Shown: piece after piece, positions 1-24,429 of the stretch | Layout of the letters: the number at the start of each line of letters is the position of its first letter | Numbering within the stretch: the first letter of the stretch is position 1 | Virus record (IMG/VR): IMGVR_UViG_2526164634_000030 | Span: 1 to 24,429 of that record | DNA: 24,429 bases | Strand: one strand, 5' to 3' | Origin: a virus | Lineage: Duplodnaviria; Heunggongvirae; Uroviricota; Caudoviricetes | The notes under the pieces: generated by a model | Databases searched by the model: none | What the model was told of the DNA's origin: nothing | What the model saw: only the letters and a program-made list of their open reading frames with translations | Program-made: the position numbers and the translations under genes

Positions 1-342
1 CCATGAAGTATAATCAAGCATGGCATTCACAGCCTGCTCCAGCGTCTCAGGCGTGGCCTGTTCGCTGTCTCCCTTCGTTTTCACCCAACGACCAACAAAA
101 ACCTCCTGAGGTTTCGGTGATTGAGAGAAAAACACCTGCGCAGCCTTATATTCTGGTGATTCCACGCCAAAATCTTTTCCAATATCTTCCGCGGCAGAAT
201 AACGGCGAATGCGCTCACTTACCGGAATGATTGTGGACGGGCCGAGAATGAGTAATGCACCAAAATTTCGCCCTGATGCTGCACGCGGCGACATGATCAC
301 ATCAACATTAACAACGTTTGATACAGGCAAGCCCTGTGCCAT
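1..342 (-). CDS. Phage structural protein, N-terminal 114 codons only (gene runs off the window start); possibly tail-sheath-like
   Basis: ATG at 340-342 (reverse complement) opens a frame that stays open to position 1 (MAQGLPVSNVVNVDV...); it lies immediately downstream of the head-completion genes on the late strand. Family assignment is a guess. Confidence 0.4.
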   Translation of the reverse strand, partial: MAQGLPVSNVVNVDVIMSPRAASGRNFGALLILGPSTIIPVSERIRRYSAAEDIGKDFGVESPEYKAAQVFFSQSPKPQEVFVGRWVKTKGDSEQATPETLEQAVNAMLDYTSW

Positions 343-345
343 AGC

Positions 346-912
346 TTAATCTCCGAAAAAGATGACTGGTGCATCCACCAGCGATTTAATACCGTACTCG
401 CGCACAACCTTCCGGCGCAGGCGCACCGTCATATCGTAGCGGCGGACCCATTGCTGATTAATAAGTTCAGGGAAGGGAGTCAGACCTGTGTAATCGCCAA
501 GAGACAGCCCCAGCGCATTCAGTGCTGCATTGTTCTGCGGCACAGATATACCGTCACGAAACCGGGACGCATACACCATCCCCGCCGGTCCATAAAACGA
601 AGCCATACACTCAATCGTTTCATGCCGCCAGAGCTGAGAGCCATCATCGGTCTGTCTGGTGAATGCCGGACTGTCATCACCTGACCATCCGATAACCCCA
701 AACGCACACCAGTTCGTTTCAACCGGTAGCAGTGGCGGCTGCTCTTTCTGCCAGCGCGGGCGAACCATCCCGGCAGACAGACCGGAAACGTTACGTATCC
801 ACTGGCTTAACAGCCTGTCGAGCGCTTCGTCATAATCCGGATCGCCACTGGTTGGTATTAACCATCCGCGCTCTGTACTGGTGTTATTGCTCAACCGGAG
901 TTCCCCCATCAA
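346..912 (-). CDS. Hypothetical phage virion-module protein (188 aa)
   Basis: ORF track; same strand and tight spacing with neighbouring late genes; start overlaps the stop of the upstream ORF. Confidence 0.45.
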   Translation of the reverse strand: MMGELRLSNNTSTERGWLIPTSGDPDYDEALDRLLSQWIRNVSGLSAGMVRPRWQKEQPPLLPVETNWCAFGVIGWSGDDSPAFTRQTDDGSQLWRHETIECMASFYGPAGMVYASRFRDGISVPQNNAALNALGLSLGDYTGLTPFPELINQQWVRRYDMTVRLRRKVVREYGIKSLVDAPVIFFGD

Positions 913-1273
913 ACGGCATCAACTCACAATGCGCCTGAACGAATCCGGCCCCATAAGCTGTATACGGGTCGACGAAGGTCACACGGTAATCACGGCCCTG
1001 ATACGTCACGATATCGGCATCACGGCCAGTCTGTCCCTGCGTCAGTCGCTCAGTCGTCACAATCAGAATTGCACCACTGATTACCTGCCCGGCCTGCATA
1101 CGACGGTTTTCCAGAGAGCGATCAACAGTAACGACTCCGGCAAACTGCTTTTTAACTTCGCTGTCGCTGCCGATTCCGTCCTCATCCACCGTTTGCACAC
1201 GGCGTGTTACCCACAAATTGAAGTCGCAAAAATCGGGGTCAAAAAGCACATCTGTTACATCAAGAGTCGGCAT
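884..1273 (-). CDS. Hypothetical phage head-completion/neck-region protein (129 aa)
   Basis: ORF track; operon-like packing with short overlaps to both neighbours. Confidence 0.45.
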   Translation of the reverse strand: MPTLDVTDVLFDPDFCDFNLWVTRRVQTVDEDGIGSDSEVKKQFAGVVTVDRSLENRRMQAGQVISGAILIVTTERLTQGQTGRDADIVTYQGRDYRVTFVDPYTAYGAGFVQAHCELMPFDGGTPVEQ

Positions 1274-1814
1274 CTTTATCCCTCACTACATGGGTAATAG
1301 CTCTGCGATATTGCCCGGTGTCAATTAATGGTTTCGCCAGATCGGTTCCGGGAGATTCGCCAGCAACACGCCGGGCAAGTTCCAGTGTTGCCCCCTTGCG
1401 CCCCCGACGAGCCCGGGCTTCAACAGTACTGTCAGCAAGCGGCGTAAAGCCGGTAATGGTCATGTAACGCCTGACGCCATTAACGGCCAGCGTTCCGGCA
1501 CGGTTGAGTGCACTTTCTGCTCCCGCAGCATTACCATCAAGTGCAGCCTGCGCCGCGGCTTTAAGCTGCGGCACCGTCTGCTCTTCTGCCGATTTAACGC
1601 CGGGGACCAGGTGAGGTCGTGGCGGGATGTTCTGCTCTGGTGAGCCGTATTCGTTGAGGTAACCGATGCCCGCATTACCAAACGGAACATCATCCCGTTC
1701 GCTGTCTTCCGAAGGGATGCCGACCAGCACATCTTTTTTGGTTAACGACCTGAGCGCATCCAGAATGGCCTTAGCGTTATCCACCCTCGTTGTTACACCG
1801 CTTTTGAAACTCAT
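1260..1814 (-). CDS. Hypothetical phage virion-module protein (184 aa)
   Basis: ORF track; its start overlaps the stop of the upstream gene in an ATGA arrangement (1811-1814). Confidence 0.45.
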
Positions 1815-2218
1815 AGCTGGCGACCGCCTGCACCGAACATCGTGATCAACTGATAAAATTCAGCGCCATATCGGGTGTTATTCCAGAAACCTGCATCAGG
1901 ATTCAGCGTCGCGCTGGTGTCATAGCTGACGCTTACCTTATCCACGGACTTTGAGGACTGAACACCATTGGTTGAACCGCCCGGACCACCAGCCAGCATC
2001 GCTCTGCTGTCAGCCGCCCAGAGCGTCATGTAGTGAGCAACGAACAACCCGGCAAAGTACGGAAACAACTTTTTGCCGGTGACATTTTCGCTCAGCAGTT
2101 CATCGGCCAGATTCAGACGGAACCCGATTTGGGCGTCGGGATATTTTGCCGGGTCAGCAAACTGCGGGAAGTCGCGGCGAAAATCACTTACCGCTGGCAG
2201 ACTTTGATTCTTTGACAT
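1811..2218 (-). CDS. Hypothetical phage head-module protein (about 135 aa; trimmed from the 168-aa ORF to the internal start [10 protein letters not shown])
   Basis: The longer ORF 1811-2317 would overlap the upstream gene by about 130 nt; the internal ATG at 2216-2218 removes most of that overlap. An alternative start at 2230 is possible. Confidence 0.4.
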
Positions 2219-2552
2219 CTTTAGCCCCATTACCGCCAGTCCGGGCGGCAGTAATCTGCGCCTGCAGGCTGTCGTTCTGCTCCTGCAGTTTGAGCAATGC
2301 ATCTTTAAGATCGGCAATCAGCTTATCTTTGTCGGCAATCTGCGCTTGCAGGCCGTCGATAATGGGTTGCAGATCATCGGTGTCGCTAATCACGCTTTCG
2401 GAAAGCTCAGAGTGCGCCTGGGTGAACCAGTGCGACGCGACCTCTTCCGGTACGTTATGCCGTCCCCGGCCAAACTCCTGTTTTGACTGATCGCCGAGCG
2501 TCAGCGTAAACGGGGTGTGAACATGGATGGTAACCAGCTTTTCTTTCGCCAT
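2184..2552 (-). CDS. Hypothetical phage protein with C-terminal coiled-coil/Gln-Ala-rich tail (122 aa; trimmed to start [11 protein letters not shown])
   Basis: Internal ATG at 2550-2552 is preceded by AAGGAA; the longer 199-aa version would overlap the capsid gene by about 190 nt. Confidence 0.45.
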
Positions 2553-2592
2553 TTCAGTTTCCTTCAGGCCCCTTTCGGGGCCATTCTGGTTA

Positions 2593-3534
2593 TCAGATAC
2601 CGTCCACATAGGACAGAGTTTCTTTATACACTGGCTCGACTGCACCCAGCTTGCCGTAGTAAGTGACGATCTGATACAGGCCGCGATACTGCACCGGCAC
2701 GCTCTGAAGCGGAACCAGCGGGTAGCGGACGTATTTTTTATCGTTGGTGTACGCAACCATGCGATCCTTATTCCCCACACCACGGCCTTTCAGCCATTTA
2801 ACCGCGCGGATATTCAGCGGAACACCGTTCTGGTGATAGCTGATGGTGTTGGTCTGAAGGTACGTCAACAGGGACTGGTTACCCGCAGATGAAACGATGA
2901 TGCTGGACAACAGAGCAAACTGTTCAGGCGGGATCAGCAAATCACGCGGGACCACAGAGTAACCAGAAGCGGCCCACGCATCAGACAGCACCTGGTTAAT
3001 GCTTGCGCGGATTTCGTCCGGTGTTGAGGTTGCCCACGTTTTGGCAGCGTTGTTGACAGGCACGCCGTCCAGGGTAACAAGGCCTTTCAGGTTTAATGCG
3101 GAATCGCCAACATATACCTGTTCATCGTTATCCATCTGCCATTTCAGTTGCATCCCGTCATACTTCTGCGTATCAATCGGGCGGCCGACCTGCTGAGCAG
3201 CCTGCAATTCTATGACCGTCCAGCCAAGTTCCATCCCCCACAGGTTCAGCGGGTTACCGGATTTGCCGGTATCCACGTTCACGCCAGCAATAGCGGTTGA
3301 GTCTTTGCCTACCCAGTTTTTGCCATTCGGATTTGCACCAGTACCCGCAGCGGCGAAGCTGGTATTCGTCCAGCTGGAAATGTCATCTGCGATAGAGACA
3401 TCTTCACGCAACTGAATATCGCGGGTCCAGGTGTACCCCACCAGTGGCAGGTTCAGCGTCTGGTCGAGTCGCTCCAGCTCCCCGATGAGAAAGGCACCAG
3501 AGCTGTCAACGGTTGCCTGATCAAAAGTAATCAT
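2593..3534 (-). CDS. Major capsid protein (313 aa)
   Basis: Size and position after the portal/MuF/scaffold-like genes; Gly/Asn/Thr-rich composition typical of coat proteins. No family match verified. Confidence 0.55.
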   Translation of the reverse strand: MITFDQATVDSSGAFLIGELERLDQTLNLPLVGYTWTRDIQLREDVSIADDISSWTNTSFAAAGTGANPNGKNWVGKDSTAIAGVNVDTGKSGNPLNLWGMELGWTVIELQAAQQVGRPIDTQKYDGMQLKWQMDNDEQVYVGDSALNLKGLVTLDGVPVNNAAKTWATSTPDEIRASINQVLSDAWAASGYSVVPRDLLIPPEQFALLSSIIVSSAGNQSLLTYLQTNTISYHQNGVPLNIRAVKWLKGRGVGNKDRMVAYTNDKKYVRYPLVPLQSVPVQYRGLYQIVTYYGKLGAVEPVYKETLSYVDGI

Positions 3535-3545
3535 TCGTCTGTTCC

Positions 3546-4052
3546 TTAAATCTTCCAGGAAATTTCTGCATTGCCGTTAGCATCACCGGCACCTGTGAAT
3601 TCAGCGTTGGTCAGCACCACATTTTTGCCACTGACTGACGTGGACATGAATCCACCCAGCGGCACTTTGATGGATTCATCAGTGGAGACGACAACGTATA
3701 CCGGGTCGCCTTTTTTGATAGTGCTGGCATCAAAATCAGAACCGAGATTAACGGTCACGTAGCCACGCTTCATGGCGTCGCCCGGGAAGTTCTTGCCTGT
3801 TCCCACCTGGCGAACCATGTCCGGCTGCGACGTGGTCGGATAAGGGCGCACGTAGATCCCCTTCACCTTGTCTGCGGTATCACCATCTGCCAGCGGCACG
3901 AAAAAACCGTCATCATCGTATTTACCAGCCAGCCCATAGGCAGCGAAGGCGTTATCGGATTTAAGGACCACCGGTTCGACGGTTAAGTCCTGCGGGCGAG
4001 AGACAGCCCCGGCAATACCAACAGGCATCCGGTACAGAAATACATTATTCAT
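3546..4052 (-). CDS. Small head-module structural protein (168 aa), between scaffold-like gene and capsid gene
   Basis: ORF track; conserved position in this type of head module. Family only vaguely recalled, not verified. Confidence 0.45.
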   Translation of the reverse strand: MNNVFLYRMPVGIAGAVSRPQDLTVEPVVLKSDNAFAAYGLAGKYDDDGFFVPLADGDTADKVKGIYVRPYPTTSQPDMVRQVGTGKNFPGDAMKRGYVTVNLGSDFDASTIKKGDPVYVVVSTDESIKVPLGGFMSTSVSGKNVVLTNAEFTGAGDANGNAEISWKI

Positions 4053-4055
4053 TTT

Positions 4056-5276
4056 TTACCCTTTACGGTTTGCCCAGAATTCAGCGTTTTGTTTGTTCAG
4101 GGAAGCGATACTGGTCATGCCCATGTTTAGGCGCTGTGCATCGCCGGTGGTGGCGCGGGTGTTTCGCCCTTTGGCAATCTCAGACACGGCATTAAACGCC
4201 ATGTCGACCGATTGTTTCGGCAATTTGCGGATATCCGCATCACCGACTATCTGGCGAACCAGCGTTTTGTCAGCGGAAGCCAGAACCTCGCGTTTGAACG
4301 CGGTCGGTTTCATCTTACGGCTCAGATCGATACCCGGAACAATAACTTCGGCACGCCAGGCTGAGTCACCAGTAATCGTGGTTTCCTCTTCATCGTCCTC
4401 GCCGTCACCGGTCGGATTATCGTCAGGCTTATTATCGTTATCGCCCGTGGCATTTCCTTCCAGCTTAGCCAGCAGGGCTTTCAGTAATGTTTTGAGGTCA
4501 TCATCACTGTCGCCGGTTGGGCCTTCCCCCATCTCTGGTGCTTTGTCCGGTAGTGGTTGCTGCGGGGACAGGTTGATATTGAGATTAACGCCCTGCGGCA
4601 AATCCCCCTCATCTCCTGTAACCGATGCGGGAGCCGACTCCACCAGTTCGTTCATGGTGTCGGCATCTCCTGTCTTGATGGCCGCACGCATGCGGTTCCA
4701 CCAGTTTTTCTTTTGATTTGCCATTGTGTCTCTGTCTCCAATTGCACAACGATTTCCGGCTCTGCCTTTAGGGACAAGAGCCACATGGTTTCCGGTAATA
4801 TCGACCTGCTCAGCTTTACCTGGCTCGGTCTGCTCGTACTCCGCGTCATAGCCGCACGACACTTCGCGCAGGCCATCTTCGATAAGCTGAATGGCGTTTT
4901 CGTCTTTGACGATAAGGTCAGCCAGCATCAAATCAGACTGCTCACCCGTCCCGCGCCGGACATTCTGGAGGTGCCCGACAGCAAGCTCTTTCCAGTTCTC
5001 GGGATTTACCAGCCGCACATTCCCGTTTTCATCTTCAGGATGCAGAATCGTGATGCTCATCCCTTCGAATGAGGCAAGCGTGGCCGGATGGAATACCTGC
5101 TCAGGAGAACGCGTGACGACTATTTCACCGAACTTATCGGGTTTCAGTTTTGGCAGGTCATCAGCACCATAGAGCTGCTTACCTGTTCGTCCTATCGGCA
5201 CGTCTCTGCACAGCAACGAGCCGTCAGCCAGCTGATAGCGGGTTTCCCCCAGCCGGGTATTGAAAAAATATTTCAT
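4056..5276 (-). CDS. Scaffold/prohead-protease-like head protein (406 aa) with long acidic Gly/Asp-rich low-complexity middle
   Basis: Position directly after the MuF-like gene; acidic low-complexity linker (TGDSDDD...DNDNKPDDNPTGDGEDDEEE) typical of scaffolding proteins. Confidence 0.5.
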   Translation of the reverse strand: MKYFFNTRLGETRYQLADGSLLCRDVPIGRTGKQLYGADDLPKLKPDKFGEIVVTRSPEQVFHPATLASFEGMSITILHPEDENGNVRLVNPENWKELAVGHLQNVRRGTGEQSDLMLADLIVKDENAIQLIEDGLREVSCGYDAEYEQTEPGKAEQVDITGNHVALVPKGRAGNRCAIGDRDTMANQKKNWWNRMRAAIKTGDADTMNELVESAPASVTGDEGDLPQGVNLNINLSPQQPLPDKAPEMGEGPTGDSDDDLKTLLKALLAKLEGNATGDNDNKPDDNPTGDGEDDEEETTITGDSAWRAEVIVPGIDLSRKMKPTAFKREVLASADKTLVRQIVGDADIRKLPKQSVDMAFNAVSEIAKGRNTRATTGDAQRLNMGMTSIASLNKQNAEFWANRKG

Positions 5277-5290
5277 GTGTTACCTGCGAT

Positions 5291-6065
5291 TCAGGCGGGA
5301 TAAGATTGGGAGGTGGGAAAAACGATTTCTTTATAACAGCGACAATTCGGGAGCTCGCCAGCGTGACCTGTCATGCCGTCAAGCGTTGGAGGTTTGCCCC
5401 ATTCGACAAATTTACCTTCCATTTCCCGATGAGAATGCCTGACGTCACCATCTTCGGCTGTACGCCAGATATAACTATTCGAACCAATTGACAGCGCACG
5501 CGCCTGATCCAGCGCGCCGGTTGCACGTCCAAGTTCAGTACGGGCAATCAGGTCAGCTCTGGACTTTGCTATATCACCCGATGCGGCTATTTCTTTAGCA
5601 AAATATTCTGCTCTCCCACCGGTCACAACAGCTTCTGTCGCCCGATTCTGGATGTCGTACACCCTGTCAGCCGCCTCGAGGGGGAGCGATTTGATGTTAC
5701 TTGACCTGTTCGGCGATGATGGATTGCATCACCTGGCCCACAGGAGCGCTTTCCACAAGATTGCGGAGCTCGCGACTGATGTTCTTGCTGTGTTGCCGCC
5801 AAACTTTCTCGTTCTGCCGGGTTAGGTCCGCAGTAAAGTTTTCCGCGACCTTTGTCGCCCAGGGGGTGATGATTTCACTGTAGCGTTCCAGCGCCTCAAT
5901 AATTTCCGTGATACTGTCATTTGAACCATCGTAGCGACCATTTACGATGTCTCCGACCGCCCGCGCTATCCTGCGTAGGCTGGTTCGATAGCGGATTTCC
6001 GCCTGACGGTTCCTGCGGTTCGTCATCAGATTCGCCGATGCCGGGCGGCGCTTCATCTTCGGCAT
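5291..6065 (-). pseudogene. Head morphogenesis protein (phage Mu F / SPP1 gp7 family) split across two frames (ORFs 5697-6065 and 5291-5662)
   Basis: The upstream ORF looks like a MuF N-terminus and the downstream ORF carries the C-terminal MuF-type motif including ...HAGELPNCRCYKEIV. The two are in different frames, separated by about 34 nt. Frameshift or sequencing error cannot be distinguished here. Confidence 0.5.
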
Positions 6066-7383
6066 TCTCGATGTCCTCGTCGGTAATGGATGCCCCGATG
6101 CCGGTTACGTCAGAATTTTCGCGCAAATCAGTCATAGCGGCTTTCAGTGTCATCAGACCATCACCCAGCGCCGTACTGATTGCGTTGGTAGTGTTTAACG
6201 CCACCGTTGAGCGATCGACATCAGACATTTGCCAGAGCGGGTTAAACTCAAACGTGAAATCGTCCGGCAGCGGCTTGCCAAGCTCCGAACGATGCATGAT
6301 GTCCAGTATCCGCCGCACCGGAAGACGTAAACGCCTCTCCTGTAACGAGCTTACCCGGTCGTAATAGTTGGCAAGGTCTGCATCGCCGGTAGAAAATCCT
6401 TTCGGGGACTGTCCGAACAACCGCACCAGTGGGATACCAACAGCGCCACTAATCTGTTCTGCAAACTGCGAAAGGATGTCATCCAGACCACTGAAGCTGT
6501 ACTGATGCGTTTCAAACTTATCCCGCGAGTCCATGAGTGTCATACCTTCATTGCTCTGGAACTGTCGAATCAGGTCGATATTCTTCAGCAACGCTTCATA
6601 CGCAGGACCACCAAGTGCGATAAGCTCGCGTAGCTTCTCCACGCTGTAGGTGCGCAGATGCGCCTTGTAGACCAGCTGCGCCGCGCCGACAGTAGCGCTG
6701 TCGAACGCGGTAAGACGATCCCAGATACGCTCTACAACCGACATTCCCCATTCGTTCTCGGTCATCTTCTGCTGAAATGGCAGCGTGACGCCATCAAAGC
6801 GAATCAGGCGACTGTGATGAATGCGCCAGGCAGGAATTCCCGTTGCTGTGGTCACCACATCGTAAAACTCAGGTTTACCCAGGTCCGGCCCCATATCTTT
6901 AATGCGGCGGGTCAGTACCGGGTCGATCATCCAGCGGTCGAGCGGGAGAATCCCCTTAAACTTGCCCTTACCGATGGTTTCGGGTCGCAGCGGGGTCATT
7001 GGTGCCTGCCCCTCAATCATGATGAAACCCACCGCGCCGCCGTAGAGGCGCGACCATTTCAGCACGTCATTCAGCGCATCCCAGATTTGCAACTCATCCA
7101 GTTGTGATTCGAGAATGCCACGATCTTTTGCATCAATTTCCGACGTGATGCGAATGCCTTTGCGGGTCATATCATCCGGGATAGCATCGACTGCTTCGCC
7201 GATGATCCAGGATGAACGATAGGACCATTCCACCAGCATGCGGTTACGACTGGTGAAATTAGCCCGGTAGGTGGATGCTGAGTGCTGGTTAGGTGTCTGC
7301 ATCCCTACGCGGGCAATAAAATTCTCATAACCATCAGCTGTGGCCTGCGCAGTTCGCCGCAGGGCTTGTTTGTTTCGTGCCAT
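5917..7383 (-). CDS. Portal protein (488 aa)
   Basis: Large ORF immediately downstream of the terminase large subunit with an ATGA start/stop overlap at 7383; acidic C-terminal tail (DEDIENAEDEAPPGIGESDDEPQE). The last ~50 codons overlap the MuF-like ORF, so the 3' boundary is uncertain. Confidence 0.7.
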   Translation of the reverse strand: MARNKQALRRTAQATADGYENFIARVGMQTPNQHSASTYRANFTSRNRMLVEWSYRSSWIIGEAVDAIPDDMTRKGIRITSEIDAKDRGILESQLDELQIWDALNDVLKWSRLYGGAVGFIMIEGQAPMTPLRPETIGKGKFKGILPLDRWMIDPVLTRRIKDMGPDLGKPEFYDVVTTATGIPAWRIHHSRLIRFDGVTLPFQQKMTENEWGMSVVERIWDRLTAFDSATVGAAQLVYKAHLRTYSVEKLRELIALGGPAYEALLKNIDLIRQFQSNEGMTLMDSRDKFETHQYSFSGLDDILSQFAEQISGAVGIPLVRLFGQSPKGFSTGDADLANYYDRVSSLQERRLRLPVRRILDIMHRSELGKPLPDDFTFEFNPLWQMSDVDRSTVALNTTNAISTALGDGLMTLKAAMTDLRENSDVTGIGASITDEDIENAEDEAPPGIGESDDEPQEPSGGNPLSNQPTQDSAGGRRHRKWSLRWFK

Positions 7384-8843
7384 CAGGCCTGTCTCCCTAG
7401 CAGCTCCCAGATGTTCAGGGCTGAATTCATTGGGGCATAGTTGATCATCACCGAGTCGGCAAGGTTTGGCGATCGGGTTCCATCAGGCTGTTTATCAATA
7501 ACGATTTTTCCCACACCATTAATGGAATAGGTCGGCTGCGAAAGCTCGATGATGAGTTTATCTTTGAGTGCCATGCTACTGCTGATTGAGATGATTTCGT
7601 CCGGGTTGTAAGCCATACCTTCAACCACGGCGCGCCAGGTATTCTGAAAAAGTTTACGTAACCGCCACCAGCTCTGGGCTTTGGCGTTAGCGAAGAAGTC
7701 CTTGTTCAGACGTGCGGCTTGCCCGTTGTCCCCGCGAACAGCTTCATCATCCGGATCAAATACCGCGCCACTACCTCGAAACGGTGTGGCAAGTATTGAC
7801 GGTCGACGCGCAGCGTTACGCAGTTCGTTGATAGCGCGTGCATCGCCGCGAACGCCAGCGCCCAGCCCGTCCTCGTCAAAGCGAAACTCTTCGAGGTTGT
7901 CCTGTTCGCAAAAGCCGAAAACCTTCTCGACGGACTGATAAATGTCGCTGCCCACACCGGACCATTCCCGCACATTTTCCAGGAGGAAGCCATGACGGGT
8001 GGAAAAGGCATTTTTGTCCCTGCCTTCGTCGGCGACATCCATCGCGCCAAGTCGTTTGCCTGTTGGCTGGATACCCAGTTTGATATGCGCATCAACGGCA
8101 GCCTGTACCCATTCGGATGGAATCAGAACGCCTTCCGCTGATGCGCTGTAGTTCAGATCAAGTTCCTGTGCCACCACCACCGGATTATCGATTTTCTCGC
8201 ATTCCCTGCGATACCACTCTTCATCCTTGCGAGGATCATCCCGCCAGTGGAATGTGAATACCGGTATCTTCCCGCCATGACGCTTCTGAGCGAACGGGTT
8301 AGCCATGCCGTTAACTGAACTCAGGTCGATACGGCAACGCGTCGTTTGTGACAACGCCGCATCAATCAGCAGAGGACGCTGAAGGAATGCAGCCTCATCA
8401 ACCAGATAAAGCGTGGTACGGTCACCACGACCAATATTATCGCCAGCCTCGCCTTTGATAACGGCACCAGTTTCAGGAAACTCAACACGCATATATGGCG
8501 CGTGCTTCTTCTCGCTCCACGAACCGCGAAACTCTACAGGTAGCGTTTCCACGAACTTGCGTGCCTTCCAGAACAATGCTTTCGGGTCACCGGTGCTGTC
8601 GACGTATTCCTCTTTACGGGAGCCGAAACCGATAACCATTTCTTTGTTGAAGAGACAAAGCGAGCAGGCCAGTCCGATCGCGGTCCAACTGAGCCCCATT
8701 TCACGGGATTTTTCGGTAATACCATTCTCCCGATTGCCCCAGCGTTCCATAATCCAGTGGATCCACTCCTCCTGCTTAGGGAAGAGTAAAAACGGAATGG
8801 TCACCGGCAGGCCATAATCAATATTACGCGGGTCCGTTGTCAT
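7383..8843 (-). CDS. Terminase large subunit (486 aa in this frame)
   Basis: Terminase-type ATPase motifs near the N-terminus ([14 protein letters not shown] as a deviant Walker A-like segment; [10 protein letters not shown] as Walker B); followed by portal. Confidence 0.8.
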
Positions 8844-9004
8844 GCCCAGTCGATGATGAACTGAGCCGGATTGGTTCGGTAAAACTGCTTCAATACGGGC
8901 AATATTTCAGGATTCTGGCGAATGCGCTGTAGGCGTTCCATCCGCCATTCAAAAACCATCTGGTAATCAGGATGTTTAAAATCGAAGGGGAATGGTAACG
9001 GCAT
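8840..9004 (-). CDS. 54-codon ORF upstream of and overlapping the terminase large subunit ([54 protein letters not shown]); probably the displaced N-terminus of TerL
   Basis: Starts 2 nt after the small-terminase stop and ends in an ATGA overlap with the TerL start. Its end ([10 protein letters not shown]) followed by the TerL start (TTDPRN) reads like a continuous terminase N-terminus. Confidence 0.35.
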
Positions 9005-9006
9005 AC

Positions 9007-9558
9007 TTAGCCCATCATTTTTCTATACGCCTCTGCAGCCTGCTCCGGCGTTAAGTTGGTAATTTCTGTTCTGACTGGTCCTCCATCAGCGCCAGTCACT
9101 TCATTTTTGACGTTGTCTTTAAACGCCTGAACAGAAACATGACGCCCAAGCAACTCAAGGTTTTTAACCTTATCAGGCCATTTGATTTTCTTCAGAAGTG
9201 CGGCGCTATCTGCGGATACCATCTCCACGACATCCATTCCTGATAGCGTTGTGCGCCATACCTTAGGCCAGTCTTTAATGGGCTTTAGCTCACCGTTTTG
9301 CAGGAGAATGTCGAGCACATCCATCTGGTCGATTTCAATAAGGCGATTAAGTACATATTCTGCATTAATACCAACAAGATCATTGCGTTGCGCTTTCAGT
9401 TCAGCGATTCTGAATTGTATGTCAGGTTTTGACAGGTTTTCGGATGCGGTACGGTTAGCTGTCTTTGCGCTGTACCCCGCCCGAATAGCCGCTTGCGTGG
9501 CGTTTAAATCGATGAGGTACTCGCGACAGAACATTTCTTGCTTGTCGGTGAGTGCCAT
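9007..9558 (-). CDS. Terminase small subunit (183 aa)
   Basis: N-terminus [34 protein letters not shown] is the signature of the small-terminase family; located immediately upstream of the large subunit. Confidence 0.7.
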
Positions 9559-9693
9559 TGATATACCTGAGGAAATTATGAAGCTTCGCGTTGCATTTCA
9601 TCGATAACTTTTGGCGTCATCGGCTGATGCGCATATTTACGTTCAATCTCTGCAAAAATCCCGTTCATCGTTTCGCTGTCTGGTGGGATAACT

Positions 9694-9969
9694 TTAACGT
9701 TTAATCGTGCCATTGGTTTGTGCTGCCCTGTTTTTCTCAAAAGCCCTGATATCAGCCTTATCCCTGTTGCACTGTGCTAACGCTGACAACAACGCAACAT
9801 TCAGGTTAAGGCTAGCTCCCCACGTAAACGGGTCGGGTAAATCTGGCTGGGGTGTTTCATCCGTCAGACTGGCTGGTAACGGAACGACCGGCACCGACAC
9901 GTATACCGTTCGCGTATTCGTGCAACCGCTTAACTGCGCCAGAAGGAACGATACGAACAGCGCAATCAT
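9694..9969 (-). CDS. Rz1-like outer-membrane spanin lipoprotein (about 91 aa from internal start MIALFVSFLLAQLSGC)
   Basis: Signal-like hydrophobic N-terminus with a lipobox-like LSGC, then a Pro-rich segment (VPVVPLPASLTDETPQPDLPDP); out of frame with and overlapping the 3' part of the Rz-like gene. Confidence 0.4.
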   Translation of the reverse strand: MIALFVSFLLAQLSGCTNTRTVYVSVPVVPLPASLTDETPQPDLPDPFTWGASLNLNVALLSALAQCNRDKADIRAFEKNRAAQTNGTIKR

Positions 9970-10249
9970 CACCCGAAACAGCCACTTTGATATCTTCCTG
10001 GGTTCTCTGTGACTCCAGTGCGATCTGCTGTTTTGCATGCTGGTTAGCCTCTATAACTGTATTGATGATTTGCAGAGATTGCAGGACGTTACTGGTAATG
10101 GCTGTTGCAGATTCAGCATTTCGTACAGCCTCATCAGCACGCTCCTTTTCGTGCTGATATTTGCTGTAGTAATGCCCGGCAGACCAGATAAAAGAACCGA
10201 TGACGGTAACAAAGAAGGCAACAATAACCAGCTTATATCTCAGCTTCAT
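9857..10249 (-). CDS. Rz-like inner-membrane spanin (130 aa)
   Basis: N-terminal transmembrane segment (LVIVAFFVTVIGSFIW) followed by a charged, probably helical periplasmic domain; directly downstream of the endolysin with a short overlap. Confidence 0.5.
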   Translation of the reverse strand: MKLRYKLVIVAFFVTVIGSFIWSAGHYYSKYQHEKERADEAVRNAESATAITSNVLQSLQIINTVIEANQHAKQQIALESQRTQEDIKVAVSGDDCAVRIVPSGAVKRLHEYANGIRVGAGRSVTSQSDG

Positions 10250-10709
10250 TTACCACCCCACCCGCTTCTTTAAATCGGGCAATCAGGTCACCGATTCTAT
10301 GTTCATACTGACCGTAACCAGCCCCCGGCAACGAAGCCCAGATATTGCTGCAACGGTCGATTGCCTGACGAATATCGCCGCGGTCAATCATCGGTAAAGC
10401 GCCACGCTCTTTAATCTGCTGCAGCGCTACAGCATCCTGGCTTTCTGGAGAAAAATCTTTCAGGCCAAGTTGCTTGCGGTAGGCATCCCACCAGCGTGAA
10501 AGAAGCTGGTAGCGACCGGCTGCTGTTGATTTGAGTTTGAGGTTTAGCGTGACAAGTTTGCGGGGGTGATCGGAGTAATCAGTGAACAGTTCGCCACCGA
10601 CAATAACATCATAACCGTGATTTCTGGTTTTCTGCCGTCCGTTATCTGTTCCTTCTGACCATGCCACCATATCAAGGAAAGCTTTACGCTGGGAATTCAG
10701 TGTCTGCAT
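10233..10709 (-). CDS. Endolysin, lambda R-type lytic transglycosylase (158 aa)
   Basis: Near-identical over its length to lambda R as I recall it (…NQRKAFLDMxAWSEGTDNGRQKTRNHGYDVIVGGELFTDYSDHPRKLVTLN…); same length. Confidence 0.85.
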   Translation of the reverse strand: MQTLNSQRKAFLDMVAWSEGTDNGRQKTRNHGYDVIVGGELFTDYSDHPRKLVTLNLKLKSTAAGRYQLLSRWWDAYRKQLGLKDFSPESQDAVALQQIKERGALPMIDRGDIRQAIDRCSNIWASLPGAGYGQYEHRIGDLIARFKEAGGVVNEAEI

Positions 10710-10712
10710 TAA

Positions 10713-11063
10713 TTACTCCTTATGGGCACCGAACTTGTTACCGATGACCCTCATTGCCGCACCACGAATAGCATCAACACCAATCAGCCCCACCCCACCA
10801 CCAATGGCAACAGAAAGTGATTTAGGCCATCCGACATACTCAAGCGCGGATGCAAAGGTCAGCGTCAGAGCACCACAAAGCAGAATCTCAAGCGTTTTTC
10901 GTTTCCAGCCGCCGCCACCGCCAAAATAGGCAATGCGCAAACCAGCCATAATAATTGACATAACCACTGCACCCAGCGGCGTATCTCCACGCCACCAACT
11001 TTGTAAGAGTTCCAGTAAGTCAGGCCAGGAATGAGGGGCATTGTGCATTTTCATAAGCCTCAC
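10713..11063 (-). CDS. Holin, class I-like with three predicted TM segments (116 aa) and a possible dual-start motif
   Basis: Immediately upstream of the endolysin; hydrophobic segments LGAVVMSIIMAGLRIAYF, LEILLCGALTLTFASALEY and SVAIGGGVGLIGVDAI; N-terminus MRLMKMH has Met at codons 1, 4 and 6 separated by basic residues. Confidence 0.65.
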   Translation of the reverse strand: MRLMKMHNAPHSWPDLLELLQSWWRGDTPLGAVVMSIIMAGLRIAYFGGGGGWKRKTLEILLCGALTLTFASALEYVGWPKSLSVAIGGGVGLIGVDAIRGAAMRVIGNKFGAHKE

Positions 11064-11142
11064 CTCCGAGAGTTCGGATGGTGCTAAGTGTAAGATTCAG
11101 GCTCTCAGGCTTGCTAACAAGAAGTCGAGGATGTTTCCGGAG

Positions 11143-11178
11143 CCTAACAACGAAAAAGCCCCGGGACATGCCGGGGCC
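11143..11178 (-). terminator. Rho-independent terminator-like hairpin downstream of the moron gene, upstream of holin
   Basis: Stem 11158-11164 (GCCCCGG) pairs with 11171-11177; 6-nt loop; on the minus strand it is followed by TTTTTCGTTGT. Confidence 0.4.
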
Positions 11179-11271
11179 AGATGGAGTGCCAGATTAAGCT
11201 TCTGGCGGTATATACTCGTGTTTGATATCGTTAAATCGCCAAAAGTAACAATTCAAACAAAGAGGATTTTT

Positions 11272-11433
11272 ATGTCTGAAAAAAACAAGCCACAAGGTGA
11301 AAATAAACCTCAGCAACCCGTGGCACCAAAACCAACTCCAACACAAAGTACTGCGGACTTTGCTACACGTCGTGTTTTTGTTGGAGATTCTGCCGACTCA
11401 GTCATTGAACATATAAAAAAACAGCCGAGATAA
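11272..11433 (+). CDS. Small hypothetical protein (53 aa, MSEKNKPQGENKPQQPVAPKPTPTQSTADFATRRVFVGDSADSVIEHIKKQPR)
   Basis: Strong Shine-Dalgarno (AAAGAGGA, 5 nt spacer) before the ATG at 11272; convergent with, and overlapping by about 30 nt, the 3' end of the moron gene. Could be spurious. Confidence 0.25.
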   Translation: MSEKNKPQGENKPQQPVAPKPTPTQSTADFATRRVFVGDSADSVIEHIKKQPR

Positions 11434-11971
11434 ACATCGCCGCTACCGGAGCAAGGATGGTATACATCCTTGCTTTATCGAGACTCGTGCGGATTTTCTC
11501 ATTTTCCAACAGTAACTCTCTTGCTGTATCACTCAAGTCAACAAGGCGATACCTTCGTATAAGCGGCAATAACTTATCAGGTCCTAAATATCCTGCATCA
11601 GCGAATATTTTAAAGCTCGAGGGCTCCATATCCTTATATTTTTCATGATATAGATGATCAGGAGGGGCATTGATCAGGCCCCTAACCTTCACAGATAAAC
11701 CAGTACATACCAAGTAAATGGCGCACCATGTCCATAGTAATGTAAATGTGGTAATTCCGGCGGTGAGAAAATCGAAATTAGTTTTCTGTGTCAGCAATAA
11801 AAAAGATGAGCCAATTCCAACAATCTGAATGTTCAGAAGTTTGTATCCATTCTCAACATTGGTTTTGTTAGAAAGATGAATCTCTCGTATCGTCTCTTCC
11901 CCTTGTTTTTCAAGATAATCGACGAGCTCATCATCTACTCCTAAAAAATAATCTTTAGGTAGTTCTCTCAT
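11402..11971 (-). CDS. AT-rich membrane protein of unknown function (189 aa); moron between tR' and the lysis cassette
   Basis: GGAGGTG SD just before the ATG; markedly lower GC than flanking genes; predicted TM segments (IVGIGSSFLLLTQ, ITTFTLLWTWCAIYLVCTGL, MYTILAPVAAMFISAVFLYVQ); flanked by terminator-like hairpins on both sides. Confidence 0.55.
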   Translation of the reverse strand: MRELPKDYFLGVDDELVDYLEKQGEETIREIHLSNKTNVENGYKLLNIQIVGIGSSFLLLTQKTNFDFLTAGITTFTLLWTWCAIYLVCTGLSVKVRGLINAPPDHLYHEKYKDMEPSSFKIFADAGYLGPDKLLPLIRRYRLVDLSDTARELLLENEKIRTSLDKARMYTILAPVAAMFISAVFLYVQ

Positions 11972-12077
11972 CTCACCTCCACATCCTGTACTGAAAACAA
12001 TTTTACCAGAATGTCTCGATTCTAGGTATTCCGCCAGGAATCGCGCTCCAGAAATGAAACATCAGGTTCGCCAGTAC

Positions 12078-12109
12078 CAGAAACAACAAAACCCGCTCAA
12101 TGGCGGGTT
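12078..12109 (-). terminator. tR'-like rho-independent terminator downstream of the Q-like gene
   Basis: Stem AACCCGC (12090-12096) / GCGGGTT (12103-12109) with 6-nt loop; on the minus strand it is followed by TTTTGTTGTTTCT. The position matches lambda-type pR'-tR' architecture. Confidence 0.5.
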
Positions 12110-12192
12110 CTGGTAAAGTTCATGCGCTTGGTTCGCCTCGCGATACAGCTTTGCGAAGCATACCGGAATTGAAGCAGTTTATGCGTAAAAAA
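12110..12192 (-). promoter_or_regulatory. Probable late promoter (pR'-like) region between Q stop and the tR'-like terminator
   Basis: Inferred from position only; AT-rich with -35/-10-like hexamers on the minus strand (TTGATT ... TTCAAT). Not verifiable from sequence alone. Confidence 0.3.
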
Positions 12193-12735
12193 TCAAGCTA
12201 TTTTTTGAGCAAATGATTCTCGCATGGGAATATATAGGGCATACTCAGCAACAGCCAACCAATTAGCAATTCGCTTTTCGCATGTGCTAAAACACCACTC
12301 AGGATGTGCATCATTTAGCAATTCAGCCATTTTGCGCTTAGTCATCCCCCGTCCTTCATACCGTTGCCGGAGGACACTAATCAATCCAGGATGCTCTGCC
12401 AGCACCTCACTTATGACTCTATCAATACATAACGCCTCTGCATCAGTACAATGCGCCAGCCAGGTCTTTTGCTTGCCATTGATCATCTCTCGCAAAAACG
12501 CTTCCAGCTCAGGTTTCTCTATTCCCGCTTTTTTCATCCTGCGCAGGGCTTCATTGACGGCTGTTTTCGTCAATTTTTTGGATGCCAGCAACTGGTTAAA
12601 CATATTTCCCGTCTTACCGCCGCCAATATACGACCAGCGCCCCCACATGCGCAGTTTTCCCTGAATCCAGACACTTTCCAGCGTGGTGAGACGAAGGTGT
12701 TCCCCGCTTTTGCCTGTATTTGTTGGGTAAATCAT
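12193..12735 (-). CDS. Late-gene antiterminator Q-like protein (about 180 aa from internal start MIYPTNTGKSG)
   Basis: AAGGAAGG SD before the ATG at 12735; LRMWGRWSY motif reminiscent of one Q family; C-terminal HTH-like segment; position immediately upstream of pR'/tR' and the lysis genes. The track ORF (220 aa) is longer and overlaps the upstream gene. Confidence 0.55.
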   Translation of the reverse strand: MIYPTNTGKSGEHLRLTTLESVWIQGKLRMWGRWSYIGGGKTGNMFNQLLASKKLTKTAVNEALRRMKKAGIEKPELEAFLREMINGKQKTWLAHCTDAEALCIDRVISEVLAEHPGLISVLRQRYEGRGMTKRKMAELLNDAHPEWCFSTCEKRIANWLAVAEYALYIPMRESFAQKIA

Positions 12736-13022
12736 AAATAACCTTCCTTTCTCCAGATTTCTTGTGTGCGAAAAACACCTTCTGCATACATCAGGCGTAA
12801 TTCTTCTTTGGTGTAATCGCTGGTTTTTACCCGCCCGTCGATTAAATCGTGGCATGAGCTACAGGCAATCGCTGCCTGCATATCGTGTGGTTTTGTCGCT
12901 GTTCCGCACGTCCCCGCCAGCCTGTAATGCGCCAGCACAGAAGTTTCGGGATTGTGATTGCAGTAGCCAGGGATTCTGACCTGGCACATCTGGCCCCGCG
13001 CTGCTTTACGTAAACTCACCAT
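12732..13022 (-). CDS. DUF1364-type Cys-rich nin-region protein, YbcO-like (96 aa)
   Basis: Closely resembles DLP12 YbcO as recalled (…LRKAARGxxCQVRIPGxCNxNPETSVLAH…GTxTKP…IACSxCHD…); Cys/His zinc-binding pattern. Confidence 0.75.
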   Translation of the reverse strand: MVSLRKAARGQMCQVRIPGYCNHNPETSVLAHYRLAGTCGTATKPHDMQAAIACSSCHDLIDGRVKTSDYTKEELRLMYAEGVFRTQEIWRKEGYL

Positions 13023-13621
13023 TACGCAAACTCCAGTAGCTGCGCGGCCACATTTTCGACTTCCTCCGGAGAGGAAAATTTACGGAACAGGATCCAGTTC
13101 CACAGCACATTCAGTACAGATTTATAAACCTGCTGAAACTCGGTTTCGTCCATGTTCGCAAATGCGATAGATTTTGCCCTGCGCCCGCGGCTACCGTCTG
13201 GATAAATATGCTCGGTGTAAAATCCGGCCTGAATGGTTACCCACTCGCGGAAAGCCTCAAACGACTTTAGCAATGCCGTATCCCGGGTTCTGCGTGTCGC
13301 AACTGTATTCAGATATTGCTCTGCGGCTTCGCTCAGAGCTGGCGTATGTTCCCGACCTACTGATTCGCACAGGTACTCAACGAAGCCTGATACCAGTTCT
13401 CGTTCTCGAGGCGTGATCACCCCACCGCTCGGAGTCCAGTAATCGAATCCCAGTTGCAGGAGTTTGAAAAAACGCTTGTGAAATGCGTAGTTACGCACAC
13501 GCTTAAAGTCTGCGTGTATCCACTCACCTATTTTGATTTGATGCAAAAAATCGCAACTCTCCGGCGTCGCCGGGAGAAGTAATCCGGAAGAGGTTTGTTT
13601 GACCAGTTGTATATGCGCCAT
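13022..13621 (-). CDS. Conserved lambdoid nin-region protein (199 aa), DUF1367-like
   Basis: Position between the immunity-side genes and the YbcO-like/Q genes; sequence type recalled from Stx/lambdoid nin regions, unverified. Confidence 0.5.
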   Translation of the reverse strand: MAHIQLVKQTSSGLLLPATPESCDFLHQIKIGEWIHADFKRVRNYAFHKRFFKLLQLGFDYWTPSGGVITPRERELVSGFVEYLCESVGREHTPALSEAAEQYLNTVATRRTRDTALLKSFEAFREWVTIQAGFYTEHIYPDGSRGRRAKSIAFANMDETEFQQVYKSVLNVLWNWILFRKFSSPEEVENVAAQLLEFA

Positions 13622-13692
13622 CGTAGTTCTCCGCTGGCGCAGTAGAATGGGTGTTCAGCCCGTTATGTAGTATACCAGAATTAATGCCAATA

Positions 13693-13944
13693 CTAACATG
13701 ATGCTCTGACTCGCAATTCATCCAGCAGTTTATCATTTCCCATAATGTCACTTACCCTCATCGGTAAAAAAATTGCCTTTCGACCATTACGATACATCAT
13801 TGATTTTGGGGTTTCAGGGAAGTAATCCATTTCGACTATAACTGACAGGTCATCACGACGTATGACTGCGTATTTGCTACTAAATAGTCTCTTTATTTTT
13901 TCCACGATGCCTCCAGGTTTATAAGTACAAACGGTTATATCCAC
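13693..13944 (-). CDS. Hypothetical small protein (83 aa), first ORF of the nin-side operon
   Basis: ORF track only; no convincing SD; moderately AT-rich. Confidence 0.3.
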   Translation of the reverse strand: MDITVCTYKPGGIVEKIKRLFSSKYAVIRRDDLSVIVEMDYFPETPKSMMYRNGRKAIFLPMRVSDIMGNDKLLDELRVRASC

Positions 13945-14083
13945 ATAGAGACAAAAATATTAATCTGAAAAATATTTATTTCACGCCGTATATTTGATTG
14001 TTTAATGTGCAGGTACAATGACTTTTATTTTTTGTTGTGTATATAATCAAATATATGGTTATTTTTCACCCTGCGCATTCAGC

Positions 14084-14112
14084 GCGCAACAAAAAACCCG
14101 CCGAAGCGGGTT
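14084..14112 (-). terminator. Rho-independent terminator at the 3' end of the hok transcript
   Basis: Stem CCCGC (14097-14101) / GCGGG (14106-14110), loop CGAA; on the minus strand it is followed by TTTTTTGTTG. Confidence 0.55.
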
Positions 14113-14182
14113 AAGTGCGGGTGCGTTGAGGATGCCTGACACATCAGAGGTGGCGGGAGATTACTCTCCCGCCTAGTCACTC

Positions 14183-14338
14183 TTACTTCTCAGATTCGTA
14201 GTCCACGAAGACAGCAACCTCCGTCTGGCCGGTTCGGATTCGTACCTCGCAGAGGTCTTTCCTCGTTACCAGTGCCGTCACTATGACGGTTAAACAGATG
14301 ACGATAAGGGCGATTAACATCGCCTTTTGCTGCTTCAT
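14183..14338 (-). CDS. hok: Hok/Gef-family type I toxin (51 aa, MKQQKAMLIALIVICLTVIVTALVTRKDLCEVRIRTGQTEVAVFVDYESEK)
   Basis: Near-identical to HokD/RelF-type Hok peptides as recalled: single TM helix followed by the conserved CEVRIRTGQTEVAVF motif. The track ORF extends in frame upstream to 14395. Confidence 0.85.
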   Translation of the reverse strand: MKQQKAMLIALIVICLTVIVTALVTRKDLCEVRIRTGQTEVAVFVDYESEK

Positions 14339-14895
14339 AGCCTGCTTCTCCTTGCCTTTCGGCACGTAAGAGGCTAACCTACATTTGTGAGACATAGATT
14401 GGGCCTCAGATTAATGTTAAGCGTCTTGTAGGACGCGTAATGTTAACTGGGGCTTTTCTCTATCTGCCTTTTGGTGTTCATGCCTGAGGCAGATAGCCTC
14501 AAGCACCCGCAGCAATTCTAACTATCCAATAGATCAATGCCAACTTCTTTTCCTGCAACATCTCTCATCATAAGTGACCAAAATTCATCCAATCAGCACA
14601 AAAGAAACATTTAAAGCGTGAATGCTACCGAACGTTCATTTCAATTACATCGTTTTGATTTTTAACAGTTTTTACCTCAACAAATCAAATGGCATTAGCA
14701 TTCATCATGGAAGAAAGACTGATAAAAATGATCATTTTCAATGACTTATGATCACACCGGGTATTGCCAAGTCATTCCTTTTACGCCAGGATACCCACAA
14801 GTGAGTAGTCGAGGAGAGTTTGCCAATTTTTGCGATATAAATTTCAATGTCCGAAGAACCATTAATTGTTAATTGATTCTGTATAAGGTATTAAC

Positions 14896-15525
14896 ATGAC
14901 AATTTCATATATTCCTATTCTGAAAGCGAAACGTTCTGAGTTATCAGCTTTATCGCAGCTATCCATTGAAAAGAAATCAAAAATTTTGCCATTACTCGAA
15001 ATTGAACCAGTGCCAATTGACCCTGATTCAGGTATTGCCTTAAAGAGTTATAACGAGACTCTTATAGAGTTCGGAAAGAAAGTCTCAAAATCTTGCTCAG
15101 ATATGCAAGGTGTTTATATTGATGGATTATTAATTGAAGAGCATTTTATTTCTCCTGAAGATCATTACCCTATAATAAATGCGGTTAATCAAGTTAGAGA
15201 TATGGGGATAAGAGTTATTCCTGTCAGTTCACCAACTCGCCCATCTAACTATAAAGGAGCGATTGATGAATTAATGCAGAATGAAATATGCTTGAGATTA
15301 ACCACGTTAGATCTGGTTAACCCACAATTAATAACGCATTACATTAATCATCTGGGAATTCCTTTATCAAATATTGATATAATTATTGACTTAAGAGATG
15401 AGTTAACCGAGGATAAACTTAATTCCGGCGAACTATATACTTTGGCAATGGGATTGATAAACAATCTGGCGCACCTCAATGAATACAGAAAAGTGATTCT
15501 TTCTGGGGGTTCATTTCCTAGGTAA
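14896..15525 (+). CDS. AT-rich orphan protein of unknown function (209 aa as read; last codons and stop are supplied by the IS1 terminus)
   Basis: AAGG SD about 8 nt before the ATG; long uninterrupted ORF in a strongly AT-biased stretch; Lys/Ile/Asn/Leu-rich; ends ...ILSGGSFPR with Arg and stop read from the first bases of IS1. Confidence 0.5.
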   Translation: MTISYIPILKAKRSELSALSQLSIEKKSKILPLLEIEPVPIDPDSGIALKSYNETLIEFGKKVSKSCSDMQGVYIDGLLIEEHFISPEDHYPIINAVNQVRDMGIRVIPVSSPTRPSNYKGAIDELMQNEICLRLTTLDLVNPQLITHYINHLGIPLSNIDIIIDLRDELTEDKLNSGELYTLAMGLINNLAHLNEYRKVILSGGSFPR

Positions 15526-15535
15526 TGACTCCAAC

Positions 15536-16039
15536 TTATTGATAGTGTTTTATGTTCAGATAATGCCCGATGACTTTGTCATGCAGCTCCACCGATTTTG
15601 AGAACGACAGCGACTTCCGTCCCAGCCGTGCCAGGTGCTGCCTCAGATTCAGGTTATGCCGCTCAATTCGCTGCGTATATCGCTTGCTGATTACGTGCAG
15701 CTTTCCCTTCAGGCGGGATTCATACAGCGGCCAGCCATCCGTCATCCATATCACCACGTCAAAGGGTGACAGCAGGCTCATAAGACGCCCCAGCGTCGCC
15801 ATAGTGCGTTCACCGAATACGTGCGCAACAACCGTCTTCCGGAGCCTGTCATACGCGTAAAACAGCCAGCGCTGGCGCGATTTAGCCCCGACGTATCCCC
15901 ACTGTTCGTCCATTTCCGCGCAGACGATGACGTCACTGCCCGGCTGTATGCGCGAGGTTACCGACTGCGGCCTGAGTTTTTTAAATGGCGGAAAATCGTG
16001 TTGAGGCCAACGCCCATAATGCGGGCGGTTGCCCGGCAT
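15536..16039 (-). CDS. insB: IS1 InsB (167 aa; translated as InsAB' transposase by -1 frameshifting)
   Basis: Matches IS1 InsB as recalled (…[72 protein letters not shown]). Confidence 0.9.
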
Positions 16040-16233
16040 CCAACGCCATTCATGGCCATATCAATGATTTTCTGGTGCGTACCGGGTTGAGAAGCGGTGT
16101 AAGTGAACTGCAGTTGCCATGTTTTACGGCAGTGAGAGCAGAGATAGCGCTGATGTCCGGCGGTGCTTTTGCCGTTACGCACCACCCCGTCAGTAGCTGA
16201 ACAGGAGGGACAGCTGATAGAAACAGAAGCCAC
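15958..16233 (-). CDS. insA: IS1 InsA (91 aa)
   Basis: Matches IS1 InsA as recalled ([43 protein letters not shown]…). Confidence 0.9.
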
Positions 16234-16777
16234 TGGAGCACCTCAAAAACACCATCATACACTAAATCAGTAAGTTGGCAGCATCACCCGATTTCCGAGA
16301 AAAATTCTTGATGAGTTGTTTCTCGCTGCGATCTGATGCTGAAAGCTAAAGCAAGTAGCCAGGCTTTGTCTTTATTATCCATCGGAATACCTTATTACTG
16401 GTTGTGTGAGAACTCCAGTATACCACCGAGCCTGAAGTGGTAAAAAGACAGGCGCACAACACGAAGGCGCATTTCCGGTATTCATAAAGAGTCGGTCTTG
16501 TCTGTTAAATTTAAATGGTGGGAGTGCGCCTCCGGTTGTAAATAACGACATTGCTATGTGTAGTCTTTGGCGGCATCAGTTCTACTCCGTGGCTGCCCTG
16601 TCGCCCCTTTTTAAAGTGAATTTTGTGATGCGGTGAATGCGGCTAAGCGCACGCGGCACAGTTAAAAGCATCAGTGTTATGGGTGGATTATCCGGCGTTA
16701 ATTGTTAACTGGTTAACGTCACCTGGAGGCACCAGGCACCGCATCGACAAAATTCATTTGTAAAAATGGAGATAATT

Positions 16778-16999
16778 ATGATTGCTCATCACTTCGGAAC
16801 TGATGAAATACCACGTCAGTGTGTGACCCCTGGCGATTATGTTCTTCATGAAGGTCGGACATATATCGCCTCGGCAAACAATATTAAAAAGCGAAAACTT
16901 TATATTCGTAGCCTGACTACAAAAACATGCATTTCTGACTGCATGATTAAAGTCTTCCTCGGTCGTGATGGTTTACCTGTAAAGGCGGAGTCATGGTAA
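16778..16999 (+). CDS. kilR: KilR-like cell-division inhibitor of Rac-type prophage (73 aa from [14 protein letters not shown])
   Basis: GGAG SD before the ATG at 16778; 73-aa product matches Rac KilR as recalled; followed by ydaE with a TAATG stop/start overlap. Confidence 0.7.
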
Positions 17000-17169
17000 T
17001 GACTAAGAAAATAAAATGTGCTTATCACCTTTGCAATAAAGAAATTGAAGAAAGCAAAATCATTACAAGACCACTTCATTTCATGCGTGGAGTTATACCA
17101 ACGACGGAAATGAAAAAATATTGTAGTGAAAGTTGTGCCGAAAAAGACCAGATGGCACACGAACTTTAA
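16999..17169 (+). CDS. ydaE: YdaE-like small Cys-rich metal-binding protein (56 aa, [20 protein letters not shown]…KKYCSESCAEKDQMAHEL)
   Basis: Not in the ORF track (under 60 aa); translated by hand. Four Cys in a CxxxxC…CxxxC pattern; matches Rac YdaE as recalled; start overlaps the kilR stop. Confidence 0.7.
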   Translation: MTKKIKCAYHLCNKEIEESKIITRPLHFMRGVIPTTEMKKYCSESCAEKDQMAHEL

Positions 17170-17243
17170 TTAACTGACTATTCGAAACTGAATTTATGCC
17201 AGCAATGGCAGGGATTCGCTCAACCTTAATTAAGGAGAAAAAC

Positions 17244-17519
17244 ATGATTACCAGTTATGAAGCCACTGTTGTAACTACTGATGACATTGTTCACGAGGTT
17301 AATCTGGAAGGAAAGCGTATTGGCTACGTGATTAAAACAGAAAATAAAGAAACCCCATTCACTGTGGTTGATATCGACGGTCCATCAGGCAACGTTAAAA
17401 CACTTAACGAAGGCGTCAAAAAAATGTGCCTGGTGCATATCGGAAAGAATCTGCCCGCAGAAAAAAAAGCCGGATTTCTGGCAACTCTGATTGCAATGAA
17501 ATTAAAAGGTGAAATCTGA
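17244..17519 (+). CDS. racC: RacC-like protein (91 aa from MITSYEATVVTTDDIV)
   Basis: AAGGAGAAAAAC-ATG SD; position between ydaE and recE as in Rac; sequence matches RacC as recalled. Confidence 0.65.
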   Translation: MITSYEATVVTTDDIVHEVNLEGKRIGYVIKTENKETPFTVVDIDGPSGNVKTLNEGVKKMCLVHIGKNLPAEKKAGFLATLIAMKLKGEI

Positions 17520-17619
17520 AAGAAATAGCCTGCGTATGGCGCAGGCTATGAACAGTGTGTATCCGGCAAGATTATTCACTGAACAAACGAATTTTAATCT
17601 GAGTTGAGGTTAAAAAACA

Positions 17620-20600
17620 ATGAGCACCGATAAACAAGTTTACCCACTGTATTACGAAGCAAAAAATGACAAAGTAAGAAAACGTCTCGGTATTAAAGGC
17701 GGTTTTTACTGGGCTGAAGCGAAAAAATTATCCATTGCCATCTCCCGTGGTGCTGTTGCAATTGACGATGCTGGCTACGATGAAGATGACTTCAAAAAAC
17801 CTGTTCGCGTCAATTTGCCCATTGTTGATGACCTCCCGCCAGAAGGCGTATTTGATACGGAATTCTGCAACCGTTACGAAAAAGGCGGGGAAGATGGCAT
17901 CACAATGGTATTTATCGCGCCCTCCCCCTCTGCGCAGGGCAAACCAGCCAGCACTGACAACACCAATGTTAATGGCGAAGACATGACGGAGATTGAGGAG
18001 AATATGCTACTTCCGATTTCTGGCCAGGAGCTGCCCATTCGCTGGCTTGCTCAACACGGCAGCGAAAAACCAGTAACGCACGTTTCACGCGACGAACTCC
18101 AGGCATTACACATTGCACGGGCTGAAGAACTACCGGCTGTTACTGCCCTGGCTATTTCGCATAAAACCAGTCTGCTCGACTCGCTGGAGATTCGCGACCT
18201 CCACAAACTGGTTCGTGACACTGACAAAGTTTTCCCTAATCCTGGTAATTCAGACCTGGGACTAATAACTGCTTTTTTCGAAGCATACCTGGACGCTGAC
18301 TACACTGATCGGGGTCTGCTGACAAAAGAGTGGATGAAAGGAAATCGTGTTTCACGCATCACCCGCACGGCTTCCGGTGCTAATGCTGGCGGTGGGAACA
18401 AAACCGATCGCAATCCGAATTTAGTACACACCCTCGACACACTGGATGTGGAGATTGCAGCAGCCACACTTCCGATGGATTTTAATATTTATGAAATTCC
18501 GGGCAGCGTTTATCGTCGCGCAAAAGAAGTAGTCCTGAACAAAGAAAGTCCGTTCAAAGAATGGTCCGCAGCACTTCGTGCAACCCCGGGTATTCTGGAC
18601 TATTCCCGCGCCGCTATTTTTGCACTTATCCGAAGCGCACACCCTGAATTTTATCACTACCCGGGACGCCTTCAGGGGTATATCAACGCCTATTTGACGG
18701 AAACTGATCACGAGAACCCCAGCAAGGAAACTCTCACAGCTGCCCGGCATACGCCGGAAAAAGATATCCTGGAAGAAATTAACCGCGAGGTGGTTACTGA
18801 GCGTGAAACAGAAGAAGAAAAACCACAACCATCTGACGCAATGGCAGGTGAACAGGCAACAACTGAAACAATGGAACCGGATACAACTGAACATGGCCAG
18901 AACGCGCAGTCGCTGGATGCTCAGTCGCAGGTGAGTTCCGCTAACCAAGTAAAAGTCACCGCTGACGAAGTAAACAAAATTATGCAGGCAGCCAATATCA
19001 GCCAGCCTGACGCCGATAAGTTACTTGCTGTATCGCGTGGTGAATTTGTTGAGGGGATTAGCGACCCTAATGATCCGAAATGGGTCAAGGGGATCCAGAC
19101 TCGCGATTCTGTGAACCAGAACCAGCATGAATCGGAACGGAACGACCAAAAAGCGGAACAAAACAGCCCAAATGCGTTACAAAACGAGCCAGAAACGAAA
19201 CAATCCGAACCAGTAGCGCAACAGGAACCGGAAAAAGTCTTCACCGCCTGCGGTCAGAGCGGTGGCGGCAACTGCCCTGATTGTGGCGCGGTGATGGGCG
19301 ACGCAACATACCAGGAAACATTCGATGAAGAGAATCAGGTTGAAGTTCAGGAAAATGATCCGGAGGAAATGGAAGGTGCTGAACATCCGCACAAGGAGAA
19401 CGCTGGCAGCAATCCGCATTGCGATTGCAGTGATGAAGCTGGTGAAGCGACAGCACCTGTAGTAACTGAAATCATGTGGCCGTCATATTTCGAGCCTGGC
19501 CGCTATGAAAACCTCCCGAACGAGGTTTATCACTCCGCCAACGGAATAAGCAGCACAATGCTGAAGGATGCCCGCATCAGCCTGATGTATTACCACGGAC
19601 GGCACATTGCCGGAACTATTCTGGGCGAGGAAAGTGATGCATTGCTGCGTGGGCGGATTATTCACAGCTATGTTCTGGAAACGGATAAATTCGCTGATGA
19701 GTATGCCATTCCGGTACCGGTTCCTGAATATGTGGTTACTACTTCTAACGAACTGATCGCCATCATTAAAAAACACAATGCCAGTCTGCCAGCACTGATG
19801 ACACCAGAGCAGATGAAAGAGTGGATCGAAAGCTACAACAGCACTCTTATACAGCCACTGTCGGTAAGTGCCGGGGCCGAAGAAACAGGCATCCTTTACG
19901 GTTCGCTTCCGGAGGAATTCCGGCGTATTCCTGAGGGGGAAAAACACACAGCATCAGCAATGAAAGCCTGTATTAAAGAATACAACGCAAGCCTCCCTCC
20001 TCTGCTGAAAGCCAGTGGAACACGGGAGCAGCTCCTGGAGCAAATTGAAACTGTAGATCCAGAACTGGCAAAAAAAGAACGTGCTAAATCTTTGCCTTAC
20101 AACATCAGTGGCACAAAAGAGCAATTAACCGAAATCGCCCGGAAAATTCGCCCGGAACTGGTGACACTGGAGGACTGGCAAAAATGCCAGCAAGAAGAAA
20201 ACGCCGGGAAAACGTTTATCAGTCCGGATATGTATGAACAGGCAAAAAATATTCACGCAGCACTGCAAAACAATACTGATGCAGCAAGGCTACTCAACCA
20301 CCCGGATCGCAAATCTGAAATCAGCTATTTCGGGTTTGATGAAGAAACCGGGCTGGAAATCAGGGTCCGTCCTGATATCGAAATCCGGCTGCCATACGAA
20401 AGCATTTGCGCCGACGTGAAGTCAGTCAGCCTCGGTTATGTGCGACAGGAACGACTGAAAGATCGCCTGCACCGTGAAATTATTGAGCGTGATTATCACC
20501 TCAGCGCAGCAATGTATTGCGATGTGGCAAACCTGGACAAATTTTTCTGGATCTTCGTCAACAAAGATGCTGGCTATCACTGGGTGGCCGTCGTGGAAGC

Positions 20601-20763
20601 CTCGCAGGAACTCCTGGAACTTGGTCGACAGGAATATCGCCGGACGCTACGACAGATAAACGAAGCTCTGGAGACAAACAACTGGCCAGCACCGATTACC
20701 GAAAGTTATACCGACGAATTAAACGACTTTGATCTTCGTCGTCTTGAAGCACTGAGCATCTGA
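17620..20763 (+). CDS. recE: Exonuclease VIII (RecE)-like 5'-3' dsDNA exonuclease, 1047 aa
   Basis: Long blocks match Rac RecE as recalled (…NTNVNGEDMTEIEENMLLPISGQELPIRWLAQHGSEKPVTHVSRD…, …ASRGEFVEGISDPNDPKWVKGIQTRD…); acidic low-complexity middle; C-terminal nuclease domain; followed by an annealing-protein gene. Confidence 0.75.
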   Translation: MSTDKQVYPLYYEAKNDKVRKRLGIKGGFYWAEAKKLSIAISRGAVAIDDAGYDEDDFKKPVRVNLPIVDDLPPEGVFDTEFCNRYEKGGEDGITMVFIAPSPSAQGKPASTDNTNVNGEDMTEIEENMLLPISGQELPIRWLAQHGSEKPVTHVSRDELQALHIARAEELPAVTALAISHKTSLLDSLEIRDLHKLVRDTDKVFPNPGNSDLGLITAFFEAYLDADYTDRGLLTKEWMKGNRVSRITRTASGANAGGGNKTDRNPNLVHTLDTLDVEIAAATLPMDFNIYEIPGSVYRRAKEVVLNKESPFKEWSAALRATPGILDYSRAAIFALIRSAHPEFYHYPGRLQGYINAYLTETDHENPSKETLTAARHTPEKDILEEINREVVTERETEEEKPQPSDAMAGEQATTETMEPDTTEHGQNAQSLDAQSQVSSANQVKVTADEVNKIMQAANISQPDADKLLAVSRGEFVEGISDPNDPKWVKGIQTRDSVNQNQHESERNDQKAEQNSPNALQNEPETKQSEPVAQQEPEKVFTACGQSGGGNCPDCGAVMGDATYQETFDEENQVEVQENDPEEMEGAEHPHKENAGSNPHCDCSDEAGEATAPVVTEIMWPSYFEPGRYENLPNEVYHSANGISSTMLKDARISLMYYHGRHIAGTILGEESDALLRGRIIHSYVLETDKFADEYAIPVPVPEYVVTTSNELIAIIKKHNASLPALMTPEQMKEWIESYNSTLIQPLSVSAGAEETGILYGSLPEEFRRIPEGEKHTASAMKACIKEYNASLPPLLKASGTREQLLEQIETVDPELAKKERAKSLPYNISGTKEQLTEIARKIRPELVTLEDWQKCQQEENAGKTFISPDMYEQAKNIHAALQNNTDAARLLNHPDRKSEISYFGFDEETGLEIRVRPDIEIRLPYESICADVKSVSLGYVRQERLKDRLHREIIERDYHLSAAMYCDVANLDKFFWIFVNKDAGYHWVAVVEASQELLELGRQEYRRTLRQINEALETNNWPAPITESYTDELNDFDLRRLEALSI

Positions 20764-20774
20764 GGAAGGACACA

Positions 20775-21827
20775 ATGAACGAATTAACTCAACAAGAAAA
20801 TATTAACTCTAATGTTGCGGTTTTCAGCCCTCAGTCCCTGGCTGCAATTCAGACATTTTCCCAGGTAATGGCTTCCGGCATGGCTACTGTACCGGAACAC
20901 CTCCGGGGAAATCCATCAGACTGCATGGCCATCACCATGCAGGCGATGCAGTGGCAAATGAACCCTTACGCAGTAGCTCAGAAAACTTTCGTTGTGAATG
21001 GTGTGCTCGGATATGAAGCGCAACTGGTTAATGCCGTAATCAGTACTCGTGGGCCGCTAACCGGGCGTATTGAATATGACTGGTTCGGGCCGTGGGAAAA
21101 AATTATCGGGAAATTTGAAATTAGGAAGAACGACAAGGGGAAAGAATATCGTGTACCTGGCTGGAAGCTGGCCGATGAAAACGGGATCGGAGTTCGCGTC
21201 CAGGCAACACTACGCGGAGAGAGCAAGCCACGCGTACTGGAGTTACTTCTGGCGCAGGCCAGAACACGTAACTCAACGTTATGGGCCGATGATCCTCGCC
21301 AGCAGCTTGCCTATCTGGCACTGAAACGCTGGGCGCGCCTTTATTGCCCTGAAGTGATTCTTGGAGTGTACACCCGGGACGAACTGGACGAACCACAGGA
21401 AAAAATCATTAATCCGGTTCAGGAACATAAAAATACATCCGCCTGCCGTGCGGAACGTGAAACAACAATTATTGAGCAGGATGCCGGGGAAAACTGGATC
21501 AGTGCTTTCCGTGAACGTATTGAGCAGGCACAAAGCACCGGAGAAACAACATCACTTCGCCAGGAAGTGGAAGATCATAAAAATACTCTTGGCGCTCTCT
21601 ACACAGAACTTAAAGGAAAAGTGGTTCAGCGTCATCACCGTCTCAATGCTATTGCCCGTATTGAGACGATGATAAATGACCTGCCTTCATCAGGTGATCC
21701 AGAAGCAGAACAAAAATTTATTGCTCTGGAAAATACGCTGAATGCTGCACGACCACATCTGGGAGAATTATATGAGGCGTATAAAACGACACTGACAGAT
21801 ATGAAACCAGAATATATCGGCTCCTGA
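20775..21827 (+). CDS. Single-strand annealing protein (RecT/Redbeta-superfamily-like), 350 aa, partner of the RecE-like exonuclease
   Basis: Position immediately downstream of recE with an 11-nt gap; central segment (…GVLGYEAQLVNAVISTRGPLTGRIEYDWFG…) has a RecT-like pattern, but the protein does not match K-12 RecT as I recall it and is about 80 aa longer. Confidence 0.5.
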   Translation: MNELTQQENINSNVAVFSPQSLAAIQTFSQVMASGMATVPEHLRGNPSDCMAITMQAMQWQMNPYAVAQKTFVVNGVLGYEAQLVNAVISTRGPLTGRIEYDWFGPWEKIIGKFEIRKNDKGKEYRVPGWKLADENGIGVRVQATLRGESKPRVLELLLAQARTRNSTLWADDPRQQLAYLALKRWARLYCPEVILGVYTRDELDEPQEKIINPVQEHKNTSACRAERETTIIEQDAGENWISAFRERIEQAQSTGETTSLRQEVEDHKNTLGALYTELKGKVVQRHHRLNAIARIETMINDLPSSGDPEAEQKFIALENTLNAARPHLGELYEAYKTTLTDMKPEYIGS

Positions 21828-21890
21828 TATTTACTATGGCGGTGTAGCCTCACCGCCATAACAAAACTTTATTTTATGAGAGAAAAGACA

Positions 21891-22085
21891 ATGCGGTATG
21901 AAAAAGTCAAACCATGTCCGTTTTGTGGTTGTCCATCAGTAACGGTGAAAGCCATTTCAGGATATTACCGCGCAAAGTGTAACGGATGCGAATCCCGAAC
22001 CGGCTATAGTGGAAGTGAAAAAGAAGCACTCGAAAGATGGAATAAACGAACTACTGGAAATAATAATGGAGGTGTTCATGTATAA
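21891..22085 (+). CDS. ralR: RalR/Lar restriction-alleviation protein (64 aa from MRYEKVKPCPFCGCPSV)
   Basis: Near-identical to Rac Lar/RalR as recalled, including the CPFCGC…CNGC Cys cluster and the C-terminal WNKRTTGNNNGGVHV. Confidence 0.8.
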   Translation: MRYEKVKPCPFCGCPSVTVKAISGYYRAKCNGCESRTGYSGSEKEALERWNKRTTGNNNGGVHV

Positions 22086-22266
22086 AATTACTGCCACTAT
22101 TGAAAAGGAAGGTGGCACTCCTACTAACTGGACAAGATATTCAAAATCTAAATTAACGAAATCAGAATGCGAAAAAATGCTCTCAGGGAAAAAAGAAGCA
22201 GGCGTTTCCAGAGAGCAGAAAGTAAAGCTGATAAATTTTAATTGCGAGAAACTTCTGTCCTCGTGA
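22078..22266 (+). CDS. ydaC: YdaC-like small protein (62 aa from MYKITATIEKEGG)
   Basis: GGAGG SD 5 nt before the ATG, which overlaps the ralR stop; position matches Rac gene order. Start could alternatively be 22066. Confidence 0.5.
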   Translation: MYKITATIEKEGGTPTNWTRYSKSKLTKSECEKMLSGKKEAGVSREQKVKLINFNCEKLLSS

Positions 22267-22366
22267 GTTGCATTATATACAAATTAGAACTTCATAGCTG
22301 ATTATTAAAAATCAACCACATCCGCCAGTATTCTGTATATTTACTGGCGGTCATATCGTAAGAGGT

Positions 22367-22654
22367 ATGGCAATGAATCTTGTGACACTCAAAACGTGGG
22401 GAAAACTCAGATATCCGGATAACCCACCATCAATATCAACGCTGAGACGATGGGCAAGGAATGGAAACATTTATCCTGCACCTGAACTACACGGGAGGAG
22501 TTACAGGGTGGTTCCGGAGGCTTTCTATATCAACCCAAATAAGGTTGATACCGATATAACACACCATCAGCCTAATGGGCGACAAGGGAGAGACAGTCCG
22601 TTACTGGAGAAGTTAAAACATGCAGCGGAAAAAATACGATCCCAATTTGCCTAA
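22367..22654 (+). CDS. xis: Excisionase-like DNA-binding protein (95 aa)
   Basis: Immediately upstream of and overlapping the integrase gene by about 35 nt; small basic protein with Xis/AlpA-like features (…SISTLRRWARNGNIYPAPELHGRSYRV…). Confidence 0.6.
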   Translation: MAMNLVTLKTWGKLRYPDNPPSISTLRRWARNGNIYPAPELHGRSYRVVPEAFYINPNKVDTDITHHQPNGRQGRDSPLLEKLKHAAEKIRSQFA

Positions 22655-23696
22655 AAACTTAACATATCGAAGGAGGGACAAAGCATATTACTGGCGCAAC
22701 CCTCTGACGAAAGAAGAATTTACACTAGGTAAAATTTCAAGAAGAGATGCAGTAGCGCAGGCAATTGAAGCAAATCATTATATATACAAAAACTACTCTC
22801 CTGCTGCCTTAATTGAAAAGCTTAAAGGGTTCGACTCATTTACTATGGCAGACTGGATTGAACGTTACAAAACGATTCTTATAAGGAGAAAAGTGTCCAG
22901 AAATACTTATAAAATTCGGGTAAATCAACTGGAGACAATAAAAGAAAAATTGGGAGAGATTTTACTGACAGAAATAACCACTCGCCATATTGCCGAGTTT
23001 CTTGATTTGTGGATTGAAGGAGGGAAAAACACAATGGCAGGATCAATGCGTTCTGTGTTGTCTGATATGTTTCGTGAGGCCATTGTTGAAGGACGTATAT
23101 CTCAAAATCCAGTAACACCAACAAGAGCACCGAAAATAGTAGTTACAAGAGAACGACTGAAACTAAAGACATACAACTGCATCAGGGAGGCAGCAGATCA
23201 ACTTCCGGCATGGTTCCCATTAGCTATGGATTTAGCCCTTGTAACAGGACAACGTCGCGAAGACATAACGAATATGCGGTTTAGTGATATTTATGATGAT
23301 CGTCTCCACATCAGGCAAATTAAGACAGGAATGATGATTGCTATCCCCCTGTCACTCAGCCTTCCTGTCGCTGGTCTACGGCTTGGTACAGTAGTTGAAC
23401 AGTGCCGCCTGGTAAGCCGGGGAGATTATCTAATCAGTGCCGGGATTAGAAAAAACAGCCCTGACGGCAGCATTCACCCGGATGGCCTGACAAAAAAATT
23501 TGTCGCAGCCAGAAAATTAACAGGTATCCAGTTCAGTGAAAACCCACCAACTTTTCACGAGATCAGAAGTCTGGCTGGACGATTGTACAAAGAAACATGT
23601 GGAGAAGAATTTGCTCAGCGTCTACTTGGCCACACATCGGAGAAGACAACAAAAATGTACCTTGATGAGAGAGAAAAAACGTACGTACTGCTCTGA
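22620..23696 (+). CDS. int: Tyrosine integrase, lambda Int family (358 aa)
   Basis: Aligns by eye with lambda Int along its length: N-terminal arm-binding region (…NLxYRRxxxYYWRxPxTxxEFxLG…), …LAMxLAxVTGQRxxD…, and C-terminal …FHExRSLxxRLYxxxxxxxFAQxLLGHxSxxxxxxY… with the catalytic Tyr. Confidence 0.9.
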
Positions 23697-23743
23697 TTTT
23701 AACGTAAATGGATTGTTAAATGTATTTTGGTTGTGATATAACC

Positions 23744-23760
23744 AAAAAAGACCGGAATAC
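23744..23760. repeat. Second copy of the sdsR 3'-terminal sequence (AAAAAAGACCGGAATAC); candidate att core or integration scar
   Basis: Near-identical (one extra C) to 23828-23843, which is the 3' end/terminator of sdsR; lies about 48 bp beyond the int stop codon. Confidence 0.5.
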
Positions 23761-23827
23761 AGAAATTCGAGTAAATTTCGGGGAATTTCGGGGAGACGTT
23801 TACAACTGATTGATTTTAAATACAATT

Positions 23828-23929
23828 AAAAAAGACCGAATACGATTCCTGTATTCGGTCCAGGGAAATGGCTCTTGGGAGAGAGCCGTGCGCTAAAAGT
23901 TGGCATTAATGCAGGCTTAGTTGCCTTGC
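23828..23929 (-). ncRNA. sdsR: SdsR (RyeB) small regulatory RNA
   Basis: The reverse complement reads GCAAGGCAACTAAGCCTGCATTAATGCCAACTTTTAGCGCACGGCTCTCTCCCAAGAGCCATTTCCCTGGACCGAATACAGGAATCGTATTCGGTCTTTTTT, matching the SdsR sequence as I recall it, including the terminal hairpin and U-tract. Confidence 0.7.
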
Positions 23930-24058
23930 CCTTTAAGAATAGATGACGACGCCAGGTTTTCCAGTTTGCGTGCAAAATGGTCAATAAAAAGCGTGGTGGT
24001 CATCAGCTGAAATGTTAAAAACCGCCCGTTCTGGTGAAAGAACTGAGGCGGTTTTTTT
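23831..24058 (+). ncRNA. ryeA: RyeA (SraC)-like antisense sRNA overlapping sdsR (boundaries approximate)
   Basis: Inferred: a promoter-like TTTACA-N16-TACAAT at about 23797-23824 on the plus strand, full antisense overlap of sdsR, and a bidirectional terminator at 24016-24058. Ends not verifiable without transcript data. Confidence 0.4.
24016..24058. terminator. Bidirectional rho-independent terminator between ryeA and yebY
   Basis: AAAAACCGCC…GGCGGTTTTTTT inverted repeat with an internal GTTCT…AGAAC sub-stem; A/T-runs on both sides. Confidence 0.45.
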
Positions 24059-24087
24059 ATTGGAAATCAAAAGGCTATTTTAGGTAA

Positions 24088-24429
24088 TTAACAGAGTTTT
24101 TCAGCTCGTTCTATAAACGGTGCCAGACTCATTTTTTCGCCGGGATTGTTAGGATCATCAATCTGAATCACCGAAATGGGTTGGGCTTTAGTCTTCCCAC
24201 TGGCAACTTCCTTTTGTGCGATATCGTTTAAAGGATACTGCACGAGGGTACTTGGGTTGATGACATACAAAGCATTACCCGGTCGGCAAGTCAGCATCAC
24301 CTCTTCGCGATTAAACGCCCATTTGTCTTTACCCACTTCAAAACGGCTGACGGTAATCACCTGCGGTGCAGCCAGCGCCGCTGCAGAACTGGTGAGTAAC
24401 AGAAACGCCAGAATACTTTTTTTCATCAT
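24088..24429 (-). CDS. yebY: YebY-like periplasmic protein with signal peptide (113 aa); host gene flanking the prophage
   Basis: Signal peptide [22 protein letters not shown]; sequence and the sdsR-adjacent context match E. coli yebY as recalled. The ATG is at the window end. Confidence 0.7.

Follow-up and report, generated by a model that had tools for sequence, protein, structure and literature searches.

A convergent two-gene cargo cassette between the antiterminator and holin genes of a defective Rac-like prophage of Escherichia coli

New mechanisms of phage exclusion, abortive infection and toxin–antidote action come in large part from the cargo genes of prophages. HK97 gp15, P22 SieA and T4 Imm block phage genome entry at the inner membrane. 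Lambda RexA/RexB and P22 SieB/Esc are membrane-linked pairs through which prophages bring about abortive infection, with an antagonist built in; RexB has four transmembrane (TM) segments, RexA is a large cytosolic protein, and the rexAB genes lie beside the cI operon in lambda. The type I systems txpA/RatA and bsrG/SR4 of B. subtilis prophages are convergent units that overlap at their 3' ends. In coliphage 186, the face-to-face promoters pR and pL are subject to transcriptional interference, in which the stronger silences the weaker. A moron, in the Hendrix/Juhala definition, is extra DNA of deviant GC content with its own promoter, active in the repressed prophage, and its own terminator (PMC3594210); the traits that define the HK97 gp15 moron are an inner-membrane protein, its own promoter and its own terminator (PMC3594210).

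The locus described here lies in a defective Rac-like lambdoid prophage of E. coli whose immunity region has been lost via an IS1-associated deletion. The window, meaning the whole 24,429-nt stretch of DNA analysed, contains a self-contained two-gene prophage cargo cassette (approximately 11143–12076) in the slot that runs from the Q/tR' unit to the holin gene. Its features and immediate neighbours are as follows.

10713–11054/11063, minus strand: lambda-family holin (PF05106/TIGR01594), from a strong family-model match
11147–11178 (stem 11157–11178 plus T-run), minus strand: intrinsic terminator in the direction of the large gene, from the terminator scan
11188–11206, no strand assigned: stem-loop GCCAGA-N7-TCTGGC between the terminator and the putative small-gene promoter, conserved in position
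11221–11252, plus strand: conserved element, putative promoter/leader of the small gene, from conservation across loci
11272–11433, plus strand: small gene, encoding a 53-aa hydrophilic proline-rich protein, from a PHROG 14506 match, conservation and selection
11402–11971, minus strand: large gene, encoding a 189-aa inner-membrane protein (WP_001208722.1, PHROG 11870), from its family, AF2 model, purifying selection and hydropathy
11972–11980, minus strand: Shine–Dalgarno sequence of the large gene, GGAGGTGAG, read from the sequence
12000–12008, minus strand: promoter-like extended -10 of the large gene, TGgTAAAAT, inferred from sequence by motif recurrence
12087–12112, minus strand: tR'-like intrinsic terminator, 81–106 nt past the Q stop, from the terminator scan
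12193–12735, minus strand: Q-type antiterminator (DUF1133/Phage_antitermQ), from a family-model match

A sequence-only reading of this DNA had placed a 189-aa ORF between tR' and the holin gene, as cargo inserted in the Q-to-lysis interval. Its coordinates and both neighbours, Q and a lambda-type holin, are confirmed: the ORF has 189 codons, with the ATG at 11971–11969, and the strong Shine–Dalgarno sequence reported for it corresponds to a GGAGG at 11980–11976, 4 nt 5' of the ATG. The GC content of the large gene is indeed lower than that of its neighbours (39.1% versus 47.1% for Q and 51.3% for the holin gene, with 48.5% for the whole window), and the cassette with both genes has 41.4% versus 47–51% in the neighbours, a composition unlike that of the flanking genes as expected of a moron. 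Cargo insertion also agrees with what related prophages hold at this position. In E. coli prophages with a related DUF1133 Q, the place is taken by tRNAs, TolA-like genes, or ORF6N plus another convergent pair, so the Q-to-holin interval is a cargo slot; a tellurite/colicin-resistance-like protein is also among the cargo found there. The segment comprising Q and tR' is common to many E. coli genomes, homology with prophages that lack the cassette ends at about 12077–12088, and the extra DNA is missing at the same position in related prophages. The whole region is held by 223 of 5,426 E. coli genomes (about 4% of complete genomes), and the large gene is carried by only 5 of 50,697 phage records. 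The cassette persists here despite the loss of the prophage's immunity region.

The proposal that the cargo forms an autonomous moron with flanking terminators of its own stands in part. Stems followed by T-runs are present on both sides (12112–12087 and 11178–11157), but only the downstream one belongs to the cassette. Because homology with cassette-less E. coli prophages runs through the terminator at 12087–12112, sequence comparison assigns it to the Q/late-promoter unit, which merely flanks the cassette. The layout resembles that of P22, where the annotated tR' ends 136 nt past the gene 23 stop, and a 114-nt segment with the tR'-like terminator is reused at two other loci (L025 and L035). 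The downstream terminator (11157–11178 plus T-run) is kept across seven loci. It lies approximately 225–245 nt past the large-gene stop, and at about 220–245 nt in Serratia (L007, L016) and Yersinia (L017); when seven loci, Trabulsiella among them, are aligned, compensatory changes are seen at most stem pairs and the U-run is retained. This terminator and AT-richness speak for a moron, and promoter-like elements are present, but the unit is a two-gene convergent cassette, with a 53-aa partner that the sequence-only reading had not seen.

The large protein begins with an acidic helix (residues 1–45) that is soluble and predicted to be cytoplasmic, followed by three uncharged stretches assigned by hydropathy as TM1 (46–62), TM2 (68–92) and TM3 (169–188), roughly the soluble N-terminal region and hydrophobic segments described earlier. 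A 5-residue loop joins TM1 and TM2, and a basic soluble segment of 76 residues (93–168), also predicted to be cytoplasmic, separates TM2 from TM3; about 120 residues are soluble. TM1 carries a conserved IVGIGSSF motif in which G52, G54, S55 and S56 are invariant or nearly so. The AF2 model (pLDDT 83.6) contains three long helices, spanning residues 14–62, 68–92 and 134–188. The charge distribution favours N-in, and the inferred topology is N-in, C-out, with both soluble parts in the cytoplasm and almost nothing in the periplasm, the predicted exposure on that side being the 5-residue loop and one C-terminal residue. The conserved surfaces of the protein are cytoplasmic or within the membrane. 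Dozens of Enterobacterales clusters, with identities as low as 42%, share its 189-aa length, and every pair compared shows far less non-synonymous than synonymous divergence. Because of this constant length and purifying selection, the sequence comparisons identify the large gene as a real gene rather than a chance ORF.

Existing annotation of the cassette goes no further than 'hypothetical', and the family, unrecognised in the sequence-only reading, matches only PHROG 11870, of unknown function. Neither cassette protein matches a model in Pfam or NCBIfam, or a PADLOC model (PADLOC-DB v2) at E ≤ 1. Sequence and fold searches gave generic long-helix (BAR-like) matches only, and profile searches of PDB sequences gave nothing significant. 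An hhalign comparison of a 70-member family profile with P22 SieA and SieB returned probabilities of 0.2% and 0.1%, and Pfam SieB does not match the family. Of these 70 members, none matches SLATT and one matches PycTM (E = 0.016); Pfam and PHROG scans of the 70 distant members otherwise gave scattered weak matches to TM families. Homology to a known lysis accessory protein, or a lack of conservation in related prophages, had been named as findings that would speak against the cargo interpretation. The ORF is conserved in related prophages, and no holin or lysis model in Pfam, NCBIfam or PHROG matches the large protein. A holin or antiholin would be small, with holin-type topology and a charged C-terminal tail, whereas the inferred arrangement of the large protein is N-in, C-out, with a C-terminus that ends inside or just past TM3. 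Literature searches by accession, PHROG identifier and related concepts recovered no study of the family; a paper on HepS proved to have no relation to the cassette.

The small gene converges on the large gene and overlaps its 3' end by 32 nt. Its product (MSEKNKPQGENKPQQP...RRVFVGDSAD...KKQPR) has a single PHROG match, PHROG 14506, of unknown function. The PGAP model of this gene starts at a GTG at 11218 and encodes 71 aa (WP_071779784.1); we rejected this model, which would make the upstream element coding, as that element is conserved in different reading frames. An ATG preceded by a Shine–Dalgarno sequence forms the start in nine of nine Enterobacterales loci tested. Outside the overlap, non-synonymous divergence is well below synonymous divergence in every pair, indels are in-frame and the motif (V/I)GDSA(D/E) is conserved. 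By these comparisons, the small gene is real and under purifying selection. The family comprises 68 clusters, mostly of 46–57 aa, truncated variants among them. The protein is predicted to be disordered save for a helix at residues 42–49, and the predicted product is an approximately 50-aa disordered, proline-rich, basic-tailed cytoplasmic protein.

Promoter-like elements precede both genes. For the large gene, the putative -10 hexamer TAAAAT lies at 12005–12000, leaving a leader of about 22 nt, and no good -35 is present. At 35–45 nt before the ATG, the pattern (A/G)GGTAA(A/G)AT recurs in loci of E. coli, Citrobacter, Serratia and Trabulsiella that differ in their surroundings, and distant relatives have AGGTATAAT or CAGTATAAT at the corresponding position. 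A LexA-box-like sequence precedes the large gene in one relative (L041); a search of the enterobacterial cassette promoters for a LexA box found none. The conserved element upstream of the small gene contains an extended -10-like TGaTATCGT (11223–11231), followed by TAAATCGCCAAAAGTAAC. The pattern TGnTAT(C/T/G)GT is present in all enterobacterial loci, whatever the reading frame, and the window and L035 share 96.9% identity in the element, against only 53% in their large proteins. In the L025 locus the same element precedes, and putatively drives, a different gene, and in Pasteurellaceae relatives a consensus TTGNCA-17-TATAAT replaces it. A consensus promoter scan called neither putative promoter. 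A sigma-E reading of the TCTGA before the small gene was dropped, there being no GGAACTT -35. The stem at 11188–11206 has a counterpart in the Serratia and Yersinia loci, and the Trabulsiella loci have GCCGC...GCGGC instead. The terminator scan found no terminator between the large and small genes, and a transcript ending at 11147–11178 would include the antisense of the entire small gene; Rfam has no family that matches within the cassette.

The two genes are found together across a wide range of prophages. Wherever the large gene is intact and the adjoining DNA readable, the small ORF accompanies it, down to approximately 20% identity; the pairing was checked in the window, L003–L017, L022, L035, L036, L038–L041 and L043–L046, and a closer-alignment scan of genome contigs yielded eight loci. 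The ORFs overlap by 20–32 nt in Enterobacterales, and by 21–34 nt or directly abut in distant relatives. These comparisons indicate that the pair is conserved as a pair across gammaproteobacterial prophages, and an arrangement that is kept beyond the limit of sequence similarity suggests a regulatory logic. Disruptions of the large gene recur: IS3 interrupts codon 171 in an allele represented by 102 sequences, another allele has lost 1 nt at codon 103, and the L018 copy is frameshifted. The small gene is intact beside these disrupted genes wherever the adjoining DNA is readable. The reverse case, a broken small gene next to a large gene that is intact, was not seen in this small sample, an asymmetry that indirectly hints at a toxin–antidote relationship but is tempered by the truncated small-gene variants noted above.

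The cassette is found in many Enterobacterales and Pasteurellaceae prophages, and in prophage-like contexts only at every locus examined. Its neighbours include three antiterminator families (DUF1133, PF03589 and PF06530) and several holin families. As every enterobacterial locus occupies the Q-to-holin slot, the cassette may be linked to late expression. Distant relatives adjoin cI/cro/cII or follow early recombination genes, and in one of them the small gene and the cI operon point the same way. This distribution therefore identifies the module as portable cargo that is not tied to lysis.

Among the described systems, the cassette can be compared with the HK97 and HK022 morons and with Q-to-S cargo such as stx. 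Like these, it is extra DNA of deviant GC content with promoter-like and terminator elements of its own, placed in the variable slot downstream of tR'. Its large protein, like HK97 gp15, is an inner-membrane protein, but it has no sequence relationship to gp15/YebO and is almost unexposed in the periplasm, and the cassette consists of two convergent overlapping genes rather than the single promoter–gene–terminator unit of the HK97 gene 15 moron. With txpA/RatA and bsrG/SR4 it shares a prophage-borne membrane-protein gene opposed by a convergent, 3'-overlapping transcript. The ORFs show the convergent overlap at 3' ends that characterizes these type I systems, but not their combination of a short hydrophobic peptide and a non-coding RNA: the cassette protein has 189 aa with cytoplasmic domains, and the opposing transcript encodes a conserved protein.

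As in RexA/RexB and SieB/Esc, a prophage inner-membrane component is accompanied by a second product that possibly sets its activity, and one distant relative of the cassette adjoins the cI operon as rexAB does. Gene orientation and overlap differ from both pairs, and profile comparison of the large-protein family with SieA and SieB shows no similarity. The putative promoters face each other like pR and pL of coliphage 186, an arrangement that could couple expression to developmental stage. In the cassette, however, approximately 770 bp and two coding regions separate them, interference is an extrapolation from this layout, and the arrangement sits in cargo rather than in a lysis–lysogeny switch.

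The sequence-only reading had named superinfection exclusion, abortive infection and lysis timing as candidate roles. We tentatively favour, at rather less than even confidence, a reading in which the large protein is a membrane effector and the small protein and its transcript are its antidote or regulator, the whole forming an exclusion, abortive-infection or addiction module rather than a component of lysis. Because the transcripts must overlap, the genes should antagonise each other, through transcriptional interference together with antisense pairing. In the lysogen, the promoter of the small gene would dominate. Q-antiterminated late transcription would sweep through the cassette, so that the membrane protein is made and the small gene silenced, and in one relative the LexA-box promoter could give the same effector-on, small-gene-off effect. 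A bolder extension, which we regard as doubtful, is that the cassette represents an unrecognised class of prophage switch cassettes, in which the genes of a membrane effector and of a disordered, proline-rich antidote face each other and induction flips expression from antidote to effector. The flip would occur through convergent transcription, on Q-antiterminated late transcription or LexA release, and the resulting membrane activity, confined to one stage, would serve exclusion, abortive infection or host shut-down by a mechanism unlike those of known Sie, Rex, holin and toxin–antitoxin families. A depolarising toxin made from the late transcript, with its antidote silenced, could trigger the holin early at a cost to the phage, which speaks against the favoured reading if the membrane protein is such a toxin.

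The position of the cassette raises the alternative of a lysis-timing or late-phase accessory, in which the large protein, encoded first on the Q-dependent transcript and made together with the holin, modulates permeabilisation, and the small antisense gene only keeps the large gene off in the lysogen. All Enterobacterales and Pasteurella loci examined lie just downstream of a tR'-like terminator, and in most of them the lysis cassette follows directly, irrespective of which Q or holin family is present; the large gene has a strong Shine–Dalgarno sequence and a membrane-located product, and late transcription could not fail to express it and would run against the small gene. Antiholins, however, are normally specific to their holin, and the cassette co-occurs with unrelated holin classes (lambda S, P21 type and others), while the local holin already has a dual-start MKM motif of its own. 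The module is also missing from most related phages, being present in only 5 of 50,697 phage records and in about 4% of E. coli genomes; it is low in GC, comes with a promoter-like element and a terminator of its own, and matches no holin or lysis model. Since distant relatives are placed at the immunity region, adjoining cI/cro/cII, or among early genes, a lysis-specific role appears less likely, and we consider this alternative improbable. A similarly small chance is given to superinfection exclusion by the large protein alone, which would block entry of an incoming genome at the inner membrane and leave the small gene incidental. An AT-rich gene confined to prophages, encoding an inner-membrane moron protein and equipped with its own promoter-like element and terminator, is what such a system would look like. 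In the topology model, however, the periplasmic part is limited to one short loop and a single residue. With so little of the protein predicted to face the periplasm, a block of DNA entry from that side becomes less likely. The absence of profile similarity to SieA or SieB argues in the same direction, and the small gene does not appear to be incidental because it is under purifying selection and retained wherever this could be checked.

A contribution to host physiology by lysogenic conversion, for example in envelope stress, transport or division, with the small protein as regulator, would fit the functional diversity of the cargo in the same slot (tRNAs, TolA-like, tellurite/colicin-resistance-like), the lack of a match to any defence model and the retention of the cassette in a defective prophage without an immunity region. 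We think this unlikely: the family occurs only in prophage-like contexts at every locus examined, frequent disrupted alleles argue against a strong host benefit, and a convergent design kept down to approximately 20% identity suggests an activity that is tightly controlled and potentially harmful. Least probable, in our estimate, is a type I-like toxin–antitoxin system whose antagonist is an antisense RNA from the small-gene promoter, the small ORF being secondary. The 3'-overlapping convergent layout, uninterrupted by a terminator in the scan and with its overlap retained in most relatives, has the form that such a system would take. Against it stand the purifying selection on the small ORF outside the overlap, together with its conserved ATG, Shine–Dalgarno sequence and (V/I)GDSA(D/E) motif; a putative toxin of 189 aa rather than a peptide of <60 aa; and the lack of an Rfam match.

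The cassette is compact, at about 0.9 kb, and easy to clone. Should it confer no phenotype, it would stay an ordinary hypothetical moron. If the large protein acts as an effector under the control of the small protein or the antisense transcript, as in the reading favoured here, the cassette would represent a new family of prophage-encoded conflict systems, and would provide an example of convergent transcription that couples cargo expression to prophage induction.

The gene flagged by the sequence-only reading lies between an antiterminator gene and the lysis genes and belongs to a compact set of features:

12193–12735, minus strand: Q antiterminator gene (DUF1133 match 2.8e-109; Phage_antitermQ match weak)
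12112–12087, minus strand: stem of the upstream terminator
12008–12000, minus strand: putative large-gene promoter, TGgTAAAAT, 28 nt before the ATG
11402..11971, minus strand: large gene, 189 codons, ATG start, GGAGG 4 nt upstream
11272..11433, plus strand: small gene, 53 residues (MSEKNKPQGENKPQQPVAPKPTPTQSTADFATRRVFVGDSADSVIEHIKKQPR), converging on the large gene and overlapping it by its last 32 nt
11221–11252, plus strand: putative small-gene promoter element, TGnTAT(C/T/G)GT then TAAATCGCCA(G/A)AA, kept in all enterobacterial loci
11188–11206: conserved stem-loop, GCCAGA-N7-TCTGGC, between the downstream terminator and the small-gene promoter
11178–11157, minus strand: downstream terminator in the large-gene direction, its stem kept through compensatory changes in seven loci

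The 189-residue ORF and its strong Shine–Dalgarno sequence can be read directly in the DNA. Its proposed placement between Q/tR′ and the holin is borne out by the family matches of both neighbours, the downstream gene belonging to the lambda holin family (2.1e-27 in Pfam, 5.1e-41 for TIGR01594), and by a scan that finds exactly two terminators, the expected flanking pair, on the minus strand of the interval. An endolysin gene and Rz/Rz1-like genes lie 3′ of the holin. The GC content of the large gene (39.1%) is indeed below that of the upstream antiterminator gene (47.1%) and the downstream holin gene (51.3%).

The large gene is a real, widespread gene. The window DNA in this region is 98–100% identical to E. 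coli prophages; at least 80% of the region is held by 223 of 5,426 complete genomes, and four phages isolated from E. coli by induction also have the cassette region. The RefSeq entry for the protein (WP_001208722.1) is a hypothetical protein. HMM searches agree with the earlier impression of an unrecognised family: there is no match in Pfam, NCBIfam or PADLOC, and the sole family match is PHROG 11870, which has no functional label. Among 5.8 billion proteins searched, the protein has relatives in 104 clusters, almost all of 189 aa and with identity down to 42%, from Escherichia, Citrobacter, Klebsiella, Serratia, Yersinia, Pantoea, Providencia, Proteus, Morganella and others. Extending the search by profile to 1.84 billion representatives widens the family to 104 half-identity clusters, mostly 160–200 aa. 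Non-synonymous divergence is far below synonymous divergence in every pairwise codon comparison. The ORF is thus conserved, the opposite of what the sequence-only reading had named as counting against its proposal.

An AlphaFold model of the large protein, built on a 43-sequence alignment (mean pLDDT 83.6), contains long helices at residues 14–62, 68–92 and 134–188. Uncharged stretches at 46–62, 68–92 and 169–188 are read as membrane spans, matching the soluble N-terminal region and several hydrophobic segments described earlier. Spans 1 and 2 are separated by a 5-residue loop, residues 93–168 include 14 Lys and Arg residues, and a single residue lies beyond the last span. From the positive-inside rule we infer an N-in, C-out topology, which would place both soluble parts in the cytoplasm and essentially none in the periplasm. 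The predicted model and charge distribution together describe a three-span inner-membrane protein that faces the cytoplasm. The most conserved elements are the acidic N-terminal helix (F9, D13, D14, E21, E25), the motif IVGIGSSF, rich in Gly and Ser, within span 1, and residues W80, P104, L107–Y108 and R139–R140.

The small gene was overlooked in the sequence-only reading. Wherever the large gene is intact and the adjoining DNA readable, a convergent small ORF is present. The pairing is seen in Citrobacter, Serratia, Pantoea, Trabulsiella and Yersinia, on a 47.7-kb E. coli plasmid record with phage genes, on a Pasteurella replicon, and in metagenomic relatives at only 20–30% identity. The small proteins share a proline-rich N-terminus with the pattern MS-x-x-(N/K)KP...KPQ(Q)P and the motif R-x-x-(V/I)GDSA(D/E), and their indels are in frame. 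An ATG start preceded by a Shine–Dalgarno sequence is present in nine of nine Enterobacterales loci tested. The non-overlapping part shows much less non-synonymous than synonymous divergence (dN/dS 0.04–0.5 where estimable), and a profile search finds 68 clusters, mostly of 46–57 aa, in the same taxa as the large protein. The small partner is predicted to be disordered, its AlphaFold model being extended (pTM 0.22) with one short helix at 42–49. PGAP models a 71-aa product from a GTG at 11218. This model probably overextends the gene, because conservation of the added stretch is at the nucleotide level and spans different reading frames.

In E. coli, intact large-gene alleles (245 member sequences) occur beside two disrupted forms. 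In the first (102 member sequences), the left end of an IS3 lies at codon 171 and the last membrane span is lost (from about 3012 onward in loci L032 and L033); in the second, a 1-nt deletion shifts the frame at codon 103 (about 2808 in loci L028–L031). Such alleles recur in E. coli and E. marmotae. Both the frameshifted loci and Leclercia retain an unbroken small gene, and no intact large gene with a broken small gene was seen in this small sample, from which two truncated small-gene variants are set aside.

The two genes are convergent and overlapping, and their promoter-like elements and terminator recur across genera. The motif (A/G)GGTAA(A/G)AT stands at a similar distance from the large gene in Citrobacter, Serratia and Trabulsiella loci with otherwise unrelated flanks, and distant relatives have AGGTATAAT or CAGTATAAT at this promoter-like position. 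The element ahead of the small gene is consistent with a promoter of the extended −10 type, since the positions that vary are the least critical ones of the −10 hexamer; Pasteurellaceae relatives have a near-consensus TTGNCA-17-TATAAT in its place. A consensus promoter scan called neither putative promoter, and we infer both the promoters and the transcript overlap from sequence. The terminator scan finds no terminator between the two genes. If the large-gene transcript stops at 11157, it would include the full antisense sequence of the small gene; transcripts of the small gene, in turn, would extend into the large gene as antisense RNA. The stem-loop occupies the expected −35 position of the small gene and belongs to the 3′ UTR of the large gene; Serratia and Yersinia loci have a stem in the corresponding position, and Trabulsiella has GCCGC...GCGGC instead.

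The upstream terminator ends about 113 nt past the stop codon of Q; the P22 annotation puts the late promoter and tR′ in the 136 nt that follow gene 23. The DUF1133 Q gene is shared by many other E. coli prophages that lack the cassette, and their homology with the window crosses the upstream terminator and ends at about 12077–12088. From this homology and the P22 layout, we assign the terminator to the Q/late-promoter unit rather than to the cargo. The proposal of an autonomous moron therefore holds in part: the cassette has the sequence-level features of morons as summarised in PMC3594210, with putative promoters, but one of its supposed flanking terminators belongs to Q and it comprises two genes, not one.

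A survey of related prophages shows that the Q-to-S slot is variable. Prophages with a related Q gene fill it with tRNA-Gly and tRNA-Thr, with two TolA-like genes, or with an ORF6N gene and another convergent pair, of 92 and 76 aa. In L025 (E. coli PK8241), this pair occupies 2873–3367 on opposite strands with overlapping 3′ ends, and neither protein has a Pfam match. L025 matches the window from the holin as far as 11256 (98.6% identity). L025 keeps the terminator, the stem-loop and the small-gene promoter element, there placed before another gene, and on the Q side a 114-nt tR′ segment. This arrangement suggests cassette exchange at this shared element and a recurring design of a forward gene plus an opposing gene. 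The promoter-plus-terminator element is present in 254 E. coli genomes, compared with 223 for the whole region. The window counterpart of the 114-nt segment (12077–12190) directly follows Q; an ORF6N-domain gene separates the two in L025 (3505–4062) and in locus L035 (3218–3799). At these loci, either the late promoter lies inside the segment or ORF6N was inserted between promoter and terminator.

The two-gene cassette is portable and found only in prophage-like contexts. Enterobacterales cassettes lie 3′ of three antiterminator families (DUF1133, PF03589, PF06530) and 5′ of several holin/endolysin types. Recombination among lambdoid phages that preserves synteny could account for this constant position. 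It is not obligatory, as distant relatives lie elsewhere: the metagenomic homologue L041 adjoins a cI-like repressor, cro and cII, with its small gene co-directional with cI, and a second relative lies behind early genes (AAA_24, Sipho_Gp157), close to an AlpA-type excisionase. L041 has a near-consensus LexA-box-like sequence (ACTGTATGGACATACAGT, 340–355) 26–41 nt upstream of the large gene's ATG; the enterobacterial loci have no LexA box of this kind. In four Citrobacter loci (L003–L006, 5773–6364), the interval from the cassette to the holin has reading frames that resemble tRNA genes, judged from translations only, as in the Q-to-S interval of Stx phages.

Elsewhere in the window, an IS1 copy (15521–16278; InsA 15958–16233, InsB 15536–16039) stands in for about 6.3 kb present in E. 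coli FDAARGOS_1059: repressor-region HTH genes, ydaT, ydaV, DUF1627 and DUF977 genes and an sce7726-family gene. The prophage is thus Rac-like but defective, having lost its immunity and replication region. IS1 also cuts the ‘beta family protein’ gene (14896–15525) to 209 codons, so that the beta/sce7726 pair, intact in FDAARGOS_1059, is broken. A hok/sok type I toxin–antitoxin locus (14183–14508) lies between nin-like genes and the truncated beta-family gene. The small-RNA and toxin features are:

14183–14338, minus strand: Hok ORF
14333–14508, minus strand: sok (Rfam, 121.7 bits)
16555–16606, plus strand: DicF (Rfam)
22084–22262, minus strand: RalA, antitoxin RNA of RalR (Rfam)
23824–23967: overlapping SraC/RyeA and SdsR/RyeB pair (Rfam), beyond the integrase gene (22620–23696) and probably marking the chromosomal flank of the prophage

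Some type I toxin–antitoxin systems have a 3′-overlap layout, with a small toxin and a non-coding antitoxin. The cassette shares this layout but lacks the defining small toxin or non-coding antitoxin, and selection on the small ORF weakens the idea of an RNA-only type I antitoxin, which we consider the least probable explanation. A simple Sie protein is unlikely: membership tests of the large protein were negative for SieA/SieB, almost none of it is predicted to be exposed to the periplasm, and it has an obligatory partner. We give equally little weight to a late-phase lysis accessory and to a host-physiology conversion gene. Tests of the cassette against holins, PADLOC defence proteins and SLATT/PycTM effectors were also negative.

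We regard the cassette as prophage cargo of the Q-to-S slot whose two-gene design is unusual and conserved. Its genes may be expressed antagonistically: the small gene would be favoured in the lysogen, and the membrane protein during Q-dependent late transcription across the locus or, in L041, upon release of LexA. The main difficulty for reading the large protein as an effector is that, if it were a depolarising toxin, its synthesis from late mRNA could set off the holin prematurely. Our tentative preference is still that the large protein acts on the membrane as an effector, with the small protein and/or its transcript as antidote or regulator, and that the prophage may gain an exclusion, abortive-infection or addiction-type benefit.

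Follow-up and report, generated by a model that had tools for sequence, protein, structure and literature searches.

A Rac-type prophage of Escherichia coli with a very probable IS1-associated deletion of its immunity and replication genes

The window, i.e., the whole stretch of 24,429 nucleotides analysed here, corresponds to positions 1-24429 of the Escherichia coli draft contig AIHD01000043.1 (assembly GCA_000250275.2), and carries a prophage integrated between yebY and pphA; the reference locus, L001, is the same prophage in E. coli FDAARGOS_1059 (NZ_CP066032.1, intact reference at 3487905-3515425). On the minus strand, the nin/Q-type genes (12193-13621) are identical to the annotated reference and comprise a DUF1367 gene (13022-13621; Pfam, 327.7 bits), a YbcO gene (12732-13022; Pfam, 150.3 bits) and a DUF1133/Q-like antiterminator gene (12193-12855; Pfam, 361.8 bits, plus a weak Phage_antitermQ match of 27 bits), which in the intact phage lie downstream of the PR-side operon. 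The same strand also encodes the holin, endolysin and Rz proteins, as well as the terminase-to-head genes. On the plus strand, the early-left operon (16778-23696) shows 100% identity to the reference and is followed by chromosomal yebY. Its members are kilR (16778-16999; NF008465, 160.9 bits against a cutoff of 92), ydaE (16993-17169; NCBIfam, 87.9 bits against a cutoff of 35), a racC-like gene (17244-17519), recE (17620-20763) and recT (20775-21827), both assigned to their Pfam families, ralR (21891-22085; NCBIfam, 161.8 bits against a cutoff of 113), a DUF1187 gene (22078-22266), xis (22373-22654; Pfam Exc) and int (22620-23696; Pfam integrase), and a match to NCBIfam PRK09790 (202.1 bits) also falls within it. 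With KilR, YdaE, RecE, RecT and RalR encoded in one orientation and xis and int in last position, this is a Rac-type early-left operon, and both gene sets are present and oriented as described in an initial annotation made from the sequence alone.

Three features separate the late genes from kilR, in the positions given to them by that annotation: a hok locus, an AT-rich open reading frame (ORF) and an IS1 element. The hok gene (14183-14338, minus strand; Pfam HOK_GEF, 81.1 bits against a gathering score of 22) has its stop codon in common with a mok-type extended ORF of 70 aa (14183-14395, minus strand), and is accompanied by a sok-family RNA (14333-14508, minus strand; Rfam, 121.7 bits against a gathering score of 59) and a terminator-like hairpin at 14112-14095. 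A Hok protein, a mok frame and a sok region, as found here, define a type I toxin-antitoxin system of the hok/mok/sok kind. Since hok and mok hold the same position in the Rac-type phage Rac-SA53, the locus is native Rac-type phage cargo and lies outside the rearrangement described below.

The AT-rich ORF (14896-15525, plus strand), located in a stretch of approximately 35% GC, retains 208 of the 365 native codons of a Beta-protein gene, followed by an arginine codon and a stop codon contributed by IS1, and marks the left breakpoint. The translated product matches PF14350 (78.8 bits, model positions 1-204 of 342) and in tblastn shows 100% identity to the reference protein (365 aa) over residues 1-208; the Beta-IS1 fusion is deposited as EHX44620.1/WP_000156211.1. 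In the reference, full-length Beta matches the PADLOC model PD-Lambda-2_C (139.8 bits), and its sce7726 partner matches the PADLOC model 'cll' (97.7 bits).

The adjoining IS1 (15521-16288, ins genes on the minus strand) is an intact copy of 768 bp, with IRR at its left end and IRL at its right end. Its terminal inverted repeats (GGTGATGCTGCC... and GGTAATGACTCC...) match at 18 of 23 positions, and it codes for a 91-aa InsA and a 232-aa InsAB' fusion through an A6C slippery site, AAAAAAC, at IS1 position 307. Pfam domains DDE_Tnp_IS1 (261.3 bits), Zn_ribbon_InsA and HTH_Tnp_IS1 were all recognized; judging by its sequence, the copy is complete and potentially active. No target-site duplication of 8-9 bp surrounds this element, the flanking 9-mers being CATTTCCTA and CGATTTCCG. 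The missing duplication marks the IS1 copy as the product of a deletion or recombination, and leaves its identity as IS1 unaffected. Simple IS1 insertions nearby do have 8-bp duplications, in PEC209 and in Rac-SA53 (where it is annotated), with the PEC209 duplication appearing as an 8-bp overlap at L001 15356-15363. The single match of a junction probe with '100% coverage', in PEC209, consists of two joined pieces and corresponds to a different IS1 insertion located 158 bp upstream.

The right breakpoint, at 16289, falls within a second gene, a rac10-like ORF of 64 aa on the minus strand, whose first 31 codons are kept (16289-16382); tblastn places residues 1-31 at 16382-16290 with 100% identity. 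Between IS1 and kilR, which starts at 16778, there are 489 bp, in agreement with the approximately 490 bp initially reported. The description of this spacer as non-coding does not hold, as it includes the gene for the small RNA DicF (16555-16606, plus strand; Rfam RF00039, 55.3 bits against a gathering score of 48, full model 1-52), closed by a terminator-like hairpin (16589-16604) and a T-run. Nor is the AT-rich ORF the 'orphan' it was taken for: it belongs to a known family and is a Beta-protein gene cut short. Weak Rfam matches to rsmX, ceN48 and Trp_leader scored far under their gathering thresholds and were set aside. A consensus scan of the interval between IS1 and kilR recovered no sigma-70-like site on the plus strand. 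A hybrid promoter for kilR formed by IS1 and its flank was also considered, as IRL carries an outward-facing TTGGCA, but the -10 hexamers found 16-18 nt away (GAGAAA, AGAAAA and GAAAAA) are poor; because of these hexamers and of the result of the consensus scan, it was rejected as the main reading.

The same prophage was found in three complete E. coli genomes, namely FDAARGOS_1059, O111:H2 strain 12A and O55:H7 DEC5E, with no substitutions over the shared 23.6 kb in two of them and 99.5% identity in the DEC5E copy. Alignment against the FDAARGOS_1059 prophage, of the kind that the initial annotation had proposed, mapped the breakpoints exactly and revealed collinear flanks: window positions 1-15520 correspond to L001 3-15521, and positions 16289-24429 to L001 21827 onward, with no substitutions and four single-base indels, at short homopolymers. 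Those at window positions 5697 and 8845 would, if real, be frameshifts in the head-morphogenesis and large-terminase genes. In place of L001 15522-21826, a block of 6,305 bp, the window has a lone IS1, and a spacing of approximately 6.3 kb is common to all three complete genomes with the intact prophage.

The contents of the lost block were identified by reference annotation, Pfam and PHROGs. It comprises the sce7726/cII-like gene together with the C-terminal 157 codons (3' 43%) of its partner, the Beta gene; three small or DUF genes, among them those for DUF977 and DUF1627; the DnaC-like loader YdaV, whose reference copy matches IstB_IS21 and Bac_DnaA; a YdaU-like, O-like replication initiator (phrog_2509, 305 bits in the reference); YdaT; and a divergent pair (L001 20484-21242) formed by a Cro-like regulator (YdaS/DicC-type) and a 139-aa CI-like repressor (RacR/DicA-type). 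The first ORF in the leftward operon was lost as well, along with the divergent PR/PRM-type region and the terminator that follows the repressor gene. The window has no copy of an operator-like palindrome, AACAC-N5-GTGTT, of which the deleted block has three; the TTGACA at L001 21340 is flanked by two of these copies. This arrangement suggests that a putative PL-type promoter, TTGACA-17-TTTAAT, located within L001 21300-21400 and bracketed by operator-like palindromes, would have gone with the block.

When all 12 proteins of the lost block were searched against the window by tblastn, only Beta residues 1-208 and rac10-like residues 1-31 were recovered, the remaining matches having E values of at least 0.002. 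For the CI-like and Cro-like proteins of the immunity module, E values were at least 0.3 for both, and neither the O-like initiator nor the DnaC-like loader of the replication module was detected. The initial observation that candidates for CI, Cro, O and P are absent from the window is thereby confirmed. Such genes might have been placed elsewhere in the prophage; the rest of the intact reference prophage, from the tail genes to pinE/pphA, contains no second repressor or replication gene.

With collinear flanks and 6,305 bp gone, an IS1-associated deletion, by either of two routes considered below, is very probably what occurred at this locus. The initial annotation had left the choice between deletion and replacement; both hok/sok and the Beta gene are part of the intact Rac-type phage, which makes this a pure deletion and not a replacement. 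Its proposal of a defective prophage retaining kil, recET and ral, a toxin and lysis genes is supported, as these genes were kept and the immunity/replication block was not.

Provided that the deletion is real, adjacent deletion is moderately favoured over recombination between two IS1 copies. In an adjacent deletion, IS1 would have inserted at one of the breakpoints, either in the AT-rich Beta gene or in the small rac10-like ORF, and one of its ends would then have attacked the other site on the same molecule by intramolecular replicative transposition; the intervening DNA would be taken out, and no target-site duplication would be left around the element. A precursor with IS1 at one breakpoint, flanked by a duplication and with the 6.3 kb kept, was searched for among 5,426 complete E. 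coli genomes, and none was found; nor did any of these genomes share the right junction, the support for which comes from this single draft contig only. Insertion followed by adjacent IS-mediated deletion is common in E. coli evolution lines (PMC4300727).

The second route, a sub-variant of the same deletion that leads to the same product, is possible without being probable. Here, two directly oriented IS1 copies, inserted independently into the Beta gene and the rac10-like ORF, would have recombined in a RecA-dependent manner, excising the 6.3 kb together with one IS1. This accounts for the observed structure, with a single IS1, no matching duplication and flanks that end at 15520 and 16289, and the locus has been hit by IS1 repeatedly, given the independent insertions in PEC209, Rac-SA53 and GDSC2239PM. 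However, it takes three events against two, and a single insertion at either exact site is present in none of the 5,426 complete genomes. The left junction was also recovered from three Logan run assemblies (ERR144884, ERR294527 and DRR015807), but their contigs end 23-30 nt into IS1 and are blind to what lies past it.

The source is a draft assembly (GCA_000250275.2), and an assembly artefact was also weighed, in which two IS1 copies would surround an intact 6.3-kb block, with the repeat collapsed and the outer flanks joined by the assembler. E. coli genomes contain many copies of IS1 (median of approximately 10 matching places per genome), and the other differences from the reference are single-base homopolymer indels typical of draft sequencing error. 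Nevertheless, the 112-kb contig reads through all 768 bp of a complete IS1 and continues into unique sequence at either end, a collapse would mean that 6.3 kb of unique DNA had been dropped, several independent read sets confirm the left junction as real, and the same type of IS1-bounded loss occurs in an independent complete genome (GDSC2239PM), all of which makes an artefact quite unlikely.

A deletion mediated by microhomology with later insertion of IS1 was rejected, because the ATTTCC motif is kept on both sides instead of being reduced to one copy. In each retained flank the motif is 2 nt away from IS1, a coincidence seen in 1.2% of random breakpoint pairs, and the pair may reflect an IS1 target preference. 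Finally, the reading in which the compact form is ancestral and the 'intact' relatives gained the block later is effectively refuted by the truncation of two ORFs where they meet IS1 (the Beta gene at codon 208 of 365, the rac10-like gene at codon 31 of 64), and is further opposed by flanks without substitutions relative to the intact form, by the inability of a phage without repressor and replication genes to propagate, by the full gene order of Rac-SA53 and other sequenced Rac-type phages, and by the absence of both IS1 junctions (300-bp probes) from the 5,426 complete E. coli genomes. No evidence in support of an ancestral compact form was found. As background, Rac remnants with kilR and without racR are common, kilR being present in 48% of E. 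coli strains and ydaS/racR in approximately 34% (PMC5700373).

Regarding the consequences of an IS1-associated deletion, the prophage would no longer be capable of immunity, of replication or of the transcription cascade from early genes through Q to late genes; it would be locked in place and could not be induced, and its exact breakpoints and lost genes are now available for annotation. From sequence considerations, the dicF-kilR-ydaE-racC-recE-recT-ralR-xis-int segment has probably been cut off from its native promoter and repressor, and the operon from dicF to int would be largely silent. The probable loss of the promoter would also explain how the cell can do without the repressor although KilR and DicF are toxic. 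In K-12, a RacR-type repressor is essential only through its silencing of neighbouring toxic genes, which can be safely lost when repressor, targets and promoters leave together; there, laboratory deletions from sieB to ydaU that take racR out and leave kilR in are viable (PMC5700373). Some transcription may still arise, either by read-through of the truncated Beta gene past IS1 or, weakly, from IS1 outward, and hok/sok, with its own promoters, would stay as an addiction module.

A Rac prophage in GDSC2239PM has likewise lost all its immunity and replication genes, and carries an IS1 of opposite orientation whose edge lies 181 bp further right, approximately 85 bp upstream of dicF. The module was lost there independently, again with IS1 at the boundary, and this case and the window together provide a small data point on the shedding of toxic prophage modules. 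A stronger reading, that IS1-bounded removal of racR/ydaST is a recurrent, selected 'domestication' step and that the allele is a natural, sbcA-like source of low-level constitutive RecET and DicF, seems unlikely; if true, residual transcription out of or through IS1 could feed RecET and DicF. At least two independent events are known, and dicF-kilR-recET-ralR and hok/sok would be kept.

Regarding known systems, in prophage Qin a DicA-type repressor gene is followed by small ORFs, DicF and then dicB. The intact form of the prophage studied here resembles the Qin dicA-dicC/ydfABC-dicF-dicB region in its DicA-type repressor, small ORFs in the same direction, DicF and cell-division inhibitor gene; it differs in having kilR after DicF, rather than dicB, and in the window neither repressor nor promoter is left. 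The Qin layout is mentioned in PMC11879457. The Beta and sce7726 pair of the intact relative is similar to P4 beta/cII ('gop-beta-cll' in PADLOC) and to PD-Lambda-2, and the two genes are labelled beta and CII phage-like in Rac-SA53; nonetheless, the intact relative has two genes only, with no gop or third component annotated beside them, and in the window this candidate defence set is incomplete, with Beta residues 1-208 left and the partner deleted. The Rac prophage of K-12 is integrated at ttcA, in contrast to the yebY/pphA site of the prophage studied here, which also has a different integrase; its head/tail module is of a different type from that of Rac, with DUF2184, DUF1073 and DUF3383 genes and baseplate genes.

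The closest overall likeness in gene order is to Rac-SA53 (KU052037.1), with q-ybcO-irsA-hok/mok-beta-cII-like ... lygF-ydaW-ydaV-ydaU-ydaT-dicC-dicA-rac11-rac10-kilR-ydaE-racC-recE, as in the intact relative, and a nucleotide identity of approximately 93% over 63% of the region; in the window, the part of this order between mid-beta and mid-rac10 is missing. Classical IS1 deletion formation was reportedly described by Reif and Saedler in 1975. As in an IS1 adjacent deletion, a single IS lies at the joint without a duplication, one side is contiguous and a few kb are gone; the difference is that here the event is deduced from the product, which recombination between two IS1 copies would give as well. 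In engineered deletions of K-12 Rac, racR was lost with ydaS/ydaT, kilR was kept, and the strains were viable (Krishnamurthi et al., 2017, PMC5700373; Bindal et al., 2017, PMC5700377), whereas the deletion in the window is natural and IS1-made, and extends to the Beta/sce7726 pair, the replication genes and the region of the PL-type promoter. Taken together, the case is one of textbook IS-mediated prophage decay and not of a new kind of system.

Positions 1-24429 of AIHD01000043.1, a contig in the E. coli draft assembly GCA_000250275.2, match the window exactly. When window positions 12000-18000 were searched by megablast, coverage did not reach 80% of the query in any complete E. coli genome, and both sides were matched at 99.5-100% identity in three genomes, FDAARGOS_1059 (NZ_CP066032.1), O111:H2 strain 12A and O55:H7 DEC5E. 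Alignment to the intact FDAARGOS_1059 prophage (reference locus L001, plus L003) gave exact breakpoints, resolving a left block (window 1-15520, L001 3-15521) and a right block (window 16289-24429, L001 21827 onward), with zero substitutions and only four single-base indels in short homopolymers. Between these blocks the reference carries 6,305 bp (L001 15522-21826), replaced in the window by IS1 alone. Relative to the reference, the indels lie at window 5697, 8845, 4524 and 23828; the additional T at 5697 splits a Mu-F-like head-morphogenesis gene, the missing C at 8845 leaves the large terminase gene in two parts (7383-8843 plus 8840-9004), and that at 4524 is a frameshift on the reference side. 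All occur at short homopolymers, so that they may reflect either genuine decay or sequencing error.

The retained left arm comprises head, terminase, lysis and nin/Q-type genes (1-13944, minus strand), including an AT-rich (~39% GC) 189-aa ORF (11402-11971, minus) that occupies the classical moron/toxin position, with the Q-like gene and the holin as neighbours, and had no Pfam or PADLOC match, its sole match being phrog_11870, of unknown function. The right arm comprises kilR, ydaE, a racC-like gene, recE, recT, ralR, a DUF1187 gene, xis and int (plus strand, from 16778), with the chromosomal yebY (24088-24429) after int. All the items that the initial annotation had listed between these arms are present: hok (14183-14338, minus; HOK_GEF, 81.1 bits) with a mok-type extension to 14395, an AT-rich ORF (14896-15525, plus; in a stretch of ~35% GC), IS1 (15521-16288) and a spacer. 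An Rfam sok-family match (14333-14508, minus; 121.7 bits) is reported on hok's own strand, whereas Sok runs antisense to the hok leader, and what the model matches there is probably the conserved leader region.

The missing block contains the final 157 codons of the gene for a 365-aa Beta protein (PF14350; PADLOC PD-Lambda-2_C, 139.8 bits), a convergent sce7726-family gene (PADLOC 'cll', 97.7 bits), a zinc-ribbon-like 118-aa ORF, a DUF977 gene (lygF), a DUF1627 gene (ydaW), ydaV (DnaC/IstB-like ATPase), a 264-aa replication initiator with an O-like match (phrog_2509, 305 bits), ydaT, an 80-aa Cro/YdaS/DicC-like HTH protein, a divergent 139-aa CI/RacR/DicA-like HTH protein, a hairpin terminator, a rac11-like 72-aa ORF, and the 3' half of a rac10-like 64-aa ORF. 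When all twelve block proteins were searched against the window by tblastn, just two truncated stubs (Beta and rac10-like) were recovered, bearing out the reported absence of repressor, Cro, O and P candidates. Nor were such genes found in a non-canonical order, as no further regulator or replication gene lies in the rest of the reference prophage, which runs from the tail/baseplate genes to pinE/pphA. In Rac-type phages, the Beta gene and the convergent sce7726/'cll' gene form a two-gene pair (L001 14897-16532) adjoining hok. This pair, a relative of P4 beta/cII and a candidate anti-phage module, is inactivated by IS1 in the window.

Several findings speak against this architecture being a conserved, ancestral state: an ORF is interrupted at each end of IS1 (codon 208 of 365 in Beta, codon 31 of 64 in the rac10-like ORF), the phage Rac-SA53 and further Rac-type phages keep the full order q-ybcO-irsA-hok/mok-beta-cII-like-...-ydaW-ydaV-ydaU-ydaT-dicC-dicA-rac11-rac10-kilR, and neither IS1 junction is present among 5,426 complete genomes. 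The AT-rich ORF is no orphan gene, being the truncated Beta gene itself, and since this gene and hok/sok are native Rac-type cargo, the event was a deletion and not the replacement that had been proposed as its alternative. The initial observation is confirmed, and its interpretation as an IS1-associated deletion is supported with corrections. These extend to the spacer, whose length of about 490 bp holds (489 bp from IS1 to the kilR start codon at 16778); it is not non-coding, as it carries the 31-codon rac10-like stub (16290-16382, minus) and, directly upstream of kilR, a full-length DicF-family sRNA gene (16555-16606, plus; Rfam 55.3 bits, gathering score 48) that ends in a hairpin and T-run. 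A sub-threshold STnc100-like structured RNA match (44.5 bits, gathering score 47) overlies the kilR leader (16596-16785, plus), identical in the intact relative (L001 22134-22323).

The 768-bp IS1 copy appears intact from its sequence, with imperfect inverted repeats, InsA, the A6C site and a 232-aa InsAB'. No target-site duplication surrounds it, the flanking 9-mers being CATTTCCTA and CGATTTCCG; such a joint, with one IS copy and no duplication, is characteristic of two routes. Intramolecular transposition of IS1 ('adjacent deletion') would require two events, whereas recombination between two directly repeated IS1 copies, the less favoured route, would require three. We favour adjacent deletion for this reason and because IS insertion with a subsequent adjacent deletion by the IS is a frequent event in E. 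coli (PMC4300727); sequence alone cannot decide. Contigs assembled from three independent public runs carry a left junction of identical sequence, and the right junction is supported by the window contig only; an assembly artefact collapsing two IS1 copies is very improbable, as the assembler would have had to discard 6.3 kb of unique DNA. Each retained flank has the hexamer ATTTCC at 2 nt from IS1 (window 15511-15516 and 16291-16296; 1.2% of random breakpoint pairs), and CAGCAT occurs both in the IRL tip of IS1 and in the deleted-side sequence of the right breakpoint (L001 21818-21823), features that may stem from a target preference of IS1. The AT-rich locus seems to be a hotspot for IS1, with two further independent simple insertions in E. 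coli PEC209 (L002 12284-13051; Beta gene, 158 bp upstream, 8-bp overlap/duplication) and in Rac-SA53 (L011 6015-6780; just downstream of the cII-like sce7726 gene, 8-bp duplication annotated).

The palindrome AACAC-N5-GTGTT (15-16 nt) occurs three times in the reference, always within the deleted block, and has zero copies in the window. One copy (L001 20751-20765) is placed between the divergent Cro/CI genes, and two (L001 21326-21340 and 21349-21363) bracket TTGACA-17-TTTAAT (L001 21340-21368), right after the repressor gene's terminator and upstream of rac11. We read these as putative OR-type and OL-type operators and a PL-type promoter, in which case the loss of the repressor and the replication genes from the window would have been accompanied by that of both early promoter regions and of the route for Q expression. 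A scan found no sigma-70-like site on the plus strand between IS1 and kilR, and the ins genes point away from kilR, so the retained operon is probably silent, which fits the viability of a cell keeping the FtsZ inhibitor KilR without a repressor.

An independent, analogous loss is found in the Rac prophage of strain GDSC2239PM (NZ_CP136018.1; intR and trkG present), where immunity and replication genes are absent from the stretch that separates the nin genes from kilR. Its IS1 (L009 8735-9502), in the opposite orientation, borders on a position 181 bp further to the right, ~85 bp ahead of dicF(-kilR); loss of the module with IS1 at its edge has thus occurred more than once. Every component is a member of a known family, and IS-mediated prophage decay of this kind is textbook. 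In the intact form, the arrangement leading up to kilR (a repressor, small ORFs and dicF ahead of the division inhibitor) parallels the dicA/ydfABC-dicF-dicB operon of the Qin prophage (mentioned in PMC11879457). The window case is matched by engineered deletions in the K-12 Rac prophage, reaching from sieB to ydaU, which removed racR, left kilR and were viable, and since kilR occurs in 48% and ydaS/racR in ~34% of 154 E. coli genomes, kilR-bearing Rac remnants without a repressor are already known as common (PMC5700373).

Follow-up and report, generated by a model that had tools for sequence, protein, structure and literature searches.

A stretch of 24,429 nucleotides (hereafter the window; positions 1 to 24,429 of IMG/VR virus record IMGVR_UViG_2526164634_000030) carries on its minus strand a short reading frame for which RefSeq gives the label Hok/Gef family protein and whose close relatives are named hokD. 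The question raised by this locus is whether the reading frame belongs to a complete type I toxin-antitoxin system or is what remains of one and, if the system is complete, what it does for the prophage in which it lies. A preliminary description had read the region as a hok/sok-type type I locus within a prophage, and this core reading held at every point at which it could be tested. Judged by its sequence, the region 14090-14545 (minus strand) is a complete hok/mok/sok type I toxin-antitoxin locus. The best explanation, to which we give a probability of about 0.85, is that it is a functional-looking module and an allele of hokW/mokW/sokW. The predicted promoters, transcripts and reading frames are as follows.

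14515-14543, minus strand: hok/mok promoter, -35 TTGGCA (14543-14538), 17-nt spacer, -10 TAGAAT (14520-14515)
14090-14508, minus strand: predicted full-length hok mRNA, ~419 nt, from the conserved 5' end to the terminator
14183-14395, minus strand: mok reading frame, 70 codons, in frame with hok; Shine-Dalgarno GAGG (14407-14404), AUG at 14395
14183-14338, minus strand: hok toxin gene, 51 aa; Shine-Dalgarno GGAG (14351-14348)
14352-14380, plus strand: sok promoter, -35 TTGCCT (14352-14357), 17-nt spacer, -10 TAACCT (14375-14380); convergent and inside mok
14387-14457, plus strand: Sok antisense RNA placed by homology, predicted ~71 nt, with a 14-nt single-stranded 5' tail, a long hairpin and a U-rich 3' end
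14089-14112, minus strand: intrinsic terminator, AACCCGC UUCG GCGGGUU and a U run (stem 14112-14095, 7 pairs)

Identity and Limits of the Locus

The Rfam model RF01794, named 'sok', matches 14508-14333 (minus strand) with 121.7 bits (gathering score 59), and all 157 model positions are matched. The match is to the minus strand and stops at the hok start codon; what the model describes is therefore the leader of the hok mRNA, and Sok is its complement. Alignment with known loci had been proposed as a check on the preliminary description; when the window is aligned with R1-type hok/sok, hokB, hokC and hokD, all conserved blocks, the -10 box and the 3' element included, are found in it. The limits of the module were taken from 127 related loci gathered from species genomes and from viral contigs, with 84 distinct sequences aligned using MAFFT. 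In most of the related loci homology sets in with the hok -10 box (14520, reference position 26), and the homology of the more divergent loci stops at 14119, which is the end of the fbi element. The bounds first proposed for the locus, 14084-14520, fall at the terminator on one side and at the hok -10 box on the other. Two plus-strand ORFs (14018-14176 and 14283-14369) are unsupported as genes and fall within conserved RNA elements.

Over the 651 bases that surround the locus, two complete E. coli genomes match the window at 100%, and sequence related to the locus is present in 4,720 of 5,426 complete genomes of E. coli. Among phage records, the module shares ~94% identity with hokW/mokW/sokW of the Shiga-toxin phage 933W and of VT2-Sakai (Sakai prophage Sp5) and ~93% with an annotated mok/hok pair of phage Rac-SA53.

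The Hok Toxin and the mok Reading Frame

The 51-aa product (14183-14338, minus strand) scores 81.1 bits against the Pfam family HOK_GEF (PF01848; cutoff 22, E = 4.3e-23), which agrees with the complete Hok-family ORF of the preliminary description. It is identical to HokW of 933W/Sp5 at 51 of 51 residues and to HokD of K-12 at 47 of 51. HokW is toxic, and sokW transcribed from its own promoter counteracts this toxicity (Takada et al. 2021, PMC8621323).

The in-frame extension of hok upstream to 14395 had been regarded as probably not the translated product. This view stands insofar as the 51-aa Hok remains the toxin, but the extension is not spurious and corresponds to mok. An in-frame layout of 70 and 51 aa is common to the window, mokW/hokW and mokC/hokC, and the Shine-Dalgarno sequence GAGG lies 8 nt upstream of the mok start. 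An ATG homologous to that of mok occurs in 83 of the 84 aligned loci, 56-58 nt 5' of the hok ATG; in one relative (L074) it is replaced by ACG. Within these 83 loci mok is in frame with hok in 62; its frame is +1 in 12 and +2 in 9, and in these last nine it comprises 19 codons and overlaps hok at its end through ATGA. Since the mok ATG is kept at 56-58 nt in any of the three frames, what is conserved is an upstream translated frame and not a long protein. The pattern fits translational coupling, and the mok frame would be the actual target of Sok. The expectation that mok of R1 is out of frame with hok did not hold, as an R1-type plasmid sequence has mok in frame at 57 nt.

Alternatively, the 70-aa in-frame ORF (14183-14395) could itself be the toxin and the 51-aa product an annotation artefact. 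The longer frame is open, has its Shine-Dalgarno sequence and is in frame with hok in 62 of 83 loci, but the upstream ORF lies in another frame in the other 21 relatives, no part of the locus varies more than codons 2-4 of the extension, and the Pfam domain begins at residue 25 of the long form. In addition, HokW from its own ATG is toxic (primer YO-357, section 2.1, PMC8621323), and we consider the 70-aa toxin very improbable.

The hok Promoter and the Terminator

In a promoter scan the hok promoter is sigma-70-like, with matches to 10 of the 12 consensus positions. Transcription would start at G14508, which lies 7 nt past the -10 box and matches the conserved 5' end of the mRNA. The -35 box is not part of the conserved module, and 933W has a different one. 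At the other end of the transcript, the terminator hairpin of the preliminary description was recovered with its 7 pairs and T run, and it is the sole terminator-like site in 13950-14650. This terminator is common to hokD of K-12 and strain DEC5E and is absent from 933W and Rac-SA53.

The Predicted Sok Antisense RNA and Its Putative Promoter

The preliminary description expected Sok to be encoded on the plus strand at about 14340-14470. Homology bears this out and puts the predicted Sok at 14387-14457 and its putative promoter at 14352-14380, with the annotated sokW (71 nt, starting 8 nt inside mokW) and sokC used as guides. The predicted RNA is identical to sokW at 63 of 71 positions and folds with -29.2 kcal/mol (z = -5.4). 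The sequence of its single-stranded 5' tail complements that of the mok start codon and the surrounding loop.

The sok promoter was located by its homology to sokW and by a published mutation. In the 'pro-less' mutant of sokW (primer YO-421, TAGGTTA to CCGGCTC on the mRNA strand) antitoxin activity is lost (PMC8621323), and the -10 box mutated in it has the same sequence as window 14375-14380. The sok promoter of the window thus has the sequence found in sokW, and from mRNA position 126 onward the identity with hokW of 933W is complete in this region. The complement of the -35 box, GCAA (mRNA 154-157, for TTGC), is invariant in the 84 loci, as are two complements of the -10 box, A129 (for the last T) and T133 (for the A), while A134 (for the first T) is nearly invariant. 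A generic promoter scan did not list the sok promoter, the box TAACCT being too weak with 3 of 6 consensus positions.

In the fold of the first 140 nt of the mRNA, a hairpin (14408-14371) forms at the mok start with CUCA in its loop, and its inner stem is 78% paired across the loci (helix 5). A YUNR (U-turn) tetramer in this loop is too short a motif to serve as a strong criterion; it is expected by chance in about one loop in five and is, by our reading, absent in some alleles.

Predicted Folding of the hok mRNA

The elements found within the mRNA are given below. The names ucb and dcb follow the R1 literature.

14497-14508, minus strand: tac element, the 5'-terminal GGGUGCUUGAGG, identified from the folds
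14480-14506, minus strand: metastable 5' hairpin of the nascent transcript, mRNA 3-13 / 19-29, identified by folding
14460-14496, minus strand: inverted repeat stem CUAUCUGCCU (14496-14487) / AGGCAGAUAG (14469-14460) with a variable loop, mRNA helix 13-22/40-49
14366-14376, minus strand: upstream box (ucb-like) UAGCCUCUUAC, pairs with GUAAGAGUGACUA at the hok stop codon (14186-14174)
14174-14186, minus strand: downstream box (dcb-like), overlaps the hok stop codon; MFE helix 133-143 / 323-335
14152-14173, minus strand: 3'-UTR hairpin GGCGGGAGA / UCUCCCGCC, 95-96% paired across the loci, 5 pairs changed on both sides (helices 15-16)
14119-14131, minus strand: fbi (fold-back inhibition) element CCUCAACGCACCC, pairs with tac

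The full-length mRNA has a minimum free energy of -167 kcal/mol (z = -8.4 against shuffled sequences), and its 5' end is closed onto its 3' end in both the MFE and the centroid fold. In both folds tac and fbi form 12 pairs which involve the first 12 nt of the mRNA, and the same regions contain a perfect 9-nt long-range inverted repeat (14116-14124 / 14503-14511). In the full-length fold the mok start pairs with 14143-14132, and the hok Shine-Dalgarno sequence and AUG pair with 14216-14198, which buries both start regions in long-range helices. The core of the upstream box, GCCUCUUAC, is almost invariant in the 84 loci.

The tac element has three alternative partners: fbi, its partner in the 5' hairpin, and AAGCCCC (14454-14448). 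Folding of the leader, which had been suggested as a check, yielded both a metastable and an activated structure as alternative pairings of the same 5' nucleotides. The metastable 5' hairpin appears in folds of the first 30-50 nt and reappears once fbi is removed, and the 140-nt leader folds in the manner of the Rfam model with the mok start in a hairpin loop. A 10-bp inverted repeat that the preliminary description placed in the leader is real, but its coordinates were one base off, the two arms being CTATCTGCCT at 14460-14469 and AGGCAGATAG at 14487-14496. This repeat is not a product of chance, since it is 94.6% paired in the 84 loci and 4 of its pairs have changed on both sides; in one of its column pairs (15/64) the counts are AU:48 GC:18 UA:8 GU:7.

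The three mutually exclusive pairings of the 5' end are each conserved with compensatory changes in the 84 loci. As the structures were derived from the window sequence, they are favoured in a control in which the pairing partners are slid, a bias from which the double-sided changes are independent, and with this in mind the metastable 5' hairpin is 97.4% paired against 28-49% when slid (4 pairs changed on both sides), the tac-fbi helix has 93.8% of cells paired against 40-62% (with double changes from U-A to C-G in 12 sequences), the activated leader is 89.8% paired against 32-47% (13 pairs changed on both sides), and for the rest of the full-length fold the figures are 88% and 35-45%, with 35 pairs altered on both sides. 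Position 4 of tac (U/C) shows 12 double changes with its partner in fbi and 12 with its partner in the 5' hairpin. For Photorhabdus loci, which are without the bulged C, the MAFFT alignment puts part of the outer half of the tac-fbi helix (pairs 7-12) out of register, and the 8-12 'not paired' cells in several tac-fbi columns are therefore due in part to the alignment and not to structure.

Proposed Mechanism

Transcription from the promoter at 14543-14515 would yield the ~419-nt mRNA closed by the tac-fbi helix. Based on studies of R1 hok/sok and hokW/sokW, this closed full-length mRNA is likely to be stable and translationally inert. Slow trimming from the 3' end would then remove fbi and allow the 5' end to refold, and the switch to the 5' hairpin seen when the mRNA is folded without fbi is consistent with this step. 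By analogy with the same systems, refolding would expose the mok start, where short-lived Sok would bind and block translation of mok, and the duplex would be cut by RNase III. If synthesis of Sok stopped, possibly upon a shut-off of transcription, loss of the DNA or induction of the prophage, the stored mRNA could be translated. Ribosomes on mok would open the hok start, and the 51-aa Hok would insert in the inner membrane and collapse it. In the hokW/sokW system, RNase III and Hfq contribute, and HokW locates to the inner membrane (PMC8621323).

Comparison with Known hok Loci

The closest characterised locus is hokW/mokW/sokW of 933W/Sp5, which is like the window in its 70-codon in-frame mok, sok promoter, tac and fbi. 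The Sok hairpins of the window and of sokW both carry an extra 18-19 nt relative to hokC. Sok of the window differs from sokW at 8 of 71 positions, six of which fall in the 5' recognition tail, so that residues 2-4 of Mok are SHK instead of LNT. The flanks differ as well, as the window has the -35 box TTGGCA and an intrinsic terminator after fbi, both of which are missing from 933W. The locus of the window lies in an accessory region of a Rac-like prophage, with replication genes on one side and nin/Q-type genes downstream, whereas that of 933W is near the right end of the phage genome.

The homology to hokD (relF) of the K-12 Qin prophage extends over ~14352-14092, which comprises the hok ORF, the 3'-UTR hairpin, fbi and the terminator. 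In K-12 relE is found immediately upstream of hokD, and tac, the mok start and the Sok-encoding leader are absent. The hokC (gef)/mokC/sokC locus of K-12 resembles the window in that mok is in frame, Sok starts 8 nt inside mok and the leader can be aligned throughout. It is ~75% identical to the window and differs in its shorter Sok hairpin (sokC is 59 nt) and in having IS186 20 bp past the stop codon, with the conserved 3' end and its fbi absent. The hok/sok (parB) locus of R1/IncF plasmids aligns with the window in tac, the inverted-repeat stem (with compensatory changes), the Sok hairpin, the mok ATG, the sok -35 and -10 boxes, the hok Shine-Dalgarno sequence and fbi. It differs in being plasmid-borne, in its proven post-segregational killing and in a longer loop of the first stem; the Hok identity is ~44% according to the figure quoted in PMC8621323.

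Prophage Context

The window is a Rac-like lambdoid prophage of E. coli with recE/recT, kilR, ralR/RalA, an integrase and lambda-type lysis and head genes. On one side of hok lies a gene for a 'beta family protein' and on the other, downstream, are DUF1367/DUF1364/DUF1133 (nin/Q-type) genes, an arrangement also found in Rac-SA53. In intact relatives, the locus has a 'beta family protein' / 'sce7726 family' pair as its neighbours, in the accessory region that separates the replication genes from the nin-type genes. An IS1 element at 15521-16288 replaces 6.3 kb that are present in strain FDAARGOS_1059 (L001, 16022-22317). The segment missing relative to that strain includes the 3' part of the beta-family gene, the sce7726-family gene, the replication genes, ydaT and both HTH regulators, and because this IS1-linked loss took away the immunity and replication region, the prophage is defective.

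Role of the Locus and Alternative Explanations

Most probably the defective Rac-like prophage retains the module as a selfish stabiliser and as a kill switch that responds to transcription arrest, and this is the least certain step of the argument. To our knowledge, a stabilising or kill-switch role of chromosomal or prophage hok loci has never been demonstrated. A defence or addiction function, as suggested in the preliminary description, is plausible by analogy. We rank the role of selfish stabiliser and transcription-arrest switch first and regard abortive infection and help in lysis as alternatives that do not exclude it or each other; a relic is unlikely.

That the locus is an inactive relic, intact in appearance but not expressed or not toxic, deserves consideration because the hok/sok loci of K-12 are stated to be inactive (PMC1635323). 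In K-12, hokD keeps only its ORF and 3' end and IS elements adjoin hokA, hokC and hokE; an IS1 is likewise found ~1 kb from the locus of the window, and the relative with ACG in place of the mok ATG demonstrates that decay occurs. Yet none of the disabling lesions known from the K-12 loci is found here, as every element lost in them is present (both promoters, tac, the mok Shine-Dalgarno sequence and ATG, the Sok hairpin, ucb/dcb, fbi and the terminator). Moreover, Hok is identical to the experimentally toxic HokW and the IS1 stops at 15521, 978 bp beyond the hok -35 box, all of which makes a relic improbable.

The other alternatives accept the locus as intact and concern what it was selected for. 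In abortive infection, a phage would shut down host transcription, Sok would decay and Hok would kill the cell before phage progeny mature. The idea draws on the exclusion of T4 by R1 hok/sok on a high-copy plasmid, for which a decrease in plating efficiency of 42% and in plaque size of ~85% is quoted in PMC8621323 (see also PMC10305079), and on the 'beta family protein' / 'sce7726 family' neighbours of the locus in intact relatives. As quoted there, however, the effect of R1 on T4 is weak and dependent on copy number, and the mechanism is the same as that of the functional module preferred here, from which abortive infection differs in selected role and not in the identity of the locus. We think it unlikely that this is the selected role. 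Direct experiments on the hokW/sokW family point to help in lysis at prophage induction and not to phage exclusion (PMC8621323). In Sp5, mitomycin C causes sokW RNA to disappear while hokW mRNA stays stable (half-lives were not measured there), production of HokW, a toxin identical to that of the window, is RecA-dependent, and deletion of hokW-sokW lowers the amount of released phage two-fold with no growth phenotype in the absence of induction (PMC8621323). The module could therefore help its own prophage as in Sp5, with induction removing Sok and Hok damaging the membrane before holin and endolysin act. The prophage of the window, however, is without HTH regulators, ydaT and replication genes, and since this control and replication region has been lost, normal induction, phage production and a lysis-assisting role are unlikely in this copy. 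The locus also occupies a different place in the phage genome than it does in 933W, and help in lysis seems somewhat less likely still than abortive infection.

Variation of the Sok 5' Tail

Among 45 close relatives, the target of the Sok 5' tail (mRNA 107-122, window 14402-14387) has a nucleotide diversity of 0.357, compared with 0.042 for the hok coding sequence and 0.03 for fbi. The segment comprising the tail and the mok start (mRNA 106-128) occurs as 45 distinct alleles in the 84 loci, and variants of the tail include those of the window Sok, sokW and a CCAATTTC-type Sok. Co-resident copies whose hok sequences (150-156 nt) show 0-2 differences carry 6-7 differences among 17-19 tail positions, and the tails differ in all 17 within-genome pairs; these pairs were taken from genomes other than the two that are 100% identical to the window. 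The unpaired loop of the first stem is as diverse as the target of the Sok tail.

It is possible, though we would put it at somewhat less than even odds, that the Sok 5' tail and the mok start loop are a specificity determinant under diversifying selection which insulates co-resident prophage copies from one another, the window representing one discrete 'immunity' allele. Alternatively, the diversity of the tail could reflect relaxed constraint and drift, as a cis-antisense pair stays complementary whatever mutates, or it could result from mosaic recombination, also in combination with drift.

Significance

The locus is real but ordinary. Its allele family was already known, having been annotated in the 933W record (AF125520) and characterised in 2021, and nothing in substance is new, as the hok/sok paradigm is unchanged. 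The value of the analysis for annotation is that mok, Sok and all of the RNA elements are now placed in a locus that RefSeq labels only as 'Hok/Gef family protein', and that the window provides the complete form of the locus that is truncated in K-12 as hokD. If selection for orthogonality among Sok tails is real, it would account for how E. coli can live with up to ten related hok copies per genome, and it would predict which prophages cross-neutralise each other's toxin.

Hok mRNA, Sok strand and mok spacing

Although Rfam calls family RF01794 'sok antitoxin', the match to it in the window (14333-14508) is on the minus strand, that of the hok mRNA, and the model extends from the mRNA 5' end to the hok AUG. 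Since RF01794 covers the hok mRNA strand, the Sok gene lies on the strand opposite to the hit. In an alignment of 84 distinct hok loci, the mok ATG precedes the hok ATG by 56, 57 or 58 nt, and for this reason mok is in frame with hok (62 loci), shifted by +1 (12 loci) or shifted by +2 (9 loci). In the +2 loci, mok is a 19-codon ORF which ends in an ATGA overlap with the start of hok.

Compared with window 14092-14352, hokD of the K-12 Qin prophage has a breakpoint just ahead of the Shine-Dalgarno sequence of hok. Beyond it in the 5' direction, K-12 has relE in place of the whole 5' part (the mRNA 5' end with tac, the mok start and the Sok gene), whereas the 3' fold-back element that pairs with tac (fbi) and the terminator are retained as in the window.

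This E. coli-type hok also occurs, at 91-100% protein identity, on two short contigs (L022 and L030; 275-431 bp) whose species labels are Acinetobacter idrijaensis and Xanthomonas pisi. At the DNA level it is matched with 95.7% identity by search hit H31, a record under the name 'Actinobacillus phage vB_Apl-pPE4'. All three likely reflect contamination or misassignment.

The hok-carrying prophage

Features of the window outside hok are as follows.

15521-16288, complete IS1 (768 bp)
16555-16606, DicF sRNA match (55.3 bits vs 48), about 270 bp past the IS1 end
22084-22262, RalA antitoxin RNA (Rfam, 223.8 bits)
23824-23967, overlapping SraC/RyeA and SdsR/RyeB sRNA genes

IS1 stands in place of 6.3 kb found in E. 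coli FDAARGOS_1059 (16022-22317 of the fetched locus), and it cuts the gene for a 'beta family protein', leaving a 209-aa ORF (14896-15525) that is probably the 'orphan gene' of the preliminary description. Lost with the 6.3-kb segment were an sce7726-family gene, the replication genes, ydaT and both HTH regulators; the prophage is therefore defective. The RalA RNA is adjoined by ralR, and together they are a second type I toxin-antitoxin system of this prophage. The SraC/RyeA and SdsR/RyeB genes are located ~200 bp past the end of the matched integrase stretch (the fetched locus breaks off within the integrase gene), and this bidirectional sRNA locus, or a position beside it, appears to be where the prophage is integrated.

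Variation in the Sok recognition tail

The single-stranded recognition end of Sok was compared over fetched loci L011-L137.

14387-14402, Sok 5' tail, corresponding to mok codons 1-3 and upstream

Among 45 close relatives the tail is hypervariable, with a nucleotide diversity of 0.357 vs 0.042 for hok. Co-resident hok copies with almost the same coding sequence have differing tails, for example in Shigella flexneri (L017/L019) and in Photorhabdus cinerea (L041/L044). The recognition tail of Sok may be a specificity determinant.

What the first reader, a model, noticed from the sequence alone, without database searches (positions are those of the whole stretch)
14896..15525. AT-rich orphan ORF in the place of the prophage immunity region, fused at its 3' end to IS1
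This 209-codon ORF has a base composition very different from the rest of the prophage (by eye roughly one-third GC against about half in the flanking phage genes), a plausible SD, and Lys/Ile/Asn-rich codon usage typical of recently acquired accessory genes. It sits where cI/cro/N would be in a lambdoid map, between a hok toxin locus and the Rac-like kil operon. I cannot place it in any phage core function or known family from sequence alone. Its last codons and stop are supplied by the first bases of IS1 (…SGGSFP then R-stop), so the native C-terminus, or a downstream partner gene, may have been removed. Accessory genes at this kind of position are often anti-phage or exclusion functions, which makes this my top candidate for an undescribed system, possibly inactivated.
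Basis: partly seen in the sequence, partly recalled or inferred. Interest (0 to 1): 0.72.

Follow-up and report, generated by a model that had tools for sequence, protein, structure and literature searches.

The report
Broken P4-beta-like defence gene remnant
The AT-rich ORF is the first 57% of an already catalogued "beta family" gene. A 6.3-kb deletion next to an IS1 element removed its other end, its nuclease partner gene and the prophage's repressor and replication genes, so it is a dead remnant of a probable anti-phage cassette and not a new system.

Summary
There is a 209-codon ORF (14896-15525, G+C 0.35 against 0.49 elsewhere), and IS1 supplies its stop codon.

The ORF is not an orphan. 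It is 208/208 identical to the N-terminus of a 365-aa "beta family protein" (Pfam PF14350, 78.8 bits). That gene is intact in 93 of 5,426 complete E. coli genomes and in phage Rac-SA53.

In intact prophages the beta gene converges on a 192-aa sce7726-family gene, and their 3' ends overlap by 41 bp. The sce7726 protein is a predicted PD-(D/E)xK nuclease and a homologue of satellite phage P4 cII. The beta protein is a predicted TIM barrel, homologous to P4 beta and to PD-lambda-2 component C. Both of those belong to experimentally validated anti-phage systems.

In this window an IS1-associated 6,305-bp deletion, with no target duplication, removed four things:
- the last 157 beta codons
- the nuclease partner gene
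- the ydaT/ydaU-like/ydaV replication block
- both repressor-like HTH genes

That deletion is why the ORF appears to sit "in the immunity region".

The remnant lacks 50 of the family's 103 invariant positions and has no effector gene, so it is almost certainly non-functional.

Side result: the gop-less beta/sce7726 pair is conserved across phyla and has not been tested experimentally in the literature I could search.

The parts
14521..14895 (+). AT-rich 5' leader and presumed promoter region of the beta/sce7726 cassette. The cassette's left boundary is at about 14520/14521.
   Evidence: More than 4,000 E. coli genomes that carry hok/sok but not the beta gene stop matching the window at query position 571, which is window 14520. 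The sok RNA ends at 14508. G+C is 0.349. No consensus sigma-70 site was found on the + strand, so the promoter is not located.
14896..15525 (+). Truncated beta-family gene: 208 native codons, then an Arg codon completed by IS1 and a TAA stop from IS1. It covers residues 1-208 of the 365-aa protein WP_000156212.1.
   Evidence: ORF listing. Pfam PF14350 at 78.8 bits, covering profile positions 1-204 of 342. PADLOC PD-Lambda-2_C at 8.7e-17. 208/208 identical to the intact allele. The intact allele is 365 aa.
15521..16288 (-). IS1 element, 768 bp, with insA at 15958-16233 and insB at 15536-16039 on the minus strand. There is no target-site duplication: the left flank is CATTTCCTA and the right flank is CGATTTCCG.
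   Evidence: Sequence and ORFs. DDE_Tnp_IS1 domain in the identical locus L005. IS1 matches in thousands of genomes. Flanks printed.
15520..16289 (.). The two end points of a 6,305-bp deletion relative to the intact prophage. Window 15520 corresponds to L004 21121, and window 16289 to L004 27427.
   Evidence: The window aligns with L004 at 99.98% (1-15520) and 99.95% (16279-24429). Exact junctions were read. Deleted gene content comes from the L004 annotation.
16289..16382 (-). 5' remnant (31 of 64 codons) of a small hypothetical gene (WP_001419881.1 in L004), cut by the right end of the deletion.
   Evidence: L004 annotation 27326-27520 (-), mapped with the offset. The ATG on the minus strand at 16382 was read.

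Best explanation
Shown: the ORF is the 5' 57% of a beta-family gene (Pfam Beta_protein, named after the beta protein of satellite phage P4). In intact Rac-SA53-like prophages this 365-codon gene and a convergent 192-codon sce7726-family gene (P4 cII-like) form a roughly 2-kb AT-rich cassette between hok/sok and the replication genes. In this genome a single IS1 sits at a 6,305-bp deletion that removed beta codons 209-365, the whole sce7726 gene, DUF977, DUF1627, ydaV, a ydaU-like gene, ydaT and both repressor-like HTH genes.

Inferred, about 0.9: the remaining ORF is a non-functional pseudogene. It cannot close its predicted TIM barrel, it has lost half of the invariant residues, and it has no effector partner.

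Inferred, about 0.4-0.5: the intact cassette is a toxin-antitoxin-like, abortive-infection type anti-phage module. The sce7726 protein would be the effector: it has a PD-(D/E)xK nuclease fold and an invariant E29/D40/E52-x-K54 motif. The beta TIM barrel would be the regulator or sensor that restrains or licenses it, as beta homologues do for Gop in P4 and for the toxic Xre-peptidase in PD-lambda-2. The conserved convergent 3' overlap may also couple expression of the two genes.
For: Identity and truncation:
- Family hits.
- 100% DNA identity of 14400-15519 to intact alleles annotated 'beta family protein'.
- 208/208 residues identical.
- Collinearity with L004 apart from the 6,305-bp gap.
- Deleted genes listed.
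- The same arrangement is present in NCBI assembly GCA_000250275.2.

Loss of function:
- The AlphaFold model of the intact protein (pLDDT 88) is a beta/alpha barrel, with further strands at 217-222 and 243-246 and a C-terminal helical region beyond residue 208.
- 50 of 103 invariant alignment positions lie after residue 208.
- Of 2,418 family representatives, almost all are 350-370 aa and align end to end.

Partner gene:
- NCBIfam sce7726_fam at 191 bits against a cutoff of 70.
- PADLOC 'cll' model at 2.4e-28.
- hhalign against P4 cII at 98.7% probability.
- Invariant E29, D40, E52 and K54.

Pair conservation:
- A convergent partner overlapping by 41-62 bp in 10 of 12 loci, from Enterobacterales to Nitrospirae and Dehalococcoidia.
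- The same layout in Gordonia phages and, without overlap, in P4.

Defence link:
- P4 gop-beta-cII protects against lambda and P1, and Gop is toxic without beta (PMC9122126).
- A phage accessory gene triggers cell death through gop-beta-cII (bioRxiv 10.1101/2023.04.06.535777).
- PD-lambda-2C is required for defence (PMC9519451).
- The beta protein aligns with P4 beta over its full length (23% identity, E 5e-9).
Against: - There are no expression or phenotype data for the remnant or for the intact two-gene cassette.
- The remnant keeps its native start, Shine-Dalgarno-like motif and upstream region, and has no substitutions, so a 209-aa product may still be made.
- PADLOC includes a 192-position PD-Lambda-2_C model that matches residues 1-117, so short N-terminal forms are present in databases. 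They may be fragments.
- Neither validated system is a two-gene beta+cII cassette. In P4 the documented toxic partner of beta is Gop, not cII, and the role of cII in defence is unknown.
- The fold search gives the TIM barrel no specific enzymatic relative, so 'sensor/regulator' is an argument by analogy.
- Gordonia phage annotators call the sce7726 homologue an 'exonuclease', and one source calls it 'MmcB-like DNA repair protein'. Both labels fit a DNA-metabolism role as well as a defence role.
Confidence: 0.85

Rival explanations
1. The truncated 209-aa N-terminal fragment is still functional on its own, for example as a decoy, a dominant-negative form or a minimal sensor domain, and has been retained for that reason.
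For: - The ORF is open, keeps its native start and upstream region, and is 100% identical to the parent.
- A 192-position PADLOC PD-Lambda-2_C model exists and matches the N-terminus.
Against: - The truncation is recent and rare. The exact protein was found in one NCBI assembly and three sequencing-run contigs, and in none of 5,426 complete genomes. Perfect identity therefore reflects lack of time, not selection.
- The barrel is incomplete and 50 of 103 invariant positions are gone.
- Family members are almost uniformly full length.
- No partner effector remains in the window.
Confidence: 0.06
2. One reading: an orphan gene that represents an undescribed defence system occupying the immunity region.
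For: - AT-rich accessory composition.
- A position next to toxin loci.
- No publication on the two-gene cassette was found.
Against: - Strong membership in a curated Pfam family and in PADLOC and PHROG models.
- Named in RefSeq and in the Rac-SA53 record.
- Homologous to components of two validated systems.
- The apparent position in the immunity region is a deletion artefact.
Confidence: 0.02
3. The remnant is correctly identified, but the intact beta/sce7726 cassette is not a defence module. It would instead serve the phage's own DNA metabolism or regulation, for example as a repair or recombination nuclease with an accessory enzyme, or as a lysogeny regulator as the name cII implies.
For: - The sce7726 homologue is annotated 'exonuclease' in Gordonia phage Powerball.
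- One source labels it 'DNA repair protein MmcB-like', and others 'regulatory protein'.
- The best structural match is the MmcB-like protein 3dnx.
- The TIM barrel could be an enzyme.
Against: - The cassette is AT-rich, sporadic (1.7% of E. coli genomes) and dispensable. It sits in accessory slots next to toxin-antitoxin loci in unrelated phages.
- Beta homologues are required components of two experimentally validated Abi-type systems.
- In a Nitrospirae genome the pair is fused to a complete PD-lambda-2 A/B/C set.
Confidence: 0.15
4. A rival for the deletion mechanism only: the deletion arose by homologous recombination between two separately inserted IS1 copies, one in beta and one near the kil operon, rather than by a one-step IS1-promoted adjacent deletion.
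For: - The single IS1 with non-matching 9-bp flanks fits either route.
- IS1 repeatedly hits this AT-rich cassette, in PEC209 inside beta and in Rac-SA53 just beyond the cII-like gene.
Against: - No genome with an IS1 at either of the two exact positions was found among 5,426 complete genomes.
- Both routes give the same product, so the sequence cannot discriminate between them.
Confidence: 0.35

Closest known systems
Satellite phage P4 gop-beta-cII (DefenseFinder Rst_gop_beta_cll; PADLOC gop_beta_cll)
   Same: - The intact beta protein aligns with P4 beta over its full length (23% identity, E 5e-9; hhalign 89%).
- The lost partner is homologous to P4 cII (98.7%), which RefSeq itself names 'sce7726 family protein'.
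- Beta and cII are convergent in both.
- Both cassettes are AT-rich accessory cargo of a mobile element.
- The P4 system protects against lambda and P1.
   Different: - There is no gop gene in the window, in the intact prophage or in any related locus.
- P4 cII is 264 aa against 192 aa here.
- The P4 genes are separated by a terminator, whereas here the 3' ends overlap by 41 bp.
- In the window the partner is deleted and beta is truncated.
PD-lambda-2 (Vassallo et al. 2022): HigB-like A, Xre-peptidase B, beta-like C
   Same: - The beta protein's best PADLOC hits are the PD-Lambda-2_C models, over the full length (2.8e-41 for the intact protein, 8.7e-17 for the remnant).
- C is required for defence and is described as related to a P4 antitoxin.
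- A Nitrospirae locus (L016) combines A+B+C with a convergent sce7726 gene, which links the two architectures.
   Different: - There is no HigB-like or Xre-M78 peptidase gene next to beta in the window or in the intact E. coli prophage.
- The neighbour there is a PD-(D/E)xK nuclease-like gene.
Intact allele in Escherichia phage Rac-SA53 (KU052037) and 93 complete E. coli genomes (WP_000156212.1 / WP_001204666.1)
   Same: - Same gene, 99.5-100% DNA identity.
- Same prophage backbone (window against L004: 99.95-99.98%).
   Different: - The window copy lacks codons 209-365 and the partner gene.
- It also lacks the prophage's repressor and replication block.
NCBIfam sce7725/sce7726 gene pair (NF033831/NF033832)
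   Same: - The lost partner passes the sce7726_fam cutoff (191 bits against 70).
- The N-terminal roughly 35 residues of beta weakly resemble sce7725_fam (E 0.049).
   Different: - Beta does not reach the sce7725_fam cutoff (13 bits against 60).
- It belongs to the Pfam Beta_protein family, which may be a sister family.
PD-(D/E)xK nucleases of the MmcB-like, Can2 and NucS type (for the lost partner only)
   Same: - Invariant D...ExK motif.
   Different: - No sequence-level match to any solved structure.
- The C-terminal helical extension is specific to the family.
- Nuclease activity is untested.

Membership tests
Pfam Beta_protein (PF14350) | Score above the gathering threshold | tested here: met
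   78.8 bits against a cutoff of 27 for the window ORF, and 177.3 bits for the intact allele.
Pfam Beta_protein (PF14350) | Full-length domain (about 342 profile positions; members 350-370 aa) | tested here: not met
   The window ORF covers profile positions 1-204 of 342. Family representatives align across residues 4-362. The window ORF is therefore a fragment of a member.
P4 gop-beta-cII anti-phage system | beta homologue | tested here: met
   BLASTP of the intact allele against P4 beta: E 5e-9 over the full length. The PADLOC 'beta' model hits only the N-terminus of the window ORF (1.9e-4).
P4 gop-beta-cII anti-phage system | Adjacent cII (sce7726-family) gene | tested here: not met
   Absent from the window because it was deleted. 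Present and convergent in the intact allele.
P4 gop-beta-cII anti-phage system | gop toxin gene upstream of beta | tested here: not met
   tblastn of Gop against the window and 11 related loci found nothing better than E 1.6. Neighbouring ORFs gave no PADLOC gop hit, while P4 Gop itself scored 4.8e-70 as a positive control.
PD-lambda-2 | Component C (beta-like) | tested here: met
   PDLC03983 at 8.7e-17 for the window ORF and 2.8e-41 for the intact allele.
PD-lambda-2 | Components A (HigB-like) and B (Xre-peptidase) in the same operon | tested here: not met
   Flanking ORFs of the window and of L004 gave no such hits. The annotation shows hok on one side and sce7726 on the other. As positive controls, L016 and L018 do carry A and B.
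NCBIfam sce7725/sce7726 pair | sce7726_fam partner next to the gene | tested here: not met
   Not in the window (deleted). In the intact allele the partner scores 191 bits against a cutoff of 70.
NCBIfam sce7725/sce7726 pair | The gene itself passes sce7725_fam | tested here: not met
   13.3 bits against a cutoff of 60, N-terminal 35 residues only. The full-length allele gave no hit.
IS1 | 768-bp element with terminal inverted repeats and insA/insB | tested here: met
   15521-16288 with insA and insB ORFs. DDE_Tnp_IS1 domain in the identical locus.
IS1 | 8-9-bp target-site duplication, as expected for a simple insertion | tested here: not met
   The flanks CATTTCCTA and CGATTTCCG differ. This fits a deletion and not a simple insertion.
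Anti-phage defence system (functional definition) | Reduces plating of at least one phage when expressed | not testable with these tools
   Inferred only from homologous components of validated systems.

The most novel reading that the evidence does not exclude
The most novel reading not excluded concerns the intact parent, not the dead copy in this window. The gop-less beta/sce7726 pair would be an autonomous, widespread and still unvalidated anti-phage system, in which a TIM-barrel protein controls a PD-(D/E)xK nuclease. The 41-62-bp convergent 3' overlap, conserved from Enterobacterales to Nitrospirae and Dehalococcoidia, would be part of its regulation. More broadly, the beta TIM barrel would be a common hub that plugs into different effectors: the Gop membrane toxin, the HigB/Xre-peptidase pair, or a nuclease. 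The four-gene Nitrospirae locus L016 would be a hybrid of these.
Probability: 0.4. Interest if true: 0.55.

Novelty: new variant of a known kind. Interest (0 to 1): 0.24.

Why it matters
The window feature itself matters little. It is a recent IS1-generated pseudogene of a catalogued gene family, and it should not be pursued as a new system.

It does give a clean example of one IS1-associated event that both destroys a prophage accessory cassette and grounds the prophage. The repressor-like genes and the ydaT/ydaU-like/ydaV replication block are lost, while kilR, recET, int/xis and the late genes are kept.

The useful by-product concerns the intact parent:
- The beta and sce7726 (cII) families are so far known only as parts of the three-gene P4 gop-beta-cII and PD-lambda-2 systems. 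They also form a minimal two-gene cassette that is conserved across distant phyla and phages.
- The beta protein is predicted to be a TIM barrel and the sce7726 protein a PD-(D/E)xK nuclease.
- That gives a concrete, testable mechanistic hypothesis for a family whose biochemistry is unknown.

Tried and rejected
- Orphan or novel family: rejected by the Pfam, PADLOC and PHROG hits.
- Simple IS1 insertion: rejected. There is no target duplication and 6,305 bp are missing relative to the intact prophage. The apparent 10-bp homology at the right junction in the BLAST alignment was only extension through mismatches.
- A gop-like or PD-lambda-2 A/B gene hidden in the small upstream ORFs (14622-14744, 14741-14872) or elsewhere nearby: no hits.
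- Sequence relatives with solved structures for either protein, by single sequence and by profile: none below E 0.6.
- The same IS1 junction in complete E. coli genomes: none found. It was found only in draft assembly GCA_000250275.2 and three sequencing-run contigs.
- A consensus promoter for the ORF on the + strand: none found by the simple scan.
- Literature on sce7726, sce7725, PF14350, 'beta family protein' and Rac-SA53: no functional study of the two-gene pair.

Full report
**1. The observation.**
The window contains an ATG-initiated ORF of 209 codons at 14896-15525 on the + strand. An AAGG motif lies 7 nt upstream of the start.

G+C is 0.346 for the ORF and 0.349 for the 387 bp before it, against 0.49 for the rest of the window. 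In 2,000 shuffles of the AT-rich segment the longest stop-free run averaged 72 codons and never exceeded 146. The observed run is 211, so the ORF is not a chance product.

A complete 768-bp IS1 occupies 15521-16288, with insA and insB on the minus strand. IS1 supplies the last two bases of the final Arg codon and the TAA stop. To the left are hok (14183-14338) and the sok RNA (14333-14508). To the right are kilR, ydaE and recE.

**2. What the ORF is.**
It is not an orphan:
- It matches Pfam Beta_protein (PF14350) at 78.8 bits against a cutoff of 27, but only over profile positions 1-204 of 342.
- It matches the PADLOC PD-Lambda-2_C models at 8.7e-17.
- It matches PHROG 9159 at 9e-79.

The stretch 14400-15519 is 100% identical to three complete E. 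coli genomes, where it is the 5' part of a 365-codon gene annotated 'beta family protein' (WP_000156212.1). The window product is 208/208 identical to that protein's N-terminus.

In every intact copy the gene converges on a 192-codon 'sce7726 family protein' gene (WP_001204666.1), and their 3' ends overlap by 41 bp. This pair is present in 93 of 5,426 complete E. coli genomes, always chromosomal and at 97.8% identity or more. It is also in Escherichia phage Rac-SA53, whose depositors already noted 'beta' and 'CII phage-like protein'.

**3. What happened in this window.**
The window is collinear with the intact prophage of strain FDAARGOS_1059 (locus L004). Positions 1-15520 align at 99.98% and positions from 16289 onward at 99.95%. 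Reading the junctions shows that window 15520 corresponds to L004 21121 and window 16289 to L004 27427. So 6,305 bp are missing and IS1 sits in their place. The 9-bp flanks differ (CATTTCCTA and CGATTTCCG), so there is no target duplication.

According to the L004 annotation the deleted segment held:
- beta codons 209-365
- the whole sce7726 gene
- a hypothetical gene
- DUF977 and DUF1627
- ydaV, a ydaU-like gene and ydaT
- a divergent pair of HTH genes, which from their position I infer to be the cro-like and repressor-like genes
- one further small gene, and the 3' part of another

This explains why the ORF seems to sit 'where cI/cro/N would be': the immunity and replication block was removed in the same event. 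In the intact prophage the cassette lies between hok/sok and the replication genes.

Genomes that have hok/sok but not the cassette stop matching at window 14520, which sets the cassette's left edge at about 14521.

The exact truncated protein, with the same IS1 and kilR neighbours, is on record in NCBI assembly GCA_000250275.2 and in three short sequencing-run contigs. No complete genome has this junction. The event is therefore real, recent and rare. The sequence cannot tell whether it was a one-step IS1-promoted adjacent deletion or recombination between two IS1 copies.

**4. Is the remnant functional?**
Almost certainly not:
- The AlphaFold model of the intact protein (pLDDT 88, pTM 0.88) is an alternating beta/alpha barrel followed by a beta-hairpin and a C-terminal helical region.
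- Truncation after residue 208 removes the last barrel strands and everything C-terminal to them.
- 50 of the 103 invariant positions in an alignment of 26 homologues lie beyond residue 208.
- In a library of 1.84 billion representatives the family has 2,418 members at E of 0.001 or less. Nearly all are 350-370 aa and align from residue 4 to about 362, and the few short entries look like fragments.
- No partner gene remains in the window.

The perfect sequence identity to the parent reflects the youth of the deletion and not selection.

**5. What the intact cassette most likely does (inference).**
The lost partner:
- It passes NCBIfam sce7726_fam (191 bits against 70).
- It matches the PADLOC model for P4 cII (2.4e-28) and P4 cII itself by profile comparison (98.7%).
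- E29, D40, E52 and K54 are invariant in 46 homologues, which is the classic D...ExK catalytic signature.

The beta protein aligns with P4 beta over its full length (23% identity, E 5e-9). It resembles component C of PD-lambda-2 even more closely (2.8e-41).

What the literature shows:
- A phage accessory gene triggers cell death through that locus (bioRxiv 10.1101/2023.04.06.535777).
- In PD-lambda-2 the Xre-peptidase is the toxic component, the HigB-like protein neutralises it, and the beta-like component is needed for defence (PMC9519451).

By analogy I propose that, in the two-gene cassette, the nuclease-like protein is the effector and the TIM-barrel protein controls or licenses it. I rate this at roughly 0.4-0.5, because no experiment addresses the two-gene form and the role of cII in P4 defence is unknown.

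**6. Conservation of the pair.**
Of 12 loci encoding beta relatives, 10 have a convergent sce7726 gene that overlaps the beta 3' end by 41-62 bp. The loci come from Samsonia, Cedecea, Xenorhabdus, Phytobacter, Tatumella, Photorhabdus, Aeromonas, a Nitrospirae MAG, a Dehalococcoidia MAG and others. One of the two exceptions is cut by a contig end.

Gordonia phages Powerball and DumpsterDude have the same convergent overlapping pair, in the accessory slot between the integrase/immunity genes and a HicAB locus. P4 has the same convergent order, with a terminator in place of the overlap, plus gop upstream of beta.

No gop relative was found in the window or in any related locus.

Unexpectedly, the Nitrospirae locus L016 carries HigB-like, Xre-M78-peptidase, beta and convergent sce7726 genes together. 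L018 carries the first three only. The beta family therefore occurs in at least four architectures and looks like a common hub.

**7. Comparison with known systems and novelty.**
The window ORF is a fragment of a member of the Beta_protein family. It cannot be filed under gop-beta-cII, because gop is absent and cII is deleted. It cannot be filed under PD-lambda-2, because A and B are absent.

Its parent is best described as a gop-less two-gene variant of the P4 beta/cII kind. It is catalogued by name in RefSeq, NCBIfam, Pfam and PHROGs, but I found no functional study of it.

The feature in this window is a pseudogene, so its interest is low. The parent cassette is moderately interesting as an untested candidate defence module with a clear structural hypothesis.

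**8. Limits.**
- Everything about function is inferred from homology, predicted structures and gene context.
- The fold searches give no specific activity for the TIM barrel.
- The promoter of the cassette was not located.
- The labels 'cro-like' and 'repressor-like' for the deleted HTH genes rest on position and annotation only.

Noticed in passing
window 15520-16289 (deletion); compare L004 21122-27426: The same IS1-associated deletion removed the prophage's repressor-like HTH pair and the ydaT/ydaU-like/ydaV replication block. It left kilR, ydaE, recE, recT, ralR, xis, int and all late genes at 99.95-99.98% identity to an intact prophage. The prophage should be grounded. It is unclear how the toxic kilR gene is kept silent without its repressor.
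   Followed up: partly
window 16555-16606 (+): A DicF-family antisense sRNA match (55.3 bits against a gathering score of 48). It lies just right of the IS1 and upstream of kilR, in a Rac-like rather than Qin-like prophage.
   Followed up: no
window 14183-14508 (-): A hok/mok/sok type I toxin-antitoxin locus immediately left of the cassette: hok at 14183-14338 and the sok RNA at 14333-14508 (121.7 bits). More than 4,000 E. coli genomes share this module, and their match ends sharply at 14520.
   Followed up: partly
window 21891-22262: The ralR toxin gene with its RalA antitoxin sRNA (223.8 bits, 22084-22262, minus strand), near the prophage's int/xis end.
   Followed up: no
window 23824-23967: The overlapping SraC/RyeA (+) and SdsR/RyeB (-) sRNA genes lie between the prophage integrase and yebY. 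They mark the chromosomal attachment region of this prophage.
   Followed up: no
L003 6977-7674 (strain PEC209) and L022 5302-6067 (phage Rac-SA53): IS1 has hit the same AT-rich cassette independently at least twice more. In PEC209 it is inside beta, with both halves kept. In Rac-SA53 it is just beyond the cII-like gene, with an 8-bp duplication AAACATTT. This would fit an IS1 preference for AT-rich targets (my own knowledge, not tested here).
   Followed up: partly
L016 2451-5588 (Nitrospirae MAG JACQZF010000079.1): A four-gene locus combining a complete PD-lambda-2 set with a convergent, overlapping sce7726/cII-like nuclease gene. The set is HigB-like A, Xre-M78 peptidase B (538 bits) and beta-like C. 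L018 has A+B+C without the nuclease gene.
   Followed up: yes
L004 21554-21594 and the equivalent positions in L009-L017: The convergent 3'-end overlap of the beta and sce7726 genes is conserved down to 26-30% protein identity. It is 41 bp in most Enterobacterales, 44 bp in Cedecea, 56 bp in Aeromonas and Nitrospirae, and 62 bp in Dehalococcoidia. This suggests coupled or antisense regulation.
   Followed up: partly
window 4056-5276 (-): The DUF2213 head-region gene is an intact 406-codon ORF here. The otherwise near-identical prophage in FDAARGOS_1059 (L004 9658-10877) has it annotated as frameshifted.
   Followed up: partly
L021 3938-5750 (Gordonia phage Powerball genes 33 and 32): The actinophage homologue of the sce7726 protein is annotated 'exonuclease', and its beta-like partner 'hypothetical protein'. 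The pair sits between the integrase/immunity cassette and a HicAB toxin-antitoxin locus, a typical accessory slot.
   Followed up: no

Follow-up and report, generated by a model that had tools for sequence, protein, structure and literature searches.

A lambda-type prophage junction within the terminator hairpin of the small RNA gene sdsR, and a conserved core-like repeat in its phage arm

The DNA analyzed here, referred to throughout as the window, is a stretch of 24,429 nucleotides in which the right-hand part is chromosomal, on the yebY side, and the left end still lies inside a prophage. Towards the chromosomal side of that prophage, a gene for a lambda-type excisionase (xis, 22367..22654, plus strand; Pfam PF07825 Exc, E 6.5e-14), which carries an excisionase annotation in a near-identical genome, is followed on the same strand by int (22620..23696), an open reading frame of 358 amino acids encoding a heterobivalent tyrosine integrase of the lambda family. 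The Pfam domains of that protein comprise an arm-DNA-binding domain (PF09003, residues 3-61) and the central and catalytic domains (PF22022 and PF00589); the residues of its RKHRHY active site (R212, K235, H313, R316, H338 and Y347) are invariant in an alignment of the family, and its identity is 38.6% to lambda Int and 41.5% to HK022 Int. Beyond the integrase are found the complete sdsR (ryeB) small RNA gene with a hybrid 3' end, on the minus strand (23827..23926; Rfam RF00111, 115 bits, model positions 1-100), the body of ryeA (sraC) on the plus strand (23824..23967; Rfam RF00101, 173 bits), and, in the chromosomal flank, yebY (24088..24429, minus strand, an open reading frame of 113 amino acids), which is annotated under that name in all matching genomes.

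Downstream of the int stop codon (23696), two near-identical sequences occur on the plus strand, as a preliminary description of this DNA had pointed out: AAAAAAGACCGGAATAC at 23744-23760 and AAAAAAGACCGAATAC at 23828-23843, the sole difference being one extra G in the former. The 10-mer AAAAAGACCG has exactly two occurrences in the 24.4-kb window, against 0.07 expected, and was found two or more times in 0 of 100 shuffles; the pair of copies, moreover, is found again with equal spacing in over 100 distinct related loci and is therefore not a product of chance. Since the SdsR match in Rfam extends over 23926..23827 of the minus strand, the 23828-23843 copy constitutes the 3' stem arm and U-tail of that RNA, in agreement with its earlier description as the terminator end of an oppositely oriented sdsR, and a terminator scan likewise calls the sdsR terminator, with 11 pairs and a T-run. 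The 23744-23760 copy, termed the 'arm copy' below, is a direct repeat of the phage-side core half-site (an A-run followed by GACCG[G]AATAC) located in the int-proximal (P') arm of the phage attachment site.

When an 830-nucleotide query spanning the junction was compared with complete E. coli genomes, all 5426 were matched, but the integrase side was matched in only 229, in which this integrase gene lies beside sdsR. In the remaining genomes (nearly all of those listed), homology with the window begins at 23827 and continues to the right; in genomes without the integrase, the homology break thus falls on the 23828-23843 copy, as expected from the original proposal that a prophage is inserted at the sdsR/ryeA locus. 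A second query, taken from the pphA-sdsR junction of K-12, is intact in 5191 of the same 5426 genomes, and approximately 4% of complete E. coli genomes are occupied at the sdsR site, nearly all of them by this integrase type. One further genome, NZ_AP027783.1 (hit H40), displays homology to the window that starts only at 23914, inside sdsR, and contains two matching places, and might harbor some other interruption of sdsR. The complete element is visible in FDAARGOS_1059, which is 99.95-99.98% identical to the window, as a prophage of approximately 42 kb that extends from sdsR/yebY to pinE/pphA. The matching core that had been anticipated at the other prophage end is present next to pphA, where it was read in two near-identical lysogens rather than in the window's own source; the empty site, as represented by K-12, contains a single core copy.

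The sequences that define the integration event can be aligned in the orientation of the window: the empty site (...AACAGATAAAAAGAGACCGAACACGATTCCTGTATTCGGTCCAGGG), the far junction (...AACAGATAAAAAGAGACCGAACACGATTCCTGTTTTCGTCAACAAAC), the window junction (...AATACAATTAAAAAAGACCGAATACGATTCCTGTATTCGGTCCAGGG) and the attP of a free phage, PP818812.1 (...AATACAATTAAAAAAAGACCGAATACGATTCCTGTTTTCGTCAACAAAC). The empty site, both junctions and free attP together display the alignment pattern B-O-B', B-O-P, P'-O-B' and P'-O-P, and the left side of the window junction, when joined to the right side of the far junction, gives the free attP sequence. The crossover is confined to the interval 23842-23852 (ACGATTCCTGT), the limits of which are set by the phage-specific T23841 and the host-specific A23853, and in the attP variant L081 the divergence sets in right behind GATTCCT. 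This seven-nucleotide stretch (23844..23850) is the loop of the sdsR terminator and is enclosed by an inverted repeat of 10 bp without mismatches, the arms of which are GACCGAATAC and GTATTCGGTC. The first arm is part of the phage-derived A-run and core half-site at 23828..23843 (plus strand); the second is the host-side core half-site (23851..23860, plus strand), which forms the 5' stem arm of the sdsR terminator and is the same as in the empty site, the free attP having GTTTTCGTC in its place. The crossover interval and the inverted repeats suggest that the stem arms serve as core-type sites and the loop as the 7-bp overlap region, as in lambda and in integrations into tRNA genes.

The segment 23697-23860 is the int-proximal junction (BOP'; by the naming used for lambda, attL) of a lambda-type prophage inserted in the terminator hairpin of sdsR. 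A true core at 23744-23760 is ruled out, as the homology break and both junctions put the crossover at 23842-23852. The explanation as a whole, that is, an attL within the sdsR terminator hairpin accompanied by phage-borne arm elements, is assigned a probability of roughly 0.85, with the function of the arm copy graded apart.

For the 23744-23760 sequence, the preliminary description had offered two readings, a core-like element of the P' arm or the scar of an earlier integration, and it is the former that stands. A chromosomal scar, with the present prophage seated beside it, would account for the occurrence of two sdsR-like ends 84 bp apart, at a locus that is a repeated insertion site in Salmonella. 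That reading, however, is ruled out by free attP (PP818812.1, OK490361.1, OL617042.1, L040 and L067), where the P arm runs on without a break into both copies, with the sequence between them unchanged. Three independent phage records, of which PP818812.1 is a free phage genome and the other two are distant attP forms, contain the arm copy in free attP, and other contigs in attP form contain it as well; in addition, empty E. coli sites contain one copy only, and homology with nearly all of the non-lysogens listed ends at 23827. The scar thereby retains practically no probability.

Prophages of this type at sdsR/ryeB in E. coli are an instance of a published kind. In Salmonella, phages have been described to use the last 23 bp of ryeB as their att site and to insert there repeatedly, the expression of both ryeA and ryeB being altered by lysogeny (Balbontin et al. 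2008, J Bacteriol 190:4075, on PhiW104 of Salmonella DT104, as relayed in PMC7380047 and PMC3333887), in keeping with the insertion hot spot to which the locus had initially been attributed. The likeness to PhiW104 comprises the position of att at the last 23 bp, the provision of the gene's end by the phage, and the alteration of the 5' part of ryeA by lysogeny; the differences are that the host here is E. coli and that its native end differs from the phage copy. Salmonella relatives of this integrase (approximately 74% identity) sit at the same core. Bobay et al. list ryeB among known phage targets, and a recent integrase survey includes prophages named for the RyeB site.

The organization of the locus also resembles the attP regions of lambda and HK022, in that homologous Int and Xis proteins are encoded, int is adjoined by a short arm in which three candidate arm-type sites follow one another, a tentative IHF-like site is located between those sites and the core, and inverted half-sites, putatively of the core type, surround a 7-bp center. 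It differs from them in that the core is an RNA terminator hairpin, that an extra core-like half-site lies beyond P'3, and that the AAATTTCGnnn consensus of the arm-type repeats is not that of lambda. A further parallel is provided by elements that integrate at the 3' ends of genes for tRNA and tmRNA and cross over in the stem-loop (Williams 2002, as cited in PMC3603311): a symmetric stem with a 7-nt loop is used, attP carries the displaced 3' end, and the RNA gene is left intact. In the present case, by contrast, the target is the terminator of an Hfq-type sRNA in a bidirectional locus, where the antisense ryeA and the downstream pphA are not restored likewise. The locus offers a base-by-base example of a lambda-type phage for which the terminator hairpin of an sRNA serves as core site and which substitutes the end of the gene with its own.

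The 23828-23843 copy is an sdsR end brought in by the phage, in place of the original bacterial one: its sequence is that of free attP and differs from the native E. coli sequence AAAAAGAGACCGAACAC, which remains at the far junction. The attP carries AAAAAA(A)GACCGAATACGATTCCT, corresponding to the loop, 3' stem arm and U-tail that make up the last 23 bp of sdsR, and its perfect identity with attB in E. coli extends over only 11 bp. In the lysogen, sdsR is full length by Rfam; relative to native E. coli SdsR, a U-A pair replaces a U.G pair in the stem and the U-tract is slightly different, and lysogeny would give the RNA a perfect stem.

The same insertion would separate ryeA from its own promoter and 5' end, and pphA from its read-through promoters. 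RyeA is described in the literature as an RNA of approximately 272 nt transcribed from a promoter on the pphA side, and pphA as depending on read-through transcripts that begin at the sdsR promoter or at a heat-shock promoter located upstream of it. In the lysogen, ryeA's native promoter is left at the far junction together with the initial 36-38 nt of RyeA, pointing into the prophage, and pphA, which now lies 42 kb from the sdsR-side promoters, is probably cut off from its normal transcription as a result. A replacement promoter for ryeA may be supplied by the phage: a conserved block, TGTGATATAAC (23732..23742, plus strand), which is found 5-6 nt upstream of the arm copy in the form TGTG(A/G)TATAA and is confined to the E. 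coli/Salmonella/Citrobacter clade, can be interpreted as an extended -10 (TGnTATAAC, 23734-23742), with a predicted plus-strand start at approximately 23748-23750. Frohlich et al. place the sraC -10 box approximately 35 bp farther upstream for Shigella and Salmonella than for E. coli K-12, with a SraC that is approximately 35 nt longer, and report sraC to be absent in about half of the enterobacteria examined. A resemblance of the phage arm to the promoter region of native ryeA in K-12, suggested by eye only, was dropped. A sigma-70-like site (TTTACA-16-TACAAT, 23799..23826, plus strand; 10/12 matches in a consensus scan) is also directed into ryeA; it is only loosely conserved in relatives and overlaps the IHF-like site. 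SdsR and RyeA have been described as a toxin/antitoxin-like pair, and approximately 4% of sequenced E. coli may possess a rewired version of that circuit.

Following the arm copy are three tandem repeats, GAAATTCGAGT, AAATTTCGGGG and AATTTCGGGGA (23762..23794, plus strand), which are candidates for the arm-type integrase sites P'3, P'2 and P'1, and which share the consensus AAATTTCGnnn with a conserved TTCG every 10-11 bp. The triplet after TTCG is the same within a phage and different between phages, and it follows the identity of the four residues after LTYR (LTYR-xxxx, approximately residues 17-22 of Int, in the N-domain hairpin), in a set of sequences that are not phylogenetically independent. 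A third residue D is found with triplets AGG and GGG (motifs RRDK, KNDR, KNDK and KKDK), R with GAC (KARK, RNRN, RSRK, KGRK and KSRK), Q with ATA (RVQL, RVQQ and RVQR), and Y with TGT and TGG (HRYK, RSYK, KKYR and AKYK); the relation is less clean where the third residue is S or G. A phage with an integrase of 50% identity (KRDK, TTCG-GGN) fits this rule out of sample. Identical Xis proteins occur with different Int N-domain motifs and different triplets, which makes it unlikely that the repeats are Xis sites; since the co-variation of triplet and N-domain holds even with identical Xis, the repeats appear to be read by the N-domain of Int and would represent arm-type sites bound by it. P-arm repeats are found in the Salmonella-type attP, where the P' triplet is not shared. 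The Int N-domain hairpins and their arm sites may constitute a natural specificity-switch series, in which four residues re-specify 3 bp.

A match to the IHF consensus on the minus strand (AATCAATCAGTTG, 23803..23815) is a tentative candidate for an H' site. The consensus WATCARNNNNTTR is present at the same offset in 11 of 29 representatives, and another clade displays a plus-strand match at -19, such that 16 of the 29 carry an IHF consensus between repeats and core at one of two positions.

The conservation of the arm copy was assessed in 150 related loci from IMG/VR, gathered with two integrase alignments; a scan of genome contigs for relatives yielded only two close ones. The arm copy (motif in attP, GACCGGAATAC; consensus, aAAagaCcGaATA) is found in every sdsR-core locus among the 150, except the truncated L114 and one deletion variant, and persists in over 100 distinct relatives, the most distant of which has an integrase of 50% identity. 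The start-to-start distance from arm copy to core is 83-85 bp in 102 of 106 distinct sequences, a constancy that is not independent evidence because the arm copy abuts arm sites that are themselves constrained in position. In 28 representatives, drawn from a set of 31 sequences that share less than 90% identity over this region, the mean major-allele frequency is 0.90 for the arm copy, 0.75 for the three repeats, 0.57 for the 33-nt spacer and 0.98 for the core. In a Serratia/Yersinia-type clade the int stop codon is immediately followed by the arm copy (CTG TAA AAGACCGAATAT), and in Tbat2_3, the Int of which is 50% identical, a TAG stop overlaps AGACCGAATAT, with a repeat distance of 85 bp; the TAA to TAG change leaves AGACCG preserved. 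The base or bases that follow GACCG vary (G, GA, AC or AG), a variation that would be unusual if the binding site were strict.

The attP of lambda has no arm copy, nor has that of HK022, where the int stop abuts P'3 and runs straight into the P' arm sites. Missing from HK022, the closest well-studied relative, and kept in the relatives of the present phage, the arm copy is thus a conserved clade-specific feature, and possibly a detail of attP that has gone undescribed. Its identification as a fourth, inverted arm-type repeat was ruled out, in that GGTC is kept (the arm copy remaining GACCG, and core-like) while the triplets of the arm repeats change between phages. A co-variation of arm copy and core was also considered and found to be weak: L129 and L136 share GAGTA in both, but the position varies in many lineages. 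In those two loci (approximately 3580-3700), the host terminator itself contains GAGTA/TACTC, not GAATA/TATTC, with the same G in the phage core half-site and the arm copy.

The arm copy may represent an extra core-type half-site, bound by the core-binding and catalytic (C-terminal) domains of Int and located beside the outermost arm site; such a contact would stabilize or park the integrase protomer that occupies that site. We place this proposal, which derives from sequence comparison, at somewhat under an even chance. In lambda, the protomer at the outermost arm site captures attB. A more specific version, in which the arm copy would be a functional fifth core-type Int site, absent from lambda and HK022, that pre-loads or parks the attB-capturing protomer, is held more tentatively again.

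Several other roles for the arm copy were weighed against that of a core-type half-site. It is unlikely, although not negligibly so, that it is bound by another conserved protein (Xis or a host factor), or that it is a slowly decaying relic of the capture of an sdsR end. The recognition helix of Xis, TL(R/Q)RWARNGN, is invariant in the family, from which an invariant site might be expected, and the arm copy is among the few invariant phage-only elements; there is, however, no reason for a protein other than Int to need a mimic of a core half-site, and the Xis sites of lambda are in the other arm. A relic, for its part, would not be expected to outlast a spacer that has diverged to 0.57, nor a TAA to TAG change that preserves AGACCG.

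Somewhat less probable still is a reading in which the arm copy is conserved not as a protein site but because a plus-strand transcript encoded by the phage begins there, namely a substitute for RyeA that is expressed from the extended -10 at 23734-23742. The TGTG(A/G)TATAA block is maintained 5-6 nt upstream throughout the E. coli/Salmonella/Citrobacter clade, and the shifted sraC -10 and longer SraC given for Shigella and Salmonella by Frohlich et al. are compatible with such a start; yet the Serratia/Yersinia-type clade and Tbat2_3, in which the arm copy lies at the int stop, have no promoter block and conserve the arm copy equally well. The promoter block may well be real, but it leaves the conservation of the arm copy unexplained.

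The arm copy might also act as RNA, if on the minus strand it supplied the 3' half of a second, sdsR-like intrinsic terminator, formed with the first repeat, that halts sdsR read-through into antisense int. Some relatives are able to form CCGAAT-N6-ATTCGG followed by a T-run (L096, fold z = -3.06), and in a read-through RNA from the window the 5' arm of sdsR is able to base-pair to the arm copy (z = -2.65). The hairpin of the window itself, however, is no better than shuffles (z = -0.13), hairpin covariation is lacking, with all measures equal to those of shuffled controls and outer pairs broken in at least about half of cases, and Tbat2_3 retains AGACCGAATA without a T-run. This candidate was rejected on those grounds and is considered highly improbable. 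Both the arm copy, as a conserved element, and the co-variation of N-domain and arm sites provide modest leads for the study or engineering of integrase specificity.

Several structural variants and neighboring features were observed in the course of these comparisons. One locus (L028, IMGVR_UViG_2728369554_000022, approximately 3590-3640) has a natural 84-bp deletion exactly between the arm copy and the core copy, which removes all three arm-type sites and should lock that prophage in place; the same deletion was found in none of the top E. coli complete-genome matches listed. L144 contains only two arm-type repeats, with an arm-copy-to-core distance that is shorter by one repeat unit. Four further loci (L112, L148, L152 and L154), with integrases 63-77% identical to a Serratia-type integrase, P0111, display neither the sdsR core nor an arm copy nor TTCG repeats in the sequence downstream of int, and may have rearranged ends or a different att site. 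In the window, a perfect 8-bp hairpin (TTTTGGTT / AACCAAAA, 7-nt loop) at 23725-23747 shares bases with the block that resembles an extended -10 and with the arm copy's A-run; its pairing is not kept in Salmonella-type relatives. The P arm of a near-identical prophage (L001, minus strand, approximately 42860-42880) contains ATTCCTGTATTG, an 11/12 match to the loop and host stem arm, which is not conserved in PP818812.1 and is thus probably due to chance.

The phage record PP818812.1 (L003) is 96.6% identical to the window prophage over int and attP, and is named 'Actinobacillus phage vB_Apl-pPE4'; given that its attP is built on an enterobacterial sdsR terminator, the stated Actinobacillus host looks doubtful. 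The window prophage is a deletion derivative that is probably not inducible or able to replicate normally: an IS1 element (15520-16279; DDE_Tnp_IS1, E 2e-78) replaces approximately 6.3 kb present in the FDAARGOS_1059 prophage, with the loss of repressor-like and cro-like HTH genes, ydaT, ydaV and others, and with truncation of a 'Beta protein' gene (14896-15525). Its early region is Rac-like (22084-22262, 14333-14508, 16555-16606 and 17620-21827), comprising RalA RNA next to ralR, hok/sok, the DicF sRNA, recE/recT and kilR, and is combined with a late region of the contractile-tail type that includes a pin invertase.
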